Notes under the pieces: generated by a model
What the model was told of the DNA's origin: nothing
What the model saw: the letters and a program-made list of their open reading frames with translations, nothing else
The model's database searches: none
In this document: piece after piece, positions 1 through 64,000 of the stretch
Numbering within the stretch: the stretch's first letter is position 1
Layout of the letters: each line of letters starts with the position of its first letter
Translations under genes and position numbers: made by a program
Sequence record: ON184125
Length of the DNA: 64,000 nt
Source of the DNA: Escherichia phage PC3
Reading direction: 5' to 3' (one strand)

Positions 1-9
1 CCAGAGTTA

Positions 10-1875
10 ATGTCGGACGCCAAATTTATTCAAACTGAAGATGACTACAAAGACTTCATCCGTGAATATTTCTATATGAAGAATGGCAACCTGAATTACC
101 AACTACTATCTTCACCCCTGTTGTCATCTTACCTTGGCGTAGACCCCCTCAAATATGCCAACCAGCACAACTCTGAAGAATCCGTGAACACCCGTGTATT
201 GGTCTGGTTACACGACGTCAAACCAACACCTTGTATCACCTGCGGTGCTAGAACTTCTGTCGAGATTAAGAAGTCTATCCCATCCTACCGGAAATATTGT
301 TCGGAGGAATGCTATGCCCAATCAATGAAGTTGGGTGGTGAAGCCCGTAAAGTCTTGGACAAGACAATACTGGACAAATATGGCGTGGAAAACGTGTTCC
401 AGGATGAATCCATAAAAGGGAAGGCACGGTTGACCATGCTGCAGCGTTTCGGCGTAGAACACATTATGCAGTCTGAAGAGGGGCGGCAGCTATTCAGAGA
501 TTCCGTTATGGAAAAATATGGGGTTGAGCACCCGATGCAGTTGGAAGAGATCAAACGGCGCGCATGGGATACCCTCGGTGCTCGGTCTTGGTATGCTACT
601 TCAGAAGGTAAAGCTGCGCGGGAGAAGGCATTTGGTGGATACCAAGGCGGTCATCCGATGCGTGACAGGGGTGTTATAGAGAAGATAATCTCAAACAATC
701 TCAAGCGGTATGGTGTTGAATGGCCTGCTCAAGACCCTGTTATCAAAGCTAAAGTTGTAGACACCATGTTGGAAAAATATGGTGTGTCCCACCCATTACA
801 AATACCAGAAGTGAAAGCCAGAGTCAAACAAAGTCACCAAACAAAGTACGGTAGATTCTATTTCAATAGACATGAGGTTATGTTATTGGCTTCGGAACGT
901 TCTAAAGAGACATGTGTTAGAAAATATGGTGTACCATATGCGTTGCAGAACAAATCCATGTGGGAACACATTACGTCATCCCTTAATTCGAAATCAAAAC
1001 CAGAAATAGAAATATCTGATTGGCTCACTTCAATGGGGGTTGCCCACAAATGCTCCGACTTCACCCTCCTAAACAATATGAATTGCCAGGACGGTGGAAC
1101 TCGACGCCAGATAGACATCTATTGCCCAGAACACAAACTGGCAATAGAATTTAATGGCCTGTATTGGCACAGTGAGATACACAAATATCGCCGTTATCAT
1201 CTCGAAAAGACAGAGGCATGTGAAGCACAAGGCGTTCAGCTGATACACATCTGGGAAGATGAGTGGCATAACAACCCAGAGATCGTGAAAGGGTTGCTGG
1301 CTGCCAAACTCGGGATCAAGAAGCCATCCGGGTACGCCCGTCAGTGTTATGTAGAGGAAGGTAAGAAGTCGGATATTCTAGAACTCCTGGCCTCTCAACA
1401 CATACAGGGCACCATTCATTCGGCCACGCATTACCTTCTCCTCAGAGATAAGAGAGACAACCGGGTTCGGGCTGTCATGACCTTTATCAAACGTGTGGTG
1501 AAGGGGGAACAGTGTATGGAACTTACGAGGTTTGCCTCCGACGGCATTCACGGGGCGTTCTCTAAACTGCTGGCGTACTACAAGGAACATCTCTGGGATG
1601 GCGTGAAGACTTTCTCCTTTGGCGATAGGTGTGTTGTTAGTCGGTTGTCCAACATTTACCTTTCTCACGGGTTCGTCGAGGAAGAAATACAAGACCCGGA
1701 TTACAAATATCACAAACCAGGGACTCTCATGCGGGAGCACAAGTTTGGATTCAGAAAGGCAGACTTTGCTCAGATGGGCTATGACGTAGAAGGTAAGACA
1801 GAAGATCAGTTAGCAACCGAAGCCGGGCTGGTCAGGATTTGGAATTGTGGACTGATCAAATATGTCTTGAACTAA
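10..1875 (+). CDS. Putative homing-type endonuclease: N-terminal tandem repeats plus C-terminal PD-(D/E)xK (DUF559/Vsr-like) nuclease domain
   Basis: 621-aa ORF; about 7 tandem ~33-aa repeats with KYGV-x-x-P-x-Q motif; C-terminal IDIYCPEHKLAIEFNGLYWHS...IHIWEDEW resembles restriction-endonuclease-like fold; no in-frame stop between window start and ATG at 10, so the 5' end may lie upstream. Confidence 0.5.
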   Translation: MSDAKFIQTEDDYKDFIREYFYMKNGNLNYQLLSSPLLSSYLGVDPLKYANQHNSEESVNTRVLVWLHDVKPTPCITCGARTSVEIKKSIPSYRKYCSEECYAQSMKLGGEARKVLDKTILDKYGVENVFQDESIKGKARLTMLQRFGVEHIMQSEEGRQLFRDSVMEKYGVEHPMQLEEIKRRAWDTLGARSWYATSEGKAAREKAFGGYQGGHPMRDRGVIEKIISNNLKRYGVEWPAQDPVIKAKVVDTMLEKYGVSHPLQIPEVKARVKQSHQTKYGRFYFNRHEVMLLASERSKETCVRKYGVPYALQNKSMWEHITSSLNSKSKPEIEISDWLTSMGVAHKCSDFTLLNNMNCQDGGTRRQIDIYCPEHKLAIEFNGLYWHSEIHKYRRYHLEKTEACEAQGVQLIHIWEDEWHNNPEIVKGLLAAKLGIKKPSGYARQCYVEEGKKSDILELLASQHIQGTIHSATHYLLLRDKRDNRVRAVMTFIKRVVKGEQCMELTRFASDGIHGAFSKLLAYYKEHLWDGVKTFSFGDRCVVSRLSNIYLSHGFVEEEIQDPDYKYHKPGTLMREHKFGFRKADFAQMGYDVEGKTEDQLATEAGLVRIWNCGLIKYVLN

Positions 1876-1883
1876 AAGAACAT

Positions 1884-1920
1884 TTCAATAACGGGGCGAG
1901 AGGTATTATTGCCCCGTCTA
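1884..1920. repeat. Copy 1 of a ~37-bp stem-loop element (ttcaataacggggcgagaggtattattgccccgtcta)
   Basis: GC stem acggggc/gccccgt with 13-nt loop; near-identical copy at 2145-2181; positions approximate. Confidence 0.5.
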
Positions 1921-1938
1921 TTAATCGAGGAAATCGCA

Positions 1939-2139
1939 ATGAGCCTGAAAGAAGATTCTGTAAACACCACAGTCGCCAACTCCACCTTCCGTGAGTGGCA
2001 CGACGTATTGTGTAAAGTCGCGAAAAGCCAGGGTGGTTCGGCCGCCGACGCCGACGCCTGGCGTGATGACTACGAAGCGGGCAAGACCCCGCGCCAGTCT
2101 TGGGAAGATGAATGGGGTTGGGAAGAACAAGAAGGATAA
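1939..2139 (+). CDS. Hypothetical small protein (66 aa)
   Basis: ORF 1909-2139 trimmed to internal ATG after GAGG; the upstream MPRLL codons are just the repeat element read in frame. Confidence 0.3.
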   Translation: MSLKEDSVNTTVANSTFREWHDVLCKVAKSQGGSAADADAWRDDYEAGKTPRQSWEDEWGWEEQEG

Positions 2140-2144
2140 CAGTT

Positions 2145-2181
2145 TTCAATAACGGGGTGAGAGGTATTATTGCCCCGTCTA
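2145..2181. repeat. Copy 2 of the ~37-bp stem-loop element
   Basis: ttcaataacggggtgagaggtattattgccccgtcta; one mismatch to copy 1. Confidence 0.5.
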
Positions 2182-2199
2182 CTATCCGAGGGTTGTACC

Positions 2200-2424
2200 A
2201 TGTACTTGAAAAAGATCGTGAAGAAGCCGAAAGCCGGTGTTGCCGAGGTGTGCCTCATCGAGGTTTACGTTGATTCTTGTAACAATGAGCAGTGTTACTT
2301 CATGGTCGACACGATGGTGTATGTGCCAGCCTCTCACCTGAACCGTGATTTCATCACAACCGAGAACATCGTCCGCTGGGAGATTGCAACGCAGTCCGAT
2401 ATCGACGAACACAACATTCTTTGA
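2200..2424 (+). CDS. Hypothetical small protein (74 aa)
   Basis: ORF 2170-2424 trimmed to ATG after GAGGG; follows second stem-loop copy. Confidence 0.3.
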   Translation: MYLKKIVKKPKAGVAEVCLIEVYVDSCNNEQCYFMVDTMVYVPASHLNRDFITTENIVRWEIATQSDIDEHNIL

Positions 2425-2441
2425 AAGGAAGGATCTATATC

Positions 2442-2885
2442 ATGTCAAAAGAGAAATACATTTTCATCAGTCCTGCCACGAAGGAGTTCTTCATCTCTGA
2501 CGTGAAAGACCGTGTTGAGAAGTTCCGCTACATGCGCAGCTATGGTCTGGCGTCTGGTGAGATCGATTACCAGTCCCTGGATAATGATCGCCAGGATCTG
2601 ATTGATGACGGCTGGCGTTTGGTCCCATCCCCTCAGTATATCCATATCAAGCTGTACTACATGAAGGACAGCGGGAAGTATTATTCTGAAGGTGAACTCG
2701 TCCTCAATCGTGGAGAGGCTGAAGCTGAACCTGCTAAGTCCTGGATGGAGACTATGGATAAAATCCGCTATCTGCTTGACTCAGGCAATTTGCCTGGTTT
2801 GGTTAAAGGTGCCCGGTACGAGGTCTTCGTGACCGGAGAAGGGCATCCAGGTGGGTATCCGGCGGCATTCCGCGTTAACAACTGA
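2442..2885 (+). CDS. Hypothetical protein (147 aa)
   Basis: ORF with AGGA + ctatatcATG initiation context; no recognisable motif. Confidence 0.5.
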   Translation: MSKEKYIFISPATKEFFISDVKDRVEKFRYMRSYGLASGEIDYQSLDNDRQDLIDDGWRLVPSPQYIHIKLYYMKDSGKYYSEGELVLNRGEAEAEPAKSWMETMDKIRYLLDSGNLPGLVKGARYEVFVTGEGHPGGYPAAFRVNN

Positions 2886-2893
2886 GGTTAAAC

Positions 2894-3130
2894 ATGATTA
2901 TCAAAAAGATCGGCGCAAGTCCTCTCACTGGTACTATATTCCAGGGCAGGTTGAACACCAAAACCAGCATGTGGGTTGGTGAGAAGACCGACGTGACAGA
3001 TGACTGCGTAGCAGCTGTAGCTGAACACTTGCGTCACATCAAGAAAGACTATTGCTTCCCAACGACGGATGGTAAGTTTCTGGTGCTGAGCGCCGAGGTT
3101 CACGACACCCTTCCTGATCGCTTCAAATAA
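2894..3130 (+). CDS. Hypothetical protein (78 aa)
   Basis: ORF preceded by GAGG. Confidence 0.45.
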   Translation: MIIKKIGASPLTGTIFQGRLNTKTSMWVGEKTDVTDDCVAAVAEHLRHIKKDYCFPTTDGKFLVLSAEVHDTLPDRFK

Positions 3131-3141
3131 ATTTTAAATTT

Positions 3142-3240
3142 ATTCAATAAACGGGGTTTAATTCTTCAATAAACCCCGTATACTTCATTCCATAAGCAGC
3201 ACAACACTGACTTGAAATGAAGGAACTATCACCACTCTCG
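3142..3240 (+). promoter_or_regulatory. Conserved intergenic element, copy A (stem-loop plus ~50-nt block tatacttcattccataagcag...acttgaa..ggaactat)
   Basis: Near-identical block recurs at about 36690-36741 and partly at about 49100-49152; TTCTTCAATA box upstream of TATACT; positions approximate. Confidence 0.4.
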
Positions 3241-3331
3241 TTACAAAGTAACATTGCAGCAATTTGTTCTAAACCTTTGAACAGGGTGTGTTAACCACAT
3301 ACCCTATTCCCTACAAATAGAGGACTTTATC

Positions 3332-3652
3332 ATGGCTAACAGCATCCCGATTTTAGAAGCGGTCGTAAAAGAGAACCCTCGTGCGCGCAAATCACGTCGC
3401 CGCCTGACCACCAAACTGGATATTCTGAAACAGAAGTTCGGCGACCACAGCGTGTTCACTCGCATTCGCAATGCAATAAAGGAAGGGCGAACTGAGCTGG
3501 AGCTATATCGACCGAACGGTTCGACACGCGCGTATCAGACCACTGACGGCTTACTGGAACTGATCCGCCTGAGCGGGATGACGATCGAACCTCGTTCGTC
3601 AGGTACTCCTCTGTGCTCCCTGTACGTAATCGGCAATCTTGGGGCGCTGTGA
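3332..3652 (+). CDS. Hypothetical basic protein (106 aa)
   Basis: ORF with AGAGGA SD-like sequence; Arg/Lys-rich N-terminus. Confidence 0.5.
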   Translation: MANSIPILEAVVKENPRARKSRRRLTTKLDILKQKFGDHSVFTRIRNAIKEGRTELELYRPNGSTRAYQTTDGLLELIRLSGMTIEPRSSGTPLCSLYVIGNLGAL

Positions 3653-3656
3653 TTCT

Positions 3657-4079
3657 ATGAAGAAGTATATCGTTCTCATTACGGGTTCCCGCTCAATCAC
3701 CGAGCGGGATAAGGTATTCGCCAAGCTGGACGAACTCTTGGATCCTCGTGAGGTCTATACACTGATTGAGGGTGAAGCCTCTGGTGTAGACAAGATTTGC
3801 CGTGATTGGGCTGAAATCAATTATGTTCATATCACTCCTATGCCAATACCTCCGAGCTATTATGAAAAGTATGGGAAAGGGATGGGCAACAAACGCAATC
3901 AGGACATGTTAGACAAGGCATTGGATCTCGTCAGACAGACCAAGCTGGAAGTGTATCCGATTGCGATGTGGGATGGTTCGTCCACTGGCACCCTGGACAT
4001 GATCAACCGTTGCAAGAAAGCTGGCCTCCCTGTGGATATCACTCTAATGGGTAAGCCGAAGACCAAGCGCCTTTTGTAA
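3657..4079 (+). CDS. SLOG-superfamily (DprA/LOG-like, DUF2493-like) Rossmann-fold protein
   Basis: Starts MKKYIVLITGSRSITERD; GSR-type glycine-rich motif and overall pattern as in phage YspA-like SLOG proteins; assignment from motif memory only. Confidence 0.45.
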   Translation: MKKYIVLITGSRSITERDKVFAKLDELLDPREVYTLIEGEASGVDKICRDWAEINYVHITPMPIPPSYYEKYGKGMGNKRNQDMLDKALDLVRQTKLEVYPIAMWDGSSTGTLDMINRCKKAGLPVDITLMGKPKTKRLL

Positions 4080-4119
4080 CATACCATAAATAATTGAATA
4101 CACACAGCGGAGATACATC

Positions 4120-4290
4120 ATGTTTGTCGTCATCAATCTGTTCTGTTATATCTTCACGGCGTACTTCTTGGGCGCGGTAGGGATCGAGACCTACAATGAC
4201 CTGAAGGATGGGGAATACGCCAACCGAATGGTTTATGTCAAGAAGTTTGTTCGTAAGTTCTGGTCCAACTTCGTTTACAAACTACCATGA
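4120..4290 (+). CDS. Hypothetical small membrane protein (56 aa)
   Basis: Unlisted short ORF MFVVINLFCYIFTAYFLGAVGI... after GGAG; hydrophobic N-terminus; stop overlaps next ATG. Confidence 0.3.
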   Translation: MFVVINLFCYIFTAYFLGAVGIETYNDLKDGEYANRMVYVKKFVRKFWSNFVYKLP

Positions 4291-4294
4291 TCCC

Positions 4295-4331
4295 TAAATA
4301 CCCCCATCATCCATGGGGGTATTTTCTTATG
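4295..4331 (+). promoter_or_regulatory. Hairpin cassette: TAAATA-containing 5' arm, SD-containing 3' arm (GGGGGTATTTTCTTATG), start codon
   Basis: Stem atacccccat/atgggggtat; 3' arm plus start almost identical to the endolysin cassette at 43204-43242. Confidence 0.45.
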
Positions 4332-5057
4332 AACGCACAGATCTATGACGCCCTATCACAGGGCAACGCCTTTACCAATCCTCTCCCGTCCCTCAGCAGC
4401 GCCTCACAGGGGTTAATCACCAGCGGTAAGGCGACTACAGAGTCACTGGCTAACACCGGAAATGCGCAGATTCAGGAAGCGCTGACGGCAGGTGGGTTGA
4501 CTACAGCCAAACTCAACGAATCTACAGCAATGTTCAACTCAGCCAACAACAGCATCACTACTTTGAACAACTATGGCGACCAGTCAGTGAAAGAGGCATA
4601 TTCCCGCATCGGTACATCTGTGTCGTATAAGTCCGCCCTGAAGTCTATAGGTCGAGAACCGAACAACTGTGATCTGATCAATAATGCATTTGGGGTTATT
4701 CAGAACCTCGGCAAACAGTGGATCAACACCATGCAAAGTGTTCTCACAACTATCACAAACAAGATGAATGAGCTGGCTGAGTTGGTAGCTCAGGGCGTCG
4801 GTGCTGGTCTTGATGCTATTCAGGCACTGGCTGCTGAAGTTACTCAGGCCATCGACACTGCTGTCGCATCAGTAGCCTCTATTGCTCAGGACATCACGAA
4901 CGGTATTGCAGCAGAGTTAGCCCATATCCAAGACATGGTTGGTAAGTGTCTTAACTTCTCTTTTGCCAACGTGATCTCAGAGTGGGCGAAAGATATCTGC
5001 GCCGGAGGTGTCATCAACAGCATTGGTTCCGATAATCTGAAGAACGCACTGAAGTAA
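4329..5057 (+). CDS. Hypothetical protein (242 aa), Ser/Thr/Ala/Asn-rich, likely late gene
   Basis: ORF 4287-5057 trimmed to ATG directly after hairpin cassette; no enzymatic motif. Confidence 0.45.
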   Translation: MNAQIYDALSQGNAFTNPLPSLSSASQGLITSGKATTESLANTGNAQIQEALTAGGLTTAKLNESTAMFNSANNSITTLNNYGDQSVKEAYSRIGTSVSYKSALKSIGREPNNCDLINNAFGVIQNLGKQWINTMQSVLTTITNKMNELAELVAQGVGAGLDAIQALAAEVTQAIDTAVASVASIAQDITNGIAAELAHIQDMVGKCLNFSFANVISEWAKDICAGGVINSIGSDNLKNALK

Positions 5058-5465
5058 TCAGTGCTCCCGCGCCGGAAGAACTCCCACTGGTTCGATGCCA
5101 TCCAACAGCAGGGAGTTCACACCCACATTACTCAGTCTGATCAAGATCGTTCCCCCTGGGTTAACTTCAAAGATACTCATCCCATTTCCAACCGCGTCGT
5201 TGTTAACGAACACGCCCTGAGTTGCGATTCGTACTGGTTTATCTGTGTCATTCATGATCTTGAACGTCACGATTATATCCGATGTTGTACCCAGTCGTCC
5301 AACCATGCGTTGCTTCAGCTTGGCGTAGAATGATGGATTAAAGGTGATAATGATGCTGTTGTTCTGAGAGTAATAAATACTTGCTGAAATGTATGGTATC
5401 TTCCCTTCATCGCCATGCCGCAGGAGAGGAATTGTGGTCTTCCAGTATGGCTTGAGGGTGCTCAT
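5058..5465 (-). CDS. Hypothetical protein (135 aa)
   Basis: C-terminal part of minus ORF 5058-5873 from internal ATG (MSTLKPYW...); the upstream part of that ORF is low-complexity and overlaps a better plus-strand frame. Confidence 0.4.
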   Translation of the reverse strand: MSTLKPYWKTTIPLLRHGDEGKIPYISASIYYSQNNSIIITFNPSFYAKLKQRMVGRLGTTSDIIVTFKIMNDTDKPVRIATQGVFVNNDAVGNGMSIFEVNPGGTILIRLSNVGVNSLLLDGIEPVGVLPAREH

Positions 5466-5523
5466 GTTCTCATCAAAGCAACCTAAAGGTACGAGTTTCT
5501 GGAAGGGCTGGAACTCTTGCACG

Positions 5524-6249
5524 ATGATGTCCAGCATACCCTTGTCACAAGTAGGAACGCTGGCCGACAACGTCACAGGTACAGTGCGCACTTCTGGGTT
5601 CCAGAATTCGGAAACAGAAATTATTGGCGTGACAAAGATGCGACAGCTCGTAAACAAGAGCATCGAGCATGCCAACAACAATCTACTGATCCCGCGCATC
5701 AGGGTCACAAAATATCTCCACAGCAAAGGTGCTATTATGTCCAACGTACAATTCAAGAACGAAAACCCTAATTTCGCGGCGTCCGATAAGTGGCGTCTGA
5801 CTATCGGAGACCTTATACTCCTAACCCGTAACATACACGACTTCAGTATACCAGGAGTGTACTCCGAAGGCATCGATGGTCCGTCTCCTGGTGACGTGTT
5901 GGTTTCTATACCTTCAGAGCGTTTAACCTATGACCCCGTCGTATTTACTTTCGTTATAGACGAGGACTGGAAATCATGGTTACAGATCCACCAATGGATT
6001 ACCAGCAACGTCGGCAAGGATTTGCCTGTCAGCAAGGACATTACCATTGAATTGCTGGATAACCTCAACCGACCGATTGGCCTCACTCTCGTGCTGGAGG
6101 AAGCCCGCCCGACTGCTTTGGACAACGTACTGGTGGACGTAGACGCGGCTGTACCTCAGCTGGTGACGACAGTGACCTTCAAGTTCCAACAGCTGGTTCC
6201 ACTATCTGGTGGGAAGGCGATTGATTCTAATCCGCAAAATGCGGTATAA
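5524..6249 (+). CDS. Hypothetical protein (241 aa)
   Basis: ORF 5389-6249 trimmed to MMSSIPLSQ... so it does not overlap the minus-strand gene; start uncertain. Confidence 0.4.
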   Translation: MMSSIPLSQVGTLADNVTGTVRTSGFQNSETEIIGVTKMRQLVNKSIEHANNNLLIPRIRVTKYLHSKGAIMSNVQFKNENPNFAASDKWRLTIGDLILLTRNIHDFSIPGVYSEGIDGPSPGDVLVSIPSERLTYDPVVFTFVIDEDWKSWLQIHQWITSNVGKDLPVSKDITIELLDNLNRPIGLTLVLEEARPTALDNVLVDVDAAVPQLVTTVTFKFQQLVPLSGGKAIDSNPQNAV

Positions 6250-6279
6250 TTCTATGACATTGACAAGCTGGGATATTTT

Positions 6280-6732
6280 ATGAAAGAACAACTACAGACA
6301 ATGGCTACCGAGGACATCATGAACGAACTGGAGCCGCTGATCACAGTGGACCCAGAAGACATGAACCTTGACCAGATCTCACTGAAAATCGGGCGCTCTT
6401 GGATGGCTGTGCAGCGGCATTATCTGCGCGAGGGACGTTATCTTGAATTTCTCAACGGGCGCTTCCGCCAAATCGATCTCTATCTGCGCCGCTACTATGC
6501 AGGGGAGTTACCCCCTAACATCTACGCAGATCGCCCCCTGAAGGTTCGCCCCCTGAAGTCTGACCTAGATACATGGGTCAAAGCAGACGATGACTATGTG
6601 GAGTTGTCTGTTCTGTTACAAGAACAAAAAGCAAAAGTCAAGTTCATAGAGACTTGTTTGGATCGCCTAAACAAACTGGGATACGAAGTGAAAAATGCTA
6701 TTGAGTGGAGAAAATATATTGATGGTGTATAA
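6280..6732 (+). CDS. UvsY-like recombination mediator (tentative)
   Basis: 150 aa; YYAG motif and C-terminal C..LD..G..K.I pattern resemble T4 UvsY; lies two genes upstream of a UvsW-like helicase. Confidence 0.4.
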   Translation: MKEQLQTMATEDIMNELEPLITVDPEDMNLDQISLKIGRSWMAVQRHYLREGRYLEFLNGRFRQIDLYLRRYYAGELPPNIYADRPLKVRPLKSDLDTWVKADDDYVELSVLLQEQKAKVKFIETCLDRLNKLGYEVKNAIEWRKYIDGV

Positions 6733-6747
6733 CGAGGATCACACATA

Positions 6748-7494
6748 ATGGCATCTCTCCAGGATCTACGCAAGCTGAATGACTTCGAAAACCGTCATTA
6801 CACATTTCAGCAATACGAACTTCCTCATAAGGAACTGGAGTGTGTTACGACGGAGAATGGTCGTCATTACGTTTCACCGTCTGGTGTAAAACTGACATCC
6901 GTCACGACTATGCTGGGACGCACTGGAGATCATGAATGGCTTGAGTCTTGGAGGAAGAAGCTGGGCGCAGAGGCCGCTGATCTTGAGACCATGCGCTGTG
7001 CTGACCGAGGGGAGAAGCTGCACCTTGCGTGTGAACTGTATCTAAAGAACCGCCCAATGAAAGAAGTGTTGGAAGCGGCTGGCGAATACATGTTCATGTT
7101 CAAGCAGCTGTTCCCTTACCTGAACAAGATGACAAAGATCTATGCTCAGGAGATCCCATTATATAGCGAGGTGCTTGGTCTTGCAGGTCGTGTAGACCTT
7201 ATCGGGGTTTATGAGGGTAAACCTGCTGTCATCGACTTCAAGACATCGAACACCATGAAGACGCGGGGCATGATCGAGGATTACAGTATCCAGCTGTGCT
7301 TATATTCGGTCATGTTCCAGCAGATGTTCGGCGTCAAGATCACCCGCCTCATCAACGTTATTGCCAACGAGTCTTCCCCTCTACCAACCGTCATTGAGTT
7401 CAACCGTGATGACATTCTGACAAAGATGTTTGAGCGTGTTCGTCTGTATCATCGCATGGATAAAGAACAAAACGGAGTCTGGTCGGATCACTAA
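6748..7494 (+). CDS. PD-(D/E)xK family nuclease (RecB/Cas4-like exonuclease fold)
   Basis: Motif RVDLIGVYEGKPAVIDFKTSN typical of PD-(D/E)xK nucleases. Confidence 0.55.
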   Translation: MASLQDLRKLNDFENRHYTFQQYELPHKELECVTTENGRHYVSPSGVKLTSVTTMLGRTGDHEWLESWRKKLGAEAADLETMRCADRGEKLHLACELYLKNRPMKEVLEAAGEYMFMFKQLFPYLNKMTKIYAQEIPLYSEVLGLAGRVDLIGVYEGKPAVIDFKTSNTMKTRGMIEDYSIQLCLYSVMFQQMFGVKITRLINVIANESSPLPTVIEFNRDDILTKMFERVRLYHRMDKEQNGVWSDH

Positions 7495-7522
7495 ATACCC
7501 CATAATCCTTGGGAGATTTTGT

Positions 7523-9031
7523 ATGGCAGACATTCAGATTGTTAAGGTTAACGAAGTCCGCATGCGTTGCATCGCAGATCTTTCTATCAGGGAAGAACTT
7601 AATGACTACTTCAAATTCGAAGACCCGAACTTCGTTCCCAACCCCTTCTCTAAATGGGACGGGGTTGTCCGCCTATTTACCAAGTCATCTGGTCTAATCG
7701 ATATCGGTCTGCTGTTTGAGGTATTTAAGTTCTGTAAGAACAACGGATACACCATTGAACTGGATCCGGCACTGAAGTACATTCAGGACATCCCAGATGA
7801 AGAAATCCGTGAATTCATCGACAGTCTGCATCCAAAGATCCGTACCGAAAATCACGAATATATCGATGCCGAGACTCGTGACTACCAGTACGACACCATC
7901 GCCAAGGCTATGCGTCAAACCAGATGCGTCTGTGAACTGGCTACGAGTGCCGGTAAGTCCTTTATTCTGTATGTCATGGCGCGGTACTACAGGCGGCGCA
8001 GAGAAGCTCTCGAAAGTCCTCTGAAGACGCTTATCGTGGTGCCGTCAATCCACCTAGTCACTCAGCTGTACGACAACTTCGAAGAGTATGCGCATGGCAG
8101 TGATTGGAAGCCCGTTGTTAACACCCAGCTGATTTTTGAGGGCGCGACAAAGGAGATCAGCAAACCAATCGTCATCAGCACATGGCAAGGCATTCAAGAC
8201 CAGCCGAAGGAATGGTTCCACCAGTTCGGTGATATCGTGGTGGATGAAGTGCACACCTCCAAGTCTGAGAAACTGTCTTACATCCTAAACAACTGCATCT
8301 ATGCCGACCAGCGCCTGGGGGTTACAGGTACGCTGGCGAATACCAAAGTTGCCGGGCTTCAGGTGGTGGCTCACTTCGGGGCGTACCATAAGATCATCAC
8401 GGCTCGCGATCTCATCAATCTCGGGTACGCCACTGACATCAAAGTGAAGATGATTCAGCTGAAGCACACTCCGGCGGATGCTGTTGGTCTGGACGGGGAT
8501 TATTCCAAGGAAATAGAATACCTCATTACACACCAGTCCCGCAACGAACTGATCGCCAAGATGGCACTGAATCTGAAAGGAAACGTGGCCATCATGTTCG
8601 AGCGTATTGATGGTCACATGATGGTCGTGTATGATATGCTGAGCGCAGTCAAGCCCAACGTGTTTGTCATCAACGGGGAAGTGAAGATCGAAGACCGCCG
8701 CCGCATACAGAAAGCGATGGAGGATGGAGAGGACATCACCCTGTTGGCATCATACGGGACAATGCAGCAGGGAGTGTCGATCAAGAAGCTACACCACCTT
8801 GTACTGGCACACCCGAGCAAGTCATATATCCGCGTCATACAGACATTGGGTCGTCTGATGCGTCAGCACTCCTCTAAGGACGTCGCGTGGATATGGGACT
8901 TAGTGGATGATGCATCGTACAACGCCAGCACGAACCACACTCTTAGGCACTCTCACGAGCGTTACAAGTTTTACCTGGCAGAGCGCCACCCCGTGGAGTT
9001 CATGAAGGTGGCGCTGGGTAATCACGATTAA
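7523..9031 (+). CDS. uvsW: SF2 DNA helicase, UvsW-like
   Basis: Walker A TSAGKSF, DEVH box, further SF2 motifs; ORF 7430-9031 trimmed to ATG after GGGAG. Confidence 0.6.
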   Translation: MADIQIVKVNEVRMRCIADLSIREELNDYFKFEDPNFVPNPFSKWDGVVRLFTKSSGLIDIGLLFEVFKFCKNNGYTIELDPALKYIQDIPDEEIREFIDSLHPKIRTENHEYIDAETRDYQYDTIAKAMRQTRCVCELATSAGKSFILYVMARYYRRRREALESPLKTLIVVPSIHLVTQLYDNFEEYAHGSDWKPVVNTQLIFEGATKEISKPIVISTWQGIQDQPKEWFHQFGDIVVDEVHTSKSEKLSYILNNCIYADQRLGVTGTLANTKVAGLQVVAHFGAYHKIITARDLINLGYATDIKVKMIQLKHTPADAVGLDGDYSKEIEYLITHQSRNELIAKMALNLKGNVAIMFERIDGHMMVVYDMLSAVKPNVFVINGEVKIEDRRRIQKAMEDGEDITLLASYGTMQQGVSIKKLHHLVLAHPSKSYIRVIQTLGRLMRQHSSKDVAWIWDLVDDASYNASTNHTLRHSHERYKFYLAERHPVEFMKVALGNHD

Positions 9032-9399
9032 TCTTGATTCACATAGGCGGGGGTGGCCTCGCCTTCATCAGCTACTACACCGAACAATTTGTCCAGAGAA
9101 GCCAGACATTGTGCGTTCAGGTGTTCACTGATCGTATCCTTCAGCATTTGTTCGCTGTTCAATTGGAATGGCAGAACCTTCGCTTCGATGCCGTTTTCAA
9201 ACGTCACAACGCCAACATACAGACCAACTTTCAGACCTGTCATCAAGCCAAGGGGGACAAATCGCGGCTCCGATGGTAAGTGCTTGTCTGACGCCAGCTG
9301 TGTCAGATAAACTGGGGTGCCTGTGATAAATTGACCTGTGGTGAGGTTGGCGTCTGGCTTACTACACCCGACTGCGTATAATCCTACGAACTGTTTCAT
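9028..9399 (-). CDS. Hypothetical protein (123 aa)
   Basis: Minus-strand ORF with GAGAG SD-like sequence; convergent with helicase gene. Confidence 0.45.
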   Translation of the reverse strand: MKQFVGLYAVGCSKPDANLTTGQFITGTPVYLTQLASDKHLPSEPRFVPLGLMTGLKVGLYVGVVTFENGIEAKVLPFQLNSEQMLKDTISEHLNAQCLASLDKLFGVVADEGEATPAYVNQD

Positions 9400-9529
9400 A
9401 TATTACTCTCGTGTGTTGGTTAACATGACATACATATTATTTCGCGTGCATGTTTAGACCAAATAAATTATTTTTGCTGTTGAATAAAAACTGCTTTCTT
9501 GTTGAACAATGGCGTGGTATTATACGAGT

Positions 9530-9630
9530 TGTGAGCGAAGCGAACAACGAGTATTTGTTTTATGAGCGAAGCGAATAGGATTAATAAAGATTATTATCTT
9601 TAATAAAGGTTATTATCTTTAATAAAGTCC
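9530..9630. repeat. Intergenic direct repeats (gagcgaagcgaa twice; ttaataaag / ttattatc tandem units)
   Basis: Short direct and tandem repeats in the AT-rich 360-bp gap upstream of gene 45; 20-bp atgagcgaagcgaataggat also occurs inverted near 52140-52159. Confidence 0.4.
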
Positions 9631-9759
9631 ATAAATGCCGAAGGCATTTATTAATAACGCGTAGCGCAATTTGCCACTTGTTCTATAAGCAAAACACAGC
9701 GATACTAGATTGCGTCAAACATGACTTGAACCCCCACTATATTTTGAGGATACATACAA

Positions 9760-10428
9760 ATGCAAGAGATCACTCTCTCCGAACGTACACTTCAGTTGCT
9801 GGCCAACTTTGAGACCATCAACCCATCTATCGTTCTGACACCGGGCAAGATGCTGCGCAGTATTAATGATTCTTCTACTGTGATCGCCGTGGCGCAGATC
9901 GAAGAAGACTTCCCGTTTGAGTTCCCGATTCTGGACCTGACCAAACTTCTGGCCATCCAGCGCCTACCTTCCTTCAAAGGTGCCAAAGCCGAATTCCATC
10001 AGGACTACATCCTGTTGAAAGGCGAAAGCTCTCAGCTGCAATTCTGGCGTTCTGCTAAAGAACTCACGGTTGTCCCGGCTGATACTATTGAACTGCCGTC
10101 TGTCGACTTTGAAGCGATCATCACTCCAGAGAAGATGAAAGAACTGACCCGCGCCTGTTCTACCCTCGGACACAAGACTGTGCGCCTGGTTGCTCAGGGT
10201 GGCAAAACTCGCCTGGTTGCAACCACCACTACCCTGGACAACTCCAACAACTACACTGTTGAGCTGGGCGAAACCGCGCTGCCGGACTTCGTAATGCCAC
10301 TGGATGTTGCCAACCTGAAAATGATCGAAGGCAACTACACTCTGCGTGCATGTGCTGATCTACAAATGGTGAACTTCCAATCATCCGACGCGACGATCAA
10401 TTACTTCGTCGGCGCGCAGATTGAGTAA
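9760..10428 (+). CDS. 45: Sliding clamp (gp45-like)
   Basis: 222 aa; similar to T4 gp45 along its length (N-terminal LLANFETINPSIVL..., C-terminal KMIEGNYTL...); followed by clamp-loader genes. Confidence 0.85.
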   Translation: MQEITLSERTLQLLANFETINPSIVLTPGKMLRSINDSSTVIAVAQIEEDFPFEFPILDLTKLLAIQRLPSFKGAKAEFHQDYILLKGESSQLQFWRSAKELTVVPADTIELPSVDFEAIITPEKMKELTRACSTLGHKTVRLVAQGGKTRLVATTTTLDNSNNYTVELGETALPDFVMPLDVANLKMIEGNYTLRACADLQMVNFQSSDATINYFVGAQIE

Positions 10429-10509
10429 TCAATCTCCAGCCTGATGCTATAATGTGTGGGCGGGGGAGTTCCCCGCCTATTTGAAATGATTCTTCTACAC
10501 GAGGCTGAA

Positions 10510-11166
10510 ATGAGGAACCAACCGTTTGTATATCATTTGTTAGGGAAGGATGGTTCTTTCTATTTTGGTTCTAGAACGAAATTGGGTGCACATCCTTTAC
10601 AATTGTTCACTTCATATTTCACTTCTTCACAAACAGTCAAGGAAATCATATCTAAGAAAGGTTCTGATTTCTTTGATGTAGAATTCGTAGAACTGTTTGA
10701 CTCCCCAGAAGAAGCATATTGGAGAGAGCAGCAGTTGATTAGTGAGAACATTGATCACCCAAAATGTTTAAACAAATCATTTCAGCCACTGGGTTGTGGT
10801 ATCGCCAACGGTAGGTCAGCGGGACCCAAACATCACCGAGTTGGTGTCTCGAGTTGGTTGAAGGGTAAGTCTGGGAATCTTCATCCCATGCACGGAAGAA
10901 CTGGTAAAAGTCACCCCGCCGCAGGAATAAAACCTTGGGACACCGGGGCTGCGCTGCTACACAACACCAGACCGATGTGGTTAAAGGCTGGGGTAGTGTA
11001 TGATCACTGGGTTTCTACTGGTGATGGGTGCCATAGAATTGCCCGTTTGTTCTCTATCAAAGAGAACACCGTAACGAGTATGTTAAACAAATTCAAAGAG
11101 GGCTGGAACCCGTATGATGACGACGCTTGGGTTCTGTTCTGTAAACTATATCATGGAAATACATAA
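10510..11166 (+). CDS. GIY-YIG homing endonuclease (Seg-like) with NUMOD-like C-terminal motifs
   Basis: FVYHLLGKDGSFYFGSRT ... EAYWREQQLISENI match GIY / YIG / conserved Arg, Glu, Asn; locally AT-rich; inserted between genes 45 and 44. Confidence 0.6.
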   Translation: MRNQPFVYHLLGKDGSFYFGSRTKLGAHPLQLFTSYFTSSQTVKEIISKKGSDFFDVEFVELFDSPEEAYWREQQLISENIDHPKCLNKSFQPLGCGIANGRSAGPKHHRVGVSSWLKGKSGNLHPMHGRTGKSHPAAGIKPWDTGAALLHNTRPMWLKAGVVYDHWVSTGDGCHRIARLFSIKENTVTSMLNKFKEGWNPYDDDAWVLFCKLYHGNT

Positions 11167-12155
11167 TGTCTAATATCACGATTGTAAAAGACCAGTACGC
11201 CTGGGAGAACCGTTTCCGCCCTGACAACCTGGACGAGATTATCATCCCTCAAGACGTCCGCGCTAAAATCCATGGCTACATCACCAGCGGTAACGGCAAC
11301 ATCCCGTCTATGCTGTTTTACTCCCCTCAGCCTGGTACTGGCAAGACCACTTCTGCTTTGGCCGTGTGTAATGAAATCGGTTGTAAGCAACCACTGATGA
11401 TCAACGCATCCCTGGACAACAGCATCGACGTTATCCGTGACCGCGTGATTCAGTATTCTACTGGTGTGAGCGTATTCGGTGGCCGCAAAGTCGTTATCCT
11501 CGACGAAGTAGAGCGTCTGTCTATGGCGGCACAGGAGTCGCTGAAGGGTATTGTGGAGAAGGTCTCCAAGAACTGTTCATTCATCTTGACCACCAACGCC
11601 AAGCAACGTGTGAACGAACCTCTGCGCTCTCGTTGCCGTGAAATCGACTTTATCTGGAATGAGGCTGAGGCTGATGAGGTAAAACTTCAGTTCATGCGCC
11701 GCTGTGCTGAAATCCTTCGCAGCGAAGGTGTTGAGTATGACCCTCCTGTGTTGGCTGCTATTGTCAAGCGCCATTTCCCTGATAACCGCCGCATCATGGG
11801 TGTTCTACAGGATAACGTCACCACTTACGGCAAGATCGACGAACGTGCACTGGCTGTGTTAAAATCGGCCGATATGGGCATGTTGGTGAATATGTTGAAG
11901 GATAATGACTGGGCTGGGATGAAGCAGTGGGTGACCGACAACCAGAACTATATCACTGAAGACTTCTATTCCCGCTTCTTCCAGTTCTGTGTACCACAGG
12001 ATAAAGAGAAGCAAATGTTGGTTCAGAATGAGTCTATCCCTGATCTGGTGTGCGTATGTGGTCAGTCTCAGATTGAACACCGTCAAGTCGGCGATGTCTG
12101 GCTGCATGCTGTGTTTTTCCTGACCAATGTCATGCTCAACATCAAGTGGAAGTGA
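11166..12155 (+). CDS. 44: Clamp loader large subunit (gp44-like, AAA+)
   Basis: Walker A SPQPGTGKTT, DEVE box, SRC motif; collinear with T4 gp44 to the C-terminal ...KWK. Confidence 0.9.
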   Translation: MSNITIVKDQYAWENRFRPDNLDEIIIPQDVRAKIHGYITSGNGNIPSMLFYSPQPGTGKTTSALAVCNEIGCKQPLMINASLDNSIDVIRDRVIQYSTGVSVFGGRKVVILDEVERLSMAAQESLKGIVEKVSKNCSFILTTNAKQRVNEPLRSRCREIDFIWNEAEADEVKLQFMRRCAEILRSEGVEYDPPVLAAIVKRHFPDNRRIMGVLQDNVTTYGKIDERALAVLKSADMGMLVNMLKDNDWAGMKQWVTDNQNYITEDFYSRFFQFCVPQDKEKQMLVQNESIPDLVCVCGQSQIEHRQVGDVWLHAVFFLTNVMLNIKWK

Positions 12156-12159
12156 TATT

Positions 12160-12582
12160 ATGGCCGCCCTTGGATTGTTCGATTACCTGGCTGCTCTGAA
12201 CAGCAGCAAAGAAAACCTTTTGCGGTCTGATGACCCAGAAGTGTTGAAAGGATTCGACCCGTTTATGACGCGGCGTGGTTTAGCTCAGAGCAAAGACACT
12301 CTAGTGGCTGCACAACAGATGAATAAGCTACATGCTGTCACTCCATGGATGCAATGGTCATATGCCTTTTACACCATTCCGGCTCGGAAACGCTACGACA
12401 AATGGTCTAAGAAAGGTCCGATTGATCCTGACGTGAAGTTACTCTCCCAGTACTTCTACATCAGCATGGAGAAGGCATCGGAGTACGTCCGTTTCTTGCC
12501 GAAGGAAGTCCTGGCCGAAATACGCGAGAAGATGAGACGCACTGAGCTGAACGCCAAAGCGAAACCGCGCAAGGCTAAGTAG
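12160..12582 (+). CDS. 62: Clamp loader small subunit (gp62-like)
   Basis: ORF 12127-12582 trimmed to ATG just after gene 44 stop; RKRYDKWSKK resembles T4 gp62 RGKRYGKWAK; position conserved. Confidence 0.65.
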   Translation: MAALGLFDYLAALNSSKENLLRSDDPEVLKGFDPFMTRRGLAQSKDTLVAAQQMNKLHAVTPWMQWSYAFYTIPARKRYDKWSKKGPIDPDVKLLSQYFYISMEKASEYVRFLPKEVLAEIREKMRRTELNAKAKPRKAK

Positions 12583-12680
12583 TTCAAACTATTGTAAAAG
12601 GGGAATGAGTCATGGCGCGTAATACGCTAGACATATTGAATATTTCAGCAGTCAACGATGAGGCCAGCATCGTTGATTGT

Positions 12681-13076
12681 ATGGTTGAAGTTCAATTGAA
12701 CCAAGATCGGCCAGGTATATTCCTGGGGATCAAGGAAACACTGAGTCGAATTGGGGTAAACACGCGCCAAGAGCCGAATACTCTGTATCAGACTTGCCAT
12801 ATTCTTCATAAGTGTGGCAAGTATTATATCGTCCACTTTAAGCATCTATTTATGCTGGACGGGCATTACAACGGATTTAACCGCGAAGATGTCCTGAGGA
12901 TGAACCGAATCATCAAGCTGCTGGAGCAGTGGAACATGGTGAAGGTCATTCATCCTGAGCAGGTCACCGAAGCAGCCGATATGTCTCGCATTAAAGTGGT
13001 TAAACACGATCAGGTTCCTGAATGGAAACTGGTTCCAAAATACATCATCCGGCCTACGAAGGCAAAAAGCGAATAA
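12681..13076 (+). CDS. regA: Translational repressor RegA
   Basis: YQTCHILHKCGKYYIVHFK ... EWKLVPKYIIRP closely matches T4 RegA; start chosen by alignment, the upstream ATG at 12612 is an alternative. Confidence 0.7.
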   Translation: MVEVQLNQDRPGIFLGIKETLSRIGVNTRQEPNTLYQTCHILHKCGKYYIVHFKHLFMLDGHYNGFNREDVLRMNRIIKLLEQWNMVKVIHPEQVTEAADMSRIKVVKHDQVPEWKLVPKYIIRPTKAKSE

Positions 13077-13092
13077 CTGGAGTCGCTAAATC

Positions 13093-13965
13093 ATGACAAC
13101 TACATTTTCCAAGAACGTGAATCTGAATCTGGCTTTCGGTAATGCAAAGGGCGACGTCACATCGCCCGACTTTGGTAAGATCCGCAATCAGGCGAAACTG
13201 GTGCTGGAAGAAACCCGTGAACTGCTGGAAGCGGCGTATTTCGACCACGAGGTGAAAATTGAGTTCACTGCATCTCCGCGAGTCCTGAAAGAACCCGTTG
13301 TTGTCGACATCAAAGACATTATGCGCCAGATCATGGATGCCCAGGGTGACATCACAACAGTCAACGACGGCGTGGCTCATATTGCTGGTTTCGACGGTGA
13401 CGAATGCCTACAGCGCGTGTATGCCTCTAACATGAGCAAGTTCATCCGTAATGAAGGTGAAGTTGTGCCAGCACTGGATTACTACTACAACAAAGGATTC
13501 CCACGCGAAAGTCTGCGCATCGAAGGGGAATTCCCTCAGGCGTGCATCAAAGTGGTAGACACCATCACCGTCGACGGCAAAGAGTACCCGGCTGGCAAGT
13601 TCCTGAAGAACATGGCAACCTTCAAAGAGCCGGACTTCTCTGATATGTTGACCGCCGAGCCTAAGCGCCAGATCACTGAAATCATTCTGACGGGTACGGC
13701 CATTCCAGGCCAGCTCGGTTCTAACGAACACGCTGGTGTTGCCTTCGCTCCGTTCGATTTTATTGACGAGATCATGGGATACACCAAGATGGGCTTCCAG
13801 GCGTTCTCTGGCGAAACAGTCGAGAGCTACATTCCCGTGTTTGTTTTCAATGAAGACAACTTCCCAACTCTACCGTTGATCTGGGGTGAATGGAAAGCCA
13901 ACGTCCGTATCTATGTGGCCAGCCCAGTGCAATCATCTATCACCCAACTGACCCGTATCGATTAA
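13093..13965 (+). CDS. Hypothetical protein (290 aa); weak MazG-like helical motif at N-terminus
   Basis: ORF with GGAG SD; LEETRELLEAAYF ... DIMRQIMDAQGD is a weak, unverified resemblance. Confidence 0.45.
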   Translation: MTTTFSKNVNLNLAFGNAKGDVTSPDFGKIRNQAKLVLEETRELLEAAYFDHEVKIEFTASPRVLKEPVVVDIKDIMRQIMDAQGDITTVNDGVAHIAGFDGDECLQRVYASNMSKFIRNEGEVVPALDYYYNKGFPRESLRIEGEFPQACIKVVDTITVDGKEYPAGKFLKNMATFKEPDFSDMLTAEPKRQITEIILTGTAIPGQLGSNEHAGVAFAPFDFIDEIMGYTKMGFQAFSGETVESYIPVFVFNEDNFPTLPLIWGEWKANVRIYVASPVQSSITQLTRID

Positions 13966-13987
13966 GATATACAGTTATTCACTAAAC

Positions 13988-14016
13988 AACAGAGGCTATA
14001 ATGGCCTCTGTTTTCG
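13988..14016 (+). terminator. Rho-independent terminator
   Basis: acagaggc-tataat-ggcctctg stem-loop followed by TTTTCG. Confidence 0.7.
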
Positions 14017-14033
14017 TATTCTAAGAGGATACC

Positions 14034-15254
14034 ATGAAAGATAAAGCCCTGGACGTCCCGTACTGCGGTGTCCGTGAAGAAAAGATAAAGTCGGCCAAAC
14101 CGGTTCTCAGTCCGACCCATACCAGCCTGTCTTACGAATGGATGCGCGATCGTTATCAGATCCACGTCAAGAAGGACGTCCAGCGCCTTCCTGCTCCTTG
14201 GACTGATAATCCCATATTACGGCAGGTCAAGTTCTGTAACGTCCGGAGAGAGCACGACAGGCAGTCTCTCAACCTGATCAACAACATCGTCAACAACGAT
14301 GCTCTGGGTATGGCCGACAAGATGTTCAACTGCGTGATGTTTCGCATGTTCAACCTCTGGGATCCAATCCAGGCTATCGGCGGCGCGATGACGATCAAAG
14401 AATTCGCCGAGATCAACCTCGATGCAACCCGCGAACGACTTCAGAAGTTCGAGGCCGACGGCGGTAAGGTATTCACCAATGCCTTCAACACGGGCGGCCT
14501 GAAGCAATGCCTGGCTTTCCCTGAGATGGTTGTCAACCACAAGGAGCAGCGCTTCGGTGGGATGATGGTGAATCTGATCTGTAAAGATGGTTCAACCCAG
14601 AACATGGATTATAAAGAAGCCAAGGCGATAGCCGAAGCAGAACCGGACTTCTACACCATCGAAGGTTGGGAACCGTACATGCCAATGCGTGTCATCCGCT
14701 CCCTGAAGGCATTCGTCAACAAGTATCCAAATTATTTCCATGACCTGCTGCGCCTTGGTACTCCTTTGGAAGTATACCAGCGCATGTACGACGACATCGA
14801 AGGGCTTGGTCCATTCCTGGCCTATCAGATCTGGGTAGACTTCACTTACATTCCTGAATATCCTTTCAGTGAGAACCACTTCACGGTTGCTGGACCAGGC
14901 TGTCGCGCAGGGATCGACCTGATGTTCCAGGACAAAGATGGCATGACGCATGAAGAATGCATCTTCTGGTTGCGGGACAATCAGGACGCGGTTTATGGCC
15001 CTCTTGGGTATAACAGGGAAGAATTTTGGTCTGCGGAAGAGCCTTGGGATCGCCATTTAAATATAATGGCAGGAGAAAATATGTTTTGTGAACTTCAGAA
15101 ATATACCCGTTGTGTAGAGGCCATACAGCAAGGTAAAAAGCCGCGCGGGAAGGTTGGATATGACGGCGGTGGGGAATACAAAAAGCGCTGTGATGAAGTC
15201 GTGCTCAAACGTGGTTCCGTCAATTTGCTGGACCGTTTGAAGAAACCTGAATAA
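14034..15254 (+). CDS. Hypothetical protein (406 aa)
   Basis: Well-formed ORF with AGAGGA SD; no motif I can assign. Confidence 0.5.
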   Translation: MKDKALDVPYCGVREEKIKSAKPVLSPTHTSLSYEWMRDRYQIHVKKDVQRLPAPWTDNPILRQVKFCNVRREHDRQSLNLINNIVNNDALGMADKMFNCVMFRMFNLWDPIQAIGGAMTIKEFAEINLDATRERLQKFEADGGKVFTNAFNTGGLKQCLAFPEMVVNHKEQRFGGMMVNLICKDGSTQNMDYKEAKAIAEAEPDFYTIEGWEPYMPMRVIRSLKAFVNKYPNYFHDLLRLGTPLEVYQRMYDDIEGLGPFLAYQIWVDFTYIPEYPFSENHFTVAGPGCRAGIDLMFQDKDGMTHEECIFWLRDNQDAVYGPLGYNREEFWSAEEPWDRHLNIMAGENMFCELQKYTRCVEAIQQGKKPRGKVGYDGGGEYKKRCDEVVLKRGSVNLLDRLKKPE

Positions 15255-15368
15255 AGATTCCCTTTACTTCGTTCTTCAATAACTCAATCCAGCGTATATT
15301 GACCTCACTTAAACGAAGCGCCCTGGCAAACGGGGCGCACATTTGAACTGAAACAGGAAGATTACATC

Positions 15369-17387
15369 ATGTCAGATTTTAAGCCCTTCGCAGTAGCTGT
15401 CAACAATAACGTGCTGGCCATGTCAGCAACTGGTCTGTTCATGACCAACATCGATAAAGATGCTCTGTGGGATCTGTATCTGTCTTCTTTCCCTGCTGGC
15501 ACTAACCCGCTTTATCGTGAGCGTACCGAGCACGACTGCACCTGCTGTAAACAATTCATCCGTAACATCGGCGGTGTGGTCACCATCGACTCCGACCTGA
15601 ACGTGATCTCTATCTGGGATAACATTCAGCTGGGTAACGAATACGACGTTGTCGCTGCGGCGCTGTCAGCATATGTTAAGCAGCACGCAATCGTCGACGT
15701 GTACTTCAACGACACCAAGAAAGTTGGTGTTGAGTCGAATCACGAAATGAAAGACGGTATTGTCCGCACCTACAACCACTTCCACACCGACCTGCTGGGT
15801 AGCTATGTTCTGCGGGCAGATACCATCGCTTCTAAGAAGGGTGAAATCCGCCAGGCGATTGAAGTGTTTGAGCGCGGCCTGCGTGAACTGTCTCTGGAAT
15901 CGGCTGAAATCGTTCTTGAATTGATTGACCAGAATTCTCTGTATCGCGGTGAAGAGCACAAAGCGGCAGTGCAGGCGTTCGTGGTGAACAAGACCCTGTA
16001 CGAACAAACTGCAGAAGAGAAACGCGCTCTGTGGGCTTGGCGCACTGGCTACCGTGCAAACGGTCATACCCCTCACGGCATTCGTAATACCGTGATTGGC
16101 TCTCTGCTGGTAGACCTCAATGAAGGTCGGGATCTGGAAACCGCCGTGAAGTCCTTTGAAGCCAAAGTCGCTCCGACGAACTACAAGCGCCCAACCGCGC
16201 TGGTCACGAAGTCGATGATTGAAAACGCGCAGAAAGAAGTCGAAGCACTGGGTCTGACTGATTCACTGGGTCGCCGTTATGCCGTGTATGACGATCTGAC
16301 CATCAACAACGTTCTGTTCGCCGACCTAGCAGCTCAGAAGAAGATGGACCCGTTTGCTCAGCTGGCGTCTGAAGTGAAGACTCCGACCAAGTCCCTGGAC
16401 AAGGTTGAAGAGATCACGATCGACGACTTCCTGACCAACGTGTTGCCAAAGGCGCATTCCCTGGAAGTGCTGGTCGAAAACTCTCACATTGGCAACCTGA
16501 TGTCCCTGATCGCTCCGGCCACCGCAGGCGCTCCTAACCTGTTCAAGTGGAACAACGGCTTCAGCTGGTCGTACAATGGCGAAGTGGCCGACTCCATCAA
16601 AGAGCGCGTGAAGACCGCAGGCGGCAATGTCGACAGCTTCCTCCGTGTGTCACTGGCTTGGCATAACAACGACGACCTGGATCTGAGCCTGAACGATCCT
16701 CTTCACAACCACGTGTATTATCACAACCGTCGTTCGACAACTGGCGCAACTCTAGACATCGACATGAACGGTATGGACGGCATTGATCCAAACCGCCGTC
16801 CGGTGGAGAACATCTTCTTCAGCGATGAACGCAAGCTGCGTGATGGTCTGTACGAGTTCTATGTCACTAACTTCAGCCAGCGTGAAACCTGTGATATGGG
16901 ATTCGAAATCGAAGTTGAATACAAAGGCCAGACCAAGCGTTTTTCGCATCCTGGCCTGAAGCACAAAGATCGCACTCTGGCTGTTGTGATTGATGTCCGC
17001 GCTGGACAAGTGGTAGACATCCGTTCTACCCTGAAAGACGACGCTCGCTCTCAGGAAATCTGGGGCATCAAGACCTCCGTCTTCCAGAAGGTACAGCTGG
17101 TTCTGAACTCACCAAACCATTGGGACGGCGAGCAGACTGGCAACAAGCACGTGTTCTTCATCCTGGAAGGTTGTGTTAACCCTGTCGGCACCCGTGGTTT
17201 CTATAACGAATATCTGAAGCCGGAACTTGATAAACACCGCAAGGTTTTTGAAATGTTAGGCAGTAAGATTAAAGTACAGCCAAGCACTGAGCAGCTGTCC
17301 GGTCTGGGCTTCTCTACCACCCAACGCAACCACGTGTTCGTGAAGGTGAGCGGTTCTTTCAACCGCACTGTGAAAGTTGTGTTCTAA
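15369..17387 (+). CDS. Hypothetical large protein (672 aa)
   Basis: Long ORF with AGGAAG + attacatcATG context; no motif I can assign. Confidence 0.55.
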   Translation: MSDFKPFAVAVNNNVLAMSATGLFMTNIDKDALWDLYLSSFPAGTNPLYRERTEHDCTCCKQFIRNIGGVVTIDSDLNVISIWDNIQLGNEYDVVAAALSAYVKQHAIVDVYFNDTKKVGVESNHEMKDGIVRTYNHFHTDLLGSYVLRADTIASKKGEIRQAIEVFERGLRELSLESAEIVLELIDQNSLYRGEEHKAAVQAFVVNKTLYEQTAEEKRALWAWRTGYRANGHTPHGIRNTVIGSLLVDLNEGRDLETAVKSFEAKVAPTNYKRPTALVTKSMIENAQKEVEALGLTDSLGRRYAVYDDLTINNVLFADLAAQKKMDPFAQLASEVKTPTKSLDKVEEITIDDFLTNVLPKAHSLEVLVENSHIGNLMSLIAPATAGAPNLFKWNNGFSWSYNGEVADSIKERVKTAGGNVDSFLRVSLAWHNNDDLDLSLNDPLHNHVYYHNRRSTTGATLDIDMNGMDGIDPNRRPVENIFFSDERKLRDGLYEFYVTNFSQRETCDMGFEIEVEYKGQTKRFSHPGLKHKDRTLAVVIDVRAGQVVDIRSTLKDDARSQEIWGIKTSVFQKVQLVLNSPNHWDGEQTGNKHVFFILEGCVNPVGTRGFYNEYLKPELDKHRKVFEMLGSKIKVQPSTEQLSGLGFSTTQRNHVFVKVSGSFNRTVKVVF

Positions 17388-17431
17388 ACCTGATTTGAAA
17401 TTGTAACCCATTCATCATTGAGGATAGTAAA

Positions 17432-17803
17432 ATGTTTGATAAAGCAACCCGTATGAAACTGCGCTTCGAGTCTAACAAAGGTCTGCTGTCTGTTGAGCAG
17501 GTCTGGGACCTGAGCCTGACTGCCCTGAACGAAATGGCGAAAGGTCTGAGCCGTCAGGTGAAAGCAGCAGAAACCGATGAAGAAGATTTCATTGGCACCA
17601 AAAGCAACGTTGACTCCGAACTGCAGCTGCGCTTCGACGTTGTCAAGCACATCATCGGCGTTAAGCTGAAAGAACGTGACGACAGCAGAGAAGCGGCAGA
17701 GCGTAAGGCGAACAACCAGGTTATCCTGGAGCTGATCCAACGTAAGAAACAGCAAGAGCTGGAAAGCAAATCTGTTGAAGAACTGGAAGCACTCCTGAAA
17801 TAA
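17432..17803 (+). CDS. Hypothetical protein (123 aa), charged, coiled-coil-like C-terminus
   Basis: ORF with GAGGA SD, followed by terminator. Confidence 0.5.
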   Translation: MFDKATRMKLRFESNKGLLSVEQVWDLSLTALNEMAKGLSRQVKAAETDEEDFIGTKSNVDSELQLRFDVVKHIIGVKLKERDDSREAAERKANNQVILELIQRKKQQELESKSVEELEALLK

Positions 17804-17825
17804 TCTGTCTGACCTCAGCCTGAGC

Positions 17826-17854
17826 AACCCCGCCATGTGCGGGGTTTCTTTTGG
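17826..17854 (+). terminator. Rho-independent terminator
   Basis: aaccccgc-catgt-gcggggtt stem-loop followed by TCTTTTGG. Confidence 0.7.
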
Positions 17855-17863
17855 ACAAAGAAT

Positions 17864-18238
17864 ATGAAACCTGTCATTTGTGATTACTGCGGCCTCCCAG
17901 CCGAATTCGTCGGTGGTGATGTTCTCTACCCTCATCGCCCTGACCTCCGCAATCTGAAGTTCTGGGTGTGCACTCCATGTGATGCCCGTGTCGGTTGCCA
18001 TACCCATGGCGACGGCAGACAACCTTTGGGAAGGATGGCGAATGCCGCTCTCCGTGCTGCTAAGCAGGAAGCCCATAGATCGTTTGACCCATTGTGGAAA
18101 AGCGGAGAGAGGAGCAGGAGCGACGCTTATAGTTGGCTGGCGCATAAGCTGGGGATAAAGAAGCGTGAGTGTCATATTGGCTTGTTCGATATCGACATGT
18201 GCCGTAAAGTAGTGGAGGTCTGTAAACAAATATCATAG
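17864..18238 (+). CDS. Zinc-ribbon protein (paired CxxC motifs)
   Basis: CDYCG ... CTPCD ... C.H cysteine pairs; ORF 17837-18238 trimmed to MKPVICDYCG. Confidence 0.45.
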   Translation: MKPVICDYCGLPAEFVGGDVLYPHRPDLRNLKFWVCTPCDARVGCHTHGDGRQPLGRMANAALRAAKQEAHRSFDPLWKSGERSRSDAYSWLAHKLGIKKRECHIGLFDIDMCRKVVEVCKQIS

Positions 18239-18246
18239 GATAACAC

Positions 18247-19119
18247 ATGACAAATCGTACTGGCATAAAACTCACTCCTGAAGTCCTGAAGTCACATATC
18301 GCTGAGGTGATTTACGAAGACCGCGAAGTCGGCGGTCACCGGGCTATCACTTGTCATTTCAAGATGGATAACGGCTTCGTCGTTCACGGCACCAAGCCCA
18401 GCACATCCATAGACCCGGCCAACTTTGATGAAGCCCTGGGCAAAGAGATTTCCTACAATAATACCTTCGACCAGCTGTGGCAGCTCGAGGCGTACCGGGC
18501 GCTTGTTGAACAAGATCTGTTGGCCAAAGCCACGGAAACGGCAGAGATCCGGATCGATAAATACGCTGTTGAACGTAGCGCCCTCTATCCGGCCTATCAC
18601 CTCGGCTTCAATGTGATGATTCAGGACGTGATGTTCAGAGCGGAAAATGGCGAGCGCTTCTTGGCGTCTTTCGTTTGTGGGCCGGATGACATGGAACTTG
18701 TTGTTGAATCTCACAACGCCAAATCTCGTAAGGCTGTTAGTGATTTCCTGCGCGCCAACTCCAAACTCGATCTCACTTATTCGCCATTGGTTCTGCGCAT
18801 CGCCAAGATTTGTCATGAAGCCAACCGCGCATACTGTAAGTCTGTTGGTGACGACTCTCAACTGCCTTGGGAACAATCTCCGGCCTGGCAACGTGAGAGC
18901 GCTTGCAAAGGTGTTATCTTCCATCTCACTGGTGATCGTAAGCCCAGCGAATCACATGAGAGATGGATGGCGGAGAAGGAGTCTGAGGGTTGGGTGTATG
19001 GCCCAGTCAAAGACCCTCAGACCAAACAACACCCTTGCATGGTTCCGTATGGAGAACTCCCGGTACAACAACGCTCCAAAGATTATATTTTCAAATCCAT
19101 TGTAGACTCCTTTAAATAA
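18247..19119 (+). CDS. RyR-domain-containing protein
   Basis: C-terminal GWVYGPVKDPQTKQHPCMVPYGELP matches the RyR-domain signature as I recall it. Confidence 0.5.
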   Translation: MTNRTGIKLTPEVLKSHIAEVIYEDREVGGHRAITCHFKMDNGFVVHGTKPSTSIDPANFDEALGKEISYNNTFDQLWQLEAYRALVEQDLLAKATETAEIRIDKYAVERSALYPAYHLGFNVMIQDVMFRAENGERFLASFVCGPDDMELVVESHNAKSRKAVSDFLRANSKLDLTYSPLVLRIAKICHEANRAYCKSVGDDSQLPWEQSPAWQRESACKGVIFHLTGDRKPSESHERWMAEKESEGWVYGPVKDPQTKQHPCMVPYGELPVQQRSKDYIFKSIVDSFK

Positions 19120-19153
19120 GCTCTGAATAATATTTCAACCTGTCAATAATATA

Positions 19154-19186
19154 ATGCCCGGTTATATTCAATCGGGCATTTTTATT
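19154..19186 (+). terminator. Rho-independent terminator
   Basis: atgcccg-gttatattcaat-cgggcat stem-loop followed by TTTTTATT. Confidence 0.7.
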
Positions 19187-19193
19187 ATATTAA

Positions 19194-19224
19194 TTGACAT
19201 CAATACCGCCTGTCGTAATATAAT
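19194..19224 (+). promoter_or_regulatory. Sigma70-like promoter (TTGACA, 17-19 bp spacer, TATAAT)
   Basis: ttgacatcaataccgcctgtcgtaatataat just after a terminator and upstream of ORF 19270. Confidence 0.45.
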
Positions 19225-19269
19225 AGTTCCATGTTGAAATAGTTGGGAAATATAACTCACGAGAGCCTG

Positions 19270-19446
19270 ATGACCGACAACAAATTAAAACGTGCCGGAC
19301 TTGATTGTCTTGACAAATCATTCCGCCCCAGTGATGTTCTGGTCGCCCAAATGGAAAACAACCGGGATTTCATTGAAACTATGCTGGAGAACGCCGACGC
19401 GAACTCCAAACACTCCAAAGCCCAAAAAGGTCAAAACGATGATTGA
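19270..19446 (+). CDS. Hypothetical small protein (58 aa)
   Basis: ORF 19243-19446 trimmed to ATG after GAGAG; overlaps start of vWA gene by 8 nt. Confidence 0.3.
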   Translation: MTDNKLKRAGLDCLDKSFRPSDVLVAQMENNRDFIETMLENADANSKHSKAQKGQNDD

Positions 19447-21640
19447 ATCATTAACATTTAAGAATGCGGTTGCGACCGTCGCGCCGTCTAACCATGTAAT
19501 CGTTGTGGATATCTCCGGTTCCATGTATCGTTCACTTCCAGAAGTCCGTAAGCATCTGAAGGAGAACATGCCTTCCCTGGTGAAACCCGAAGATACTGTG
19601 AGCATCCTTTACTTTTCATCTCGCGGTGATTTCGGAACGGTATTTGCCGGGCGTCAGATCGGTGCCGCATCTGACCTGAGCGAGCTGAACAAACTGATCG
19701 ATCGCTTCCTGCAACCGTCCGGATGTACTGGCTTTGTTGAGCCGTTGAAACTGGCAATGGACACTGCTCGTGGCCTGAAGAAGCCTGGCTATGTCAACAA
19801 CCTGGCGTTCATGACTGACGGGTATGACAACTGCTGGCGTACCAACGAAATTCTACTGGTTGCTGAGACCCTGCCATTTGCTTTCGATAACATTACATTT
19901 ATCGAATATGGCTGGTACTGTAACCGCGAACTGCTGGCGCAGATGGCCGAACGCTCTGGTGCTACTCACGTGTTTGCCGAAGGTCAGACCGAATACCAGA
20001 CCGAGCTGGAAAACGTGCTGAAGTCATCAGTGCCGAAGGTGGTTGTTGATGTGCCTCTGCTATACACCCACGCCATCTATGTTGAAAACGGCGTAGCAAC
20101 TGTTCTGGCGGTACAGCCGGATGAAGACCATCCTATCGGCCACGTGAGCATCCCTGAGAGCGTCGCCAAGCTGTGGGTTGTAAACCCTAACATGATCGAC
20201 CAGCTTGATGCGCTGGCGGATATCCAGGCGGCATACGTGCTGGCGTTCTACGGCGTACACATTATGGACGCGGACCTGGTGTGGGCTGCACTGAAGAAAA
20301 CGGGTGACGTTCGCTTCATCAAACAGTACAGCAACTGCTTCACCAAGCAGGACTACTCCAACATCAAAGTTGATCTGACCCAGGCCATCGTTGATGACCA
20401 GCTGCGCGGCGTTGACGGTATTGACTATGACCTGGTTCCGGCTGAAGATGCGACGACCGTCGTTGACGTGCTGACGTATCTGGCTGAAGCTGGCGTGTGT
20501 GTTGCTACCAAACATCCTATGTTCTCCTACAAGAGCATCGGGCGCGGTACTGTGCAGAAAACCGACGACACCGAAGACAAGCTGGCAGAACAGATCGCGA
20601 ATGCTCAGTCCAAAGAAGAGCGTAAAGCCCTGGCTCTCAAGCTGGCAGAGCACGAAGAGTGGAACCCGACGTTCGAACCTACCAACGACCTGGGTGTTGT
20701 GCCAATCAGCGATTTGGTCTATAACTCCGAGCGCCCGAACATCAGTGTGCGTACAATTCAACACGGTACTGTGGCTGTGCCTGAATTCGCACAGAAGAAG
20801 TTTGGCCTGCCTGAAGAACTGGATACTTTCCAGTGGCGCAACTACACCATCGTCAAAGACGGTATCATTAACGTGAAGACTCTGCCGTTCAAGGCTGATA
20901 TCGAAGTTGTACAGAAGCTGATCGAAATGGGTGTCCACGTGTTTGGTGGTCCGGAAGTGTTTGTCCTGAACCTGGAAAGCGTACCGCTGGTCAACCGCGC
21001 CATGGTCAAAAACATCAGTGCTGCTCAGTTCTTTGCGGATAATGTCCGTCTGGAAGCCCTGAAAGGCAAGCAGAAGGTGCTGAAGTTCTATCGAGACGCC
21101 CTGGTTGGTAAGGGTAACGCCAAAGGCCTGGCAGTACAGTACGGCGCTGAGGCGGCCGAGTTCCTGTCCTCCTACGGTATCCGCGATTACGGCTTCTCAC
21201 CGAAGACTGAGACCAAAGAGTCTACCGACTTCTACATGAGCCGTGAGCTGAACGTTAAGATCGCCGGGGCGTCTTCACTACCGAGCATCGCGGCAGTACA
21301 GAAGAAGATTGCCGAGAACAAGAAACTCAATGCTGGTGACTTGTTCATCGCTAATGCGCTGAAGGAGTACGAAGCATTCGTGAAGTCTCCTATGATCACT
21401 GCCGTGCCTGAATCCTTACAGAAATATCTGATCGAAAACTGGATCGACGCTGCTGCCAAGGCGGCCATCACCGAAGTCCGCGCCCTGAACAAGACACTGT
21501 CTAAAGTGGTTTATGGTATCGTTGCTGGTCATGGCTGGTTCACCGACCTCGACCTGGAAGAGTCCACCATGGAAGTTGAAGTGGATGGCGTGAAGTACAA
21601 GGTCACTGCCGAACTGACAGAGAAAGAAATCAAAATCTAA
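19439..21640 (+). CDS. von Willebrand factor A (vWA) domain protein (733 aa)
   Basis: N-terminal VVDISGSMYRS ... FMTDGYDN (MIDAS-like DxSxS and downstream acidic motif); ORF 19292-21640 trimmed to MIESLTF. Confidence 0.55.
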   Translation: MIESLTFKNAVATVAPSNHVIVVDISGSMYRSLPEVRKHLKENMPSLVKPEDTVSILYFSSRGDFGTVFAGRQIGAASDLSELNKLIDRFLQPSGCTGFVEPLKLAMDTARGLKKPGYVNNLAFMTDGYDNCWRTNEILLVAETLPFAFDNITFIEYGWYCNRELLAQMAERSGATHVFAEGQTEYQTELENVLKSSVPKVVVDVPLLYTHAIYVENGVATVLAVQPDEDHPIGHVSIPESVAKLWVVNPNMIDQLDALADIQAAYVLAFYGVHIMDADLVWAALKKTGDVRFIKQYSNCFTKQDYSNIKVDLTQAIVDDQLRGVDGIDYDLVPAEDATTVVDVLTYLAEAGVCVATKHPMFSYKSIGRGTVQKTDDTEDKLAEQIANAQSKEERKALALKLAEHEEWNPTFEPTNDLGVVPISDLVYNSERPNISVRTIQHGTVAVPEFAQKKFGLPEELDTFQWRNYTIVKDGIINVKTLPFKADIEVVQKLIEMGVHVFGGPEVFVLNLESVPLVNRAMVKNISAAQFFADNVRLEALKGKQKVLKFYRDALVGKGNAKGLAVQYGAEAAEFLSSYGIRDYGFSPKTETKESTDFYMSRELNVKIAGASSLPSIAAVQKKIAENKKLNAGDLFIANALKEYEAFVKSPMITAVPESLQKYLIENWIDAAAKAAITEVRALNKTLSKVVYGIVAGHGWFTDLDLEESTMEVEVDGVKYKVTAELTEKEIKI

Positions 21641-21645
21641 TCCAA

Positions 21646-21670
21646 CGGGCGGGGCAACCCGCCTTTCTTT
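21646..21670 (+). terminator. Putative rho-independent terminator
   Basis: ggcggg-gcaa-cccgcc stem followed by TTTCTTTGG. Confidence 0.5.
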
Positions 21671-21681
21671 GGAGTAATAAC

Positions 21682-22005
21682 ATGAGCAGTAAACCAACAT
21701 ATGTTGAAGTCATGCGTCATCTGGCTCAGTACGCCACTGACAATCTGAATATGGATCTGTGGCGTGACGATGACAAGCGCAAATTGCTGGACGACGTGGC
21801 ATCTCAGAACGAGGACGCCCTGGACAAGCTGGCTGGTCTCCGTACCAAGAAAGACCTCGGCGGTGACGAACTGGATGCCATCGAAATCGTAATGGAACTA
21901 GAAGAAGAGTTTCAGGTCGAAATCGACGACGGGTGGCTAGGTAGTAAAGGCGATGACCCGACCATGGGTGAACTCGCTGAACTCGTGGTTGCCCTGCGCA
22001 AATAA
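21682..22005 (+). CDS. Acyl-carrier-protein-like four-helix protein lacking the phosphopantetheinylation serine
   Basis: DLGGDELDAIEIVMELEEEFQVEIDD parallels ACP [20 protein letters not shown] but has DEL in place of DSL. Confidence 0.5.
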   Translation: MSSKPTYVEVMRHLAQYATDNLNMDLWRDDDKRKLLDDVASQNEDALDKLAGLRTKKDLGGDELDAIEIVMELEEEFQVEIDDGWLGSKGDDPTMGELAELVVALRK

Positions 22006-22010
22006 CAGAA

Positions 22011-22040
22011 GTCCCCAACAAACGTTGGGGATTTTTACTT
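22011..22040 (+). terminator. Rho-independent terminator
   Basis: gtccccaac-aaac-gttggggat stem-loop followed by TTTTTACTTTT. Confidence 0.75.
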
Positions 22041-22127
22041 TTAGGGGTTTACTTCCTCTAAGGAATGTCCTATTATTCAATAACTGGCGAACGATGGGTT
22101 CACCGGGTTGAAAGGTAAGATTATATC

Positions 22128-22367
22128 ATGAAGAACAAAATGGTCGAAACTTCAGTAGAGATTGATCGCAATTGGGGATTGCTCCGCGCTAAAGGGTTCC
22201 GTCGTGTGTATGCGACCAAAGAAGTCTACGCACAGCGCCGTGACGTTATCATCAGCAAGAAAGGCAAAGAGTGGGTTGCTGAAGAAGTTGATGTCGAGAC
22301 AGGCATCGTAGGAAAGGTAAAGGCCAAGGCCGTGATCCTCTTCGCTCTTCTGAAGCACATCAGTTAA
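22128..22367 (+). CDS. Hypothetical small protein (79 aa)
   Basis: ORF with ttatatcATG context. Confidence 0.4.
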   Translation: MKNKMVETSVEIDRNWGLLRAKGFRRVYATKEVYAQRRDVIISKKGKEWVAEEVDVETGIVGKVKAKAVILFALLKHIS

Positions 22368-22426
22368 TTCTATAACTTTGGGCGGGGTATGATTACCCCG
22401 TCTATTTGAAACCAAGAGACTATATC

Positions 22427-22801
22427 ATGAAAAAGTTAATCCTCGCTGTTGCCCTGCTGGGCGCTTCCTTTGCTGCTGTTTCCGCCCCTCCTGTCATCAC
22501 CGGAGTGTCTACCAACGGTGTTTATGCTTTCAAGGCGTATGGCCAAGACCTCGTTCTGTATAAGAACGGGAAGATGATTGAGCGCTGCGTATCAGACGAC
22601 GTGAATCGTGGGATCGACAATCAGGGTAGCCCATACGTCCTGGACATCTATTCCTGCTCCAACGGGACGAAGTCCTTTGGCGTCAAGACCTTTGGCAACG
22701 TCGCCGACGGTGGCTGGGGCTTCATGTTCGAAACCCGCAACCACCACCCGGTCAAGACCATGCAAGAAGAGTTCTTGATCTCTGTCGGGGGTACGTTATG
22801 A
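22427..22801 (+). CDS. Secreted/periplasmic small protein (N-terminal signal peptide)
   Basis: MKKLILAVALLGASFAAVSA signal-peptide-like N-terminus; ORF 22406-22801 trimmed to ctatatcATG. Confidence 0.5.
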   Translation: MKKLILAVALLGASFAAVSAPPVITGVSTNGVYAFKAYGQDLVLYKNGKMIERCVSDDVNRGIDNQGSPYVLDIYSCSNGTKSFGVKTFGNVADGGWGFMFETRNHHPVKTMQEEFLISVGGTL

Positions 22802-23085
22802 CACCATCAGAGAGAAGTTCTATCAAGGAGATGATCAGAGACAAGGCGTGTGTTGGTCATACTCAGTCAGAGAACATCTTGCGCCTGATGGTAATAAAGA
22901 ACGATATCGACAACAGCCGATTCCAAACAGCGTTGTATGGCATGCTGGAGTTTATATCGCGGTCATCTGATCTTGGCACGGTCCGATATCTTGACGATCT
23001 TACCAAGCTGCTGAACACGGGCGGGGAAACTTTCGACACCGCTCGTATCCTGATTGACGGTAGACCTGAAGAAGACGAGGTATAA
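22798..23085 (+). CDS. Hypothetical protein (95 aa)
   Basis: ATGA overlap with upstream gene. Confidence 0.4.
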   Translation: MTPSERSSIKEMIRDKACVGHTQSENILRLMVIKNDIDNSRFQTALYGMLEFISRSSDLGTVRYLDDLTKLLNTGGETFDTARILIDGRPEEDEV

Positions 23086-23086
23086 T

Positions 23087-23245
23087 TTGGATAAAGAATT
23101 GGTTTGGGAAATTGTGAAGGGTGTCCTAGTAATAATCGCGGTGGTTTTCATCTTGGGTGGGAACTTCTTCTATTGGTTATTCCGATCCGACCAGAAACGT
23201 CGCGAACGCAAGGAGAAAGAGAGAAAGGATCGATGGATGCGCTAA
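23087..23245 (+). CDS. Possible small single-pass membrane protein
   Basis: Hydrophobic VLVIIAVVFILGGNFFYWLF followed by RERKEKERK; start codon uncertain (TTG or GTG). Confidence 0.25.
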   Translation: MDKELVWEIVKGVLVIIAVVFILGGNFFYWLFRSDQKRRERKEKERKDRWMR

Positions 23246-23277
23246 CTAAGGGATAACCCTATATCCCGAGGTGTGTC

Positions 23278-23727
23278 ATGTTCCTTACATCCTTTATTGA
23301 CTGGTTGAACATCATTAACGGCCTGAGGATCCCTGTTGGGAACCTCGGGCTTTCGCGTTCTTCTATGCCACAAATCGATGCCGACAAACAAGAAGATTTT
23401 CACAAATATCTTGAAGACAACGGCGTGTCCATAGATGCTGTACAAGTGCCCATCAAAATGCTTCGTCTCACCCAGAACGAAATCAACAAGATGAAGGTCT
23501 GGAAGATCATGAAGAACATCAGAAATAAGAAACCTATGGGTCGAGTTTGGGTGTCTTCTGACAATTACGTTGTTGACGGTTCTCACCGATTTGTCGCTGC
23601 GTTGAACATGGACGGCAAACAGCGCATGAAGGTCTACAAAGTTGATTTGCCAGCGATGGAATTTGTTAAACTCGCTAAACAGTTTCAGGGTGTGCGATAC
23701 AGAACGGTCAGCGATACTCGTTTCTGA
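23278..23727 (+). CDS. ParB-like nuclease domain (ParBc/Srx-like) protein
   Basis: VVDGSHRFVAA matches the ParB-like DGxHRxxA signature; GAGG SD. Confidence 0.5.
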   Translation: MFLTSFIDWLNIINGLRIPVGNLGLSRSSMPQIDADKQEDFHKYLEDNGVSIDAVQVPIKMLRLTQNEINKMKVWKIMKNIRNKKPMGRVWVSSDNYVVDGSHRFVAALNMDGKQRMKVYKVDLPAMEFVKLAKQFQGVRYRTVSDTRF

Positions 23728-23806
23728 ATACGATAGTTTATTGAATCCCTTTACTCATCATGGTGAGCCGCCTATCATTTCATCCAATGAAATAAGGAGA
23801 ATCACC

Positions 23807-24493
23807 ATGAAACGTTTAATCCTCGGGGTTGTGCTGGCTGGTCTGGCATTACCCGCCGCTACCAAGCTGAATTCCACAGGTGATAAACTGTGGTCTGACC
23901 TTTCCTATTGTGCTGGGTTCTCCCAGGCGGTTGCCATCGACAAGTCTGGTTCCATAGAGAACTTCGCTGAACTCTGGAACACAGGCAACGTCTCCACTGC
24001 TGTCATCAATGCCGGAATTGAGTTCAACCGTTACAAACAGGGAGCCTATAACCTCAAAGGCTACCTCAATGACGACGAATTTAACCGTGGAGGCATGGAG
24101 GCTGGCGATTTGATCATGACTGGGCGTATGGGCACCCAAGGCCGAATGACCGTAAGACAGTGCCGTTCGCTCCCTTCTCCGGCATTACAGAAGGGTGTGC
24201 AGGTTGGTCGCCGCCACCTGAACCTTATCAACGATGGCAACCAGTGCATCAAAGTATTCGAATACAGCGCTACGCAGACCTCTGATCGCGTCCTGAAGAA
24301 GGAATGGCGCACCCGCGCTCTTGGTCTCAGAGCCTGGCTGGTTGAGAACGATTATTACTTTGAAGACAGGGTTCAGAACGGTCTGAAAGACCTGGCCACG
24401 AATCTGAGCGTGAACCTTGATGATCCCCGCATGTCGCGCGAACTCCAGCAGACTCGTGTTGACTGCGACAATATGATGAAGGAGAACGAGTGA
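23807..24493 (+). CDS. Secreted protein (signal peptide), unknown function
   Basis: MKRLILGVVLAGLALPAATK signal peptide; AAGGAGA SD; ORF 23642-24493 trimmed. Confidence 0.5.
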   Translation: MKRLILGVVLAGLALPAATKLNSTGDKLWSDLSYCAGFSQAVAIDKSGSIENFAELWNTGNVSTAVINAGIEFNRYKQGAYNLKGYLNDDEFNRGGMEAGDLIMTGRMGTQGRMTVRQCRSLPSPALQKGVQVGRRHLNLINDGNQCIKVFEYSATQTSDRVLKKEWRTRALGLRAWLVENDYYFEDRVQNGLKDLATNLSVNLDDPRMSRELQQTRVDCDNMMKENE

Positions 24494-24819
24494 TGAAATG
24501 TAAAATCCTGCTCTTGTTGGTACTGATAGCCGGGTGTGTAAATGCCGCGCCACCGTCTAAACTGAACACATGTGTGGCATGGATGGAGACGTATCAGCAG
24601 TTCCACCCAGATGACAAAGACACATCTATCCTCCTGTCCGACTTCGAGGGGGAGCTGAAGCGCCTTGATCTGTTCAGTGTTGATCAGATAGAGAATGCGC
24701 TGGATCTTCCCATGATGCTGACTGCGGCTGATAACAGTCCACAAACGAAGAAAGACCTGATGTATTGCCGGGGAATTGCCCAGGACTTTGTCGGATTTCA
24801 AAATAAAGTTTCGGGTTAA
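24493..24819 (+). CDS. Putative lipoprotein (lipobox LIAGC)
   Basis: MKCKILLLLVLIAGCVNA signal peptide with lipobox cysteine; start overlaps upstream stop. Confidence 0.5.
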   Translation: MKCKILLLLVLIAGCVNAAPPSKLNTCVAWMETYQQFHPDDKDTSILLSDFEGELKRLDLFSVDQIENALDLPMMLTAADNSPQTKKDLMYCRGIAQDFVGFQNKVSG

Positions 24820-24858
24820 AATTTAGCCCTACATTGTGAACTGAAGGAATACACTGTG

Positions 24859-25725
24859 ATGCTCCTGACCAAAACAATCGCTGCGGCGATTATCGAAAAG
24901 AATAAGGCTTTTGCCCCCAACGCAGCCAAAGTTATGTTGGTACACGAAGACGCTCGCGTGATCTTCGCCGAGAAGTTCGAGATGGGCGCGAAGTTCTGGT
25001 ATGCCGACAACTTACGTGAGAGCAAACTTCAGGGTATCATCCACAAACTGACTCTGGTCGCCAAGCGTAATGACCAGGGTGACTGGGTCGGCGTTTCTGA
25101 CTTCAGTACGAAGATCACCCCAAAGGCTCCGCTTTCTCGTCAAGAGCGCATTCTGGAAGCCCAGGAAAAGCTGCGTGCGGCTCGGAGTACCCCAAAGGCG
25201 AAACCAGATGCAAGCCCTGTCATCAAGCCAGCGGTTGTTCCTAAGTCCAAATACCTCCCGCCCGTGAGTCAAAAGGCTGTGGAGCAATTGGTCGAGAAGC
25301 GCAAGGGTGACGTTGTGATGAAGTCTGACTCTTCAGTGGAGTCGTTCAAGCCGGATCCAGCAGAAGTACAGGCGCTAGCAGAAAAGGTAAAGAATTCACA
25401 ATTCATTTCCCTGCGTGAACTTGAACCGCCTACTCGCCGTCGTGTCGCCAACGAGCTGTTTGTGTCGTTCAGGTCGGATGGCAAGATCGTCCTGTGCAAA
25501 GCCCTGCGCGATGCAATCCCTTGGACAACTCTGAACATGATGGTCACTCGCGACTTCAAGCGTTTTGGTATCATGCAAGGCAAGGACTACAACGTGAACC
25601 AGAGTGGGACTTATGTCAATCGCGCCATGTGCTCTAAGCTGTCATTCCCTGAAGATACCGGAACGATCCGTGTCGTTCTGAATTGGGATGACAATCTGAA
25701 CATGTATGTTGGCGATTTCCAATAA
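24859..25725 (+). CDS. Hypothetical protein (288 aa)
   Basis: ORF with AAGGA SD; Lys/Pro-rich central linker. Confidence 0.5.
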   Translation: MLLTKTIAAAIIEKNKAFAPNAAKVMLVHEDARVIFAEKFEMGAKFWYADNLRESKLQGIIHKLTLVAKRNDQGDWVGVSDFSTKITPKAPLSRQERILEAQEKLRAARSTPKAKPDASPVIKPAVVPKSKYLPPVSQKAVEQLVEKRKGDVVMKSDSSVESFKPDPAEVQALAEKVKNSQFISLRELEPPTRRRVANELFVSFRSDGKIVLCKALRDAIPWTTLNMMVTRDFKRFGIMQGKDYNVNQSGTYVNRAMCSKLSFPEDTGTIRVVLNWDDNLNMYVGDFQ

Positions 25726-25781
25726 TCAATAACCTCGGGCGGCTTATCATAAAGCTGCCCTTTCATTTGAGTGACTATATC

Positions 25782-26444
25782 ATGGAAAAACTTTATTCTA
25801 TTATCGTCGGTCCTGATCCTGACGGATTATTCTTCGCCCCGTTGTCTTATATTGCCCACGCCCGTATCGGTAGCCATTACGCATATTGCACACGTGGCCA
25901 CGACGGTTCCAATATCCTCCATTATAGCCGCCTGAACGATTTCCTGGCACTTCAACCAGAAGATGTTGTGCTGGCGCGTCGCGTGTTCATCGACTTCAAC
26001 GCGATGCACAACAACGAAATCGACGCTCGCTATCATGCCATGCGTTCTATGGAAGGGGGAGACTGCATTTATCGTATCGACCATTTTAGTGAGTTTACCG
26101 AATGTATTGATTGGTTTATCTCTGATAAAGTGATGGGTGAAAGAATCGTCACAACTTCGTGGGTACATGCGGAACAACTTCGTGTGTCTACCGATGCATA
26201 CAAAGAAGTCGAAAATCTGTGCAACAAGTTCCGCATCTCGGTGGCCTGTAATCAAGACCTGGGCGAAGAGATACAATGGACAGCTGAGTCTCCTCATTTC
26301 AGTGGCCTGGTGATGACGGCCGAAACCCGTTCCCGTGCTGTTGTCCAGTTAGTACTCTGGGCGTTCTACCAGCGCACCCCGTTCTCATACATGGGACAGA
26401 AAGAGATTGATGAACTCCTGAAGTCTCACGCGGTGGAGGTGTGA
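25782..26444 (+). CDS. Hypothetical protein (220 aa)
   Basis: ORF 25767-26444 trimmed to ctatatcATG. Confidence 0.45.
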   Translation: MEKLYSIIVGPDPDGLFFAPLSYIAHARIGSHYAYCTRGHDGSNILHYSRLNDFLALQPEDVVLARRVFIDFNAMHNNEIDARYHAMRSMEGGDCIYRIDHFSEFTECIDWFISDKVMGERIVTTSWVHAEQLRVSTDAYKEVENLCNKFRISVACNQDLGEEIQWTAESPHFSGLVMTAETRSRAVVQLVLWAFYQRTPFSYMGQKEIDELLKSHAVEV

Positions 26445-26445
26445 C

Positions 26446-26730
26446 ATGGCTGGCGTATGGTGTGATGTCTTGCTGGTTCGTTACAGCGTAAATGGGTGTG
26501 CCCAAGTGCGTTCCGCCTTCTATCCAGTACCGTTCTCCTCTGGTGGCCTGACGGTTCAGCGAGTTCTCGATATTGAGGCAGAACTGAACAAACGATCTTG
26601 GGGTGTGCGTGGTGTACAAGTCCTGGGGTACGATCTTCTGAACGAAATGTTGATCGATGAAGATCGTGTAGAAACGATTATTTCCCGGACAGACATGGAA
26701 TCATTCATCTCTAAAGGAAACACCCAATAA
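26446..26730 (+). CDS. Hypothetical protein (94 aa)
   Basis: ORF after GGAGG, abutting upstream stop. Confidence 0.4.
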   Translation: MAGVWCDVLLVRYSVNGCAQVRSAFYPVPFSSGGLTVQRVLDIEAELNKRSWGVRGVQVLGYDLLNEMLIDEDRVETIISRTDMESFISKGNTQ

Positions 26731-26820
26731 TTTCGCTTTATTCAATATGTTTTGTTAGGTAAGATGTAGTCCTCTTGTAGTGAACATGAAAGTAAACATT
26801 AACCCAACGGAGAAATCCAG

Positions 26821-27099
26821 ATGAATCGTACTGAATTTGTTGCCCACATTGCTTCGACCCAGAATATCACCAAAGGCGAAGCGGAGAAAGTAGTGGCATC
26901 CTTTATCGACGGTGTTAAAACTGCAGTTGCTGCAGGCGCATCTGTACAGCTGGTTGGCTTCGGTGCGTTCGAAGTGAAACACCAAGAAGCGCGTGAAGGT
27001 CGCAACCCTCTGAACGGCCAGACCATTCAGATCGCGGCGAAAAACGTTGTGAAATTCAAAGTGGGCGAAGGTCTGAAGAACGCTGCCAACGGCAAGTAA
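26821..27099 (+). CDS. HU/IHF-family DNA-binding protein
   Basis: 92 aa with HU hallmarks: MNRTEF..., GFGAFEV, REGRNPLNGQTIQI arm, KFKVG. Confidence 0.85.
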   Translation: MNRTEFVAHIASTQNITKGEAEKVVASFIDGVKTAVAAGASVQLVGFGAFEVKHQEAREGRNPLNGQTIQIAAKNVVKFKVGEGLKNAANGK

Positions 27100-27148
27100 T
27101 TCTATCTGACGCGCGGCCAGGCTCTGCAATCAGGGTATGGCAAAAGAG

Positions 27149-27182
27149 AAAGCCGGAGTACAATGCTCCGGCTTTTTCGTTC
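27149..27182 (+). terminator. Rho-independent terminator
   Basis: aaagccggag-tacaatg-ctccggcttt stem-loop followed by TTCGTTCTT. Confidence 0.8.
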
Positions 27183-27227
27183 TTGGGGATCGGGTAAACT
27201 ATAGGCGAATCCCATAGGAGGAAGAAA

Positions 27228-28946
27228 GTGACAGCATTCAACCAATATACCAAGGCGCTTGACGGCGTCGGACCAGTCAGCATAGACCGCATCAAGTCTC
27301 TTGCCACTGAGTTCTTCCCGTATGACACCGCCAACCCCGGCCAGATGGAATGCATCGTTGAAGCCATTGATGCCCTTGTGAATAAGAAATTCAAACACGT
27401 GATCATCGAGGCTCCGACTGGTGTAGGTAAATCCCTCATCGGCACTACCATCCATAACGTGCTTCGCCATTTGGTTCTTGAGCACAACCCGTATGGTCAG
27501 TTCCGCACGTCTATCACGACGCCGACCAAAGGTTTACAGGATCAGTATGCAGCAGAGAAAGCCGTGGCGATAGACATCCTGAAGGGCAAGAAGAACTATC
27601 GTTGCCACATCAGTCCCGACCTATACTACAACGCCATTCAGTGCCGTATGGCATGCCGTGATGGCCACTGTAGTAAGAATCGTTGCCCATATGTTCAGGC
27701 GCGTAGACAGTGGACCGACGTCTCCTCCCTGCGCTGCACCAACGCCGCCATGATGGTGGAGATGTGTACGACGATTTGTATGAAGCCGGAAAACCGTGCC
27801 GATATGCTGATCCTTGACGAGTGTCATAAGATGCCCTCTACGCTCCTAGAGCATACTATCATGGAATACAACATAAAGGCTGTGGAAGGGTTGCTTACGA
27901 TCCCCGAGGGAGTGCCTATCGTGGAGACCATCAAGGATATCATCATCCGCACAGAGAACTATGAATTGGGCAAGCTGTATTCCCTGTCTGGTGAGATGCA
28001 TGCGATATTTGATGAACTGCACGGCAAGGTTGAATCCCTGTTGGAAACTCTTGAGGAACTGGTAGAGGACGAGCGCCTGACTGAAGCCCAGGTGATGAAG
28101 CTGTCTGATATTATTGATACTCTTCACAACCTCAGCGACTACTGTGGTATCATGGGGCAGACCAACGCCAGCACTTTCATCGTGCAGGAGAAGGACAAGG
28201 GTATGATTCAGTTCAAGCCTGTCATCGCCTCTGATGTATCCCAGTTCGGCCTGTTCCGCAAGGGTGACTACCACGTTCACATGTCGGCTACCATTTGTGG
28301 GATTGACTCGTACGCCCGGTCACTGGGTATCCGCGAGGGTGAGTACCACAAGATACAGATCGGCAACCCTATCCCGATTGAGAACCGGAAAGTCAACTAC
28401 ATGCCCATCATGAAGATGACAGCGAACATGGGTGACTACGAGATGAAGAAGCTGGCTGAATACGTGGATGAAATTATCGCGTTCCACCCTGGGCAGTCTG
28501 GCATCATTCACACAGTCAGTTATGACCGCGCCCTGGCTCTACAAAAGTTCAGTAAGTACCGGAATATGATTCACGTTCCTCGTACTCGTAAGGCTCTGAT
28601 GGACATCATGGAACACGCGTTCAGGACGAAGACACCTTGTGTCATCGCCAGTCCGGCCATGGAAGAGGGGTATGACTTCAAAGGCGATTATAGTCGATTT
28701 CAGATCTTGATCAAGGTGCCATATGATTACCTTGGTGATCCTCTGGTGGCCCACGTCAACAGCGTGGACCCATCGGCGTACTTCAGGATGGCGGTACTGC
28801 GTATCGTTCAGATGTGTGGGCGTTCGGTCAGGGGTGTGAATGACTGGGCTGCGACGTACATCCTTGATTCTTCTTTTGAATCACTGATGATGCGCAACCC
28901 AGAGTTCTTCCCCGCTTGGTTCACTGATGCCGTGTTTGAGGTTTAG
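27228..28946 (+). CDS. DinG/Rad3-family (XPD-like) Fe-S helicase
   Basis: Walker A EAPTGVGKS, DECH box, four-cysteine cluster CRMACRDGHCSKNRC between them; GTG start after GGAGGA. Confidence 0.6.
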   Translation: MTAFNQYTKALDGVGPVSIDRIKSLATEFFPYDTANPGQMECIVEAIDALVNKKFKHVIIEAPTGVGKSLIGTTIHNVLRHLVLEHNPYGQFRTSITTPTKGLQDQYAAEKAVAIDILKGKKNYRCHISPDLYYNAIQCRMACRDGHCSKNRCPYVQARRQWTDVSSLRCTNAAMMVEMCTTICMKPENRADMLILDECHKMPSTLLEHTIMEYNIKAVEGLLTIPEGVPIVETIKDIIIRTENYELGKLYSLSGEMHAIFDELHGKVESLLETLEELVEDERLTEAQVMKLSDIIDTLHNLSDYCGIMGQTNASTFIVQEKDKGMIQFKPVIASDVSQFGLFRKGDYHVHMSATICGIDSYARSLGIREGEYHKIQIGNPIPIENRKVNYMPIMKMTANMGDYEMKKLAEYVDEIIAFHPGQSGIIHTVSYDRALALQKFSKYRNMIHVPRTRKALMDIMEHAFRTKTPCVIASPAMEEGYDFKGDYSRFQILIKVPYDYLGDPLVAHVNSVDPSAYFRMAVLRIVQMCGRSVRGVNDWAATYILDSSFESLMMRNPEFFPAWFTDAVFEV

Positions 28947-29710
28947 TAACCCGCAACGAAGGACAGATGGCACTTGACATTCGGTTCCAACGACGTCACA
29001 GAAACCGTCATATTGTCCGTATCTTGGCTGAAGTCAATGGTGGCGAGAGGTTTGGTCTGAATATGGTTGTAGACACTGTAGATCAGATCCTCGCCACGAT
29101 ACCCTACCTTCCCGTCGGTGTCTTGCCAATGACCCAGTGTCTCATCGTAGACATGCACTCTGAACTCGATCATATGGAAGAGTGCCTTGGGGATGTCCTT
29201 GAGTACGCTGGTGCCAACCACGGGAATTTCTATGCTGGAATTATTGGAGTTCCCTTCATAGACCGAAGCCCATGCAAAGGTAGGATCACCCCCAGCAACA
29301 GGGGTTCGCTTCCAGTATTGGAATTCTGGGTTGCCCGAAGCGTTCTTCTGAAGTAGAATGACCTCACCACCTTTGAAGTTCGAGGTATCGATGTCGCCTC
29401 GCTGAAGTTCATCTGCTGGAGATCCAATAAATTTCCAGCCTTCGCGATCCAGTAAAGACTTATAATAGTCGGTGAACACGTTGCTGTCTTCTGCATCGTT
29501 GATGGCATCTTTGAGACCTTGGCCTGTCACCATCTCGTTGAGCTTCAACCACATGTTCTTGACAGCAGAAGCTGCTGCGACTTGTCCAGCAGTCCCACCT
29601 GCAGCATAATCATAGATGATATCTTCTGACTTGATAGCATCATAGATAGAGAGGAGCAATTGCTCAATCTGCGGGGCGGTGAGACTGAAACGATATGCGC
29701 GGGGTGCCAT
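28943..29710 (-). CDS. Hypothetical protein (255 aa), likely late/structural
   Basis: Minus ORF 28943-29869 trimmed to internal ATG with GAGG SD; TATAAATA late-promoter-like box about 36 nt upstream. Confidence 0.45.
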   Translation of the reverse strand: MAPRAYRFSLTAPQIEQLLLSIYDAIKSEDIIYDYAAGGTAGQVAAASAVKNMWLKLNEMVTGQGLKDAINDAEDSNVFTDYYKSLLDREGWKFIGSPADELQRGDIDTSNFKGGEVILLQKNASGNPEFQYWKRTPVAGGDPTFAWASVYEGNSNNSSIEIPVVGTSVLKDIPKALFHMIEFRVHVYDETLGHWQDTDGKVGYRGEDLIYSVYNHIQTKPLATIDFSQDTDNMTVSVTSLEPNVKCHLSFVAGY

Positions 29711-29745
29711 AGTTTCATTCCTCTTTCTATAAAACCAGTTTGGGA

Positions 29746-29753
29746 TATTTATA
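29746..29753 (-). promoter_or_regulatory. T4-type late promoter-like box TATAAATA (minus strand)
   Basis: Exact TATAAATA on minus strand upstream of minus gene start at 29710; a gp55-like late sigma is encoded in the window. Confidence 0.4.
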
Positions 29754-29755
29754 TC

Positions 29756-30283
29756 ATGATAGAAATTTATTCTGACGGGGGTTCTAACCCGAAGACCAAC
29801 CAGGCCGCAGGATGGGCATTTGTCATCAGGCCAATAACGGGTATGCAATGGAAGGTGTTCTTCGGTCATCTACCTCCCCCGTCCACTAACAATATCGCCG
29901 AGTTGTTGGGTGTGACCAACGCATTGAAGCTACTGTGGGCATTCTCAGGAAAGGGTGAGCGCAGAATACCAAAGGCAACAATTTGGTCTGACAGCCAATA
30001 TGCTATCAAGAGCGTCACCGAATGGCGAGCGAAGTGGGAGTATCAGGGTTTCCCAGAAAAGAACGTTGAACTCATCAAAGATCTGTTCAGAATCTATGAT
30101 CTCGTTTGTTCAATTTGTGATGTTGAACTAAAATGGGTTAAGGGTCATGCGGGGCACGAAGGCAACGAACTTGCCGATGACTGGGCCACAGCAGCCAAAA
30201 ACGACAGCAACTTCCTGATTGAGAATGACAAGATCTCGGTGAAGAAGGTTGTTGGATCTTTTGATGAATTTATCGGTATCTGA
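29756..30283 (+). CDS. rnh: Ribonuclease H (RNase HI-like)
   Basis: MIEIYSDGGS ... NNIAELLGV ... WSDSQYAI ... KGHAGHEGNELADDWA catalytic signature; ORF 29660-30283 trimmed. Confidence 0.8.
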   Translation: MIEIYSDGGSNPKTNQAAGWAFVIRPITGMQWKVFFGHLPPPSTNNIAELLGVTNALKLLWAFSGKGERRIPKATIWSDSQYAIKSVTEWRAKWEYQGFPEKNVELIKDLFRIYDLVCSICDVELKWVKGHAGHEGNELADDWATAAKNDSNFLIENDKISVKKVVGSFDEFIGI

Positions 30284-30294
30284 GGGATTTCATA

Positions 30295-31086
30295 ATGGGA
30301 ATGAACTTCGTGGACAGAGGGGAGAATGTCGTCAAATATTTCACAGACGAAGATAACGAGCGTGTCATCAGTATCCTTCGTGATTGGATCCCTGCTCGTA
30401 AGAAGGCTCTGGCTGAAGGCACCAGGCTTCCAAAGATCCCCAACTATGTTGCTCTACAGGTCCAGCGCATCATCACCAAGATGAGCACCCGCTACAACTA
30501 TCGCGACTATCCCTTCCGTGAAGACATGGTCTCTGAAGCAATAGTCAACATCTTGCGCTACCTCCACACATTTGACGTCGAACACATTGGAAAGAAAGGG
30601 AAGATCAACTTCTTCTCTTGGGTGACCATGTGTGCTGATCGATCATTCGCTCGTAAACTGAATATCGAAGAAGAGCACACGTACATTAAATTGCGCTCAT
30701 TTGAAGAGGCGGGTGGGTTCGCAGGCCTGGCAGACGATCCCGACTTCCAACAAGAGGTCTTTGTTGATGCTACAGGAATTGGCATGGACTTCCGTGAACG
30801 TATCGGCAACTTTGAGAACAAAAAGGACGCTCAAAGGCAGAAGGAACGAGAGAAGGTGGAGGCAGCTCGTCTCGCAGAATCGAATAAAAAGATTGCGAAA
30901 GGCATACTTCAATACATGGCGCAGGCTAAGAATACGGTAACAGCGCAGGCCGAAGACAATTCAGATCAGGACTTCGGCAAAACCCAATTCAATCTGGAAG
31001 ATGATATCTGTGCGATGGAACCAGATTGGGAAGCCCTCAAACAAAGATTAGAAGAACGGGAGAAAAAGAACAATGGCGATTGCTAA
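30295..31086 (+). CDS. 55: Late-transcription sigma factor (gp55-like) with C-terminal charged extension
   Basis: N-terminal 150 aa collinear with T4 gp55 (DW.., ..FD.., NFFSWVTMCADRSFARK vs NPHAYITQACFNAFVQR). Confidence 0.7.
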   Translation: MGMNFVDRGENVVKYFTDEDNERVISILRDWIPARKKALAEGTRLPKIPNYVALQVQRIITKMSTRYNYRDYPFREDMVSEAIVNILRYLHTFDVEHIGKKGKINFFSWVTMCADRSFARKLNIEEEHTYIKLRSFEEAGGFAGLADDPDFQQEVFVDATGIGMDFRERIGNFENKKDAQRQKEREKVEAARLAESNKKIAKGILQYMAQAKNTVTAQAEDNSDQDFGKTQFNLEDDICAMEPDWEALKQRLEEREKKNNGDC

Positions 31087-32188
31087 AATTGGCGATCTGC
31101 ATATCGGGAGCCGTAATGGTTCTCGATACGTTCGCGACTTCATCAAGAACTATCTCATCAATTATTTCATTCCTGAACTTGCCGACTCTGATATCAAAGA
31201 GGTCTGGCAGTTCGGTGATATGTTTGATGTCCGCAAATTCATGTACGGTCGTGACAAAGACTGGCTGAAGGATGAACTCACCCCTGCATTGAAAGCGGCT
31301 GGTATCAAGTGGAATGGCATCGTGGGTAACCATGACATCACCCTGGAAGAGTCCAACCGCATCAACTGGCCATCCTACCTGAACGAACTCGACCCGGATG
31401 TGTACTGCTATTACAGCGAACCGACCGAAGTGATGATCGAGGGTGTCAAGACTCTGCTGCTGCCTTGGATCAACAAGGAGAACTATGATGCGTCTATTAA
31501 AGCGATACAAGATACAGACGCCGAGTACTGTTTTGCGCATCTGGAGCTGGCGGGGTTCAAAATGTACCAGTCTTCTACTTGTGATCACGGTCAGATCGAC
31601 GTTGCTCTGCTTTCCAAGTTTACCAGGGTCGACACGGGCCATTTCCATACCCGTTCGATGGAAGGTAACATTCAATATATTGGGACTCCATATCACCTGA
31701 ACTGGGAAGACTACAAAGACGGCACTAACCGTGGCTTCTATGTGGACGACATGCGTGGTGGTGAGATCTTTATCCCGAACGCCGAGCACCAGACGCTGTT
31801 CCGCTATGTGGAATATGATTACACCAAGTTGTCCTCTGATGAAGAAGGTAATTGGATCGACCCGGAATGGCTGAACACAGGCTTGGGTATTGAAGGGCAA
31901 ATTGTTAAGGTTATTGTACAGAACCGTGACAATGCTAAGCATTATGAAAAGTTCTGTGATGCGATGAAGCGATGCAAGTGTATTGACTACAACTTCATCG
32001 ACCGGACGATTACTGTTGCTGCCGAGAAGGTTGAGGTCACCGAAGAGATGGTGGCGACCGATGCGGTGGAAGTCCTGAAGAAGGATATCCGCGCCGGGAA
32101 CAACATTCAGCGCCCCGACAACGTCTGTAAACTGGCAGAGCACTTCTATAATGCTGCCCAACAACGCCTGAACAAACTGGATGCATAA
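31073..32188 (+). CDS. 47: Recombination endonuclease subunit (gp47-like, Mre11/SbcD family)
   Basis: Phosphoesterase motifs GDLHIG, GDMFD, GNHD, GHFH; collinear with T4 gp47. Confidence 0.85.
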   Translation: MAIAKIGDLHIGSRNGSRYVRDFIKNYLINYFIPELADSDIKEVWQFGDMFDVRKFMYGRDKDWLKDELTPALKAAGIKWNGIVGNHDITLEESNRINWPSYLNELDPDVYCYYSEPTEVMIEGVKTLLLPWINKENYDASIKAIQDTDAEYCFAHLELAGFKMYQSSTCDHGQIDVALLSKFTRVDTGHFHTRSMEGNIQYIGTPYHLNWEDYKDGTNRGFYVDDMRGGEIFIPNAEHQTLFRYVEYDYTKLSSDEEGNWIDPEWLNTGLGIEGQIVKVIVQNRDNAKHYEKFCDAMKRCKCIDYNFIDRTITVAAEKVEVTEEMVATDAVEVLKKDIRAGNNIQRPDNVCKLAEHFYNAAQQRLNKLDA

Positions 32189-34526
32189 CATGACTCAGAG
32201 CACAGATATCTTGACCAAATTTGGTAATCTTTTGAAGGAAGCCGACGCCCCGGTCGAGGTTGAAGTCCCATTTGAAGTGCGTAACGTTGTTACACACAAA
32301 CTGACCTTCCGCAAAGGCCGCGCCAAGAACTTCCGCTCCATCGGCAATCAGTTCATGGAGATTGATTATCAGCGCAACCCGGCCACCCTTGTCACGTCTG
32401 ATGACAACGGCGCGGGTAAATCCACGATGCTGGTATGGCTGCTGTTTTTCGTACTGTACAACGACACATACAGCAAGAAGGAGAAGAAGGCAGGCCTGGT
32501 TAACTCACAGAGCCGCAAGGAATGTGTGGGTGAGGTGGAGTTTGCCTGCCGTGGTAGCGAATGGAAGGTTCGCCGGGGTATCAAGCCCGACTTTGTTGAA
32601 GTCTACCAGATGGTGGACGGCAAGTGGTTGCAGATCGATAACGAAGCAGCCAAAGCCGACATGAACAAGTACATCGTGAACCTCATCGGTGTAGACCAGA
32701 AGATGTTTGAGAACTCTCTGGTGTTAGGTAAAGAGAAGTTCATTCCGTTCACGGAGATGTACACAGCCGACCGCCGCGCCATGGTGGAGACTATCTGGGA
32801 CTTGGGCTTCTTCAGCCTGATGAACGAAGATGTCAAGGCCGCCATCAAAAGGACAAATGCAACTCTGGACTCTATATCTAACGAATGCGCACTGAAGGTT
32901 GTTGACCACACCAACAAGAAGACGCAGCTTCAGCAGATCGAGCAATCCAACGCCCTGATCCAACAGCAGTCGGCCGATATCCTTGTACAGCAACAGGAAG
33001 CCCTGAATTCCCTGGATGCTGACATTGCCGCGCAGAATGAGGAGCGCACCCGCCTCACGGCTGTGGAGTTTGAAGCCACCCAGGAAATGAAGACGGTGGA
33101 AAGCCGCCTGCATGATGAATCCATGGTAGAGATCGAGGCTGTCAAGAAAGACTTTGATGCCAAGATCCAGGCGGTGAAGGATGCCGCGCAGGACAAGGCT
33201 GACGATTATGAGCGCATCGAAGTGTCTACTGCGGAGCATGATCTTCAGGTCTTGCGTGACCGCGCCTTTACAGTGGCCGAACGCAAGAACACCCTGCTCA
33301 CCGAGCGCAACACAAACCTGGACACCCTGAACGCTGCTATTCAGCGCCGCCAGCAGGGTGAGAACTTCCGTATCAAGTTCCAGACTGAAATGGAGGGGCA
33401 TCAGTCGGCCATCAAGCGCTTCCACGACATGGGGACTTGCCCAACATGTACCCAACTGGTGTCCGACGATACCAAGGCGCGCATTGAAAGCGAGTACAAT
33501 CCTCGGATTCAGGATCTACAGGCGAAGCTGGACCAGCTGGATAAAGTCACCGCCGAAGTCACTGTGTTGATCGATGACCACAAAGCCCAGGACGACAAGC
33601 TGGTTGCTGACATTGCTGTGTTGGATGCTGAACTGGATGCAATGCGCAAGCAGGCCGACGAAATCGTTGACAACATCAAGCAGCTGCGCCGTGATATTCA
33701 AGGTTTTCATGATGCTGCCACGATTGAGTGTAATTCGCTGAACCGTGAATGCCAACAGAAGATCCTTGACATCCGTAAGGCACTGAACGTTCGTTTTGAA
33801 GACATCACTGCTTCGCTGCAACAGACGCGAGAGAACGCCGTCAGCGGGATTAAAGCCGTCGATGATAAGATCGCCGAGCTGAAAGCCCGTCGTGCTCCTC
33901 TCGTGGCGTCTATTGCCGATCTAGAGCGTAAACTGGCTGTACAGTCAACACCTACCACCGACCTAGAGAACTCTATCGCTGCGTTGGAGGGTGAACTGGA
34001 GGATCTATACCAGCGCCGCGAGGATGCCGACCAGGAACTCCAGGACTTACAACACCTGCTGTTCTTCTTGAAAGATGACCAGACCAAGGCGCGTATCATC
34101 GCCCTGTATCTGCCATTCCTCAATAGCAAGATCAACGAGTATCTTGAAGCCCTCAACATGTTCTTGGACATCGTTGTTGACGATACCTTTGAGATCACCA
34201 TGAGCGCAGCAGGCCGCAAAGGACAGAGTATCTTCTCCCTGTCTACTGGTCAGCGCAGTCGTCTGAACCTGGCTGTGACATTAGCTCTGCGCGATGTGGC
34301 TAACCTCAAGGCGTCTGTACAATGTAACCTGTTCGTGTTGGACGAGATCCTTGAGAACATGAGCGAGCGCGGGGTGCAGGAATCTGTTGAGATGTTGAAG
34401 CATAAGTTCGGTGGGAACAACCTGTTTGTCATCAGTCAGCGTGAGCAGGAGTTCCAGGAATACTTCCAACACAACATTCGCTACGGTCTGCGAAACGGCC
34501 TGACTGAAGTTATCAAGAAGGATTGA
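32181..34526 (+). CDS. 46: Recombination endonuclease subunit (gp46-like, Rad50/SbcC family)
   Basis: N-terminal Walker A NDNGAGKST, long coiled-coil centre with CPTC zinc hook-like motif, C-terminal Walker B FVLDE. Confidence 0.85.
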   Translation: MHNMTQSTDILTKFGNLLKEADAPVEVEVPFEVRNVVTHKLTFRKGRAKNFRSIGNQFMEIDYQRNPATLVTSDDNGAGKSTMLVWLLFFVLYNDTYSKKEKKAGLVNSQSRKECVGEVEFACRGSEWKVRRGIKPDFVEVYQMVDGKWLQIDNEAAKADMNKYIVNLIGVDQKMFENSLVLGKEKFIPFTEMYTADRRAMVETIWDLGFFSLMNEDVKAAIKRTNATLDSISNECALKVVDHTNKKTQLQQIEQSNALIQQQSADILVQQQEALNSLDADIAAQNEERTRLTAVEFEATQEMKTVESRLHDESMVEIEAVKKDFDAKIQAVKDAAQDKADDYERIEVSTAEHDLQVLRDRAFTVAERKNTLLTERNTNLDTLNAAIQRRQQGENFRIKFQTEMEGHQSAIKRFHDMGTCPTCTQLVSDDTKARIESEYNPRIQDLQAKLDQLDKVTAEVTVLIDDHKAQDDKLVADIAVLDAELDAMRKQADEIVDNIKQLRRDIQGFHDAATIECNSLNRECQQKILDIRKALNVRFEDITASLQQTRENAVSGIKAVDDKIAELKARRAPLVASIADLERKLAVQSTPTTDLENSIAALEGELEDLYQRREDADQELQDLQHLLFFLKDDQTKARIIALYLPFLNSKINEYLEALNMFLDIVVDDTFEITMSAAGRKGQSIFSLSTGQRSRLNLAVTLALRDVANLKASVQCNLFVLDEILENMSERGVQESVEMLKHKFGGNNLFVISQREQEFQEYFQHNIRYGLRNGLTEVIKKD

Positions 34527-34528
34527 TC

Positions 34529-34693
34529 ATGAACTACGAACAAATTAAACTCGCAATCCTGGTCTTTGCATGCATCATTGACATCGTTTCGTTTTCTCGT
34601 GAAGTCGAAAGGAAAAACTACCTGAAAGCACTGGGGTATCTCGGGTTCTCTGTCTGGTTCTGTTATCTACTTGCAGGTCAGATCCTGAAATGA
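34529..34693 (+). CDS. Possible small membrane protein (54 aa)
   Basis: Unlisted short ORF MNYEQIKLAILVFACIIDIVSF...; overlaps flanking genes; coordinates approximate. Confidence 0.2.
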   Translation: MNYEQIKLAILVFACIIDIVSFSREVERKNYLKALGYLGFSVWFCYLLAGQILK

Positions 34694-35019
34694 AAGTCGT
34701 CCACTTCAAGAAGGAGCCATATGACGTCTACATTGGTCGGCCTGGTAAATGGGGGAACCCGTTTGAGGTCAAAGACCATGGACGAAGCGTCTGTATCGAA
34801 CTGTTTGAGGACGACCTGTATGTGCGCCTGATTGAAGGGGATATCACTGAGGATGAACTCCTTGATCTTGACGGGAAGGTATTGGGGTGCTGGTGTAAGC
34901 CGCGCCCCTGCCACGGAGATGTTTACGTCAAAGTCGTCGGGCGTATTAAACTATTCCGCAAGCTGGGTAAATCCTTTACTGAACATCTGAGACAAACGTA
35001 TGTCAGAAAACAAAGATGA
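34690..35019 (+). CDS. DUF4326-like protein
   Basis: YIGRPGKWGNPF ... GCWCKPRPCHGDV pattern as recalled for DUF4326. Confidence 0.45.
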   Translation: MKVVHFKKEPYDVYIGRPGKWGNPFEVKDHGRSVCIELFEDDLYVRLIEGDITEDELLDLDGKVLGCWCKPRPCHGDVYVKVVGRIKLFRKLGKSFTEHLRQTYVRKQR

Positions 35020-35284
35020 AATTCAGGAATCCTGTGACATTGCTGTGGAGATATGGAATCGCAGGAATCCTCATTACCAAGTGACCGTCACTCCGAATCG
35101 TTATCTTGAGCAGGGTGGTCTGATTGTGGTTGATGCTGTACTCGCTTTCAACAAGTACCAAGATATGCAGATCCTGGACGGCAACTTTACCGTCGCGACC
35201 AAGACGGCATGGGATGACCCTCTACAGTTTGTCTATGGCTGGCTGGAGTGTATCGAGGAATCCTACCACCTCATCTACGAATGA
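35000..35284 (+). CDS. Hypothetical protein (94 aa)
   Basis: ORF overlapping upstream gene by 20 nt; followed by terminator. Confidence 0.4.
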   Translation: MSENKDEIQESCDIAVEIWNRRNPHYQVTVTPNRYLEQGGLIVVDAVLAFNKYQDMQILDGNFTVATKTAWDDPLQFVYGWLECIEESYHLIYE

Positions 35285-35289
35285 GGCTG

Positions 35290-35324
35290 AAGGGCACTAA
35301 ATATCACGTGCCCTTTATCTTTTA
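35290..35324 (+). terminator. Rho-independent terminator
   Basis: aagggcac-taaatatca-cgtgccctt stem-loop followed by TATCTTTT. Confidence 0.65.
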
Positions 35325-35381
35325 ACCCCTGTCAGGAGGCTCAAGCGAGCTGCAAGTCGACAAAACATAAGGAACGCCATC

Positions 35382-35996
35382 ATGACGATGACAACGTTGA
35401 AGGCCATGGCCTTGTCCGTGACCTTTACCATTGCCAGCGGGAATGTGCACGCTTCCCAAAGTACCACCCAATGTGATTATAATTTCTCCGAGCAACAACT
35501 TAATACGATGGCAACCGCCTATCACGTAGGCAAGACACAAGATCTTGGCTACACTCTGGCCGCCATATCTTGGCGTGAGAGCCGCGCTGGCGAAGATGTA
35601 GTGTCAATGCGATACGGCCTCAAGGCGGCCAACATGGGAGCCTTTCAGAACAAGGTGAAGACAGTTGGTGATCGCGAAGGTTGTAAGAATCGCAAGTGCT
35701 ATGCCAATGTCGCTATAAAGTTGCTGACCGACCAAGAATATGCCGCGCAAGCCGCCCTCGATGAGATGCAGTTCTGGCTGACCTATCACAATCAGAATAT
35801 CCGCAAATCCCTCTCCTCTTACAATGCTGGCTTCGCCCGTAATCCTGCATCGAACGCTTATGCTGCCGACGTCGTGAAGAAAGCTAAATATCTTCAGAAA
35901 TGTGTGTCCTTCGAAGGCCGGACCATCTCCGAGGTAGATCCTCAGGTGATCGCCATGAACAAGCACACAATAGAGAAACTGAAGAGGACAAGATAA
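35382..35996 (+). CDS. Secreted protein (signal peptide), unknown function
   Basis: MTMTTLKAMALSVTFTIASGNVHASQ signal-peptide-like N-terminus; AAGGA SD. Confidence 0.5.
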   Translation: MTMTTLKAMALSVTFTIASGNVHASQSTTQCDYNFSEQQLNTMATAYHVGKTQDLGYTLAAISWRESRAGEDVVSMRYGLKAANMGAFQNKVKTVGDREGCKNRKCYANVAIKLLTDQEYAAQAALDEMQFWLTYHNQNIRKSLSSYNAGFARNPASNAYAADVVKKAKYLQKCVSFEGRTISEVDPQVIAMNKHTIEKLKRTR

Positions 35997-36634
35997 TGAA
36001 CATCACTCCATCTCAGGCCGGATATGAACATATCTTGGTCTTCATTGCTCTACAGGGTGCGAAGGAAGGCATCATCGTATCCGAGTACTCAGGTACGGTT
36101 CGCCTTGCTGATTATGTCGCACCGGAGGCATTTATCAAGAAGTGTATTGACGCATGGTGCCTCTATGCCCTCAGCACATACCCTGCTCCTCCTGAGGGTG
36201 AGCTGTTGTTTACTGTGCCGACTCCGGCTGTTGGCGATACAGACGCGATCTTTGCCGATATGCTGACCAAGGGGTATCTGGTGTATGACATCACCCACGA
36301 TGTCTACTCCTTTACATCACTGAACACCGTGTTTGGATTCACCATCACATCTGAAGCCAACATCCCTGACTGGGGTATCTTGGCATGGGGCGTTGACGGT
36401 CTGGGTGCAACCTACGCATCGTCTGACGTCGGTGCGGTTCTGATTGATGAGGGTGTCACCATGGAGCAGTACCTTGCCCAGTTCCCTCAGCACAATATCA
36501 CAGGCAGCGACATCATTTTGGTCCAGCCTGGCGCTATCGCTCTCCCCCGTTTGGTAAATGGCTGGAAACCGCAGCTGAAGGATATCATCGCAGGTATTCG
36601 ATCCCACATTCCGGTTGTGAATCCGACGCCGTAA
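35996..36634 (+). CDS. Hypothetical protein (212 aa)
   Basis: ORF 35900-36634 trimmed to ATG overlapping upstream stop. Confidence 0.45.
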   Translation: MNITPSQAGYEHILVFIALQGAKEGIIVSEYSGTVRLADYVAPEAFIKKCIDAWCLYALSTYPAPPEGELLFTVPTPAVGDTDAIFADMLTKGYLVYDITHDVYSFTSLNTVFGFTITSEANIPDWGILAWGVDGLGATYASSDVGAVLIDEGVTMEQYLAQFPQHNITGSDIILVQPGAIALPRLVNGWKPQLKDIIAGIRSHIPVVNPTP

Positions 36635-36639
36635 AAATA

Positions 36640-36741
36640 ATTCAATAAAAGGGGCAAACGCCCCTTTACTTCTTCAATATCCTTCCCTATACTTCATTCC
36701 ATAAGCAGTACGACACCAACTTGAATAGCAGGAACTATATC
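36640..36741 (+). promoter_or_regulatory. Conserved intergenic element, copy B (stem-loop plus ~50-nt block ending at start codon)
   Basis: ttcaataaaaggggcaaacgcccctt then TTCTTCAATA ... tatacttcattccataagcagtacgacaccaacttgaatagcaggaactatatcATG; copy A at 3142-3240. Confidence 0.4.
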
Positions 36742-37077
36742 ATGACACAACTCAAGAACTTCACTGCCGATGACATGTTTGCCTTCCAGGGTGCTGAGCA
36801 CTTTGCTGACGGCTCTGTACCTCGCATCTACTACTTCTCCGACGAAGAAATGGAAGATTTCTTCTCCCTGATGGAAAAGGACTACGAACCAGACGACTTC
36901 GTTTATATCATCCATCACGCTGAAGGACTGACATTGGGTTGGACGGCCAACAACGAACCAGAAGAAGTAAACTTTCCTGAAGGTATCATGTCAGAGCGCG
37001 TCGAATATCTACTGGAAGCTCTGGACCCCCACACCCTCCCGCTCTGGGCGATGTCTGTAGCCCAAGTTCAAAAATAA
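36742..37077 (+). CDS. Hypothetical acidic protein (111 aa)
   Basis: ORF 36721-37077 trimmed to ctatatcATG; strongly Asp/Glu-rich. Confidence 0.5.
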   Translation: MTQLKNFTADDMFAFQGAEHFADGSVPRIYYFSDEEMEDFFSLMEKDYEPDDFVYIIHHAEGLTLGWTANNEPEEVNFPEGIMSERVEYLLEALDPHTLPLWAMSVAQVQK

Positions 37078-37152
37078 GATAAGGGGGCTGACGCTCCCTT
37101 TTGGTTTCGCTAATTAGAAGAAACCGCCATTAATTCAGTCAGGAGATATAAA

Positions 37153-39582
37153 ATGTCAAAGCTAAGTTTCCTCCAGTTCATGCAGGAAAGAGATCAGTTG
37201 GACGAAGCGTTCAACTCCGCTCCGTATGAGCTGACCATGGGTAAGAAGAACGCAGGCGATGTGTTCTTCACCTTCATCGACGAAGATGAAAAGGAATACC
37301 GTATTCAGTTCTATACCCCTCAGGGGCTGGGCAAGAGCGTTCGTCAGGTTTTCATCGGCCAGAAGCGCGGCTCCGTCTATCCTGACGCCATCGCTCGCTT
37401 CAAGAACCCAATGCGCGTTATCGCTTCCATGATCGAAGCGACCAAACAATTCATGGCGACTCCTCTGGGTAAGACCATCGATGGCTTTGCTGTCAACTTC
37501 TCTAAGAAAGCGCTGGATCGCGGTATGACCCTGATTCCTAAGATCATCCGCCAGTCCGGCCTGAAACAGAAGCTGAATGTCATGGACCTGACCTACGCGC
37601 CTGTCCCCGACCGTGGTTATGTGTGGTTGGTCCGCAAGGGTAAAGATCCGGCTCAGGTATTCGACGGTCCGAAGATGCAGGGCATCACCTGGGATGATCC
37701 AGACAAGGTCGGTGACGTTCCTGAGCAGCCAGTTGTACCAGCAGGTTCGGACAGAAATAACCCAGCCAACATTGTCGGTTCTGGAACTGCTGTTATTGAT
37801 GCCAAACGACTTGGTGCTCGGGAAGTAAACGTGGAACGATTCAAAAACGGTGTTCGCATGCGTTCTCAAAACGGTGACGTCGACATCAGTATTTCCGACC
37901 CAGACTTTTCAAATGCAGCAAGTGCGACTGATGCTGCCACAGCCTCTGTTGTGGTCAAGAACGGGCGTTACGAAGGTGCCATCAATTCAAAGCGCAAGAT
38001 TGCTCGCATCTCGAACGAGCAGGGTACTGAATGGGATATCATCGGTGTCAACGGGGAAACCCTTGTCTCTATCAAGTTGAACAAAGTGTCTAAATCCGCA
38101 TCGGATTCGACCGAGAGTACAACCAGTGTTGATCAATTACGTGACAGCGGTTTCATCGCTCGTGTTCTGGGTATCATTGATACCCACGTTGGGCTGGACA
38201 CTTCTATTCTTCCTGGTGAGAACATCCGTCGTGTGGGCGCTGGTCGTTACACGACGGCAGGCGGGTTGGTTATCGTTGTCAACTTCACAAACGTCCTCGC
38301 TGGTTTCGTTCAATACTCAGTTTTCAGCGAAATTGCTGAAGAGAAGAGCGTGGCCAAAGGTAGCGCCCGTGACGTCGCCAATGCGGTAATTGCGTCCATC
38401 TTTGAGGTTGCCAAGACCCAGTACACTGGCGAATGGGAAATCGGAGCAGTGCAAACAAGCGCTCCATACCCTATCAAGGCCATCCGTCATTCTCAGGGCT
38501 GGGGATATGTAGAAACCGCAAACTGGACTCTGAAAGTGTCCGACGCTGTCCTGAATCGTGTGAAGCCAGGGAACACTGCTCTGCTGGAACTCATCAAAGA
38601 GCCTCCGCGTGGCAAGCACCCGCTGGAAATCATCCCAGAGAAGGGCGACAAGACCCTGATGCTGAAAGATCGTATTACCGGGGCCATCTATGGTTCTATC
38701 GACCTGAATGCCCAAGGCGCTGATCTGGTCAACTCTGGAACCCTGAATATACCAAGCAACGCCATGGTGTTTGGTGAGACTGTCAACGGTATGTCCATCA
38801 CTTGGTCTGGCGTCAATTTCCCGAAAACTGGGAAGTATGATGGTGCTGTATTGACCACGAATGTGACCTATTACTACGACAAAGGCAAAGTGGCGATCAC
38901 GCCTATTGTATCCAATAAAGGTCGTACCCTGAACAATCCGAAGACATATGAACTTACTTTGAAGAAAGATATTGTTCAGGCCGTGATCGATGAAATTTCT
39001 TCTAAAATGGAAATGATATCTCGGAATATACAAACTCTGAAAAGCACGTCGTATAATCCGAAACAAGTATTTTTGGACGACATTTCTGTTGACAACAACG
39101 GTTCAGTCCTTTGGCGCGGGTACGACATGGCGGATCGCCGCACTAATGAATTTATGTTGGGTATCCTGTCCAAAGAAACCGAGAGACTGGAGAAAGAGTC
39201 GGGTACTGCGAAGAAGACTGGTGCCGACCTTGCGGCATACGCCGACTCCATCCGCGACAACGCACCAAAAGGCCGCGACCTGGATTGGCAGATCTATGCA
39301 AGCCGTGATGGTCAGACTCTGAACGTGGACTGGGATATCACCTTCCGCCGCAACACAACTGAAGGGGCATATCGCGAGTTCAAATCTCAGATTGACCGCG
39401 CCAACCAGTACCTGCAGACTCTGTACCGGGATGCGAAGTCCAAGGGTTACAACCCGACTGAACCAAACCTGATGACTCTGGATAGCGCCCAGCAGTCTGA
39501 CCAGTGGGCACGAGACTACGGGGAAGGCGCATACAGCGAGTACGAGCAGTCCCTGGGTGGCAACATGCAGATTAAGATCTGA
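37153..39582 (+). CDS. Hypothetical large protein (809 aa)
   Basis: Long ORF with AGGAG SD; no motif I can assign. Confidence 0.55.
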   Translation: MSKLSFLQFMQERDQLDEAFNSAPYELTMGKKNAGDVFFTFIDEDEKEYRIQFYTPQGLGKSVRQVFIGQKRGSVYPDAIARFKNPMRVIASMIEATKQFMATPLGKTIDGFAVNFSKKALDRGMTLIPKIIRQSGLKQKLNVMDLTYAPVPDRGYVWLVRKGKDPAQVFDGPKMQGITWDDPDKVGDVPEQPVVPAGSDRNNPANIVGSGTAVIDAKRLGAREVNVERFKNGVRMRSQNGDVDISISDPDFSNAASATDAATASVVVKNGRYEGAINSKRKIARISNEQGTEWDIIGVNGETLVSIKLNKVSKSASDSTESTTSVDQLRDSGFIARVLGIIDTHVGLDTSILPGENIRRVGAGRYTTAGGLVIVVNFTNVLAGFVQYSVFSEIAEEKSVAKGSARDVANAVIASIFEVAKTQYTGEWEIGAVQTSAPYPIKAIRHSQGWGYVETANWTLKVSDAVLNRVKPGNTALLELIKEPPRGKHPLEIIPEKGDKTLMLKDRITGAIYGSIDLNAQGADLVNSGTLNIPSNAMVFGETVNGMSITWSGVNFPKTGKYDGAVLTTNVTYYYDKGKVAITPIVSNKGRTLNNPKTYELTLKKDIVQAVIDEISSKMEMISRNIQTLKSTSYNPKQVFLDDISVDNNGSVLWRGYDMADRRTNEFMLGILSKETERLEKESGTAKKTGADLAAYADSIRDNAPKGRDLDWQIYASRDGQTLNVDWDITFRRNTTEGAYREFKSQIDRANQYLQTLYRDAKSKGYNPTEPNLMTLDSAQQSDQWARDYGEGAYSEYEQSLGGNMQIKI

Positions 39583-39606
39583 TCATCGAAAGCCCCTTCG
39601 GGGGCT

Positions 39607-39614
39607 TATAAATA
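39607..39614 (+). promoter_or_regulatory. T4-type late promoter-like box TATAAATA
   Basis: Exact TATAAATA about 24 nt upstream of ATG 39638, just after a stem-loop. Confidence 0.45.
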
Positions 39615-39637
39615 ACTGAAATCCCGAGGAGATTAAG

Positions 39638-39943
39638 ATGAAACCGTTTATCGAATATTTTAAAGAACAAGCCGCTAAACCTCAGACCCATGCTGGTGTC
39701 CAGGGTAAGACCGTATCCATCACCAAGCAAGCTGACGGCACTCAGTGGTGCTCCGGTGCTACCGTGACCCAGATCACCCCTGACAATCAGGCGGATGTCT
39801 ACAACCTGGAGTTAACCAACGGCAACACTATCAAGGTGAAACTGACCCCAGACCAGACTCACGGTATCTCCCAAGGTCAGGAAGTCGTTGCTGTCCATGA
39901 CGGTTTCGAATTCTTCTTTGGCAAGTCTGCCGACAAAGACTAA
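39638..39943 (+). CDS. Hypothetical protein (101 aa), likely late gene
   Basis: ORF with GAGGAG SD downstream of TATAAATA box. Confidence 0.5.
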   Translation: MKPFIEYFKEQAAKPQTHAGVQGKTVSITKQADGTQWCSGATVTQITPDNQADVYNLELTNGNTIKVKLTPDQTHGISQGQEVVAVHDGFEFFFGKSADKD

Positions 39944-39982
39944 GTGAAACCATCAAGATGACTCTGGTCAAACAGTGATTAC

Positions 39983-40015
39983 AATCCCCCTAAATACAGG
40001 GGGATTTCTTTTTCT
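39983..40015 (+). terminator. Rho-independent terminator
   Basis: aatccccc-taaataca-gggggatt stem-loop followed by TCTTTTTCT. Confidence 0.8.
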
Positions 40016-40028
40016 GAGGAAACAAATC

Positions 40029-40382
40029 ATGGTTAACGCGAGTATTTTCATCAACCGTGGACTGCTTGCTATAGCCCACTCTCATGCCTTGCACTTCGTT
40101 ACAACGTCCTATGCCAAGCACAAGGCACTCGGGGAGTTCTACGGGGAACTGGAGGGCTTGCTGGACACGTTTACCGAAGCATACATCGGTGCTGGTGGTC
40201 AGTATGTTCCATCATTCGAGAATATCAAATTGTACAACCCAGACCCTATCTCCTATATTAACAGTGTGGTGATAGACGTCGATGGCATCTACAAGCAGTG
40301 TGACTCCCACCTTCAGAGCACTCTTGACGATATCAAGACACTGTGTTATCAGACGATCTACAAACTGAAGCAGCTGTCGTAA
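40029..40382 (+). CDS. Hypothetical protein (117 aa)
   Basis: ORF 39975-40382 trimmed to ATG after GAGGA. Confidence 0.45.
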   Translation: MVNASIFINRGLLAIAHSHALHFVTTSYAKHKALGEFYGELEGLLDTFTEAYIGAGGQYVPSFENIKLYNPDPISYINSVVIDVDGIYKQCDSHLQSTLDDIKTLCYQTIYKLKQLS

Positions 40383-40626
40383 GTCAATACGAAATAAAGG
40401 CATATAATTTTGCTCATTATTCACCGAAAGGAAAGGACAATGAGCAAAATCTTTATCCCGTCACATGCGCAGCTACATGAATCTCTTGGACAACTTCGCC
40501 CACTTCGAGCACAACACGGCTGGTAAACAAATATTTTGTATAGAGGGCTTGTCGACCACTGTGTATAGCTCAAAGTCGTGATGTAGACTATACTGTGACC
40601 GAAGTGTTCCAGAGGCAGAAGATCTA

Positions 40627-41685
40627 ATGAAATTTCTTGATGAACAATTCATAAATTACGTTGCTCCCAGACTCGATAAATTCAAGTGGGAGCGCGTTGG
40701 TGCTGTCGCAAACTTCCGTTGTCCCCTGTGTGGAGATTCTCTCAAAAGTGCTAATAAGCGACGCGGTTATTTTTTCTTCGATCGAGATAATGACTGCTTC
40801 CGGTTTAAATGTCACAATTGCCATAACATGAATGGCTGGTCATTTGAGTTCTGGCTGAAGAAGTTCGACGAACGCCTCTCAACAGAGTACAACATGGAGA
40901 AGTTCCGTCTGCTGGGTGATACGTCGGGCAGACCACTTCCTTCCCTGAAGCCGTTGCCAAAGCTGACACAGACCGCCCGTATTGGCTCAGTGGCGGCGAA
41001 ACGCGACGAGAGCCTCCTCGGCAATATGCTACGGCTTGATCTGCTACCGCCTGACCATAAGGCTCGACAGTACGTACAGTGGCGTGGACTGCCGGAGAGC
41101 GCTTTGTCCCTCCTGTATTACACACAGCACTTCCGCCAGGATCTACTCCAGTTCGAAACGAACCCTGAGAAGCAGCTGAAAATTCCCGATGACGAGCGCC
41201 TGGTAATCCCATTCTGGACTCAGGATGGTCGCATGAAGATCGTTCAGGGGCGTGCATTCGACAAGAATGCGACACTGCGCTACGCAACAGTCAAGCCCAA
41301 GGATGAAGACACTAAGGTGTATGGTGAAGACCGGGTGAACATTCACAAGACCAAGCTGGTTGTGGAAGGTCCGATTGACAGCCTGTTCCTACCCAACTGT
41401 CTTGCATCGGCCGACGCTGATCTACTGAGCGTGAAGGGTGACATTTATATCCCTGATAATCAGTACCGGAACCCGCAGGTGTGTGACAGTATTCAGAAGA
41501 TGATAGATAAAGGTGTCAAAGTTGTACTGTTCCCACCAGACGTTCCTTGGAAGGATATCAACGACATGGTCATGCCATCAAAGGGCAACATGTCCATACA
41601 AGACCTCCTGAAACTGATCGCCAAGAACGTTTACCAAGGTATGGCTGCATCATTACAATTCGCTGAACTGAGGAAAGTGCGATGA
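40627..41685 (+). CDS. 61: DNA primase (gp61-like: zinc ribbon plus TOPRIM)
   Basis: RCPLCGDS ... CHNCH zinc ribbon; TOPRIM LVVEGPIDSLFL; collinear with T4 gp61. Confidence 0.8.
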   Translation: MKFLDEQFINYVAPRLDKFKWERVGAVANFRCPLCGDSLKSANKRRGYFFFDRDNDCFRFKCHNCHNMNGWSFEFWLKKFDERLSTEYNMEKFRLLGDTSGRPLPSLKPLPKLTQTARIGSVAAKRDESLLGNMLRLDLLPPDHKARQYVQWRGLPESALSLLYYTQHFRQDLLQFETNPEKQLKIPDDERLVIPFWTQDGRMKIVQGRAFDKNATLRYATVKPKDEDTKVYGEDRVNIHKTKLVVEGPIDSLFLPNCLASADADLLSVKGDIYIPDNQYRNPQVCDSIQKMIDKGVKVVLFPPDVPWKDINDMVMPSKGNMSIQDLLKLIAKNVYQGMAASLQFAELRKVR

Positions 41686-41888
41686 CGTTAGAAGAACTGA
41701 ACAAACTGGACGACGGAGAGATCGTGCGGGGGTACTTGAAATCTCGTGAGGGGTATGTCTTATCTGGGGAAGAATCTCCGAGTTTCATCCACGGCTGGAA
41801 GAATGGTCAGGCGGACTTCCATGGGGTTCCCATCAGTGATGAGCAAGCCGAATTGGCTCACGAGTTTGTAAGATTTCGCCCGAACTAA
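41682..41888 (+). CDS. Hypothetical protein (68 aa)
   Basis: ATGA overlap with primase gene. Confidence 0.4.
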   Translation: MTLEELNKLDDGEIVRGYLKSREGYVLSGEESPSFIHGWKNGQADFHGVPISDEQAELAHEFVRFRPN

Positions 41889-41915
41889 AACTTTTTACTT
41901 CACATTACTTCCCTC

Positions 41916-41942
41916 CAGGCCTCATTCGACGAGGCCTTTTAA
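41916..41942 (+). terminator. Rho-independent terminator
   Basis: ggcctc-attcgac-gaggcc stem-loop followed by TTTT. Confidence 0.75.
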
Positions 41943-42085
41943 AATACTTCAAAAATAATTTTTTAAAAATTATTGAAAAAGACTTTACTCTTCAATAATG
42001 ATGCACTATTATAGTTCACATAGGGCGGCAACACACCGCCGAATGAAAAGTGAAACGCACCAACTACATTATGAGGAATTACATC

Positions 42086-42574
42086 ATGGCTACTACCAAA
42101 ACTCTGATCACCAACGGCACCATCTCTTTCGAACTGAACACCGAAGTTGCTAAAGTTGAAATGTTCCGCATCGCTCAGGCAGCTGGCTTCACTGGTGGTA
42201 AAACTTCCTTCATGAACCTGCTGAACGGTAAAGTGAAATCGACAAACGGCTTCACCCTGGTAGAGCAGGTTGTGGTTGATAAAGCTGTGGTTGCTAAGAC
42301 TGCCGACAAAGTTGGTATGCTGAAAAACCTGGGTCACGACATCCACATTGTCGAAGCAAACACCGAAACTTACGGCACCATCGTAGTCGGTAAAGGTCGC
42401 ATCCAGCTGAACCCGCTGAACAACGGTTCCTTCTCTGTGATGGTCTTCCCTAAGAAAGGCTACGCAAACGAAGACATCGTGAAAGCGGCTGGTGGTGAAG
42501 CAAAAGCTCAGTACGTCAAAATGGGTAAACTGAGCGCCGACGCAGTTGAAGCTCTGGTGAGCAAACTGGCCTAA
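42086..42574 (+). CDS. Hypothetical protein (162 aa), codon usage typical of a highly expressed gene
   Basis: ORF 42050-42574 trimmed to GAGGaattacatcATG; flanked by promoter-like box and terminator. Confidence 0.5.
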   Translation: MATTKTLITNGTISFELNTEVAKVEMFRIAQAAGFTGGKTSFMNLLNGKVKSTNGFTLVEQVVVDKAVVAKTADKVGMLKNLGHDIHIVEANTETYGTIVVGKGRIQLNPLNNGSFSVMVFPKKGYANEDIVKAAGGEAKAQYVKMGKLSADAVEALVSKLA

Positions 42575-42635
42575 GCCAGACGCATAACAGGGGAGGCAAC
42601 TCCCCTCCCATTCAGATTTTTGGTAGGAGATTACC

Positions 42636-42824
42636 ATGTCCCTCGCAGTCATCCAAGCCTCAGCAGGCACTCTCTGGGTTGCCGACCGCATTCCGAACAA
42701 AGTCTTCCCTCAGTTCCAAGAGGAACTCGAGCAGGTGATGTTGGCAGTCTTGGAAAAATACGGGTACGACGCCGAAGTTCGTACGTCCTTCAAAGAAGTT
42801 ATGCCAGTGGTGGTAGCAAGATGA
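42636..42824 (+). CDS. Hypothetical small protein (62 aa)
   Basis: ORF with AGGAG SD. Confidence 0.4.
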   Translation: MSLAVIQASAGTLWVADRIPNKVFPQFQEELEQVMLAVLEKYGYDAEVRTSFKEVMPVVVAR

Positions 42825-43162
42825 ACCAGATCGATATCAAGGTTGAATGGTTCGCGAACAAACGATCTTATTATGCGTTCATATACGCCATAGAATGTTG
42901 TCAGAAACTTCAGAATCTCGCGAATAAGGGATACACATTCATTGACCAATATTCTAATGTTCGGAAGAACTGGGAGATTGAGATCGACGGCTCAGAGTCA
43001 TGTGTACTCCTCGACAGAACATGTTTCGCTGGTGGGGAATGGGTTGAAACTCCAGAAGGGAATAAGATCTGGTGTACCAAGAAAGCCGTTGACAGCTTCT
43101 TGAGACACATCAGATGCATACCACCTTCTAATTTGAAGACTGCTTTGTCCCACGTTTCATAG
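42821..43162 (+). CDS. Hypothetical protein (113 aa), AT-rich codon usage
   Basis: ORF 42620-43162 trimmed to ATG in ATGA overlap with upstream stop. Confidence 0.4.
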   Translation: MNQIDIKVEWFANKRSYYAFIYAIECCQKLQNLANKGYTFIDQYSNVRKNWEIEIDGSESCVLLDRTCFAGGEWVETPEGNKIWCTKKAVDSFLRHIRCIPPSNLKTALSHVS

Positions 43163-43203
43163 TATAATTCTGTTCCTCGAGTAGTTCACTTTCACTTTCA
43201 CTT

Positions 43204-43242
43204 TAAATACCTCTGCATTCATTGTGGAGGTATTTTCTTATG
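43204..43242 (+). promoter_or_regulatory. Hairpin cassette at endolysin start: TAAATA-containing 5' arm, SD-containing 3' arm (GGAGGTATTTTCTTATG)
   Basis: Stem aaatacctc/gaggtattt; same architecture as 4295-4331 and resembles T4 gene e early/late translational control. Confidence 0.45.
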
Positions 43243-44034
43243 GCCATTCTAAAACTTGGCAACCGTGGCACTGAAGTGAAGGCACTCCAGGATAGCCTCA
43301 ACAAAATCGGCTTCACCCTCGTCGCTGATGGTATCTTTGGCAAGGCAACAGAGAACGCCGTCAAGACTGTTCAGGCGGGTGCGGGGCTTGTCATTGATGG
43401 TATCGTGGGTCCAAAGACCTCCTATGCTATTCGCAACGCCGGAGACGCCCATCAGGATCATCTAACTGAGTCAGACCTGATTGATGCTGCTAACGATCTG
43501 GGTGTTGACCTTGCCTCTGTCAAGGCGGTGAATCAGGTTGAGTCGCGCGGCACGGGCTTCACCAAGTCAGGTAAGATCAAGACATTATTTGAGCGCCACA
43601 TCATGTATAAGAAGCTGATGGCGAAGTTCGGACAGGCTCGGGCGAATGCCATGGGGCATATGTACCCGACGTTGGTCAACCCTTCTGCAGGCGGGTACAC
43701 GGGCGGCGACGCGGAGTTGGATCGACTTCATGCGGCCATCAACATCGATGAGGATTGTGCGTACGAGAGCGCCTCTTACGGTCTCTTCCAGATCATGGGA
43801 TTCAACTGCCAGGTCTGTGGATATGCCAACGCCAAGGAGATGTTCAACGACTTCCTGACAGGAGAACGTGCTCATTTGATGGCATTCGTGAAGTTCATCA
43901 AGGCCGACGCCAAGCTCTGGCAGGCTCTGAAGGACAAGAACTGGTCTGAATTTGCGCGGCGCTATAATGGTCCAGCGTATGCCAAGAACCAGTACGACAA
44001 GAAGCTCGCAGCAGCATACAAGAGTTTCAGTTAA
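43240..44034 (+). CDS. Endolysin: N-terminal peptidoglycan-binding domain plus muramidase-like catalytic domain
   Basis: LKLGNRGTEVKALQDSLNKIGF ... DGIFGKATENAVK PG-binding repeat; C-terminal domain resembles phage N-acetylmuramidase family. Confidence 0.7.
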   Translation: MAILKLGNRGTEVKALQDSLNKIGFTLVADGIFGKATENAVKTVQAGAGLVIDGIVGPKTSYAIRNAGDAHQDHLTESDLIDAANDLGVDLASVKAVNQVESRGTGFTKSGKIKTLFERHIMYKKLMAKFGQARANAMGHMYPTLVNPSAGGYTGGDAELDRLHAAINIDEDCAYESASYGLFQIMGFNCQVCGYANAKEMFNDFLTGERAHLMAFVKFIKADAKLWQALKDKNWSEFARRYNGPAYAKNQYDKKLAAAYKSFS

Positions 44035-44038
44035 CTCA

Positions 44039-44064
44039 AAGGCCGGAAACGGCCTTTTCTTTAT
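44039..44064 (+). terminator. Rho-independent terminator
   Basis: aaggccg-gaaa-cggcctt stem-loop followed by TTCTTTAT. Confidence 0.8.
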
Positions 44065-44136
44065 CCAATCCTCAGGTATGCTGGGGTTGTCACCTTAATT
44101 AGAGGTGATGACACCCTGAGATATAGGAAGGTTCCC

Positions 44137-44979
44137 ATGCAATCTGCCACCAAAGTTGTAAGTAAGAAGCCAGCGGGCAAGACCAAGTCAGCACGTAAGA
44201 AAGAGACAATCCAGAAAGAAGATGACTGGATGAAGTTCTCTAAAGGTGACTTCAGAATCGCTCCGTTCAATGGCCTCTCAGAAAATCAGAACCTCGCGTA
44301 TCAATCTGCTCTTGAAGAAAACCTCACCATCGCAATCGGTCCGGCAGGCACAGGTAAATCGTATTGTGGTGCCTCAGCCGCCGCCAAGCTCCTGATCGAT
44401 AAAGTGGTCAGTAAGATCGTCATCACGCGCTCTCCGCTGCCAACAGGCCAGACTGCAGGCTTCCGCCCTGGCGACACATACGAAAAACTGATGCCATATC
44501 TGATGCCCCTGATTCAGACACTGAAGAAGGTGCTGAAGACTGACACAGGCAGCGACGGTTTCTTCAACTATCTGTGGGAGAAGCGGATCATTGAGATCCA
44601 GGATCTGGAGACCATCAAGGGGATGACCTTCGACGACACCTTCCTGATCATTGAAGAAGCGCAGGAATGTGATATGGAGCAGCTGAAGAACCTACTGACC
44701 CGCGCATCCGACTCGACTTACATCTTTGTCAACGGTGACATCAAACAGTCCAACAAGCGCCTGCGCGACAGCGCCCTTGAAAAGTACGTCAGTTCCTTCC
44801 GCGACTTCAACGCCAAGCTGGAGGCCGGAACCCTGAAGATCGATGGTGTTGGCGTCGGTGATGAGTACCCTGAATGGGTTCAGCCGTTCAGTATCATCGA
44901 GTTCGACAAGTCTGACCGCAACGGGCGCGGTGACTTCACCCGCCTGATGCTGGAAGTCAACGATCTGTACGACATTTAA
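44137..44979 (+). CDS. phoH: PhoH-family ATPase
   Basis: Walker A GPAGTGKSY and PhoH-like downstream motifs. Confidence 0.8.
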   Translation: MQSATKVVSKKPAGKTKSARKKETIQKEDDWMKFSKGDFRIAPFNGLSENQNLAYQSALEENLTIAIGPAGTGKSYCGASAAAKLLIDKVVSKIVITRSPLPTGQTAGFRPGDTYEKLMPYLMPLIQTLKKVLKTDTGSDGFFNYLWEKRIIEIQDLETIKGMTFDDTFLIIEEAQECDMEQLKNLLTRASDSTYIFVNGDIKQSNKRLRDSALEKYVSSFRDFNAKLEAGTLKIDGVGVGDEYPEWVQPFSIIEFDKSDRNGRGDFTRLMLEVNDLYDI

Positions 44980-45062
44980 GTAACTCGCCAACCCTCCCCG
45001 CCGCCTTCAATCTACGAGGGCGGCGTATAATAAAACCTGCGTAAACAAACCCGAGGAACACC

Positions 45063-47345
45063 ATGATTAACGTTATAAAACGTGACGGATCTTCTGTCCC
45101 ATTTGATATTGAGAAACTACACGCAGTCGTAGACCGCGCCTGTGATGGCCTGTCTGGTGTGTCAATGTCAGAGGTGATCGCTGCATCGAAGATTCAGTTC
45201 ACCGACAACATGAGAACAGATCGCATTCAGGATATCCTCATCCAGGCTGCGGCTTCACTGATCTCTGTAGACAAACCCAATTACCAGTATGTGGCTGCTC
45301 GTCTGAAGTCGTATGATCTGCGCAAGGCTGTCTACGGTCAGTACAAGCCGCCTCACCTGCTGGACATCTTCGTCAAGAACATCAAACAGCGCGTGTATGA
45401 TCGTGAGTTCCTTGATCTCTACACGACCGAAGAGTTCAACGAGCTGAACGATGTCATCAATCACAAACGCGATAAGAACTTCACGTGGGCGGCCATGGGT
45501 CAGCTGACTGAGAAGTACCTGTTGCGCGACCGTTCCAAGAAAGACAGCAAGATCTTCTACGAAACCCCTCAGGTCATGTACATGGGCATCGCCATGGCGT
45601 TGTTCTCTAACTGGGACAAAGCCAGCCGCCTGGAGATGGTGAAAAAGTTCTATGAATATGCCAGCACAGGCAAGTTCAGTCTTCCCACCCCGATTATGGC
45701 AGGTGTTCGTACTCCTACCCGTCAGTTCAGTTCCTGTGTGTTAATCAAGACTAATGACACCCTGAACTCTATCAACGCAACAGCCAAGACCATCGTTGAC
45801 TATGTGTCCAAACGTGCGGGTATCGGCTTCGATGTCGGGGTAATCCGTGGGATTGGTAGTCCTATTCGCGGCGGAGAGATGGTTCACACAGGCCTGATCC
45901 CGTTCATCAAGTATCTCACTGGGGCACTCAAATCGTGCTCTCAGGGCGGCATTCGTGGTGGTGCAGCAACAGCGTACATCCCTCTGTGGCATTACCAGTT
46001 CGATGACGTCGTTGTTCTGAAGAACAACCGTGGTACTGAAGAAAACCGCGAACGCCGTATCGACTATGGCATTCAGATCAACCGCGTGATGTTTGAGCGC
46101 CTTGTTGCCAAGCAGCCTCTGTATCTGTTCGACCCGAAAGACAACCGCGAAATGTATGAAGCATACTTCGCTGACGTTGACAAGTTCCGTACTCTGTATG
46201 AGAACATGATCAAGGCCGCCGATGCCGGTTTGGTTCGTGCTAAAAAGTTGCAGGCAGAAGAGGTGTTCCAGATGCTGTTAGACCAGCGTTCAGACACAGG
46301 CCGCATCTACATCGCGTTTGTCGATCACATGAATGAATACAGTCCATTCAACCTAGACACGATTTATTCTTCAAATCTTTGTTTAGAAATCGCCCTGCCG
46401 ACCCGTGAGTTTGAGCAGTACAACGATGAAAACGGGCGCGTGGCTCTGTGCACCCTGGCTTCCTTCAACCTGACGGCGTTCGAAGATCCTACGGAAATGG
46501 AAGACGTGGCGTTCGTGTTGGTATCTGCGCTGGACATGCTGTTGGAATATCAGGACTATCCAGCGATTCAGGCTCGTAAAGCTGTTGAAGACTATCGTCC
46601 TCTGGGTGTTGGTATCGTGAACGTGGCTCACTTCTTGGCCAAGAACTTCACGGGCTATGGCTCACCAGCTGGTCTTGAAATGCTGGATGCGTGGATGGCA
46701 CACCTACACTTCTATCTGGTCAAGGCTTCCAACCGCCTGGCTATGAAGTTCGGGGCGTGTAAACGCGGAACCATCCACAATAATGGGCAGGTCACCGCCG
46801 ACCTTCAGCCGCTTCCACTTGATATCCTACCAAATGGCAAGAAGCCAGAAGGGATGGCATACGGGCTGGATTGGGATGGGTTGAAGGATAATCTGAAGAC
46901 CTATGGTATCCGCAACGCCACCCTGCTGGCCGTAGCCCCTACCGAAAGCTCCTCACAGGTCCTCAACGCAACGAACGGTATTGAGCCACCGAAGGGCTTG
47001 GTGAGCATCAAGGGTAGCAAGGACGGCACTTATAAGCAGGTCGTCCCGGACGTTGAGACCCTTGGACCGATGTATGACCTCAAGTGGGACCTGGACTGTA
47101 TTGAGTACCTGAAGACCGCTGCTGTCATCCAGCGCTGGGTTGACCAGTCCATCAGTACCAACACGTGGTATGACCCAGAGAAGTACCCTGACAGCAAGAT
47201 CCCTCGCGCCAAGATGATGCAGGATATCCTGTCGTTCTATATGTGGGGTGGCAAGACTCTGTATTACAACACAAACAAGGACGCCAAGGAAGACGAAGAG
47301 CTGAAACAGGCTGAGGAAACTCAGTGCGACAGCTGTGTTGTATAA
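45063..47345 (+). CDS. nrdA: Ribonucleotide reductase class Ia large subunit (NrdA)
   Basis: N-terminal ATP-cone (VIKRDGSSVPFDIEKL), catalytic NxCxE region (SSNLCLEIALP), C-terminal CDSCVV tail. Confidence 0.9.
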   Translation: MINVIKRDGSSVPFDIEKLHAVVDRACDGLSGVSMSEVIAASKIQFTDNMRTDRIQDILIQAAASLISVDKPNYQYVAARLKSYDLRKAVYGQYKPPHLLDIFVKNIKQRVYDREFLDLYTTEEFNELNDVINHKRDKNFTWAAMGQLTEKYLLRDRSKKDSKIFYETPQVMYMGIAMALFSNWDKASRLEMVKKFYEYASTGKFSLPTPIMAGVRTPTRQFSSCVLIKTNDTLNSINATAKTIVDYVSKRAGIGFDVGVIRGIGSPIRGGEMVHTGLIPFIKYLTGALKSCSQGGIRGGAATAYIPLWHYQFDDVVVLKNNRGTEENRERRIDYGIQINRVMFERLVAKQPLYLFDPKDNREMYEAYFADVDKFRTLYENMIKAADAGLVRAKKLQAEEVFQMLLDQRSDTGRIYIAFVDHMNEYSPFNLDTIYSSNLCLEIALPTREFEQYNDENGRVALCTLASFNLTAFEDPTEMEDVAFVLVSALDMLLEYQDYPAIQARKAVEDYRPLGVGIVNVAHFLAKNFTGYGSPAGLEMLDAWMAHLHFYLVKASNRLAMKFGACKRGTIHNNGQVTADLQPLPLDILPNGKKPEGMAYGLDWDGLKDNLKTYGIRNATLLAVAPTESSSQVLNATNGIEPPKGLVSIKGSKDGTYKQVVPDVETLGPMYDLKWDLDCIEYLKTAAVIQRWVDQSISTNTWYDPEKYPDSKIPRAKMMQDILSFYMWGGKTLYYNTNKDAKEDEELKQAEETQCDSCVV

Positions 47346-47414
47346 ATTGGTCTAAACCTACTACCGTTATATCATCAGGGGTGAGAGATCACCCCTATTC
47401 ATCAGGAGTTCTAT

Positions 47415-47708
47415 ATGTTCCAAACGTTATTGTTAGTCCCTGGCCAACCAGGTATCTTGCTCGAACACAACAGCAAAATGGAAGCGGAGAATGTTCTCCG
47501 CAACGTGAAGGTGGCCACTGCTTGGCACAACGGCGGCGAAGTCACGGCTATCCCGTTGAATTACACGGATCCAATGGATACTGTGAACCGTACTCACATC
47601 CTTCTAGACCTTAGCAAATTACCTGCAGACAAACGCCAGGATTTTGTTGTTAACATCAAGAATTACATCACCACTGAACAGATCAAACTCCACGAAGGCA
47701 AGGCATAA
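47415..47708 (+). CDS. Hypothetical protein (97 aa)
   Basis: ORF with AGGAG SD between nrdA and nrdB. Confidence 0.4.
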   Translation: MFQTLLLVPGQPGILLEHNSKMEAENVLRNVKVATAWHNGGEVTAIPLNYTDPMDTVNRTHILLDLSKLPADKRQDFVVNIKNYITTEQIKLHEGKA

Positions 47709-47709
47709 C

Positions 47710-48813
47710 ATGAGCGAACAGAAACAATTCTCCGTATTCGACCCAAGCTCGGACAACACTGGTCTACCGTTCTTCGGTGACCCAGTGAGCATCCAGCGTT
47801 ACGATGTCGTGGCCTGGCCATTCGTACAGAAGTGGTATGAGAAAGGTCTCAGCCAGTTCTGGCGCCCTGAAGAGGTGGACATCACCAAGGACAAGGCAGA
47901 CTTCGCTACTCTGAACGAAGCAGAGAAACATGTCTACTTCAGCAACCTGAAGCGCCAGACCATGCTGGACTCTATCCAGGGTGCGGCACCGTTCGAGGCG
48001 TTTGGTCCATGGGCGTCTACCCCTGAAATGCAGTTTGCTGTCCTTGAATGGACGCGCCAGGAAGCCATTCACTCTTTATCATACACCCACATTTTGCGCA
48101 ACACTGTGAACGATCCAGGTATCGTGTTTGACCACGTACTGGATGTTGTGGAGATCGTGGACTGTGCTCACCAGATCAGTGTGTACTACGATGACATGGT
48201 ACAGTACAGTGGCATGCGTATGGCCGGACGCATCTTCACCCGAGAAGATCTGATGAATGCCAAACGCGCATTCTGGCGTGCTCTGTTTGCTGCCAACACA
48301 CTGGAAGGTATCCGCTTCTACGTGTCCTTTGCATGCTCTTGGGCATTCACACAGTTCCAGAAGAAAATGGAAGGCAATGCCAAAATCATTCGACAGATCG
48401 CCCGTGATGAGCAGGATCACCTGATCCTGACCCAGACGCTGCTAAACCGCCTGCCTGGTATGGACCCCGACTTTGCAATCATCCGTGAGGAACTGCGTGG
48501 TGAGATGACCCAGATGTTCCTGGACGTGGTCCATCAGGAGAAGGAGTGGGCGAACTACCTATTCAAAGACGGTTCCATCCTGGGGCTGAACGCCAAGATC
48601 CTTCATCAGATGGTAGACTGGCTGGCAACCCACCGGATGGGCGCTATCGGGCACCCATATCCCGGTGAACCTCGCAAGGAGAACCCAGTCCCATGGATTA
48701 ATGACTGGCTAGATAATAAGGCAATGCAGTACGCGTTGCAGGAAGCGGAAGCTCCTGATTATCTGATGGGTGTACTGACTGGTTCGGTATCCGATGGCCT
48801 CAAATTCGCTTAA
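47710..48813 (+). CDS. nrdB: Ribonucleotide reductase small subunit (NrdB)
   Basis: Di-iron ligand pattern (E..H twice) and RNR small-subunit layout; ORF 47644-48813 trimmed to MSEQKQF. Confidence 0.85.
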   Translation: MSEQKQFSVFDPSSDNTGLPFFGDPVSIQRYDVVAWPFVQKWYEKGLSQFWRPEEVDITKDKADFATLNEAEKHVYFSNLKRQTMLDSIQGAAPFEAFGPWASTPEMQFAVLEWTRQEAIHSLSYTHILRNTVNDPGIVFDHVLDVVEIVDCAHQISVYYDDMVQYSGMRMAGRIFTREDLMNAKRAFWRALFAANTLEGIRFYVSFACSWAFTQFQKKMEGNAKIIRQIARDEQDHLILTQTLLNRLPGMDPDFAIIREELRGEMTQMFLDVVHQEKEWANYLFKDGSILGLNAKILHQMVDWLATHRMGAIGHPYPGEPRKENPVPWINDWLDNKAMQYALQEAEAPDYLMGVLTGSVSDGLKFA

Positions 48814-48822
48814 AGGTGAGAA

Positions 48823-49047
48823 ATGATTACGATCTATTCCAAACAAGGTTGCGCTCAGTGTGTAACAGCCGAAAATCTGTGCAAAATGAAAGGGCTGGAG
48901 CACAAGATCCTCAAGCTGGACAAAGATTACCGGCTGGAAGAACTTCAGCAGTTGACGGGTAAGCCGCGCGTGTCGATGCCTGTAATCGTCCTCGCTGACC
49001 AGACCGTGACCGACGTTAATGGACTCGCCGCCAGCCTTAAACGCTGA
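48823..49047 (+). CDS. Glutaredoxin/NrdH-like redoxin
   Basis: 74 aa; N-terminal IYSKQGCAQC CxxC active site; immediately downstream of nrdB. Confidence 0.7.
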   Translation: MITIYSKQGCAQCVTAENLCKMKGLEHKILKLDKDYRLEELQQLTGKPRVSMPVIVLADQTVTDVNGLAASLKR

Positions 49048-49053
49048 CAAGCC

Positions 49054-49084
49054 AAAGCCCCTCAATGAGGGGCTTTACTTTTGA
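49054..49084 (+). terminator. Rho-independent terminator
   Basis: aaagcccctc-aatg-aggggcttt stem-loop followed by ACTTTTG. Confidence 0.7.
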
Positions 49085-49152
49085 AACACCCTCCACTATA
49101 CTTCCCAGTAATTCATTGGCATTCGCCACAAATTGAAAGCGGGAACTATATC

Positions 49153-49614
49153 ATGACAAACAAAGTACTCACCAACCCACTGCACAACTTCGGTTACATT
49201 CAACTCCCTCTGGTGATCGACACCCTGTACGCCGACGACAAAGAAGAGATCTGCTGGTCACCCACCGCACTGATTGAACGCGAAATCTTCAAGTCTGTTG
49301 TTGATGTCATGTTCCGTATCGGTCGCAATGGACCTCTGGTCTACCTCGGCAAGGTGACTGAGTTGAAGACAAGCCACAACGAACGCTTCCTTCGTATCGA
49401 TACAACGGGGTGCTCTCATCAGGACTTCAACACATTGCGCAATTATGTTCTGGTCAACCGCCCGGTCAGTCAACACCGCCCGTATCTGACTTCAATGCAC
49501 ATCGACAATTTCATCACCGACGTGCACCTCCGCGCCGAAACCCTCCATGAAGAGGAAACAGGCCGAGCTATCGACACAGTCTTAAATATGGTTGTGATCA
49601 CCCTGGCGGAGTAG
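49153..49614 (+). CDS. Hypothetical protein (153 aa)
   Basis: ORF 49081-49614 trimmed to ggaactatatcATG (partial copy of conserved element). Confidence 0.45.
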   Translation: MTNKVLTNPLHNFGYIQLPLVIDTLYADDKEEICWSPTALIEREIFKSVVDVMFRIGRNGPLVYLGKVTELKTSHNERFLRIDTTGCSHQDFNTLRNYVLVNRPVSQHRPYLTSMHIDNFITDVHLRAETLHEEETGRAIDTVLNMVVITLAE

Positions 49615-49619
49615 TCCTC

Positions 49620-49970
49620 ATGCAAGATTACAAAGAGTTGAGAATGCAGCTGACAGTCCCCATACCAGACAAAGGTTTATACCAAAACCTGCATCATCTG
49701 ATGTCTGAAGGGCATATGCTGCCTTTGCGGTCTGAGGATGGATCTCAAATCGGTTATGCCACCAGTTGCGTGGTCTACGACAAACCAGGAGACGAAGAGC
49801 GCGGACAGGTCAGTGTGGGTTCCAGATTTGTGTTGAACAAGAAGCTGGAGGGATCAGTGGTTGACGTCAGGCCGATGATTATCCTCTACCAATTCAACGG
49901 TAAAGAGATGTTCAGGTTATTGAGCCACTTCATGTTAGTCGTGGCTCCGGCATTCAGGACGAAATTCTAA
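49620..49970 (+). CDS. Hypothetical protein (116 aa)
   Basis: ORF with GGAG SD; 3' end overlaps convergent minus-strand gene. Confidence 0.4.
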   Translation: MQDYKELRMQLTVPIPDKGLYQNLHHLMSEGHMLPLRSEDGSQIGYATSCVVYDKPGDEERGQVSVGSRFVLNKKLEGSVVDVRPMIILYQFNGKEMFRLLSHFMLVVAPAFRTKF

Positions 49971-50347
49971 TTCGTCCTTTTCAACCACACGGTGTCTGTT
50001 ATTGGATCTGGATTGTTGACCACATAGAATGTGATGGTCACGCCCAGAGAATGGTAATCCTCTGACAGACTCACCGTGACTTCTTCTACCTCTGCTCTGG
50101 GTTCATACAGGGCGATGGCGTCCTCTACTTTGTTCTTCACATCTACCTGGATAGTCGGTGTCGTGTTTTCACCCAGCAGCCCATAAAGCCCCGCGCCGAT
50201 CCCAGGATAAGTGGGCCAGTCCCCGACTGAAGACATGACGATATTCCGCACGGATTGTAAGACAGCATACACACCTGATTTCATAGTGACGTCTTTGGTC
50301 ACCGGATGCATGCCGAACTTCAGATCGACATCTTTATACTCTTTCAT
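49967..50347 (-). CDS. Baseplate wedge protein (gp25/GPW-like)
   Basis: 126 aa; VLQSVRNIVMSSVGDWPTYPGIGAG ... YEPRAEV resembles the gp25/GPW family; GAGAGGA SD. Confidence 0.6.
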   Translation of the reverse strand: MKEYKDVDLKFGMHPVTKDVTMKSGVYAVLQSVRNIVMSSVGDWPTYPGIGAGLYGLLGENTTPTIQVDVKNKVEDAIALYEPRAEVEEVTVSLSEDYHSLGVTITFYVVNNPDPITDTVWLKRTN

Positions 50348-50420
50348 TTCGCGATCCTCTCAGGATGCCTATAAGGAGCAGAGAGACGTGCTGTCCCTCT
50401 GCCACTAAACTTATACCAAC

Positions 50421-52031
50421 TTACTCTTTGGTGCCGAAATTACCACCATTGTCTTTTAATTCTGCCTTGATGTCAATCTCACCCGGACCCGTAGGGGATG
50501 CAGGGGTTGCACCTGACAGAGAAGAAGCGCGACCAGCACCTTCGGCATATATGATGTTACCATTGATCGTCTGAGCGACAGTCAGTTTGTCAGCGATTAT
50601 CTCAGTCGTTAGAATCTTAGGAACCTTCAATGTCCCACCGACCTCCAGAGTCTCGCAGATAATGCGCAGAATATTCTGCGCTTGCATTTCCGCCAAGTCA
50701 CTGAATTTCATCAGCGCTGTGCCCGCAACCACGTTGGAGTAATTGTTGGAATGCAAATGATAGACCTCACCTGTCTTGCGCTGAACTTCAGTTCCTTTGA
50801 CCGTCAGGTTGTGGTCCCCGCCGACATAATAACGCTTGTTGAACATCGTCAGGTCATAGTGGTCTTTGACGGACTTGTTGACCACATCACCATCCGGCAA
50901 CATTTGCTTGTAAGACCCAGACTTATGCATCCAGTGAAGACGTTCACCACCAGGGGTGTCATCCACTTCCATAATATGCCCAGCTCGGGACACCATGACG
51001 TTATTGTACGGGTATTTGGAGCCACCCGCAGCCGGAACCATGGTTTCTCCAGTGTTGTCAATATCCTGTACTCGCCCAGTAGGAGCCGGAGTCGGTTGTT
51101 CCTTTGGAGTACGATCTGGGATAGGTTCTGACCATTTACCATTCTGCTGCGCAGGCACGGCTGTGGCTGTGTTAGCAGGACCAGGCCAACGATATCCCAA
51201 GACCGAAGAACGTCTGAAACGACTGACCTTCACTGAATCGGATTGGTTGCCACCAATACACCAGACATAGTTTGCATCGAACTTCTGCACAAACGCTACG
51301 TGTCCAAATGTAGGGTTGTTACCACGCCGGAAGACTACGATAGCGCCATATTGTGGTGCTGACAGTGGAGTGCCCCATGTAAGGTAAGATCGGGCAAGAG
51401 CGGAGCGTGTAGACGTATATCCAGCCTGTATCATAACCCAACCCACGAACGCCGCACACCACGACACTTCATCTTCAGAAGCACCAAGGGAGGTTGTCTT
51501 GTGATATTCTATAATGCGCGGGTTGTTGTTGAACTTTCCAGCATACTCCTTGATACCTAATTCGCCACGAGCGATTGTCATCCACTTCTCTGGATCATAC
51601 CCGCCAACAGGTGGTTGTGGATCTGGTTGTGGTTCGTCTTCTTGTTTCACAGGAACGTCAGTGACGGCGTTGTACGCCTGACGTTCCACAGATTGAACGA
51701 CCTGCCCGAGAGCCAGTGGGTTTGTGTCGGCACCATCAGTAGGGCTTGAACCAGTCCAAGTCCAGGTGATGCGTAAATTCTGGTATGCTTCGTCAAGGGC
51801 GAACCCCATAACCTCAGTGCCAGGAATGATACCCGTCGGAGACCAACCTAAACCAGCAGAAGAGGCGTTTGAAGCAGGCATCAGTACCTTCGCCCATGGG
51901 AGTTTGTCCGTAGGCAGGAGGACGGGATCGTCGGTGTGTACGCCATAGATGCGGACGGCGACGCGCCCGTTTTGGTCTGGATCGTTGACATCTTCAACGG
52001 TGCCGTAAAACCATCTCATATTGTCTAACAT
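50421..52031 (-). CDS. Baseplate hub/central spike protein (gp5-like) with CHAP peptidoglycan-hydrolase domain
   Basis: N-terminal WFYGTVEDVNDPDQNGRVAVRIYGVH OB-fold like gp5; central CHAP-like Cys (WCAAFVGW) and His (GHVAFV); Gly-rich C-terminus. Confidence 0.6.
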   Translation of the reverse strand: MLDNMRWFYGTVEDVNDPDQNGRVAVRIYGVHTDDPVLLPTDKLPWAKVLMPASNASSAGLGWSPTGIIPGTEVMGFALDEAYQNLRITWTWTGSSPTDGADTNPLALGQVVQSVERQAYNAVTDVPVKQEDEPQPDPQPPVGGYDPEKWMTIARGELGIKEYAGKFNNNPRIIEYHKTTSLGASEDEVSWCAAFVGWVMIQAGYTSTRSALARSYLTWGTPLSAPQYGAIVVFRRGNNPTFGHVAFVQKFDANYVWCIGGNQSDSVKVSRFRRSSVLGYRWPGPANTATAVPAQQNGKWSEPIPDRTPKEQPTPAPTGRVQDIDNTGETMVPAAGGSKYPYNNVMVSRAGHIMEVDDTPGGERLHWMHKSGSYKQMLPDGDVVNKSVKDHYDLTMFNKRYYVGGDHNLTVKGTEVQRKTGEVYHLHSNNYSNVVAGTALMKFSDLAEMQAQNILRIICETLEVGGTLKVPKILTTEIIADKLTVAQTINGNIIYAEGAGRASSLSGATPASPTGPGEIDIKAELKDNGGNFGTKE

Positions 52032-52365
52032 ATTGAATTCCGGTTGTCAAACAAGGATTTGAAGGTATTTATGCGCAGCTGATTTTGCCTTATATACTAT
52101 AGGAAGCTCTGCTTCCGTTCATTTTATTTGTTTTATTCGATCCTATTCGCTTCGCTCATCAAACCGCCCTATGCGGGCAGCACCATTCCAATGCCATGGA
52201 GGCATAAGGGCGAGGCAATAACTGTACACCCCAGAACACTCCTTGAAAAATGGTATTTTACTGACAATCTGATTCAAAACAGACAAACACCAACAAATAA
52301 CTCGGGAATAAGCCCATTATAGCAATTTCAGGTAAAGAAAGTTCGTGTTAACCGATTTTACAGTT

Positions 52366-52396
52366 AAGCCAATAAAAATCCCGCCGAAGCGGGATT
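52366..52396 (-). terminator. Rho-independent terminator (minus strand)
   Basis: aatcccgc-ttcg-gcgggatt stem followed on minus strand by TTTTTATT; downstream of minus gene ending at 52544. Confidence 0.6.
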
Positions 52397-52543
52397 ACTG
52401 TTTCTTAGACAACCTGACCTTGAGGGCTTCGGTTAACAAGTCAAGATGCCATGGCATCGACTCGTTGATTTCAAATATGCTATAGCCGTGTAACTTCAAT
52501 TCATCACACATCACGAAGTAGGATAATAAATCAGTTTCAAACA

Positions 52544-53350
52544 TTAAATGAAAATTTCATTAATACTATTGAATTCGATTTTGTGCTCCTTACCACATTT
52601 CGGACACTTGATCGAACTCTTGTAGTGGATGCGCGGTATTTTATGGAAGAAGTTCTTCGTAATGCTGTCAATAACATCTGATTCGATGTTATCCTTCACC
52701 CACTCAACAAACGCTTCTTTCACACGGCGGCGCTCAGTAGCCTCTTCCGGAGTGATCCCGATTTCTTCAGGATTCTCAACCTTCCACACCTGACCGTCGT
52801 CATCGTATAGACAGTCGATAAAGGTGGCCAGCATCATCTCAACGCTTGCAGCATCAGACAGTGCCGTAGCGTCCGAGAAGGAAGGTTGGCGCATCTTGAG
52901 GTGATATCCACCTGGCAGGTCAAACGTCTCCTGGAAGCCGTCCTGAGCAATGCATTTGACGTTGTTCAACGGGATAGGTAGAGTCAGTTCCTGCTCACAG
53001 GGAACCATCTGGTGCTTTTCTTGACCATCTCCCAGATCGATCATTTCTTCAATCTGATTATTGCACTTATAACGAATCTTCATCAATTCACCGATGGAGA
53101 TCATGCGCATGCGGATGAACACTTCCTCAACAACGCCGATTGGCAGTTTACTGAAAGGTGCGCCTGCATTTACACACTCGCTAAAGAGACTCTCCATCAT
53201 GGCCGCGCGTTCTTCAATCGGCGTTTGCGGATCTGACACCTGAAGTAATAAAGTTTGTTGCCCCGCAGTAAAGGCGCGATATTTGATCACAGTAGGCCAA
53301 AAGTCGCTTTTATATGTCTTTTCTGTTCTGGGCAATGATGGTAAATTCAT
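52544..53350 (-). CDS. Hypothetical protein with C-terminal zinc ribbon (CPKCG)
   Basis: Minus ORF 52544-53464 trimmed to internal ATG with GGAGA SD. Confidence 0.45.
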   Translation of the reverse strand: MNLPSLPRTEKTYKSDFWPTVIKYRAFTAGQQTLLLQVSDPQTPIEERAAMMESLFSECVNAGAPFSKLPIGVVEEVFIRMRMISIGELMKIRYKCNNQIEEMIDLGDGQEKHQMVPCEQELTLPIPLNNVKCIAQDGFQETFDLPGGYHLKMRQPSFSDATALSDAASVEMMLATFIDCLYDDDGQVWKVENPEEIGITPEEATERRRVKEAFVEWVKDNIESDVIDSITKNFFHKIPRIHYKSSIKCPKCGKEHKIEFNSINEIFI

Positions 53351-53399
53351 AATGTATCTCCACGGTATATTGTAAGAGTAATTATAACGAGGAATGAAA

Positions 53400-53924
53400 A
53401 TGCGCGGATTTTGTTTTAGTGAAATAGGCAAAGAACTGTCTATACAATATCCCGATCCCAACACAGACTTCTTTATCTTCCTGACCGATTATGCCAAGAA
53501 AGAGAATATCCTCCATGTGGCAATGAAACACGAAGATTATAAGTTCTGTCGGCTGGGTGTCAAAGACCTGCTGCGTTATGGTCTACAAGTGGTCATCGTA
53601 GACCCATACTACAGCCCTATCGACGATGAAGAAGTTCTACCCGTATATGTTCACCGCAACATCAATACATTGGACAAGCATTATCCAGATTGTATTGTCA
53701 TCGGCGAACTCATCTCGTATTACCATCGTGTGCGAAAGCTGGAACAGATTAAAAGTTATTTTCAAGAGGGTGTTGGTCAATATAAGATGAATGCCCTTAG
53801 TAGTGGATGGATGGTGCTGTCTTCAGCAGGCAGTGCTGACTATATTAAGATGCGTGTCTACCAATACGTTGTGGAGCGCGATTATGAACTGGAGAAAAGT
53901 AATGCAAAACGAAAAACCCGTTGA
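53400..53924 (+). CDS. Hypothetical protein (174 aa)
   Basis: Divergent from minus gene at 53350; second ATG chosen for SD spacing. Confidence 0.4.
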   Translation: MRGFCFSEIGKELSIQYPDPNTDFFIFLTDYAKKENILHVAMKHEDYKFCRLGVKDLLRYGLQVVIVDPYYSPIDDEEVLPVYVHRNINTLDKHYPDCIVIGELISYYHRVRKLEQIKSYFQEGVGQYKMNALSSGWMVLSSAGSADYIKMRVYQYVVERDYELEKSNAKRKTR

Positions 53925-54393
53925 ACGTGCTCCGATTGAGGAAGTACAACAACACGTCCTGGACCTTATGAAACACACAGTTTCTGATGCCGAAGGTAAA
54001 GTGCCGGATGAGTTCATCGGTGCGTTCGATCAGGTGGCTTTCGATACCGAGGGAGTTCCTTTGATCCAGACGATCGCTGGTATGGTTTTGTTTGAACCAA
54101 AAGCAGTAGAAAATGGCGTAATCGTCTACTCAGCCAACATCGGTGTGGACGGTGAGTCCCTGTCTCTCGAAGTTAGCAACATTGCTAAGTACCTGATCAA
54201 GTGTGGTTATGATCTGCAGGTTGTGACAGCCCACTACATCGATCCTCAGGGGCAGATCTCCTACGGTGATGAAGCTCGCAAAGTGAAACGCCACATCGAC
54301 ACTACCGTGATCCTGCAGAGTATCCAACAGATGCAGAAGAACCTGGACCACCCTGGTCTGATCCTGCCTGATAGCAAAAACATCACCCGTTAA
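53902..54393 (+). CDS. Hypothetical protein (163 aa)
   Basis: ORF 53791-54393 trimmed to ATG after GGAG. Confidence 0.4.
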   Translation: MQNEKPVERAPIEEVQQHVLDLMKHTVSDAEGKVPDEFIGAFDQVAFDTEGVPLIQTIAGMVLFEPKAVENGVIVYSANIGVDGESLSLEVSNIAKYLIKCGYDLQVVTAHYIDPQGQISYGDEARKVKRHIDTTVILQSIQQMQKNLDHPGLILPDSKNITR

Positions 54394-54400
54394 CCCGGCG

Positions 54401-54447
54401 TAAATAGCCCATACACCAATGAAACTTCGTTATGGGCTATTTACATG
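54401..54447 (+). promoter_or_regulatory. 13-bp inverted-repeat hairpin abutting the RuvC-like start codon; 5' arm contains TAAATA
   Basis: taaatagcccata ... tatgggctattta ending 1-2 nt before ATG 54445. Confidence 0.4.
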
Positions 54448-55035
54448 AAATATTGCGGAATCGACTACTCCTATGGCTGTCCATCCCTGTGCTTCTGGGA
54501 TGATAAAGACCCTCTTGATTTTGATCATCTGCGCTTCTACGCATATTATACTGTGGAGAAGTACTGCACTCAGATTCGTCAGAACATCCTTATCATGAAG
54601 CAACCGAAGTGGGATACCCCAGAAGAACGCTTCTATAACATCTGTAAATGGGCTGAGGCTGTCCTGTTGACTGAGAAGCCGGATGTGATCACTCTTGAAG
54701 GGTATGCTATGGGCAACTCTAAGAACTCCAATAACATATGCCAGACCGCAGAGAATACCTCACTGTTGAAGCAAGCCCTGCGCCGTAACAATTTCGACTT
54801 CCAGATCGTGACGCCATCCCATGTGAAGAAGATGTTCACCGACAAGGGCAACGCCGATAAACACGTCATGATCGCTCACTTCGAGTCACTGTTCAATGTT
54901 AGCATGCGCGGTATAATGGATATGTTGGAAGTTAAGGATCCCAAGCCAATCGATGACCTCGTGGATTCGTTTGCGATAATGGCTTGTGGCTCTTACTTCA
55001 TTGAGAATAATCCAGACTTCAACAGAGGTATATGA
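54445..55035 (+). CDS. RuvC-like Holliday junction resolvase
   Basis: N-terminal MKYCGIDYSYG and later acidic residues in a RuvC-like arrangement; assignment from motif memory. Confidence 0.5.
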   Translation: MKYCGIDYSYGCPSLCFWDDKDPLDFDHLRFYAYYTVEKYCTQIRQNILIMKQPKWDTPEERFYNICKWAEAVLLTEKPDVITLEGYAMGNSKNSNNICQTAENTSLLKQALRRNNFDFQIVTPSHVKKMFTDKGNADKHVMIAHFESLFNVSMRGIMDMLEVKDPKPIDDLVDSFAIMACGSYFIENNPDFNRGI

Positions 55036-55346
55036 TGGTCGATTACTGGTTGTTGGCGAACTTCCTGACGTTCGCTTTGTTGTTAGTGGTTGTCTTGGTC
55101 TGGGTGAAGTCGTTCTTCACTCTGGTTCATGCGTATGTGTACCAGATCAACTTCTACACACTGTCCCCACATCGTGACACGAACGTTCGTGCCGATCAAC
55201 AGGCCGAGGCTATCCTCTCATATCAGTTCATCCACATGCGCGATAAAATGATCAAGCGTGTAGTGTTTTCTACAGTGATGTTGCTGGTTATCATTATGGT
55301 ACGTTTCGTACTGACAACTGTGGGGGTGTTCCATGCCGCTGTATGA
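55032..55346 (+). CDS. Membrane protein with two hydrophobic segments (possible holin or immunity-type protein)
   Basis: Hydrophobic stretches WLLANFLTFALLLVVVLVWV and VVFSTVMLLVIIMVRFVLTTV. Confidence 0.4.
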   Translation: MMVDYWLLANFLTFALLLVVVLVWVKSFFTLVHAYVYQINFYTLSPHRDTNVRADQQAEAILSYQFIHMRDKMIKRVVFSTVMLLVIIMVRFVLTTVGVFHAAV

Positions 55347-55578
55347 TTATCAATGCAAGGGCTGTGGTAACGCGATGACACTGCGTAAATCTATTGCAGA
55401 TCGCCATGAGCCTGAATCCAACCCCTGCACTGAGTGCGGAGGGGAGATTAAAATGATCGTGGGTGCTCCCAAGATTGTCTCTGGGGTGAAGGGACCACAA
55501 TCAGCTCCAGACGGCTTCAAGGACGTCTTGCGTACGATAAAGAAGGGTTCGGGTAAGGGGAACACAATCGATGTCTGA
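55333..55578 (+). CDS. FmdB-family zinc-ribbon protein
   Basis: MPLYDYQCKGCGN ... CTECGG paired CxxC beginning with the characteristic Y-x-Y-x-C. Confidence 0.5.
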   Translation: MPLYDYQCKGCGNAMTLRKSIADRHEPESNPCTECGGEIKMIVGAPKIVSGVKGPQSAPDGFKDVLRTIKKGSGKGNTIDV

Positions 55579-55816
55579 CGAAAAACAGCCAGCGCTTGTG
55601 ATGACACCAGAATTATTTTCTGAAATCGTCCTACTACGCGCCGCCCAAACCAAGGATAGTATCCTTGAGACTCTGGCAGCTGTCTGTGAAGAGAACGACA
55701 TAGACGAGACCAAAGTCAAAAAGATGATTACAGCACCATTGTTGTCACGACTGACAGCTGAGTGCTCCGATGCGCGCCTGATCAAAGACGCGCTAAAGTC
55801 CAAGAAATTAGTGTAG
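55571..55816 (+). CDS. Hypothetical protein (81 aa)
   Basis: ORF overlapping upstream gene by 8 nt. Confidence 0.4.
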   Translation: MSDEKQPALVMTPELFSEIVLLRAAQTKDSILETLAAVCEENDIDETKVKKMITAPLLSRLTAECSDARLIKDALKSKKLV

Positions 55817-55823
55817 GTCTATT

Positions 55824-56063
55824 ATGAGCAAAGAATCAATTTACAGCGCAATGAAAGCTGCCGAGTTTCTTCCTGGCGCAATGCGCTGGCGTGTGGGTAG
55901 TATGAACGAGAATGCCGACCAGACGGATCGTATTCGTTACGTTACCCCTGATGGTCGCTCATATGTCGTTGAGTATCACACGCACGACGAAGGCAAGAAG
56001 ACGTTTTCGGACGTGTTCGACATTATTGAAATTGACCCAGCAAATCAAGTGCTTAAAGGTTAA
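55824..56063 (+). CDS. Hypothetical protein (79 aa)
   Basis: ORF; weak SD. Confidence 0.4.
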   Translation: MSKESIYSAMKAAEFLPGAMRWRVGSMNENADQTDRIRYVTPDGRSYVVEYHTHDEGKKTFSDVFDIIEIDPANQVLKG

Positions 56064-56162
56064 TTCAATGTAAGATCGGGGTATAATTACCCCGCTTTGT
56101 AGAAAACTGAAAATACATGTAACAGAATAGCCCTGAGGGGCGGAAACATAGGAAATTAAGAA

Positions 56163-57179
56163 ATGGGTAATTTATTCGATCGTCTGAAAGCATCCCGTGG
56201 CCAGCAAACTGAAGCTATGCAGGCGCGTCTTGCACAGCAAGGCCAGAAGTCCGGTTTCCAGAAGGATCCTCGCATCTGGAAATGGACTTGGAACAAAGAT
56301 GGTATCTCCGAGAACATCATCCGCTTCCTGCCAGTCCCGCTGGTAGACCTCAAAGCACAGGAAGAAGGAACGATCGATAAAGATCAGATCCTCACCCCTT
56401 GTGCCATGATCATGAAGCATCAGTTCCAGGGACCTGGTGGTTGGTACATTGAGAACTCACCTCAGACGTTCGGCAACGACGATCCGGTGCGCGACCATGA
56501 CCGCCCGCTGTGGGCGCAGCAGAAAGAAACGAACGACGAAAAGCTGAAGGACATCCTGAAGAAACGTCTACCCGACACCAAATACTACGCTAACATTCTG
56601 GTGATCAAAGATGTCAACGTACCGGAAAACAACGGCAAGGTCTTCCTGCTGGAATTTGGTAACGCCATCAAGAAAATCCTGGATCAGGCGCAGAATCCTA
56701 AGTTCCCAACCGACCCTAAATTCGATCCGTTCGATCTGTGGGAAGGTGCCAACCTGAACCTGAAGCTCTTTGGCGAGCAGAAGAAGTTTGGGAACTGGGA
56801 AGGTCTGGTGGCAAACTTCAGTAAGGTGGTGTGGGAGAACCCTGCCCCGCTGAGTGATGACGAAGCATATATGGAAGACGTCTGGTCTCGCGAGCACAGC
56901 CTGTTTGAATTCTTCAATCCGGCTAACTTCAAAGACTACGACTCCCTGGAAAAGCGCCTGCGCAAAGTTCTGGCAATCCCTGATGACCAGCCTCTGGTTG
57001 AAGGTGGTGCAGCCACGATGGCTCATGCTCCTAGCACCCAGACTACACATCAGCCAACTGCTCAAGACAGCCTGAAACAGCAACAGGCCGCGCCGTCGCA
57101 GGCTCAGGCTCAGTCTCAACCAGATGCCAGAAACACGGCTTCCATTGACGACTTCGAGCGGTATCTCAAGTCTAACTGA
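56163..57179 (+). CDS. 32: Single-stranded DNA-binding protein (gp32-like)
   Basis: N-terminal region matches T4 gp32 (...IIRFLPVP vs VIRFLPSK); acidic/Gln-rich C-terminal tail; AGGA SD. Confidence 0.8.
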   Translation: MGNLFDRLKASRGQQTEAMQARLAQQGQKSGFQKDPRIWKWTWNKDGISENIIRFLPVPLVDLKAQEEGTIDKDQILTPCAMIMKHQFQGPGGWYIENSPQTFGNDDPVRDHDRPLWAQQKETNDEKLKDILKKRLPDTKYYANILVIKDVNVPENNGKVFLLEFGNAIKKILDQAQNPKFPTDPKFDPFDLWEGANLNLKLFGEQKKFGNWEGLVANFSKVVWENPAPLSDDEAYMEDVWSREHSLFEFFNPANFKDYDSLEKRLRKVLAIPDDQPLVEGGAATMAHAPSTQTTHQPTAQDSLKQQQAAPSQAQAQSQPDARNTASIDDFERYLKSN

Positions 57180-57184
57180 TCAAC

Positions 57185-57214
57185 AAGCCATCTTCGGATG
57201 GCTTTTTATTTTCC
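57185..57214 (+). terminator. Rho-independent terminator
   Basis: aagccatc-ttcg-gatggctt stem-loop followed by TTTATTTTCC. Confidence 0.8.
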
Positions 57215-58150
57215 CATCACGTCTTGCAATATTCCCAACAGGCTTGTCTTCTCCGCCGCCGTCAGGTTATCGTTACCCATGATGTCACGAGAGATACCTA
57301 CCGAGATGCGCTCGAAGTCCTGTATGCTTATCCCAGCCAGGTTGTTTACAAGTTGGTCAAGCTGTTTGTAAGCCAGGAGAGCCTCCCCTGTGAAGTTCCC
57401 TTCTTTCACCTTGCGATAAAGCTGTCCAGCTTTTGAGGCCGCAGTTTCCCAGTCACCACTGGTAAGAGCGTCAGCAATGCCGAGAGGAAGAAAATCGCTG
57501 GAAAGGCTGCGTGTTTCATATTCTGTCTCCGAAAGCACTTTGTTGTAAGAGAAAGAAATGTTGTACTGGTTGAACTGGTCTGTGGCGCCTTTATCCAGCT
57601 CAATAGAACTGAAATTTATTGGGTGAGCCTCGACGATGTAGACGCGGTGGACCACTTGATCTTCGGTGTCAAGCTGTTCAATGCATATGTCAGTCACGAA
57701 GTCTTCGTAATATCCCATTTTGGTGGTGTGTGGATCAAAGATCAGACTCTTCCACTTGTCCATCACAGACTTCTCATAATAGTCATTGGCTAATAAGAAT
57801 GACAAGTCGAGGTCGACGTTGGACTTGTTGTTCGGCATCTTGATGTGATTACCGTTGTTTGTCATTGGAGTAGTGTCGATACCAACCCCTGGCAATGAGG
57901 CAACCATACACATCATCTGAAGGGAACGGGACGTCTGGTTTGTCCCTCCAAAGAAAGCGTTTACAATACGGGCTGACTGCTTAAACAAGTCACCGAAAGA
58001 TGAATTGGTTCTGTACGCCTTTCCGTCATTAGCCAGAGTGGCATTGGAGTCAAAGATCCCTGGTGGTAGAGGGATGGTCACTCTGAAGCGGTTCTTGCGC
58101 GACAAGCCCCGCTGTAATATCTGTGTGATAAAATTGCGATAGTCTTCCAC
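57206..58150 (-). CDS. Hypothetical protein (314 aa), likely late/structural
   Basis: Minus ORF with GTG start after GGAG; TATAAATA box on minus strand about 40 nt upstream. Confidence 0.45.
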   Translation of the reverse strand: MEDYRNFITQILQRGLSRKNRFRVTIPLPPGIFDSNATLANDGKAYRTNSSFGDLFKQSARIVNAFFGGTNQTSRSLQMMCMVASLPGVGIDTTPMTNNGNHIKMPNNKSNVDLDLSFLLANDYYEKSVMDKWKSLIFDPHTTKMGYYEDFVTDICIEQLDTEDQVVHRVYIVEAHPINFSSIELDKGATDQFNQYNISFSYNKVLSETEYETRSLSSDFLPLGIADALTSGDWETAASKAGQLYRKVKEGNFTGEALLAYKQLDQLVNNLAGISIQDFERISVGISRDIMGNDNLTAAEKTSLLGILQDVMGK

Positions 58151-58189
58151 GGTGAGGACTCCACTTAAATAAAATAAAATAACTGTTAT

Positions 58190-58197
58190 TATTTATA
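58190..58197 (-). promoter_or_regulatory. T4-type late promoter-like box TATAAATA (minus strand)
   Basis: Exact TATAAATA on minus strand in the 58-bp divergent gap upstream of minus gene start at 58150. Confidence 0.4.
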
Positions 58198-58208
58198 GGA
58201 GTTGACAA

Positions 58209-58913
58209 ATGGCAAAGAATGCAGCTGGCGAAGAAGATCCGTTGCTGTTTCCGGCCGAGATGGACGCCCCCGAGCTGGTCAAGCGTTACATCCGCAAGTA
58301 CCGTCAACACTTCGGTCCAGAGGCGAAGCGTAACATCCGCCGTTCGCATGTGTGGTTCATGGAGCGTGTGTCTAAGGACGCCAACCTGAGTCCCAACCAT
58401 ATGAAACAGGCGTTTGCTGATCACAAACGTCCGGTACAAGGTGTGCGGTATATAGTCGGGCGTATGTTCTATTTCAAATATGATGCTCTGACGAAGAATG
58501 AACTACCCTACTGGGATATGTACCCTCTGGTGTTCTTCTTCAACTTTGTCAAGGGTGATGGTATCACCTTTGGAGAGAAGGGTGTGACATACCTCTGGGG
58601 GCTCAACATGCACTACCTGCCACCGAAGCTCAGGCTGTTGGTGTTTGAGGATCTGATCAAGTTGCGTAACGAACGGGCATACCGCTCAAAGACGCGTCTG
58701 AAGCTCACCTGGGAAGCCCTGAAGCGCTTCGCCAACCATCCGCTGTACAATCACTGTGTGAAGCTGTACCGCGCCGATCAGTTCCGTTCACAGCTTTACG
58801 AGATTGAGCCACAGTACTGGGAGATCGTTCTCTTCATGCGCACTGCCCGCTTCCAGAAACAGAGCCAGATGTCTGTGTGGAAAGATGCACGTCGTATGCA
58901 TAAGAAGAAATAG
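58209..58913 (+). CDS. Hypothetical protein (234 aa)
   Basis: ORF with AGGAG SD; possibly virion-associated, not assignable from sequence. Confidence 0.5.
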   Translation: MAKNAAGEEDPLLFPAEMDAPELVKRYIRKYRQHFGPEAKRNIRRSHVWFMERVSKDANLSPNHMKQAFADHKRPVQGVRYIVGRMFYFKYDALTKNELPYWDMYPLVFFFNFVKGDGITFGEKGVTYLWGLNMHYLPPKLRLLVFEDLIKLRNERAYRSKTRLKLTWEALKRFANHPLYNHCVKLYRADQFRSQLYEIEPQYWEIVLFMRTARFQKQSQMSVWKDARRMHKKK

Positions 58914-58975
58914 TTCTATAACCCGTTCCGAGGGATAATTCGTGAACAGGTAATCCTAAATGATGAGGCTATAAC

Positions 58976-59725
58976 ATGTCACAAATTTATCGTATGTTCG
59001 GGTTAGAGTTTACCCCAGCTCGCCTTGATATGAAACTCCCAAATTTTGAAAAGAGTGGATTCGAAGTCGGTTGTGTTCTGGGTTTCGATCGAAACGGCAG
59101 ATCCGTTCGTGAACAAAATATTTTCGATGTTCTGGGTGTGAAACCGGACAGTGAAACAGCAATCCGCTTCGAAGAGGACATCCGTTTTGGTCATTCCGAC
59201 CTGTACGATTATGTCCGTGATGTGATCGCTGGTTATGAACACGCTAAAGCACACATGAAGATGGCCACCGATGCATGCCTGAAACTGGCGCATTGTCTAT
59301 ACTTCTTTGGTCGCAAGCGTCAGAATCTCGATATGGTATTCCCATCAGAACTGCTTGAACGCTTCTCTGAAACCGAATTTCTGCTGAAGCAAGCCGACGG
59401 AGTTGCTGTCAAATCTAGTGAAGTATTCAAATACCCGATAAATCTGGTTTCTGGACATCTGCTGGTAGGGCGTGATCAGGTCGACCTGGCGATTCATCCG
59501 GATATGGAGTATGATCAGAACTCCTGTCGTGCCATCCACAACTACGTAGGTGTCATTCTAGAAAACTTGTACTCAGCCATGGAAGAAGTGATGGCAGCAG
59601 AACAACAGGAAGAAGTGATTCGTCGTATCCGCGAAGATATCGAAGGGAAGGTGAAACAGGATGTTCTAGGGGAATATCCACCAGAGTATTTCCCTGAAGT
59701 TCCAAACTTCTACTTGTCCAAATAA
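58976..59725 (+). CDS. Hypothetical protein (249 aa)
   Basis: ORF with GAGG SD. Confidence 0.5.
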   Translation: MSQIYRMFGLEFTPARLDMKLPNFEKSGFEVGCVLGFDRNGRSVREQNIFDVLGVKPDSETAIRFEEDIRFGHSDLYDYVRDVIAGYEHAKAHMKMATDACLKLAHCLYFFGRKRQNLDMVFPSELLERFSETEFLLKQADGVAVKSSEVFKYPINLVSGHLLVGRDQVDLAIHPDMEYDQNSCRAIHNYVGVILENLYSAMEEVMAAEQQEEVIRRIREDIEGKVKQDVLGEYPPEYFPEVPNFYLSK

Positions 59726-59745
59726 CTCCACTGTGAGAGGTGTGT

Positions 59746-60021
59746 ATGAAACGTTATCTGAAGCTGACGACTGTCCTTGAGTCGATCATAGAGTATTTCA
59801 TCATGCAACACCTCCGCGCCGACAACATGCATTTAGACGGTTGCCTGACGTATGACCACAAGATCATTGTCCATTCTGTTGAAGTGGTGGATGATGATCT
59901 GATGATTGCAAATGTAGAACACTGTCTGTTTGATGAGTCGGTTGATGCGTACTGCCAACCACGGTTCGCAAAAGTCGAGCTAACAAATTGTTGGCCGCCG
60001 GAAATGGTTTTTCTATATTGA
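59746..60021 (+). CDS. Hypothetical protein (91 aa)
   Basis: ORF 59740-60021 trimmed to ATG after GAGG. Confidence 0.4.
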   Translation: MKRYLKLTTVLESIIEYFIMQHLRADNMHLDGCLTYDHKIIVHSVEVVDDDLMIANVEHCLFDESVDAYCQPRFAKVELTNCWPPEMVFLY

Positions 60022-60210
60022 CGTAGAAAGTTAATATTCACGCAAGTTCGCGCTCCGCTTGGTCGCGCACCTTATAACACTAAGGTGTTAACTTTCTTTT
60101 CAATAAAAAGTAGTTTACATCTATGAAAATGCAGTATATTATGTTCTCACTACACAGTCAGAACAACAATATGCCGCGGATACGGTCTTAATAACGAAAG
60201 GGTTTTTATT

Positions 60211-61047
60211 ATGTCATATATTCTTCATGTGGAATCTGGAACCAAAATTGAAATTGAAGGCAAAGACGTTGCTGCTATTCAGGCTGAAATCAAAGAAGCA
60301 GGTCTGATCATCGGAAACGTTACCCTGCGCCGTATGGTTGAAGGTGTTCTTCAGGCTGCCAACGGCTTCGAACTGATTGAAGGTCTGAGCGCCGAAGAGA
60401 AGGAAGAAACCCAGCAGGCTCTGGCGCAAGCCCAAGAGCAAGCCCAAGCTGAAGTATCCCTGAAAGTCGCTGAAACCGTCGATGCTGAAGCACCGATCTC
60501 TGCCGATGCATGTGAAGTCCCAGTGTCCGACGCCCCGGTAGACGCGGTTGAAGATGCCGTCAACGCGGCGCTGGAAGAAGGCAATCAGCCGTCCGACGCG
60601 AAAATCGGTTCCTTGGCGTCTTCGATGCTGAAAGAAGCATCGAAGGGTAAGACCCTGACCCCGCAGGCAGCGCTGGTAGAGCGTAAACGCCGTCACACCA
60701 AACGTGAGGAAATGGTTGACTTGGCTCGCGCTTCTAATCACGGTCCGGTCTTGGCGGCGATTGAAGCTGGTGTTGTCCCCGGCGTGTTCCTGAGCTACGT
60801 GAACCCAGACATGCGTTGGTTCCAGTTCCCGGTCACCGAACTGGCTAACCCTGAAAACCTTCACGCTCGCACCAATACGTATGTCGACGTTGCGCCTATC
60901 GTTTCCGGTGGCTGGGGCTTCAGTCTGTACGTGAACGGCAAGTCCTTCACCAAACGTCAGAAGATCAAAGAGTCTGATGCTGAGTCTCTGGTTAAGGCGA
61001 TCAATGAATGGCTTCCACAGGCTCTGGCTGAAGCGAAAGCTGTGTAA
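60211..61047 (+). CDS. Hypothetical acidic protein (278 aa)
   Basis: Plus-strand ORF with host-like codon usage; the overlapping minus ORF 60214-60864 is low-complexity. Confidence 0.5.
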   Translation: MSYILHVESGTKIEIEGKDVAAIQAEIKEAGLIIGNVTLRRMVEGVLQAANGFELIEGLSAEEKEETQQALAQAQEQAQAEVSLKVAETVDAEAPISADACEVPVSDAPVDAVEDAVNAALEEGNQPSDAKIGSLASSMLKEASKGKTLTPQAALVERKRRHTKREEMVDLARASNHGPVLAAIEAGVVPGVFLSYVNPDMRWFQFPVTELANPENLHARTNTYVDVAPIVSGGWGFSLYVNGKSFTKRQKIKESDAESLVKAINEWLPQALAEAKAV

Positions 61048-61122
61048 ATTTAAGTTCAGAAACTGTTCAATAGATGAAGGGGTTGCTATAATAGCAGCTC
61101 CTTTTGTTTATCGGAGCAGTTT

Positions 61123-61782
61123 ATGTCCTACTCCCTGAAGGGGCTGATGAAGCGCCCCGTCCACACATTCTTTAAACCACCCGTCGTAAAGGGGATCTAC
61201 CCAGCACGAGGGCAAATCTACTACGTCAAAGGCTCCAATGGTAGCGGTAAATCCACTGTGCCGTCTCAGCTGGCGGAGAGGGATCCTCAGGCGTATGTCG
61301 TGACCCATAACGGCAAGGTAATGCTGACTGTCTGTCCTTCGTTCAACGTGGTCTGTATCGGTAAATATGACAAGTCGAAGTCCAAGGGGGTTGATTCCCT
61401 GAAGGACACTGAGCAGATGTTGTTCGCGTTGTCTATTGCTGACCAACCAGAATACTTGAAATATGATGTGATTTTCGAAGGTATCATTCCATCCACATTA
61501 TTGAGTTCTTGGATCCCCCGCCTGACACGCCCACCACGTGAATTGGTTGTGCTCTTTATGGACACTCCCCTTGAAACGTGTATCTCCCGCGTTAAATCAC
61601 GTAACGGCGGTGTGGACTTCAATGAAAGTCTGGTGGTCGAGAAGTGGGAGAGAGTTCATGACCATCGTCAACGACATAAAGACTTGTTCCCTACGGTAGC
61701 TGCGGGTATGATGAAGTCTCACGGCCTAACGGTAGACCAGGCTGTGATGGCATTCCTCTGTCGTGATTTTGGGAGTATCTGA
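61123..61782 (+). CDS. P-loop kinase (candidate DNA/nucleotide kinase of a pyrimidine-modification pathway)
   Basis: Walker A GSNGSGKST near N-terminus; 219 aa; immediately upstream of, and overlapping, the TS-family gene. Confidence 0.5.
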   Translation: MSYSLKGLMKRPVHTFFKPPVVKGIYPARGQIYYVKGSNGSGKSTVPSQLAERDPQAYVVTHNGKVMLTVCPSFNVVCIGKYDKSKSKGVDSLKDTEQMLFALSIADQPEYLKYDVIFEGIIPSTLLSSWIPRLTRPPRELVVLFMDTPLETCISRVKSRNGGVDFNESLVVEKWERVHDHRQRHKDLFPTVAAGMMKSHGLTVDQAVMAFLCRDFGSI

Positions 61783-62828
61783 TGGAAATCAAAGCAATTA
61801 ACAACAATGACATGCTGAAGCAGGCTGTCTTGGCTATCCGTGAATTCGGGATCGAATCTGATCCTGGTAATGCTGAAATAAATACTGATAGCACCCGCTT
61901 CCTTGATGGCGTGACCATAACCGTCGCCGACATCCGTGACCGCTGGCTATCCGTTGAAGGTCGTAACTCATCGGCTATCGCTGCCATCGGCGAGACCTTC
62001 TGGGTTCTGTCCGGGCGCGATGACGTTCGCTTCCTGTCCCGCGTATTACCTCGCGCTGCTAACTTTTCGGATGATGGGGTAACATGGCGAGCTGCTTATG
62101 GTCCGCGTCTGTACGCCCATGGCCAGCTGGATAGCGTTATCAACCGCCTGCGCAAGAACCCAAACACTCGCCAGGCGTACCTCACCATCTATGACCCGGC
62201 TCTAGATTCGGATGCTGGTCTGGCGAAGTTCAGCGAGAGCGGCGAAGCAAAGACTAAGGACATGGTGTGTAACCTGGCTCTGTTGTTCGCCATCGTTGAA
62301 GGTCGTCTGAACCTGACGGTCATCAACCGCTCACAGGATGTTCTGTGGGGGATGAGTTCAATCAACTTCATTGAGTTCTCTATTCTTCAGGAAGTGATTG
62401 CTCGGGTGCTGGACGTTGACGTCGGTCAGTACAAGCTATTCTCTAACAATCTTCATTACTACAACAATGAAGTCAGCCAGAAGCAGCTTGGCAAGATTAC
62501 CAAAGACACAAAAGTCACTGGTGGTTTCATCAACTCCATGATTCACTTCACGAACGTGACCAACCAGAACCATATCCGCAATCTGTTCACTGGTGTGCTT
62601 CATCACTGTGATATCGGCAGCCCGTGGGAAACTGTGGTCGCCCACCTGAAGGAATATGATGCTGATCGTGGCCTGATTGTACAGATGGCGTACTGTCTGC
62701 ACTGCAAACTGAACGAAAAGCTCATTAACCTGGACCTGATTCAGGATCATGGCTTGAACACCGCGCTCACCCATTCTCCGGTTGACCGCAAGATCGTTGA
62801 TCCTAAGTTCCTGGAAGGTGTAGTATGA
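61782..62828 (+). CDS. Thymidylate-synthase-family pyrimidine hydroxymethylase (dUMP or dCMP hydroxymethylase-like)
   Basis: TS-fold signatures: catalytic Cys in DMVCNLALLF and RSQDVLWG (cf. ThyA PCH.. and RS.DV); diverged from canonical ThyA. Confidence 0.65.
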   Translation: MEIKAINNNDMLKQAVLAIREFGIESDPGNAEINTDSTRFLDGVTITVADIRDRWLSVEGRNSSAIAAIGETFWVLSGRDDVRFLSRVLPRAANFSDDGVTWRAAYGPRLYAHGQLDSVINRLRKNPNTRQAYLTIYDPALDSDAGLAKFSESGEAKTKDMVCNLALLFAIVEGRLNLTVINRSQDVLWGMSSINFIEFSILQEVIARVLDVDVGQYKLFSNNLHYYNNEVSQKQLGKITKDTKVTGGFINSMIHFTNVTNQNHIRNLFTGVLHHCDIGSPWETVVAHLKEYDADRGLIVQMAYCLHCKLNEKLINLDLIQDHGLNTALTHSPVDRKIVDPKFLEGVV

Positions 62829-63394
62829 TGTACCCAAATCTTGAATTCTTTACGGGGCGCAAACGCTCCGGCAAGGACTTCTGTTTGGAGTCCCTGATCA
62901 GTTACCACCACTTACAGGGTGATATGGACATACAGCGCCTTTCTTTCTCTGATGAACTGCGCCGTGTAGCCAACTACATCTACCCATGGCTCCCAGCGGA
63001 GGTAGAGGATGCCGTGAAGGACGTTCCTTACGTGCACCCTGATAACCCCAAGGGCTTAACTCCACGGCAGATCTGGCTTCATCTAGGCAGCGATACGGGC
63101 TTGCGTTATGTACAGCCTGATCTGTTCCTGGCATTCTTCAAGCGCTTCCAGCTTCCTCTGGTAGAGCAGAACCCCCACGTCCATTATATCGTGAGCGATC
63201 TGCGTACCCCTCAGGAATATGAATGGGCGCTGAGTACGAAATGTCCTATCACCCGTATTTCAAAGGCCGACCGTGCTGGTATCATAGAGGACGATATAGA
63301 GGCTTTCATTGACCAAATGAAAGTGGACTACGAATTCCTCAATCCATTTGATGGTTGGGAACCGTTCGTTAAATTCTACGGAGAACGTAAATGA
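62825..63394 (+). CDS. Deoxynucleoside monophosphate kinase-like protein (T4 gp1-like)
   Basis: N-terminal FFTGRKRSGKD resembles T4 dNMP kinase LSGVKRSGKD. Confidence 0.6.
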   Translation: MMYPNLEFFTGRKRSGKDFCLESLISYHHLQGDMDIQRLSFSDELRRVANYIYPWLPAEVEDAVKDVPYVHPDNPKGLTPRQIWLHLGSDTGLRYVQPDLFLAFFKRFQLPLVEQNPHVHYIVSDLRTPQEYEWALSTKCPITRISKADRAGIIEDDIEAFIDQMKVDYEFLNPFDGWEPFVKFYGERK

Positions 63395-63945
63395 TCACAG
63401 CAGGGCATATCAAAAGCCTGCTCGAACTCCAAAAGGCCACCAACGTGGCCTACTTTGGGGAAGAGTGGAAGAATGTATGGAGTCAGAACGCAGTCATCAA
63501 CTCTATCTATCGTGAGTGGGCAGAGTTCCTTGATGAAACCACCCGTGACTGGAAGGTCTATGGCAACGACATCGGGTTTGACCATACGAACGCAGTTTAT
63601 GAACTGGTGGACGTGGTACACTTCATGTTGTGCTTCATCCTTGTGGACCGCACCAAAGGTGAGATCGAAGAAGAATTTGAAGTCCTTAGTAATCGCGAAT
63701 TCACCCCATCTGCTTTGGGTGTTGTAGGGCATCACAATGTTACGTACCGCCTTGGGCAATTCATGAACGATCCTTGCGTTGAGACTCTCATGTTCTTCCT
63801 GTCGTCTGCGTGTTCTTATATGGAGATCGACATTGAGACTTACATACTGGCACACAAACGCAAGAACGATCGCAATCGCCTGCGTGCTGCTGGTGGCGCG
63901 GATTACGATAAGTCTGCAGAAACCCCTCTGACCCTGGAGTTCTAA
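63391..63945 (+). CDS. MazG-like dNTP pyrophosphohydrolase (T4 gp56 dCTPase/dUTPase-like)
   Basis: YELVDVVHFMLCFILV matches gp56/MazG core FELVDIFHFVLNMFV; EWAEFLDET acidic helix. Confidence 0.6.
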   Translation: MITAGHIKSLLELQKATNVAYFGEEWKNVWSQNAVINSIYREWAEFLDETTRDWKVYGNDIGFDHTNAVYELVDVVHFMLCFILVDRTKGEIEEEFEVLSNREFTPSALGVVGHHNVTYRLGQFMNDPCVETLMFFLSSACSYMEIDIETYILAHKRKNDRNRLRAAGGADYDKSAETPLTLEF

Positions 63946-64000
63946 TGTTTACAGTCGTCGTTTCATATCATGCAGACAACGCGGCGAACGCATCCGCTAA

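Follow-up and report, generated by a model that had tools for sequence, protein, structure and literature searches.

Introduction

T4-like phages, and notably those of the LIMEstone type, are full of free-standing homing endonuclease genes. In phage T4, the free-standing enzymes cleave at a distance of hundreds to thousands of bp from their own genes; for SegF and SegG the site is located in the neighbouring conserved gene, and substitutions there give immunity (PMC2988022). The T4 seg and mob ORFs tend to overlap the ORF upstream, and the UAAUGA stop/start overlap of mobE and nrdA suggests that translation of an endonuclease gene is coupled to that of its conserved neighbour (PMC2988022). For Dickeya phage LIMEstone1, 14 homing endonuclease genes were reported (PMC3296691).

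The DNA considered here, a window of 64,000 nucleotides (the whole stretch that was analysed), is from a phage which was compared as Escherichia phage PH4, a member of the Ackermannviridae. Between the genes for sliding clamp and clamp loader it contains an ORF which an earlier note on this DNA had taken for a GIY-YIG homing endonuclease gene. In some relatives this ORF has already been labelled "homing endonuclease" by automated pipelines; no account of the insert was found in the literature on homing endonucleases of Ackermannviridae and Kuttervirus or on clamp loader and GIY-YIG, and the SW16-7 paper, in which the clamp genes are CDS148, 149 and 151, leaves CDS150 unmentioned. From sequence comparisons, the ORF would appear to be a free-standing SegE-like GIY-YIG homing endonuclease gene, which probably works still or did so until recently; we estimate the probability of this reading at about 85%.

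Results

The neighbours of the ORF are homologues of genes 45 and 44, as had been proposed: the sliding clamp gene upstream (9760–10428, + strand; PHROG 223 at 1e-64, Pfam gp45-slide_C, annotated as sliding clamp in PH4) and the clamp-loader ATPase gene downstream (11166–12155, + strand; PHROG 168 at 1e-104, T4 gp44 structure 3U5Z at 1.5e-40). The ORF is present at 10456–11166 on the + strand, GTG 10456 being the longest possible start only. Judging from the aligned sequences, the real start is most likely ATG 10510; alignment with insert-free relatives delimits a coding sequence of 218 aa plus stop (10510–11166, + strand). This ATG is kept as start among relatives, with GAGG (10501–10504) just upstream, and the resulting 218 aa are the product annotated in YX22, SP-9-14, KE31, allotria and others. 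A reading from GTG 10456 would traverse a GC hairpin that is conserved in the native spacer between genes 45 and 44; the PH4 record's own annotated start is ATG 10486. The 218-aa ORF is intact in 15 of 15 insert-bearing records. Tblastn of the window revealed no additional endonuclease copy, and the gene is present as a single copy across the PH4 genome.

Comparison with insert-free phages showed that the native spacer is unaltered upstream of the insert (10429–10509, + strand) and differs in a single loop base from the 81 nt of spacer in A221, Ag3 and SKML-39, which lack the insert. It contains, all on the + strand, the sequence TGcTATAAT (10445–10453), the GC hairpin (10456–10480) and the above-mentioned GAGG, which is the original Shine-Dalgarno sequence of gene 44. 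The inserted DNA amounts to 656 bp (10510–11165), i.e., the endonuclease ORF alone (737 minus 81), its boundary being ambiguous within a 4-nt AATG repeat (10509–10512 and 11165–11168). The junction reads GAGGCTGAAATG/TCTAAT in insert-free A221, AV101 and Ag3, and GAGGCTGAAATG/AGGAAC...CATAATG/TCTAAT in PH4. The insertion point coincides exactly with the gene 44 start codon, and thus the Shine-Dalgarno sequence and ATG that belonged to gene 44 now serve the translation of the endonuclease. Gene 44 itself restarts at an overlapping TAATG (11164–11168) from the 3' end of the insert, preceded at a distance of 9 nt by no more than a weak GGA; the predicted overlap of the stop (TAA, 11164–11166) with the gene 44 start (ATG, 11166–11168) is therefore present. 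The sole robust RNA structure is the GC hairpin, which is native, occurring also in insert-free phages, and was not called in a terminator scan. In T4, RNA hairpins sequester the ribosome-binding sites of I-TevI, segB and mobE. A hairpin hiding the ribosome-binding site of the endonuclease or of gene 44 was considered here and rejected, since the folding test gave nothing significant (z = -1.0 for the translation initiation region of the endonuclease; z = +1.45, i.e., unusually open, for that of gene 44 in the insert context).

Direct profile matches of the endonuclease protein are weak (PF19835 SegE_GIY-YIG, 18 bits, below the cut-off of 25; PF01541, 14.5 bits, below the cut-off of 22.6; no match in NCBIfam), and the family assignment needed an exhaustive phmmer search as well as fold comparison. 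PHROG 314 "homing endonuclease" matched at 4e-16. A word-indexed protein search found two proteins only, and the exhaustive phmmer search found 770 relatives. PF19835 is matched by 30 of 42 phmmer-linked homologues (E ≤ 1e-3, best 1e-9), and membership of the GIY-YIG superfamily thus holds by transitivity; fold comparison showed the GIY-YIG alpha/beta fold in the protein. A profile built from the 42 sequences matched no solved structure at the sequence level. The motif FVYHL..YFGS with conserved Arg, Glu and Asn, which had been read from the translation, could be located at F6-V7-Y8-H9-L10, Y18-F19-G20-S21, R22, E73 and N88. Residues Y8, Y18, G20, R22, E73 and N88 are invariant or at least 85% conserved among the 42 homologues (position R22 is R in 36 and K in 4), and all catalytic residues are present in the nine alleles examined.

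Three regions can be distinguished, all on the + strand: a GIY-YIG catalytic domain (aa 1–95, 10510–10794; with Y8, Y18, G20, R22, Y36-F-T-S-S, E73 and N88), a flexible linker with a doubled G-x-x-G-x-x-H-P-x-x-G (aa 96–150, 10795–10959) and a C-terminal helix-turn-helix DNA-binding domain with the family motif GWNPxxDxxW (aa 151–218, 10960–11163). The pLDDT of the linker is low, with values < 50 at residues 100–118 and block means ≤ 53 up to about residue 140. The NUMOD-like C-terminal repeats suggested in the earlier note stand in part: the doubled GxxGxxHPxxG motif exists, but in the linker, the true C-terminus being the helix-turn-helix, and no NUMOD profile, NUMOD3 (PF07460) included, matched the protein at E ≤ 1. 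Among the 42 homologues, NUMOD3 is matched by 20, at the position of the linker.

The ORF was supposed to be more AT-rich than its neighbours, and a scan of GC content and codon usage of 63 ORFs agreed. The endonuclease ORF (GC 0.435, GC3 0.425; mean GC3 of the window genes 0.58, sd 0.05) is the lowest in GC3 and in codon-usage score, its codon usage being unmatched, and the third lowest in GC; the first 100 codons (N-terminal) have a GC of 0.377. Other ORFs with low GC3 or odd codon usage (58976–59725, 49620–49970, 31037–32191, 42821–43162, 41963–42691) showed no Pfam match and hence no evidence for mobile genes there.

The insert is present in 15 of 273 related phage records (13 distinct phages). 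The carriers, a minority within Aglimvirinae and Cvivirinae, have it at the identical nucleotide in both subfamilies. In A221, AV101 and RPN242, whose flanks are 97–99% identical, it is precisely absent; the idea of a mobile insertion was borne out by this comparison of the 45-44 junction. Between PH4 and four Kutterviruses the endonuclease gene is 91.6–94.5% identical, and genes 45 and 44 are 76–78% identical; the corresponding dS values are 0.19–0.29 for the endonuclease gene vs 1.3–1.9 for the flanking genes, i.e., about 7–10 times lower between subfamilies. Conversely, pSal-SNUABM-02 and the S. Newport contig/CAU_YEP3 have gene 45 99.3% and gene 44 98.1% identical, but their endonuclease alleles are only 77.5% identical. 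The history of the endonuclease gene is therefore incongruent with that of its flanking genes. Its dN/dS is 0.07–0.19 in all comparisons and all domains, which shows purifying selection. These sequence data indicate a constrained gene with recent lateral spread.

Decay and loss of the insert also happen, according to a 3' remnant in some Dickeya phages. LIMEstone1, RC-2014 and Coodle have retained about 46 nt of the endonuclease 3' end together with the RF allele of gene 44 (see below); the sister phage phiD3 has a clean spacer and the KY allele. The remnant at the 45-44 junction of LIMEstone1 carries no annotation.

A block linked to the insert was found within gene 44 (nt 31–62; 11196–11227, + strand) from exact 32-mer counts and clustered differences, with diagnostic positions at gene 44 nt 36, 42 and 46–50 (11201–11215). 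It codes for W-E-N-R-F-R-P, the insert-free version for W-E-N-K-Y-R-P, and it aligns with EQKYRP of T4 gp44. The bases 36C, 42G and 48T occurred in 8/8 sampled allele-A phages and in 0/10 sampled insert-free phages; in the same sample, the 3' end of gene 45 showed no insert-linked substitutions. The exact 32-mer of the block was present in 14/14 allele-A records and one insert-free record, and exact naive 32-mers in 94 insert-free records (82 + 12; Fisher 9e-17), counts in which duplicates between GenBank and RefSeq, as well as genomes related by phylogeny, are included. IMG/VR, scanned for the exact pattern of the block, yielded 0 matches and thus no independent replication. Allele A has GCC TGG GAG AAC CGT TTC CGC and allele B has GCG TGG GAG AAC AAG TAC AGA, the changes in allele B being all synonymous, including a two-step change of CGC to AGA. 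Differences between matched pairs cluster in gene 44 nt 6–54, with P from 7e-3 to 5e-18, which points to co-conversion; for example, 16 of 24 differences between alleles A and B lie within nt 6–54 (P = 5e-18), and 12 of 22 between SP-9-14 and Ag3 within nt 15–50 (P = 2e-12).

In the Kutterviruses KE31, allotria and Mansal the block is of donor type and the 30 nt between insert and block are of recipient type, which argues that the block itself was selected. A second, looser co-converted sub-block (gene 44 nt 15–24; 11180–11189, + strand; ACGATTGTAAAA vs ACTATCGTTTCC, with the change S8K) is present in PH4, YX22, SP-9-14, pSal-SNUABM-02, A221 and LIMEstone1 and absent from these three Kutterviruses. 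Kuttervirus S115 has Agtrevirus-type bases at gene 44 nt 15–54, the variant sub-block included. The RF-type block is also found in A221 and "Efm 3-10", both without the insert, and it is thus not strictly bound to present carriage. An adaptation of translation initiation was also considered for the block and rejected, on account of its distance of 36–54 nt past the ATG, the replacement of two amino acids within a conserved motif, and the difference between the alleles.

Discussion

The block would best be explained by co-conversion and cleavage immunity, with the target probably within it; it could also be pure hitch-hiking of donor sequence, unrelated to immunity. That the enzyme cuts the clamp/clamp-loader locus of insert-free relatives, as the earlier note had suggested, is supported indirectly, by same-site transfer in two subfamilies and the linked block. 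In a mixed infection, the helix-turn-helix domain and the linker would bind the 45-44 locus of a related phage that lacks the insert, and the GIY-YIG domain would cut both strands within the first 60 bp or so of gene 44. The likeliest place is about gene 44 nt 33–57, TAC GCA TGG GAA AAC AAG TAC CGC CC, which codes for "KYRP". Recombinational repair, with the insert-bearing genome as template, would then transfer the endonuclease gene and, along with it, a short segment of gene 44, and the substitutions in the block (11201–11219) would spare insert-bearing genomes from self-cleavage. A gene for 5-hmdU DNA kinase is located at 14034–15254, and phages of the family Ackermannviridae probably have hypermodified thymidine, which may influence cleavage.

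Other histories of the insert should be weighed against an active or recently active homing gene. The insert could be ancestral to the Ackermannviridae at the 45-44 junction and have been lost repeatedly by precise deletion, for which the flanking AATG repeat might serve; losses do occur, as the Dickeya phage remnants and the RF-type blocks in insert-free A221 and "Efm 3-10" attest. Yet about 95% of the records would each need loss of exactly the same 656 bp, the composition of the gene is foreign, and its incongruence with genes 45 and 44 refutes such a history as the main explanation; vertical inheritance with many losses is ruled out by the disparity in dS, and we regard this account as scarcely credible. 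A nuclease with another main role, homing being a by-product or absent, appears only slightly less improbable. Degradation of host or competitor DNA has a precedent in EndoII, a T4 GIY-YIG enzyme, and local amplification or anti-defence has reportedly been assigned to SegB; exclusion of the markers of co-infecting phages would be a further role of this kind. The architecture of catalytic domain, linker and sequence-reading helix-turn-helix is that of a site-specific homing enzyme, however, all close copies are at one genomic site, and flanking co-conversion is a signature of homing.

Somewhat more weight, although still little, is given to the view that the gene entered by homing and is now kept mainly for translation of gene 44, its protein being inactive or only a DNA-binding regulator; I-TevI, for instance, represses its own gene. 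The essential gene 44 has no Shine-Dalgarno sequence of its own and starts inside the endonuclease stop, the deletion in LIMEstone1 retained the final 46 nt or so before gene 44, and the GIY-YIG profile scores of the PH4 copy are sub-threshold. But polarity alone would keep an open frame, not an amino acid sequence; dN/dS is 0.12–0.19 in the catalytic domain itself and not low at the 3' end alone, the catalytic residues are intact in 15 of 15 copies, and transfer between the subfamilies was recent (dS about 0.19).

As a tentative extension, for which the odds are rather against than in favour, seamless invasion of Ackermannviridae genomes may be the habit of the SegE-like family: an ORF with nothing else attached would be placed at a conserved gene's start codon, either on it or abutting it. 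From that gene the endonuclease would capture both the ATG and the ribosome-binding site, so that the host gene would need a restart signal in the endonuclease 3' end. Such an entanglement could act as addiction, since expression of an essential gene for replication or transcription would suffer whenever the endonuclease gene acquired a nonsense mutation or a deletion. This would explain why the last 46 nt or so were kept in the LIMEstone1 deletion. Seamless insertion of this kind was observed between genes 45 and 44 and, with a paralogue, between RNase H and gp55; at UvsY/exonuclease there is a double overlap of a related type. Immunity would then have forced KY to RF in the near-universal "KYRP" motif of clamp loaders, and there could be competition for one site between the two endonuclease alleles, whose immunity blocks differ.

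The locus offers a clean natural experiment: two subfamilies have one 656-bp ORF inserted at the same nucleotide, the two alleles have flanking signatures of their own, and a remnant persists in some Dickeya phages. Near-isogenic pairs with and without the insert are available (PH4/YX22 vs A221/AV101; Mansal vs "Efm 3-10"), and a target of about 25 bp, within the part of the clamp-loader gene that codes for KYRP, can be concretely predicted; the E. coli phage pairs are ready-made for studies of homing and co-conversion and of the way in which an essential gene is translationally entangled. In phage-therapy genomics, the insert accounts for an indel that recurs in the core replication module and for a local mosaic there, which could otherwise mislead phylogenies.

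Comparison with known systems

The PH4 element is an additional member of an ordinary, known kind. T4 SegE, SegF, SegG and SegB are likewise free-standing GIY-YIG genes between conserved genes, patchy among relatives and with co-converted flanking markers, and SegE_GIY-YIG is the best Pfam family among the homologues of the PH4 endonuclease, although the relationship to SegE itself is remote in sequence, as the low score to its profile indicates. As with SegF and SegG, the presumed site is in a neighbouring conserved gene, with immunity presumably by substitutions. In contrast to the free-standing T4 enzymes, the linked block is only 36–54 bp away, and unlike the T4 seg and mob ORFs, the PH4 endonuclease overlaps the downstream gene, whose ribosome-binding site and start codon it takes. 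I-TevI differs in being intron-encoded (T4 td intron) and has about 18–20% sequence identity; the linker of the PH4 endonuclease gave no evidence of a zinc finger, and the cleavage motif and spacing of I-TevI should not be assumed.

The closest paralogues are F-LimVI of Dickeya phage LIMEstone1 and its orthologues in Kuttervirus and Taipeivirus, which have 34–36% identity over the full length and are annotated as "GIY-YIG homing endonuclease". They share with the PH4 gene the phage family, seamless same-strand insertion before a conserved gene and presence/absence polymorphism, but their loci are RNase H/gp55 and UvsY/exonuclease, their targets are presumably other, and none has been described at the 45-44 junction; the initial 50 nt of gp55 showed no block linked to the insert. 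With mobE, finally, the PH4 endonuclease has in common a stop/start overlap with a conserved neighbour; mobE, however, encodes an HNH enzyme and is coupled to an upstream gene, the endonuclease being the dependent partner, whereas in PH4 it is the essential downstream gene 44 which depends on the endonuclease.

Locus and reading frame

Window positions 9700–12200 (2.5 kb) showed 100% identity with Escherichia phage PH4 (ON184126.1; Ackermannviridae, Aglimvirinae), in whose record position 41700 equals window position 9700. Along the locus a UvsW-type helicase gene is followed by a small ORF on the reverse strand, gene 45, the endonuclease ORF, gene 44, gene 62 (12160–12582) and regA (12612–13076). 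Identities of the neighbouring genes are secure: the sliding clamp, gene 45 (9760–10428), matched PHROG 223 (1e-64), and the clamp-loader ATPase, gene 44 (11166–12155), PHROG 168 (1e-104) and the sequence of the T4 gp44 crystal structure (1.5e-40); further matches were to Pfam Phage_clamp_A and Translat_reg (2e-34). In A221 regA (L002 3546–3722) is annotated with only 177 nt, whereas it has 465 nt in PH4 and every other relative, possibly due to a frameshift, a pseudogene or an annotation error. A 5-hmdU DNA kinase gene (14034–15254, + strand; PF18723, 2.5e-79), "hypothetical" in the PH4 annotation, makes it probable that thymidine is hypermodified in this phage; endonucleases acting on its DNA would have to cope with this modification.

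The ORF listed in the earlier note (10456–11166) is present. Its GTG at 10456, given there as start, only opens the frame at its maximum length, whereas the conserved start, ATG 10510, yields a 218-aa product and was also chosen by the annotators of YX22, SP-9-14, pSal-SNUABM-02, KE31, allotria, S115 and CAU_YEP3. The in-frame ATG 10486, the start in the PH4 record, is ACG in Kutterviruses. The 81 nt following the gene 45 stop (10429–10509) are native spacer, found also in ORF-free relatives, bar one loop base. They contain an extended -10-like TGcTATAAT followed by a GC-rich hairpin (together 10445–10480, + strand; hairpin 10456–10480) and the Shine-Dalgarno sequence GAGG (10501–10504). All genera retain the hairpin with varying stem and loop (PH4 GGGCGGGGG/CCCCGCC, pSal GGGCGGGG/CCCGCCC, a longer loop in Maynard); it is possibly a processing, attenuation or stability element.

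The AT-richness noticed earlier was borne out by a GC and codon-usage scan, in which the gene is compositionally foreign: GC3 of the endonuclease gene was 0.425, the lowest among the window's 63 ORFs of 100 aa or more (mean 0.58, sd 0.05), as was its codon-usage score, and the bias was strongest in the first 100 codons (GC 0.377). Other ORFs with low GC3 or odd codon usage were 58976–59725 (+), 49620–49970 (+) and 31037–32191 (-), which had neither a Pfam match nor resemblance to the endonuclease.

Anatomy and distribution of the insertion

Only 15 of the 273 phage records matching the 45–44 region, representing 13 distinct phages, contain the ORF. Carriers are the Agtrevirus-like PH4, YX22, SP-9-14, SW16-7 and pSal-SNUABM-02, the Kutterviruses KE31, UTK0004, allotria, SilasIsHot, Mansal, S115 and rabagast, and Yersinia phage CAU_YEP3. 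Every close copy (amino-acid identity of 80% or more) resides at this one locus. A221, AV101 and fGh-Ecl02 have flanks of 97–99% identity, without the ORF. At the insert-free junction CACGAGGCTGAAATG is followed directly by TCTAATATCAC; in PH4, CACGAGGCTGAAATG is followed by AGGAACC, the ORF, its end ACATAATG, and then TCTAATATCAC. The spacer increases from 81 to 737 nt, and since the gain of 656 bp is exactly the 657-nt ORF minus a shared base, the inserted element is the bare ORF, with a 4-nt AATG repeat at its borders. The overlap with gene 44 was described correctly before: the last base of TAA (11164–11166) is the first of the gene 44 ATG. The inserted ORF has captured gene 44's Shine-Dalgarno sequence and start codon, and gene 44 in PH4 now begins at a TAATG overlap, preceded at 9 nt by no more than a weak GGA. 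For neither gene did RNA folding give a sign that the initiation region is sequestered.

Lateral spread and selection

The endonuclease genes of PH4 and four Kutterviruses share 91.6–94.5% identity, against 76–78% for the flanking genes 45 and 44; synonymous divergence is 0.19–0.29 versus 1.3–1.9 in the flanks. Conversely, pSal-SNUABM-02 and a 157-kb phage contig from Salmonella Newport share 99.3% identity in gene 45 and 98.1% in gene 44, while their endonuclease alleles are only 77.5% identical; CAU_YEP3 and the Newport contig have the same allele. The endonuclease of S115 is a mosaic with an N-terminus like allele A (PH4 type) and a C-terminus like allele B (CAU_YEP3 type). Purifying selection is evident from dN/dS values of 0.07–0.19 in all comparisons and in each of three regions of the gene, and the ORF is intact in 15 of 15 copies. 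Taken together, these findings show lateral spread, rule out an ancestral gene with many losses as the main story, and speak against the gene being a dead relic.

The Newport contig (AAHWVY010000012.1, assembly GCA_007416205.1; L022) is a whole Agtrevirus-like phage genome with allele B. Its uvsW helicase gene is split by extra ORFs (locus 374–1599; compare the I-LimI intron of LIMEstone1); PH4 uvsW (window 7523–9031) is uninterrupted.

Linked substitutions in gene 44

At gene 44 nt 31–56 the sequence of insert-free phages is TAC GCA/GCG TGG GAA AAC AAR TAY CGY CC in each of the three genera, encoding Y-A-W-E-N-K-Y-R-P. All allele-A phages have TAC GCC TGG GAG AAC CGT TTC CGC CC, which changes K-Y to R-F. 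The bases 36C, 42G and 48T occurred in 8/8 sampled allele-A phages and 0/10 sampled insert-free phages; in the same phages gene 45 showed no insert-linked sites. An exact PH4 32-mer (window 11196–11227) was found in 15 records of the whole phage collection, 14 with allele A and one insert-free, and two naive 32-mers occurred in 82 and 12 records, every one insert-free. Fisher's test of the association gave about 1e-16, or about 7e-13 following crude de-duplication, both values being inflated by genome relatedness.

Pairwise comparisons demonstrate co-conversion of gene 44 sequence with the insert. SP-9-14 (with insert) and Ag3 (without) differ at 22 positions in 1,659 nt, of which 12 lie within gene 44 nt 15–50 (P = 2e-12); between PH4 and AV101, nt 1–60 hold 12 of 29. 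Alleles A and B on the same backbone have 16 of 24 differences within nt 6–54 (P = 5e-18); the allele-B block, GCG TGG GAG AAC AAG TAC AGA CC, contains synonymous changes throughout, including a two-step CGC to AGA. S115 gene 44 has Agtrevirus-type bases from nt ~15 to 54, and KE31, allotria and Mansal have a donor-type block with 30 nt of recipient type between insert and block.

The block could be donor sequence that purely hitch-hiked with the insert. We consider it somewhat more probable (roughly 0.55–0.6) that it marks the recognition or cleavage site and makes carriers immune, because it persists where the intervening donor sequence was replaced, because each allele owns a distinct block, and because allele B differs in nucleotides only. 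That homing enzymes usually target the most conserved coding sequence is a further reason. The block aligns to the EQKYRP motif of T4 gp44, which would correspond to the conserved "KYRP" of RFC box II.

In insert-free phages (Ag3, L003 1781–1830, equal to window 10481–10509 plus 11166–11189) the spacer sequence GAAAUGAU can pair with gene 44 nt 16–23 (AUCGUUUC), looping out the gene 44 Shine-Dalgarno sequence and AUG (z = -1.6, not significant). The gene 44 bases of this pairing are exactly those changed in PH4-type genomes (sub-block nt 15–24).

Remnants and empty sites

In the Limestoneviruses LIMEstone1, RC-2014 and Coodle the 45–44 spacer is 104 nt long and has lost the native Shine-Dalgarno sequence, and the endonuclease gene's final ~46 nt (GCTTGGGTTCTATTCTGTAAACTATATCATGGGAATTCATAATG) still precede gene 44. 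This remnant (LIMEstone1, L020 1782–1832) is unannotated as such; the record places a "putative middle promoter" inside it. All three have the R-F allele. A clean spacer is seen in other Limestoneviruses, for example their sister phiD3 (L028), where it measures 79 nt and goes with K-Y. A221 is cleanly insert-free, yet has an R-F-type block, and so is "Enterococcus phage Efm 3-10" (OR844942.1, UNVERIFIED_ORG; L021), precisely insert-free with an R-F-type, insert-linked block. The latter record is mislabelled, being a Kuttervirus 99.3–99.7% identical to Salmonella phage Mansal over the 4-kb 45–44 locus. Both are best read as gene loss by recombination or as site conversion without the gene, and are candidates for the resistant empty sites that a homing cycle should leave behind.

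Endonuclease protein and proposed mechanism

Direct Pfam scores were sub-threshold (SegE_GIY-YIG 18 bits, cut-off 25; GIY-YIG 14.5 bits, cut-off 22.6) and an NCBIfam profile search gave nothing. The full-length protein matched PHROG 314 "homing endonuclease" (4e-16), and its C-terminal third four more PHROGs of that name. Exhaustive phmmer yielded 770 relatives at E ≤ 1e-3; 41 were aligned with the query. In these 42 sequences Y36, E73 and N88 never vary, conservation is 90% or higher at Y8, Y18, G20, F37, S39, S40, G51 and F55, and position 22 is occupied by R in 36 sequences and by K in 4. SegE_GIY-YIG was matched by 30 and NUMOD3 by 20 of the 42. As to the NUMOD-like repeats reported for this protein, a doubled GxxGxxHPxxG motif does exist in the linker, but no NUMOD profile matched. 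The AlphaFold2 model from this alignment (mean pLDDT 79) has two well-defined domains and a disordered linker (residues 100–118, pLDDT < 50). The C-terminal domain (aa ~151–218; pLDDT about 86–96 over most of it) resembles helix-turn-helix DNA-binding domains of the CENP-B/Tc3/mariner type by fold comparison. The protein thus comprises a catalytic domain, a flexible linker and a sequence-reading helix-turn-helix, the design of I-TevI-like site-specific enzymes.

The endonuclease would be expressed via gene 44's translation signals inside the 45-44-62 transcription unit, would bind insert-free 45–44 DNA of a co-infecting relative, and could introduce a GIY-YIG double-strand break no more than about 60 bp from where gene 44 starts; in recombination-dependent repair the endonuclease gene would then be copied along with the immunity block. 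In T4 the initiation region of gene 44 is a binding site of RegA; if the RegA encoded here does likewise, the endonuclease may, speculatively, have inherited RegA control by analogy with T4. Equally speculative is a dependence of gene 44 on the 3' end of the endonuclease gene, which would make clean loss costly and could explain the retained remnant.

Comparison with known systems

Seamless insertion was also found for paralogues at two other loci. In PhiSH19 (L023 1481–2260, versus Cba120, L026 728–800) a 36%-identical paralogue separates RNase H from the late sigma factor gp55; it opens with gp55's own ATGGGTAT, capturing the Shine-Dalgarno sequence and the first 8 nt of the gp55 gene, and supplies a new TAATG start, by which the gp55 N-terminus MGMNF becomes MCAMNF (insert in 36/224 Kuttervirus-type records). 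In Klebsiella phage Menlow (L025 1440–2260, versus phi1_146021, L027 600–730) a third paralogue lies between UvsY and a PD-(D/E)XK exonuclease (8/53 records). This endonuclease gene begins within the 3' end of uvsY, where seven substitutions in the last 25 nt create a GGAGG and the endonuclease ATG, and ends with a TGA that overlaps the ATG of the exonuclease. Both sites are empty in PH4 (window 30281–30300 and 6733–6747, respectively).

A literature search found no description of the 45–44 insert, its target or its remnant. The gene is annotated "homing endonuclease" in the RefSeq/PHROG-based records of allotria, rabagast, KE31 and CAU_YEP3, and "hypothetical" in PH4, YX22, SP-9-14, S115 and others. 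With the start codon corrected, the observation in the earlier note is confirmed and its interpretation supported. For specialists, the value lies in comparative evidence of unusual clarity and in a target prediction that can be tested directly.

The element is an uncharacterised member of a well-known kind: free-standing GIY-YIG homing endonuclease genes of this kind have been reviewed for T4 (PMC2988022), and homing endonuclease genes abound in this phage family, with 14 in LIMEstone1 (PMC3296691). The nearest named paralogue is F-LimVI of LIMEstone1 (36% identity). Whereas in the T4 paradigm the target lies hundreds to thousands of bp away and the upstream gene is overlapped, the putative target of the 45–44 insert is tens of bp away, and the insert overlaps and feeds the downstream gene.

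Follow-up and report, generated by a model that had tools for sequence, protein, structure and literature searches.

A pyrophosphohydrolase gene, a clade-1 aGPT-PPlase gene and a DUF8224 module probably follow regA as separate units in an Ackermannviridae phage

Genes downstream of regA

Which genes follow regA in a phage that keeps the T4-like order gp45-gp44-gp62-regA but has no DNA polymerase gene where T4 has gene 43? The DNA analyzed here, a stretch of 64,000 nucleotides referred to as the window, comes from a ViI-like phage and matches Escherichia phage PH4 (Ackermannviridae) with 100% identity. It encodes gp45 (9760-10428), gp44 (11166-12155), gp62 (12127-12582) and the translational repressor regA (12612-13076, positive strand; Pfam Translat_reg, E 2.1e-34), with a GIY-YIG homing endonuclease (10456-11166) between gp45 and gp44. 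The three consecutive ORFs of 290, 406 and 672 aa that the initial annotation placed after regA were confirmed at exactly the same coordinates: ORF1 at 13093-13965, ORF2 at 14034-15254 and ORF3 at 15369-17387, all with ATG starts on the positive strand. They are the PH4 coding sequences PH4_000045-47. Since hundreds to thousands of full-length homologs were found for each, these are real genes rather than chance ORFs.

The reported lack of a polymerase at this position also held: none was found between regA and ORF3 or elsewhere in the window. In Salmonella phage ViI, the polymerase gene is about 55 kb away, adjoining gp243 and gp247. None of the three ORFs replaces the DNA polymerase, whose gene is elsewhere in the genome.

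We think it very probable that the ORFs represent three different functional units, namely, an NTP pyrophosphohydrolase, a clade-1 aGPT-PPlase and a DUF8224 module separate from the modification pathway. The initial annotation had also raised the idea of one unrecognised base-modifying enzyme system in the polymerase slot. The genes do share a strand and are separated by short gaps, and comparison with relatives found the order regA-ORF1-ORF2-ORF3, with regA as the upstream anchor, in all 39 Ackermannviridae loci sampled (16 + 23). Elsewhere, however, the genes part company. Outside Ackermannviridae, ORF3 was never found with ORF1 or ORF2 (0 of 67 loci) and always had a small partner gene, and ORF2 homologs of other lineages lack ORF1 and ORF3 nearby. 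At locus L118, ORF1 stays beside regA, whereas the ORF2-type gene (PPlase1) lies elsewhere, with HMUD2 and ADDT. A terminator-like hairpin with a T-rich tail and an 11-bp stem also separates ORF1 from ORF2 (13988-14012, positive strand), although this consensus-scan site is only suggestive, the count of such sites not being above the shuffled expectation. Given that the ORF1 domain occurs alone in other phages and that all 67 non-Ackermann loci with ORF3 lack hypermodification genes within 10 kb, ORF1 to ORF3 constitute neither a single enzyme system, a reading we regard as extremely unlikely, nor a functional substitute for gene 43.

The description of all three products as uncharacterised was accurate for ORF3 only, whose Pfam family (DUF8224, PF26675) genuinely lacks an assigned function. 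ORF1 is a "nucleoside triphosphate pyrophosphohydrolase" in GenBank, and ORF2 matches PF18723 with 267 bits. ORF1 and ORF2 are already known; the uncharacterised part, and a real one, is the DUF8224 pair. The accompanying guess at aGPT-PPlase-type enzymes proved apt for ORF2, an ortholog of ViI gp160 with a helix-hairpin-helix (HhH) fold and links to kinases, and wrong for ORF1, which is of the MazG/PRA-PH type, and for ORF3.

ORF1

From its sequence, ORF1 is predicted to be a metal-dependent all-alpha NTP pyrophosphohydrolase of the MazG/PRA-PH superfamily, with the enzymatic domain in aa 1-190 and a lineage-specific C-terminal extension in aa ~196-290. The MazG assignment draws on PHROG labels (phrog_2144, "MazG-like," E 5e-132; phrog_671, E 3e-20), transitive homology and visual inspection of motifs. 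ORF1 itself had no Pfam or NCBIfam match, and its profile detected no relative in the PDB and did not resemble the other NTP-PPases of the phage. Stand-alone homologs of its domain in BHU-1 and RSP15 scored 31.6 and 23.0 bits, respectively, against Pfam PRA-PH (cutoff, 21.3) and 22.0 and 19.8 bits against MazG, at and just under the cutoff of 22. ORF1 shares with MazG and PRA-PH (HisE) enzymes the acidic pattern E-E-x-x-E ... D-x-x-G-D and a conserved N-x-x-K, and residues E40, E43, D82, D86, N113, K116, K169 and K172 are invariant. It differs from them in falling below every Pfam threshold, in a beta-rich segment (aa ~126-190) common to the stand-alone homologs and in the extension of ~95 aa, which is confined to Ackermannviridae.

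ORF1 would most likely trim the dNTP pool, with dTTP and dUTP as candidate substrates. Whether it serves the modification pathway depends on the company it keeps. The pre-replicative part of that pathway is encoded at 61782-63945 on the positive strand, by a ThyA-like dUMP hydroxymethylase (61782-62828; Pfam and tblastn with ViI thyA), a dNMP-kinase-like gene (62825-63394; Pfam) and dUTPase_2 (63391-63945; Pfam). The same set is found in the compact hypermodification clusters L088 and L089. A dedicated dTTP/dUTP pyrophosphatase, barring canonical T from replicating DNA in favor of 5-hmdUTP, would fit the exclusion of 3H-thymidine by CBA120-type phages (PMC3184105), the conservation of the catalytic acidic residues and the adjacency of PPlase1 to ORF1 in the 39 Ackermannviridae loci. 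The compact clusters, however, have dUTPase_2 and no ORF1 homolog. In the window, too, dUTPase_2 lies beside ThyA, which makes it a better candidate than ORF1 for such a role. In addition, Schitoviridae and other phages have the ORF1 domain by itself, in settings with no link to modification (no modification genes were seen in the 4-kb flanks inspected), and at L118 it is regA, not PPlase1, that ORF1 accompanies. We therefore view a dedicated pathway role for ORF1 as possible but doubtful.

ORF2

ORF2, a clade-1 aGPT-PPlase (Pfam PF18723, HMUDK_hel), has the HhH-glycosylase fold and belongs to the set of genes for thymidine hypermodification to 5-NeOmdU. It is 81% identical over the full length to ViI gp160 (Vi01_130c, YP_004327501), the aG/PT-PPlase1 of Lee 2018. 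The neighbors of the two genes are alike (regA, the MazG-like gene and DUF8224), both phages carry the same hypermodification genes genome-wide, and we found no difference of substance between gp160 and ORF2. The literature searched assigns no biochemical role to gp160.

Fold comparison of ORF2 returned matches to HhH proteins only. By inspection of the AF2 secondary structure, the element itself was assigned to aa 244-270 (14763-14843, positive strand), where two helices flank an E-G-L-G-P hairpin; F261, L262, Y264, Q265 and D269 are invariant columns of the family alignment. A putative catalytic motif, E348-N349-M-F-C352-E353 (15075-15092, positive strand), is invariant in 42 family members, and a cluster of R71, R72, D75 and R76 and the loop T148-K157 are invariant among members ~43% identical to ORF2.

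The clade-2 aGPT-PPlases are amino-acid:DNA transferases (PF18724, ADDT) and include ViI gp247, M6 gp51, PaMx11 gp46/PUGT (PDB 8Z2M/8Z2N) and the YuA and 15599 Pplase2 proteins. Sequence profiles revealed no similarity between ORF2 and ADDT/PUGT, and ORF2 did not match the ADDT model. It is also extended at the N terminus and carries an inserted beta-hairpin (aa ~160-212). In pattern, though, the ORF2 motif appears to correspond to the E-T-x-x-C of clade 2, in which E243, T244 and C247 form the PUGT active site (PMC11472151); the Cys and Glu assignment came from comparison with ViI gp247 and L088 ADDT.

Co-occurrence with modification genes, another expectation about this locus, was found for ORF2 and not for ORF3. 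The ORF2 family clusters with 5-hmdU DNA kinases and ADDT, and in two independent cases, Bacillus phage SP10 gp186 and the metagenomic L122, the PF18723 domain (E 2.4e-44 and 2.7e-65, respectively) is covalently joined to an HMUD1 kinase, at the N terminus of one protein and the C terminus of the other. The L122 fusion retains the motif as L-E-N-C-F-C-E-F-S-K-Y. In PH4, unlike in these fusions, the kinase has a gene of its own, 46 kb from ORF2 (61123-61782, positive strand; Pfam HMUDK_HMUD1, E 3.6e-109; 88% identity to ViI gp67). This kinase makes 5-phosphomethyl-dU (5-PmdU), on which ORF2 would act.

We infer that ORF2 is an HhH base-flipping DNA enzyme of the post-replicative pathway that makes 5-NeOmdU. 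It would bind kinase-made 5-PmdU in DNA, Cys352 would attack C6, the phosphate would be expelled to give an exocyclic methylene, and ORF2 would resolve this intermediate with some non-serine partner. Serine transfer is done by gp247, for which ORF2 does not substitute: with purified proteins, the kinase, gp247 and gp226 are enough to make 5-NeOmdU in vitro, and gp247 is required even with gp160 present (PMC8989533).

That 5-NeOmdU forms in vitro without an ORF2-type protein would also suit a non-catalytic, base-flipping DNA-binding accessory, which offers 5-hmdU to the kinase or determines the positions at which thymine is modified. The present Pfam name ("5-hmdU DNA kinase, helical domain"), the kinase fusions, the adjacency to HMUD2 in compact clusters and the partial, sequence-dependent nature of the modification point the same way. 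Yet the invariant Glu-x3-Cys-Glu motif, the Arg/Asp cluster and the T148-K157 loop form the kind of pattern that active sites typically show, the kinase domain of SP10 is active by itself (PMC8989533), and, according to Lee 2018, SP10 lacks a further PPlase for glutamate attachment. We regard an accessory role as unlikely.

We assign a similarly low probability to ORF2 being the missing enzyme that turns leftover kinase-activated 5-PmdU sites into plain thymine, through a methylene intermediate that is then reduced. Such an activity would explain the absence of 5-hmdU from virion DNA: ViI, M6, SP10 and PhiW-14 lack it, and their unmodified sites become T (PMC8989533). The clade-2 intermediate is chemically reducible to thymidine, the Cys/Glu motif and the kinase linkage are kept, and the hypermodified base itself can be made without ORF2. 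Against reduction, no part of ORF2 is recognizable as a domain that binds NAD(P)H, flavin or folate, with PF18723 as its only Pfam match and HhH proteins as its only fold matches. Moreover, the clade-1 domain is the sole candidate glutamate transferase in SP10, which argues for clade 1 as a group transferase.

ORF3 and its small partner

ORF3 is a five-domain protein (AF2 model, pLDDT 84.8; phrog_1735) whose PF26675 label is a precomputed assignment on cluster representatives 99% identical to it. Directly downstream lies a 123-aa gene (17432-17803, positive strand; phrog_2018, E 1.4e-47), with a conserved N terminus (R-x-K-x-R-F...E-D-L-W-D-L-p-L) and a charged, helical C terminus. The two genes were adjacent in 83 of 83 viral and metagenomic loci and in 30 of 30 genome-assembly loci (113/113), with a median gap of 31 nt. 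The family comprises 4,732 representative clusters. Unrelated cultured phages with the module number in the hundreds and metagenomic clusters in the thousands, and replication genes often lie near it (~8-10 of 66 loci each). In the 67 non-Ackermann viral loci, no hypermodification gene was found within 10 kb of the pair. Thus, ORF3 is outside the thymidine-hypermodification pathway and forms, with the 123-aa gene, a portable two-gene module of which it is the first gene.

Only one ORF3 domain had a structural match, a TerD/DUF2135-like beta-sandwich (aa ~420-555; 16626-17033, positive strand) with invariant acidic motifs D436-L-D438, D463-x-D465 and E480; the other four had none. The beta-sandwich of TerD (PDB 2KXT, 2QZ7; tellurite resistance) binds calcium. 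ORF3, however, is four times larger than TerD and does not match its Pfam model, and its gene belongs to a phage, where it is tied to an obligate small partner and not to a ter operon. With low confidence, we suggest that ORF3 and its small coiled-coil partner may form a non-structural complex that binds a metal or a small ligand.

A virion, structural or protease-type protein is a very unlikely alternative. Structure matches were of low Z, many of them to beta-sandwich modules (pilins and collagen-binding domains), ORF3 matched no structural or protease family of Pfam or PHROG, and no signal of a structural module was seen. The gene instead sits amid genes for replication and nucleotide metabolism, both in this phage and in other lineages. 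The consensus scan placed no terminator-like site between ORF3 and its partner and a GC-rich terminator-like hairpin, again only suggestive, directly 3' of the partner gene (17826-17846, positive strand).

Gene content downstream of regA

Three consecutive open reading frames follow regA on the + strand of the window: ORF1 (13093-13965, 290 aa), ORF2 (14034-15254, 406 aa) and ORF3 (15369-17387, 672 aa). Window coordinates are record coordinates minus 32000. The initial annotation had placed three genes at 13093-17387, where they are indeed found, and had described a T4-like gene order from which the polymerase after regA is missing. The upstream genes bear out this description: gp45, a GIY-YIG homing endonuclease, gp44, gp62 and regA lie 5' of ORF1. 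No polymerase Pfam match was detected in ORF1, ORF2 or ORF3, and ViI PolB used as a tblastn query had no match anywhere within the window. In the Salmonella phage ViI, the polymerase gene is located ~55 kb off, beside gp243 and gp247.

Between 12600 and 17900, the sequence matches Escherichia phage PH4 (ON184126.1; Ackermannviridae, Aglimvirinae) at 100% identity; identity to Ag3, SKML-39, Marshall and many other relatives is 92-98%. None of the three proteins was matched by NCBIfam or PADLOC models, and sequence searches against PDB chains with all three proteins and their family profiles returned nothing meaningful.

Several further features were observed around these genes. The GIY-YIG endonuclease (10456-11166, SegE-like) separates the sliding-clamp gene gp45 from the clamp-loader gene gp44 and is annotated in PH4 merely as a "hypothetical protein." The region of ORF1 and ORF2 in two Salmonella phages, Marshall and Maynard, includes a gene for an HNH homing endonuclease. 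The PH4 spacer between ORF1 and ORF2 (13966-14033) contains a hairpin with an 11-bp stem and TATAAT in the loop. Scans for promoters and terminators gave counts no higher than the shuffled expectation, and the operon boundaries are therefore tentative. Farther downstream are genes for a DUF3268 zinc-finger protein (17837-18238), a protein combining an N4 gp49/Sf6 gp66-type N-domain with a RyR domain (18247-19119), a von Willebrand factor A (VWA) protein (19292-21640; phrog_2426, 733 to 782 aa) and a phage acyl carrier protein (21682-22005). The last two are kept as a pair in ViI (Vi01_123c and Vi01_122c).

ORF2 as a clade-1 aGPT-PPlase

ORF2 matches Pfam PF18723 ("5-hmdU DNA kinase, helical domain"; HMUDK_hel, formerly aGPT-Pplase1) with an E value of 2.5e-79 and 267 bits against a cutoff of 25, its residues 30-365 covering positions 4-280 of the 281 in the profile. 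Since ORF2 has no Walker motif, we sought the matching ViI gene. Lee et al. used gp numbers that correspond to the orf000NN notes in the Vi01 record; gp67 is the P-loop kinase YP_004327432, which adjoins thyA, and the neighbor of regA and the MazG-like gene is orf00160, that is, gp160. ORF2 and gp160 share 81% identity over their full length and the same flanking genes. By identity and synteny, ORF2 is the ortholog of ViI gp160, a clade-1 aGPT-PPlase, and as such an already known and named gene. The protein gp160 was listed as aG/PT-PPlase1 in Table 3 of Lee 2018 and was one of five lysates reconstituting 5-NeOmdU, the hypermodified thymidine (PMC5889632). The ortholog in SW16-7, a 94%-identical phage, was named aGPT-Pplase1 (PMC10458263), and in a 2026 preprint the modification genes of Ackermannviridae include "two aGP/TP-PPases."

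A helix-hairpin-helix DNA-glycosylase-like fold was predicted for the PF18723 family by Iyer et al. 2013, as cited in PMC8989533, and the structural model of ORF2 has this fold. The R71-R72-x-x-D75-R76 cluster and the T148-N-A-F-N-x-G-G-x-K157 loop of ORF2 are invariant, as is a G-L-G-P hairpin that joins helices 244-254 and 260-270.

We compared ORF2 with clade 2, the amino-acid:DNA transferases (ADDT) that include ViI gp247, M6 gp51 and PUGT. ORF2 had no Pfam match to ADDT (PF18724), hhalign of the ORF2-family alignment against gp247 gave a probability of 0.4% with shallow profiles, and a search of the PDB with the ORF2-family profile did not find 8Z2M. Sequence profiles thus fail to join ORF2 with clade 2, which places ORF2 outside ADDT. 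A catalytic Glu/Thr...Cys motif is essential in M6 gp51, ViI gp247 and PUGT; the residues used by PUGT are E243 and T244, which bind the metal, and C247 (PMC11472151). The clade-2 motif reads N-T-E-T-V-F-C-W-V-K-K at locus L088 and F-E-T-S-G-A-C-W-L-K-K in gp247, and ORF2 contains a stretch, A-G-E-N-M-F-C-E-L-Q-K, that appears to resemble it in pattern. Within this stretch, E348, N349, C352 and E353 do not vary among 42 ORF2-family sequences, down to 43% identity to ORF2.

Genomic context and possible role of ORF2

Distant relatives of ORF2 (~45% identity) occur in compact clusters of the type PolB-HMUD2 kinase-ADDT-PPlase1-...-HMUD1 kinase-ThyA-like-dNMP kinase-dUTPase_2, where HMUD1 and HMUD2 are 5-hmdU DNA kinases. 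PPlase1 was clustered with or fused to a kinase at loci L088, L089, L118-L122 and L125, and at L118 it adjoins HMUD2 and ADDT. On the metagenomic contig L122 (4644-6521), PPlase1 followed by an HMUD1 kinase with the Walker A sequence G-T-N-G-S-G-K-S-T forms one protein; unlike ORF2, this fusion protein lacks the beta-hairpin insert at residues ~160-212. The reverse order, kinase then PPlase1, is found in gp186 of phage SP10 (17383-19296 of its locus). The window itself encodes an HMUD1 kinase, a ThyA-like protein, a dNMP-kinase-like protein and dUTPase_2 at 61123-63945, so that both a 5-hmdU DNA kinase and a dUMP hydroxymethylase accompany ORF2 in the window (the kinase and ThyA-like gene, 61123-62828).

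Published work explains 5-NeOmdU by the kinases (gp67 or gp243), the clade-2 serine:DNA transferase gp247 and the PLP decarboxylase gp226 (Lee 2021, PMC8989533). In the same study, gp247 was needed even with gp160 present, and gp160 was given no function (PMC8989533). Structural and biochemical papers after Lee 2021 concern clade 2 only; no enzymatic activity of clade 1 on modified DNA was reported in the literature searched, and a search for HMUDK_hel returned nothing. SP10 has no second PPlase (Lee 2018, PMC5889632), an argument that clade-1 enzymes can themselves act as transferases.

We infer that ORF2 would act on the kinase product 5-PmdU in DNA, via attack of a Cys at C6. The candidate outcomes are thymine, a second adduct or an accessory role without chemistry. 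A broader proposal, which strikes us as unlikely, is that ORF2 is the long-missing enzyme deciding the fate of kinase-activated, non-hypermodified 5-hmdU, for example by turning 5-PmdU in DNA into plain thymine or by adding a second product so far undetected, through its conserved Cys352/Glu348 chemistry. Separately, under the same proposal, ORF3 and the 123-aa gene that follows it would constitute a new, very widespread two-component function. If true, this reading of ORF2 would close a gap in place since the ~1980 work on PhiW-14 and SP10, namely the post-replicative origin of thymine. The clade-1 PPlase is conserved, carries an active-site-like Cys/Glu motif and occurs in two independent kinase-fusion architectures; its reaction is a directly testable question. 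The other steps of the pathway have already been reconstituted and the stretch belongs to a published genome, and the result is mostly a clarification.

ORF1 as a putative NTP pyrophosphohydrolase

ORF1 matches phrog_2144 ("MazG-like pyrophosphatase," E = 5e-132) and phrog_671 (E = 3e-20), and its GenBank product is a nucleoside triphosphate pyrophosphohydrolase. Neither ORF1 nor its N-terminal half matched MazG, PRA-PH or dUTPase_2 in Pfam, even at E ≤ 10. The full-length family is narrow: all 246 matches are of the Ackermannviridae type. For residues 1-190, tblastn detected stand-alone homologs of ~183 aa. Homologs were found in Pectobacterium phage A38 (Schitoviridae; 52% identity, annotated as PRA-PH family), BHU-1 (Pseudomonas; 33% identity, E = 9e-21) and RSP15 (Ralstonia; 28% identity, E = 8e-9), the last two E values being from tblastn. 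BHU-1 (31.6 bits) and RSP15 (23.0 bits) both pass the Pfam PRA-PH cutoff of 21.3 bits; relative to the MazG cutoff, BHU-1 lies exactly at it and RSP15 slightly under. Via BHU-1 and RSP15, ORF1 is joined transitively to the MazG/PRA-PH all-alpha superfamily.

Residues E40, E43, D82 and D86, assigned to metal binding by inspection, are invariant over five sequences 31-75% identical to ORF1, as are N113, K116, K169 and K172. The second acidic motif of ORF1 is DxxxD, whereas the canonical motif of MazG/PRA-PH is ExxD. The last ~95 residues are Ackermannviridae specific and fast diverging, and they hold most of the differences from the ViI ortholog (60% identity overall). Comparison by hhalign of the ORF1 family with the other NTP-PPases of the phage was negative, with shallow profiles. 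ORF1 is probably an NTP pyrophosphohydrolase, as already annotated, on thinner support than that for the assignment of ORF2.

The stand-alone A38 homolog (183 aa, 4001-4552 of its locus) is encoded next to a tRNA and a portal-like gene, and such homologs, of ~50% identity, are also present in other Schitoviridae, the N4-like phages. The ORF1 domain has been transferred among phage families that differ widely.

The compact hypermodification clusters contained no ORF1 homologs and had dUTPase_2 instead. The unannotated ~300-aa genes in these clusters were tested as ORF1 homologs and proved unrelated. CBA120-type phages exclude 3H-thymidine (PMC3184105), and because of this a dTTP/dUTPase role for ORF1 is possible, on support no better than that for dUTPase_2. 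For ORF1, involvement in hypermodification is unproven.

ORF3 and its 123-aa partner

ORF3 belongs to PF26675 (DUF8224) and to phrog_1735. The DUF8224 membership derives from precomputed assignments, here on cluster representatives 99% identical to ORF3, as the local Pfam copy does not hold that model; PF26675 was assigned to all 118 full-length relatives of ORF3 among the matches listed. The family comprises at least 5,480 word-indexed matches and 4,732 clusters at 50% identity, 1,230 of which score below 1e-30. Homologs are present in 557 cultured phage records spanning Ackermannviridae, ~145-kb myoviruses of Klebsiella, Proteus and Pectobacterium, phiCbK-like, Bastille-like and N4-like phages, and Alteromonas, Microcystis and SP-15 phages. 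In unrelated contigs, identity is 45-50% over the full length, which implies a strongly constrained function.

The AF2 model of ORF3 (pLDDT 84.8) has five domains. One is recognizable, a TerD-like beta-sandwich at residues ~420-555. Acidic motifs D436-L-D438, D463-x-D465 and E480 of ORF3 are invariant. Neither ORF3 nor any of 72 relatives had a Pfam TerD match; 8 of the 72 DUF8224 members matched DUF2135 weakly. A search of BFVD structures returned uncharacterized phage proteins only, a search of defense-system models gave no match, and no publications on DUF8224 were found. Our best guess, held with low confidence, is that ORF3 forms part of a non-structural heteromer that binds a metal or ligand.

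In the reference ViI genome (Vi01 85300-87319; 35300-37319 of locus L003), the DUF8224 ortholog is split into two coding sequences of 491 and 183 aa, both noted as orf00158, with one ~670-aa protein in its place in PH4 and >100 relatives. This split reflects either a pseudogene in Vi01 or an error, be it a frameshift or one of sequencing.

A homolog of the 123-aa gene that follows ORF3 (17432-17803; phrog_2018) was adjacent to DUF8224 at all 83 viral or metagenomic loci, lying immediately downstream in 80 (median gap, 31 nt) and immediately upstream in 3, and at 30 of 30 loci in cellular genome assemblies. Its N-terminal motif, R-x-K-x-R-F-x-s-x-k-G-x-l-s-v-E-D-L-W-D-L-p-L, is strongly conserved. 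We found no publications on this family. Clustering of all neighbors at 66 non-Ackermann loci revealed no third universal neighbor, the next commonest being a ligase, a polymerase and a primase-helicase. The VWA protein was considered as a third partner and rejected, as it co-occurs in Ackermannviridae only. DUF3268 homologs lie a few kb from DUF8224 at five non-Ackermann loci (L049, L050, L081, L086 and L155).

At 67 non-Ackermann DUF8224 loci, no PPlase, HMUD kinase, ADDT or ThyA-like gene and no homolog of ORF1 lay closer than 10 kb. ORF3 thus stands apart from hypermodification, and it is ORF3 together with the next gene that forms the real unit. Co-occurrence with modification genes holds for ORF2, through its clusters and kinase fusions, and fails for ORF3. 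The suggestion that one or more of the genes encode an aGPT-PPlase fits ORF2, through PF18723 and the gp160 orthology, is unproven for ORF1, and is wrong for ORF3, which forms a separate module. Nor do the three genes behave as one enzyme system: ORF3 pairs with the 123-aa gene, and at L118 ORF1 remains with regA and PPlase1 is located elsewhere.

With 557 genomes and ~4,700 clusters at 50% identity, DUF8224 and its partner are among the more widespread uncharacterized gene pairs of large lytic phages. Their function is directly testable. ORF1 and ORF2 are already catalogued; the residual interest lies in the reaction of the clade-1 PPlase and the function of the DUF8224 pair.

On a 3.5-Mb contig of a Sericytochromatia metagenome-assembled genome (L134, 4426-12396), the pair is flanked on one side by Arr (rifampin ADP-ribosyltransferase), an SbtA-type transporter and an alpha-2-macroglobulin and on the other by a 1107-aa protein with no family match. 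The large upstream protein at this locus was compared with the VWA protein and is unrelated to it. These flanks suggest that the pair may also live in non-prophage islands.

What the first reader, a model, noticed from the sequence alone, without database searches (positions are those of the whole stretch)
17864..19119. RyR-domain protein preceded by a zinc-ribbon protein
The 290-aa protein ends in a motif matching the RyR (ryanodine-receptor) domain (GWVYGPVKDPQTKQHPCMVPYGELP), a domain of unknown function scattered in phages. It is preceded by a 124-aa protein with paired CxxC motifs. Both sit between terminators in an accessory block. Function unknown.
Basis: partly seen in the sequence, partly recalled or inferred. 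Interest (0 to 1): 0.45.

Follow-up and report, generated by a model that had tools for sequence, protein, structure and literature searches.

The report
Phage fused anti-immune-signal sponge protein
The 290-aa phage protein fuses two domains that other phages use to soak up bacterial alarm nucleotides (an Acb4-type anti-CBASS domain and a RyR-type anti-Thoeris domain), so it is most likely an immune-evasion sponge of a kind described in 2024-2026 preprints; the zinc-ribbon gene upstream is only a lineage-specific neighbour.

Summary
Both ORFs, the paired CxxC motifs, the RyR match (Pfam PF02026, E 2.7e-10, above the curated cut-off) and the two flanking terminators are all present. The window is Escherichia phage PH4 (Ackermannviridae, 100% identity).

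- aa 97-178: a lineage-specific beta4-alpha insert with no detectable homologues.
- aa 179-290: a complete RyR/R12 domain.

"Function unknown" is out of date. Two 2026 preprints show that phage RyR domains bind or cleave the Thoeris signals 2'/3'cADPR. A Salmonella-phage orthologue 97.6% identical to this protein ("H6") was in one test panel. A 58%-identical Pectobacterium domain binds 3'cADPR at 43 nM. All six of its ligand residues are conserved here.

The best reading is a dual sponge: anti-CBASS plus anti-Thoeris, non-enzymatic. The zinc-ribbon protein is DUF3268, probably nucleic-acid binding. It neighbours the sponge gene only within Ackermannviridae.

About two thirds of related phages carry alleles with the RyR ligand core deleted, inside a recombining cassette. 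I rate this a new member of a known kind, of low-to-moderate interest.

The parts
17826..17846 (+). Intrinsic-terminator-like hairpin with a U tract. It ends the upstream unit and lies 17 nt before the DUF3268 start codon.
   Evidence: Found by the scan. Folds at -18.5 kcal/mol, z -2.9. Conserved in Marshall and Vi01, with variation only in the loop. Annotated as a terminator in Marshall. The alternative GTG start at 17837, which gives the 133-136 aa forms annotated in some relatives, lies in the hairpin loop.
17864..18238 (+). Gene for the 124-aa DUF3268 protein (PH4_000049): an N-terminal zinc ribbon (C6, C9, C36, C39) followed by a four-helix C-terminal half.
18237..18240 (+). AGGA ribosome-binding site of the 290-aa gene. 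It overlaps the TAG stop of the DUF3268 gene, 6 nt before the ATG.
   Evidence: Read directly from the sequence. An RBS is annotated at the equivalent place in Marshall. The 8-nt gap with no terminator or promoter implies co-transcription; this step is inferred.
18247..19119 (+). Gene for the 290-aa three-domain protein (PH4_000050, URX66028.1): Acb4-like domain, middle insert, RyR/R12 domain.
   Evidence: AF2 model with mean pLDDT 92.8. 97.6% identical to homologue H6 (UniProt A0A0C5PQF8) of the RyDEP preprint.
18247..18534 (+). aa 1-96: Acb4-family (PF13876, 'N4 Gp49 / Sf6 gene 66') domain, alpha-beta3-long alpha.
18535..18780 (+). aa 97-178: middle domain (short helix, four strands, long helix). 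Lineage-specific and absent from shorter Acb4-RyR fusions.
   Evidence: AF2 pLDDT 91-96 across the region. No Pfam hit. Only its own cluster was found among 1.84 billion representative proteins. hhalign against the N-domain gives probability 6.5%. Missing in the 210-218 aa Acb4-RyR fusions such as P0017.
18781..19116 (+). aa 179-290: complete RyR/Repeat12-type four-helix domain. Predicted cADPR-binding residues are H237, W240, K255, H262, K278 and D279.
19153..19180 (+). Intrinsic-terminator-like hairpin (11-bp stem plus U tract) that ends the two-gene unit.
   Evidence: Folds at -18.4 kcal/mol, z -5.4, with 0 of 200 shuffles as stable. Annotated as a terminator in Marshall.
19194..19221 (+). 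Sigma-70-like promoter (TTGACA-16-TAATAT, 10 of 12 matches) that starts the next transcription unit. It is a boundary marker, not part of the unit.

Best explanation
The 290-aa protein is a fused, non-enzymatic 'sponge' that lets the phage evade nucleotide-signalling immunity.

Proposed mechanism:
- The C-terminal RyR/R12 domain binds and sequesters the TIR-made Thoeris signals 3'cADPR and 2'cADPR (1''-3' and 1''-2' gcADPR). The pocket is lined by H237, W240, K255, H262, K278 and D279. This keeps the ThsA-type effector off.
- The N-terminal Acb4-family domain oligomerises, probably as a tetramer, and sequesters CBASS cyclic dinucleotides such as 3'3'-cGAMP.
- One polypeptide would therefore blunt two signalling defences, as shown experimentally for Acb4-Tad2 and Acb4-Sequestin fusions.
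- The middle domain is a lineage-specific spacer or scaffold of unknown role.

Shown here: domain identities, folds, conservation of ligand residues, recurrent fusion of RyR domains to known sponge domains, and near-identity to a protein used in a published assay panel.
Inferred: actual ligand binding by this protein, its oligomeric state, its in-vivo effect, and its co-transcription with the upstream gene.

The upstream DUF3268 protein is a zinc-ribbon plus helical-bundle protein. It is probably nucleic-acid binding (low confidence). It shares the transcription unit but is not a functional partner of the sponge.
For: RyR domain:
- The Pfam match is above the curated threshold, and the fold is confirmed.
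- PMC13232231 reports that phage PF02026 proteins cleave (DyoEdafos RyDEP) or sponge (H4, H7) 2'/3'cADPR and inhibit Thoeris in vivo.
- Its Supplementary Table lists H6, a Salmonella-phage protein that differs from the window protein at 7 of 290 positions. Only two of these fall in the cloned RyR domain, both at variable positions.
- 10.64898/2026.06.04.730250 reports that Pectobacterium gp68 'RyR Tad' binds 1''-3' gcADPR with Kd 43 nM through H129, W132, K147, H154, K170 and D171. Its C-domain is 58% identical to ours and all six residues are conserved.

Acb4 domain:
- All eight diverse Acb4 homologues tested in 10.1101/2024.12.30.630793 bound 3'3'-cGAMP. The Kuttervirus ViI protein is in that paper's family table.

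Fusion logic:
- Among 120 homologues, RyR domains recur fused to PF13876 (Acb4) and to PF24729 (Acb2/Tad1 hairpin).
- Acb4-Tad2 and Acb4-Sequestin fusions inhibit both CBASS and Thoeris.

Context:
- The locus lies in the replication/early-middle module, and the cassette is variable between close relatives, as is typical of counter-defence genes.
Against: - No binding or plaque data exist for this exact protein or for any full-length Acb4-mid-RyR protein.
- The RyDEP preprint states only that 6 of 8 homologue domains bound 2'/3'cADPR. The text held here does not say whether H6 was one of them, because the figure is not readable.
- Only about half of the SPO1 Acb4 ligand-contact residues are retained. 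E49, Y57, T70 and K81 are replaced, so the Acb4 domain's ligand could differ or binding could be weak. The Acb4-Sequestin fusion bound cGAMP only weakly.
- Many close relatives do well with the RyR core deleted, so the activity is dispensable in at least some hosts.
Confidence: 0.72

Rival explanations
1. The RyR domain is an enzyme like DyoEdafos RyDEP: an inverting glycosidase that hydrolyses the ribose-ribose bond of 2'/3'cADPR to linear ADPR, rather than a sponge.
For: The RyDEP catalytic dyad H75/D117 and the ligand residues W78 and H100 align with H237/D279, W240 and H262.
Against: PMC13232231 states that none of the eight tested homologue domains (H1-H8) catalysed cleavage, despite conserved residues. 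H6 is 97.6% identical to this protein. The closest characterised relative, H7 / RyR Tad, releases intact ligand after SDS treatment, so it is a sponge. No NARP1 genes were seen next to the gene.
Confidence: 0.06
2. One or both domains bind a different ligand from the characterised ones, so the protein targets other or additional signalling systems. Candidate ligands are His-ADPR of type II Thoeris, canonical cADPR, ADPR, ATP/ADP, cyclic trinucleotides and 2'3'-cAA.
For: RyR R12 domains also bind ATP/ADP (PDB 6uhh and 9l9b). RyR Tad binds several ADPR-derived molecules. Acb4 contact residues for guanine and phosphate are changed here: E49 to V45, K81 to Q79, Y57 to I55. Gram-negative Acb4 homologues also bind 3'3'-cAA. 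Two of eight RyR homologue domains did not bind 2'/3'cADPR.
Against: All six gcADPR-contact residues of RyR Tad are conserved at 58% domain identity. All eight Acb4 homologues tested bound cGAMP.
Confidence: 0.15
3. DUF3268 and the 290-aa protein form a functional pair. For example, the zinc-ribbon/HTH-like protein could act as an Aca-like repressor of the counter-defence gene, or as a cofactor.
Confidence: 0.1
4. The protein has no counter-defence role. It could be a structural, metabolic-sensing or replication accessory protein that happens to carry nucleotide-binding folds.
For: It lies within the replication module. One relative's record labels a gene under the match 'minor head protein' (H2). 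There is no direct assay.
Against: Both domains belong to families whose every characterised phage member is a counter-defence sponge or enzyme. The cassette is variable between close relatives, which is atypical of essential replication or structural genes. The PHROG families carry no structural annotation.
Confidence: 0.05

Closest known systems
RyR Tad (Pectobacterium phage vB_PatP_CB1 gp68), the same as homologue H7 of the RyDEP study; a sponge-type phage RyR-domain protein
   Same: C-terminal RyR/R12 four-helix domain, 58% identical over 110 aa. All six gcADPR-binding residues are conserved. The domain sits at the C-terminus of a two-domain phage protein.
   Different: gp68 has an unrelated 65-86 aa beta-sheet N-domain with no known activity. 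The window protein instead has an Acb4-family domain plus an extra 82-aa middle domain. Binding has not been measured for the window protein.
RyDEP (Mycobacterium phage DyoEdafos gp78; PDB probably 35tm), a glycosidase-type RyR-domain protein
   Same: Same Pfam family (PF02026) and fold. H75, W78, H100 and D117 are all conserved. Anti-Thoeris role.
   Different: RyDEP is a stand-alone 138-aa enzyme embedded in a NARP1 NAD-salvage operon. The orthologue of the window protein (H6) did not cleave cADPR in vitro, and there is no NARP1 context here.
Acb4 (Bacillus phage SPO1; PDB 9E4W) and the PF13876 family
   Different: About 18-20% identity. Half of the ligand contacts are replaced. Here the domain is the N-terminal module of a larger protein rather than a 96-aa stand-alone tetramer.
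Fused sponges: Acb4-Tad2 (Pasteurella phage Pm86) and Acb4-Sequestin (Pseudomonas phages YH6 and Ab09 gp59)
   Same: Same design: an N-terminal Acb4 domain joined to a C-terminal Thoeris-signal sponge. These fusions are shown to inhibit both CBASS and type I Thoeris. Ab09 gp59 is a tetramer whose Thoeris module is dimeric on its own.
   Different: The Thoeris-binding module here is a RyR/R12 domain, not Tad2 or Sequestin. A structured 82-aa middle domain replaces a simple linker. The papers read here do not mention the Acb4-RyR combination.
Animal ryanodine-receptor Repeat12 domain and Bacteroides thetaiotaomicron 'putative ryanodine receptor' (3NRT)
   Same: Sequence-level homology (E down to 6.7e-20) and fold. 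The adenine-nucleotide pocket residues are shared.
   Different: Animal R12 is a tandem pair of repeats inside a 5000-aa calcium channel. The phage domain is a single repeat, expected to homodimerise, and it has an immune-evasion role.

Membership tests
Phage RyR/R12-domain anti-Thoeris proteins (Pfam PF02026; RyDEP / RyR Tad) | Significant match to the RyR domain profile above the curated threshold | tested here: met
   PF02026 E 2.7e-10, 40.8 bits against a cut-off of 27.4. phmmer hits to RyR R12 structures and to 35tm_A, 3nrt and 6uag.
Phage RyR/R12-domain anti-Thoeris proteins (Pfam PF02026; RyDEP / RyR Tad) | Four-helix R12 repeat fold with a loop/hairpin between helices 3 and 4 | tested here: met
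Phage RyR/R12-domain anti-Thoeris proteins (Pfam PF02026; RyDEP / RyR Tad) | Ligand-pocket residues (RyDEP H75, W78, H100, D117; RyR Tad H129, W132, K147, H154, K170, D171) | tested here: met
   They align to H237, W240, K255, H262, K278 and D279. H237, W240, K255 and H262 are invariant in the 94 homologues that keep the core; K278 and D279 are nearly invariant.
Phage RyR/R12-domain anti-Thoeris proteins (Pfam PF02026; RyDEP / RyR Tad) | High-affinity binding of 2'cADPR / 3'cADPR | not testable with these tools
   The RyR domain of the 97.6%-identical orthologue H6 was assayed in PMC13232231. Six of eight domains bound, but the per-homologue result is only in a figure. H7, at 58% identity, binds at nanomolar Kd.
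Phage RyR/R12-domain anti-Thoeris proteins (Pfam PF02026; RyDEP / RyR Tad) | Glycosidase cleavage of cADPR signals (enzyme subtype only) | not testable with these tools
   The paper reports no cleavage by any of H1-H8, including H6. I therefore do not file the protein under the enzyme subtype.
Phage RyR/R12-domain anti-Thoeris proteins (Pfam PF02026; RyDEP / RyR Tad) | Homodimer through helices alpha1 and alpha4; inhibition of Thoeris in vivo | not tested
   No multimer prediction or experiment is available here. Helices alpha1 and alpha4 are present and conserved, even in the core-deleted alleles.
Acb4 anti-CBASS sponge family (Pfam PF13876) | Significant match to PF13876 and sequence-profile link to SPO1 Acb4 | tested here: met
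   PF13876 E 1.5e-11, 45.1 bits against a cut-off of 27. The profile of 19 N-domains hits 9e4w_A at E 5.6e-8.
Acb4 anti-CBASS sponge family (Pfam PF13876) | Acb4 protomer fold (N-terminal helix, three antiparallel strands, long C-terminal helix) | tested here: met
Acb4 anti-CBASS sponge family (Pfam PF13876) | Conservation of cGAMP-contact residues (K36, F48, E49, V56, Y57, F62, N63, I66, T70, K81) | tested here: inconclusive
   R32, F44, F60, D61 (a backbone contact in Acb4) and L64 are retained or conservative. V45, S54, I55, I68 and Q79 differ. Diverse family members nevertheless all bound cGAMP.
Acb4 anti-CBASS sponge family (Pfam PF13876) | Homotetramer with inter-protomer pockets; binding of 3'3'-cGAMP; inhibition of CBASS | not testable with these tools
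   Needs multimer modelling or SEC-MALS, EMSA and plaque assays.
DUF3268 (Pfam PF11672), for the 124-aa protein | Full-length profile match with the N-terminal CxxC...CxxC zinc ribbon | tested here: met
   E 3.7e-38, 131 bits against a cut-off of 28.4, profile positions 2-120 of 121. C6, C9, C36 and C39 are invariant or nearly so.
DUF3268 RNA motif (cis-regulatory RNA upstream of DUF3268 genes) | Covariance-model match upstream of the gene | tested here: not met
   Rfam scan of 17300-19400 at E up to 1 found only three chance-level hits to unrelated families.

The most novel reading that the evidence does not exclude
The Acb4-middle-RyR protein may be more than the sum of two known sponges.
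- The confidently folded 82-aa middle domain has no detectable homologues. It could be a third ligand-binding or sensor-decoy module.
- Ackermannviridae carry two allele types: RyR-intact (about one third of records) and RyR-core-deleted (about two thirds). The deleted type keeps only the dimerisation helices alpha1 and alpha4.
- This split could record selection by host systems that detect sponging (Panoptes-like guards), so that phages shed the ligand pocket while keeping the scaffold.
Probability: 0.1. Interest if true: 0.6.

Novelty: new member of a known kind. Interest (0 to 1): 0.3.

Why it matters
It turns two "hypothetical protein" annotations, present in dozens of therapeutic-candidate Salmonella, E. 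coli and Klebsiella Ackermannviridae phages, into a testable prediction. Phages with the intact allele should resist type I/VI Thoeris and probably CBASS. Phages with the core-deleted allele should not resist Thoeris. That bears on choosing phages for hosts that carry these defences.

It also adds Acb4-RyR to the list of natural sponge fusions. The papers read here do not mention this combination. This supports "fusion to a known sponge" as a discovery heuristic.

Scientifically it is incremental. The mechanism, the family and even a 97.6%-identical orthologue are already in 2026 preprints.

Tried and rejected
- phmmer of aa 1-180 against PDB found nothing. Only the family profile reached Acb4.
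- NCBIfam has no model for either protein.
- The Rfam scan found no DUF3268 RNA motif or any other credible RNA around the genes.
- tblastn of each domain against the window found no paralogues.
- I tested whether the middle domain is a duplicated Acb4/dsRBD-like domain. hhalign gave probability 6.5%, so this is not supported by sequence. The topology (beta-sheet plus long helix) is similar, but the model coordinates could not be searched one domain at a time.
- phmmer of the middle domain against 1.84 billion representatives found only its own cluster and one spurious hit.
- I tested whether DUF3268 travels with RyR/Acb4 genes outside Ackermannviridae. It does not.
- I could not learn from the text whether H6 bound cADPR.
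- I rejected the longer GTG-initiated ORF (17837, 133 aa) because its start lies in the terminator loop and Marshall and PH4 annotate the ATG.

Full report
**1. What is in the sequence**

The window is Escherichia phage PH4 (ON184126), matching at 100% identity over the queried stretch (window 17400-19200). PH4 is an Ackermannviridae phage whose nearest relatives are Salmonella Kuttervirus phages such as Marshall and Maynard, at 96-98%.

PH4 annotates them as hypothetical proteins PH4_000049 and PH4_000050.

The two genes are 8 nt apart, and an AGGA overlaps the first gene's stop codon. A conserved hairpin with a U tract lies at 17826-17846, and a stronger one at 19153-19180. They fold at -18.5 kcal/mol (z -2.9) and -18.4 kcal/mol (z -5.4). 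Both are annotated as terminators in Marshall, and the first is conserved in Vi01. A strong sigma-70-like promoter at 19194-19221 starts the next unit.

No promoter is evident between the upstream hairpin and the first ATG. Expression therefore probably depends on read-through or on a phage-specific promoter; this is inferred.

The locus lies in the replication and nucleotide-metabolism module: clamp, clamp loader, RegA, NTP pyrophosphohydrolase, 5-hmdU DNA kinase, helicases.

**2. The 290-aa protein has three domains, not one**

Pfam finds two domains, both above their curated cut-offs:
- RyR (PF02026) at aa 235-279, E 2.7e-10.
- PF13876 'Phage_gp49_66' at aa 9-84, E 1.5e-11.

An AlphaFold2 model built on 121 homologues is confident, with mean pLDDT 92.8. 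It shows:
- aa 1-96: a short helix, three strands and a long helix.
- aa 97-178: a short helix, four strands and a long helix.
- aa 179-290: a four-helix domain.

The middle domain has no Pfam match. It has no homologue outside its own cluster among 1.84 billion representative proteins. It shows no significant profile similarity to the N-domain. It is absent from shorter Acb4-RyR fusions such as the 214-aa Kluyvera prophage protein.

**3. What the two recognisable domains do, according to the literature**

*PF13876.* This is the Acb4 family (10.1101/2024.12.30.630793). SPO1 Acb4 is a tetrameric sponge for 3'3'-cGAMP and related CBASS signals. All eight diverse homologues tested bound cGAMP. 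The Kuttervirus ViI protein is in that paper's family table.

*PF02026 in phages.* Two 2026 preprints cover this domain.
- PMC13232231 shows that mycobacteriophage DyoEdafos RyDEP is a glycosidase that opens 2'/3'cADPR. The homologues from Ruegeria (H4) and Pectobacterium (H7) phages are nanomolar sponges that block type I Thoeris in vivo. Six of eight homologue domains bound the signals, and none of the eight cleaved them.
- 10.64898/2026.06.04.730250 independently describes the Pectobacterium protein as 'RyR Tad'. It is a dimer that binds 1''-3' gcADPR with Kd 43 nM through H129, W132, K147, H154, K170 and D171.

**4. How the window protein relates to those proteins**

The supplementary table of PMC13232231 lists homologue H6, UniProt A0A0C5PQF8, from a Salmonella phage. 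It differs from the window protein at 7 of 290 positions, which is 97.6% identity. Only two differences, R239S and S246A, fall in the cloned RyR domain. Both are at positions that vary freely among homologues. H8, from an Erwinia phage, has the same three-part architecture.

The window's C-domain is 58% identical over 110 aa to the RyR Tad / H7 C-domain.
- The six RyR Tad binding residues map to H237, W240, K255, H262, K278 and D279.
- The four RyDEP residues (H75, W78, H100, D117) map to H237, W240, H262 and D279.
- H237, W240, K255 and H262 are invariant in all 94 homologues that retain the core; K278 and D279 are nearly so.

For the Acb4 domain, the conserved G...NF...G core and both stacking phenylalanines are present (F48 to F44, F62 to F60), and K36 becomes R32. 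However, E49, Y57, T70 and K81 are replaced by V45, I55, I68 and Q79. The fold and family are therefore secure, but the ligand preference is not.

**5. Independent support from domain architecture**

Among the 120 closest homologues, the RyR domain recurs in three forms: alone, fused behind PF13876 (Acb4), and in six cases fused to PF24729, the 'Acb2/Tad1 hairpin' domain of two other sponge families.

Fusion of Acb4 to a Thoeris sponge is an experimentally validated design. Acb4-Tad2 from Pasteurella phage Pm86 inhibits both CBASS and type I Thoeris. Acb4-Sequestin from Pseudomonas phage Ab09 is a tetramer that binds gcADPR tightly and cGAMP weakly.

None of the papers read mentions an Acb4-RyR fusion. 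'Acb4' does not occur in the RyDEP main text, and 'RyR' and 'PF02026' do not occur in the fusion-mining paper.

**6. Most likely mechanism**

The protein is a non-enzymatic, oligomeric sponge. Its RyR domain sequesters the Thoeris signals 3'cADPR and 2'cADPR. Its Acb4 domain sequesters CBASS cyclic dinucleotides.

My confidence in the whole dual-sponge statement is about 0.72: about 0.8 for the Thoeris half and about 0.6 for the CBASS half.

The enzyme alternative is unlikely, because the H6 domain did not cleave in vitro. A different ligand spectrum remains possible. Ligand binding, oligomeric state and in-vivo effect are inferred, not shown.

**7. The zinc-ribbon protein**

It is a full-length DUF3268 (E 3.7e-38). 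C6, C9, C36 and C39 are invariant or nearly so and form a zinc ribbon. C45, H71, H104 and C113 are also invariant or nearly so and may form a second metal site; this is inferred.

Its adjacency to the sponge gene holds in a relative only 46-49% identical (L006). It does not hold more widely:
- P22-like prophages carrying an Acb4-RyR gene have no DUF3268 neighbour.
- DUF3268 genes in unrelated phage contigs lie among early, recombination and methylase genes, with no sponge nearby.
- In Vi01 a 68-aa gene is inserted between the two.

I therefore treat DUF3268 as a probable nucleic-acid-binding early protein (low confidence) that merely shares the transcription unit.

**8. Variation among relatives**

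Nucleotide similarity between PH4 and Vi01 runs through the upstream genes and most of the Acb4 domain, stops at window 18510, and resumes at 19348.

Vi01-type phages include Vi01, PhiSH19, ISTP3, allotria, CRW-SP2 and many Klebsiella phages. They encode 241-264 aa alleles with a divergent middle domain and a RyR domain missing about 45 residues, which removes helix 3 and the GWxYGP...HP loop. That deletion takes out four of the six ligand residues. It keeps helices alpha1, alpha2 and alpha4, and alpha1 and alpha4 are the dimer interface in RyDEP and RyR Tad.

Roughly 73-75 of about 238 related phage records carry the intact PH4-type allele. This pattern fits an accessory counter-defence cassette under turnover. 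It also yields a simple prediction about which phages should resist Thoeris.

**9. Verdict**

The feature is a new member of a known kind (a fused nucleotide-signal sponge), with a near-identical orthologue already in a published assay panel. Interest is low to moderate, at 0.3.

The residual open points are the orphan middle domain, the true ligand set of the Acb4 half, the meaning of the core-deleted alleles, and the role of DUF3268.

Noticed in passing
Relatives of window 18511-19347; L011 (Vi01) 3501-4226; proteins P0020, P0024, P0026, P0030, P0037: Most Ackermannviridae relatives carry an allele in which the ligand-binding core of the RyR domain (about 45 aa, including the H, W, K and H pocket residues) is deleted, while helices alpha1, alpha2 and alpha4 remain. 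DNA similarity between PH4 and Vi01 is lost exactly over this part of the gene.
   Followed up: partly
L011 (Vi01) 3302-3508: Vi01 has an extra 68-aa gene (annotated 'putative dnaJ') between the DUF3268 gene and the Acb4-like gene. PH4 lacks it, which is another sign that this spot accepts insertions.
   Followed up: no
Proteins P0044, P0058, P0073, P0078, P0092, P0110 (metagenomic): RyR domains fused to PF24729, the 'Acb2/Tad1 hairpin' domain. This is a third natural pairing of a RyR domain with a known sponge module, and the papers read here do not mention it.
   Followed up: partly
window 14034-15254: A 406-aa protein with a strong match to the 5-hmdU DNA kinase helical domain (PF18723, E 2.5e-79). 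This marks the thymidine-hypermodification pathway typical of ViI-like phages.
   Followed up: no
window 15369-17387 and 19439-21640: Two large conserved proteins of unknown function flank the unit. One is a 672-aa protein (phrog_1735; its orthologue in L006 is tagged DUF8224). The other is a 733-aa protein with an N-terminal von Willebrand A domain (PF00092, E 5e-6), followed by an acyl carrier protein gene.
   Followed up: no
window 17837-17839: The GTG that would give the longer (133-136 aa) DUF3268 forms annotated in Vi01 and other records lies in the loop of the upstream terminator hairpin. Those annotations probably over-extend the gene.
   Followed up: partly
Phage records PQ066595.1 and PP889490.1 (Klebsiella phages phi1_175010 and phi1_146041), hits H52 and H53: The core-deleted homologue is annotated 'anti-CRISPR protein' in these records. 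No evidence for that label was seen.
   Followed up: no
window 17864-17990 (DUF3268 aa 1-42): The DUF3268 family profile has a marginal hit (E 2.4e-4) to the small zinc-ribbon subunit MasE of 1-methylalkyl-succinate synthase (9o8u_D). This is probably just generic zinc-ribbon similarity.
   Followed up: no
L002-L005 (Kluyvera/enterobacterial P22-like prophages) 6001-6645: A compact 214-aa Acb4-RyR fusion without the middle domain sits just upstream of the packaging and portal genes, near DNA methylase genes. The fusion therefore also circulates in temperate phages of Enterobacteriaceae.
   Followed up: partly
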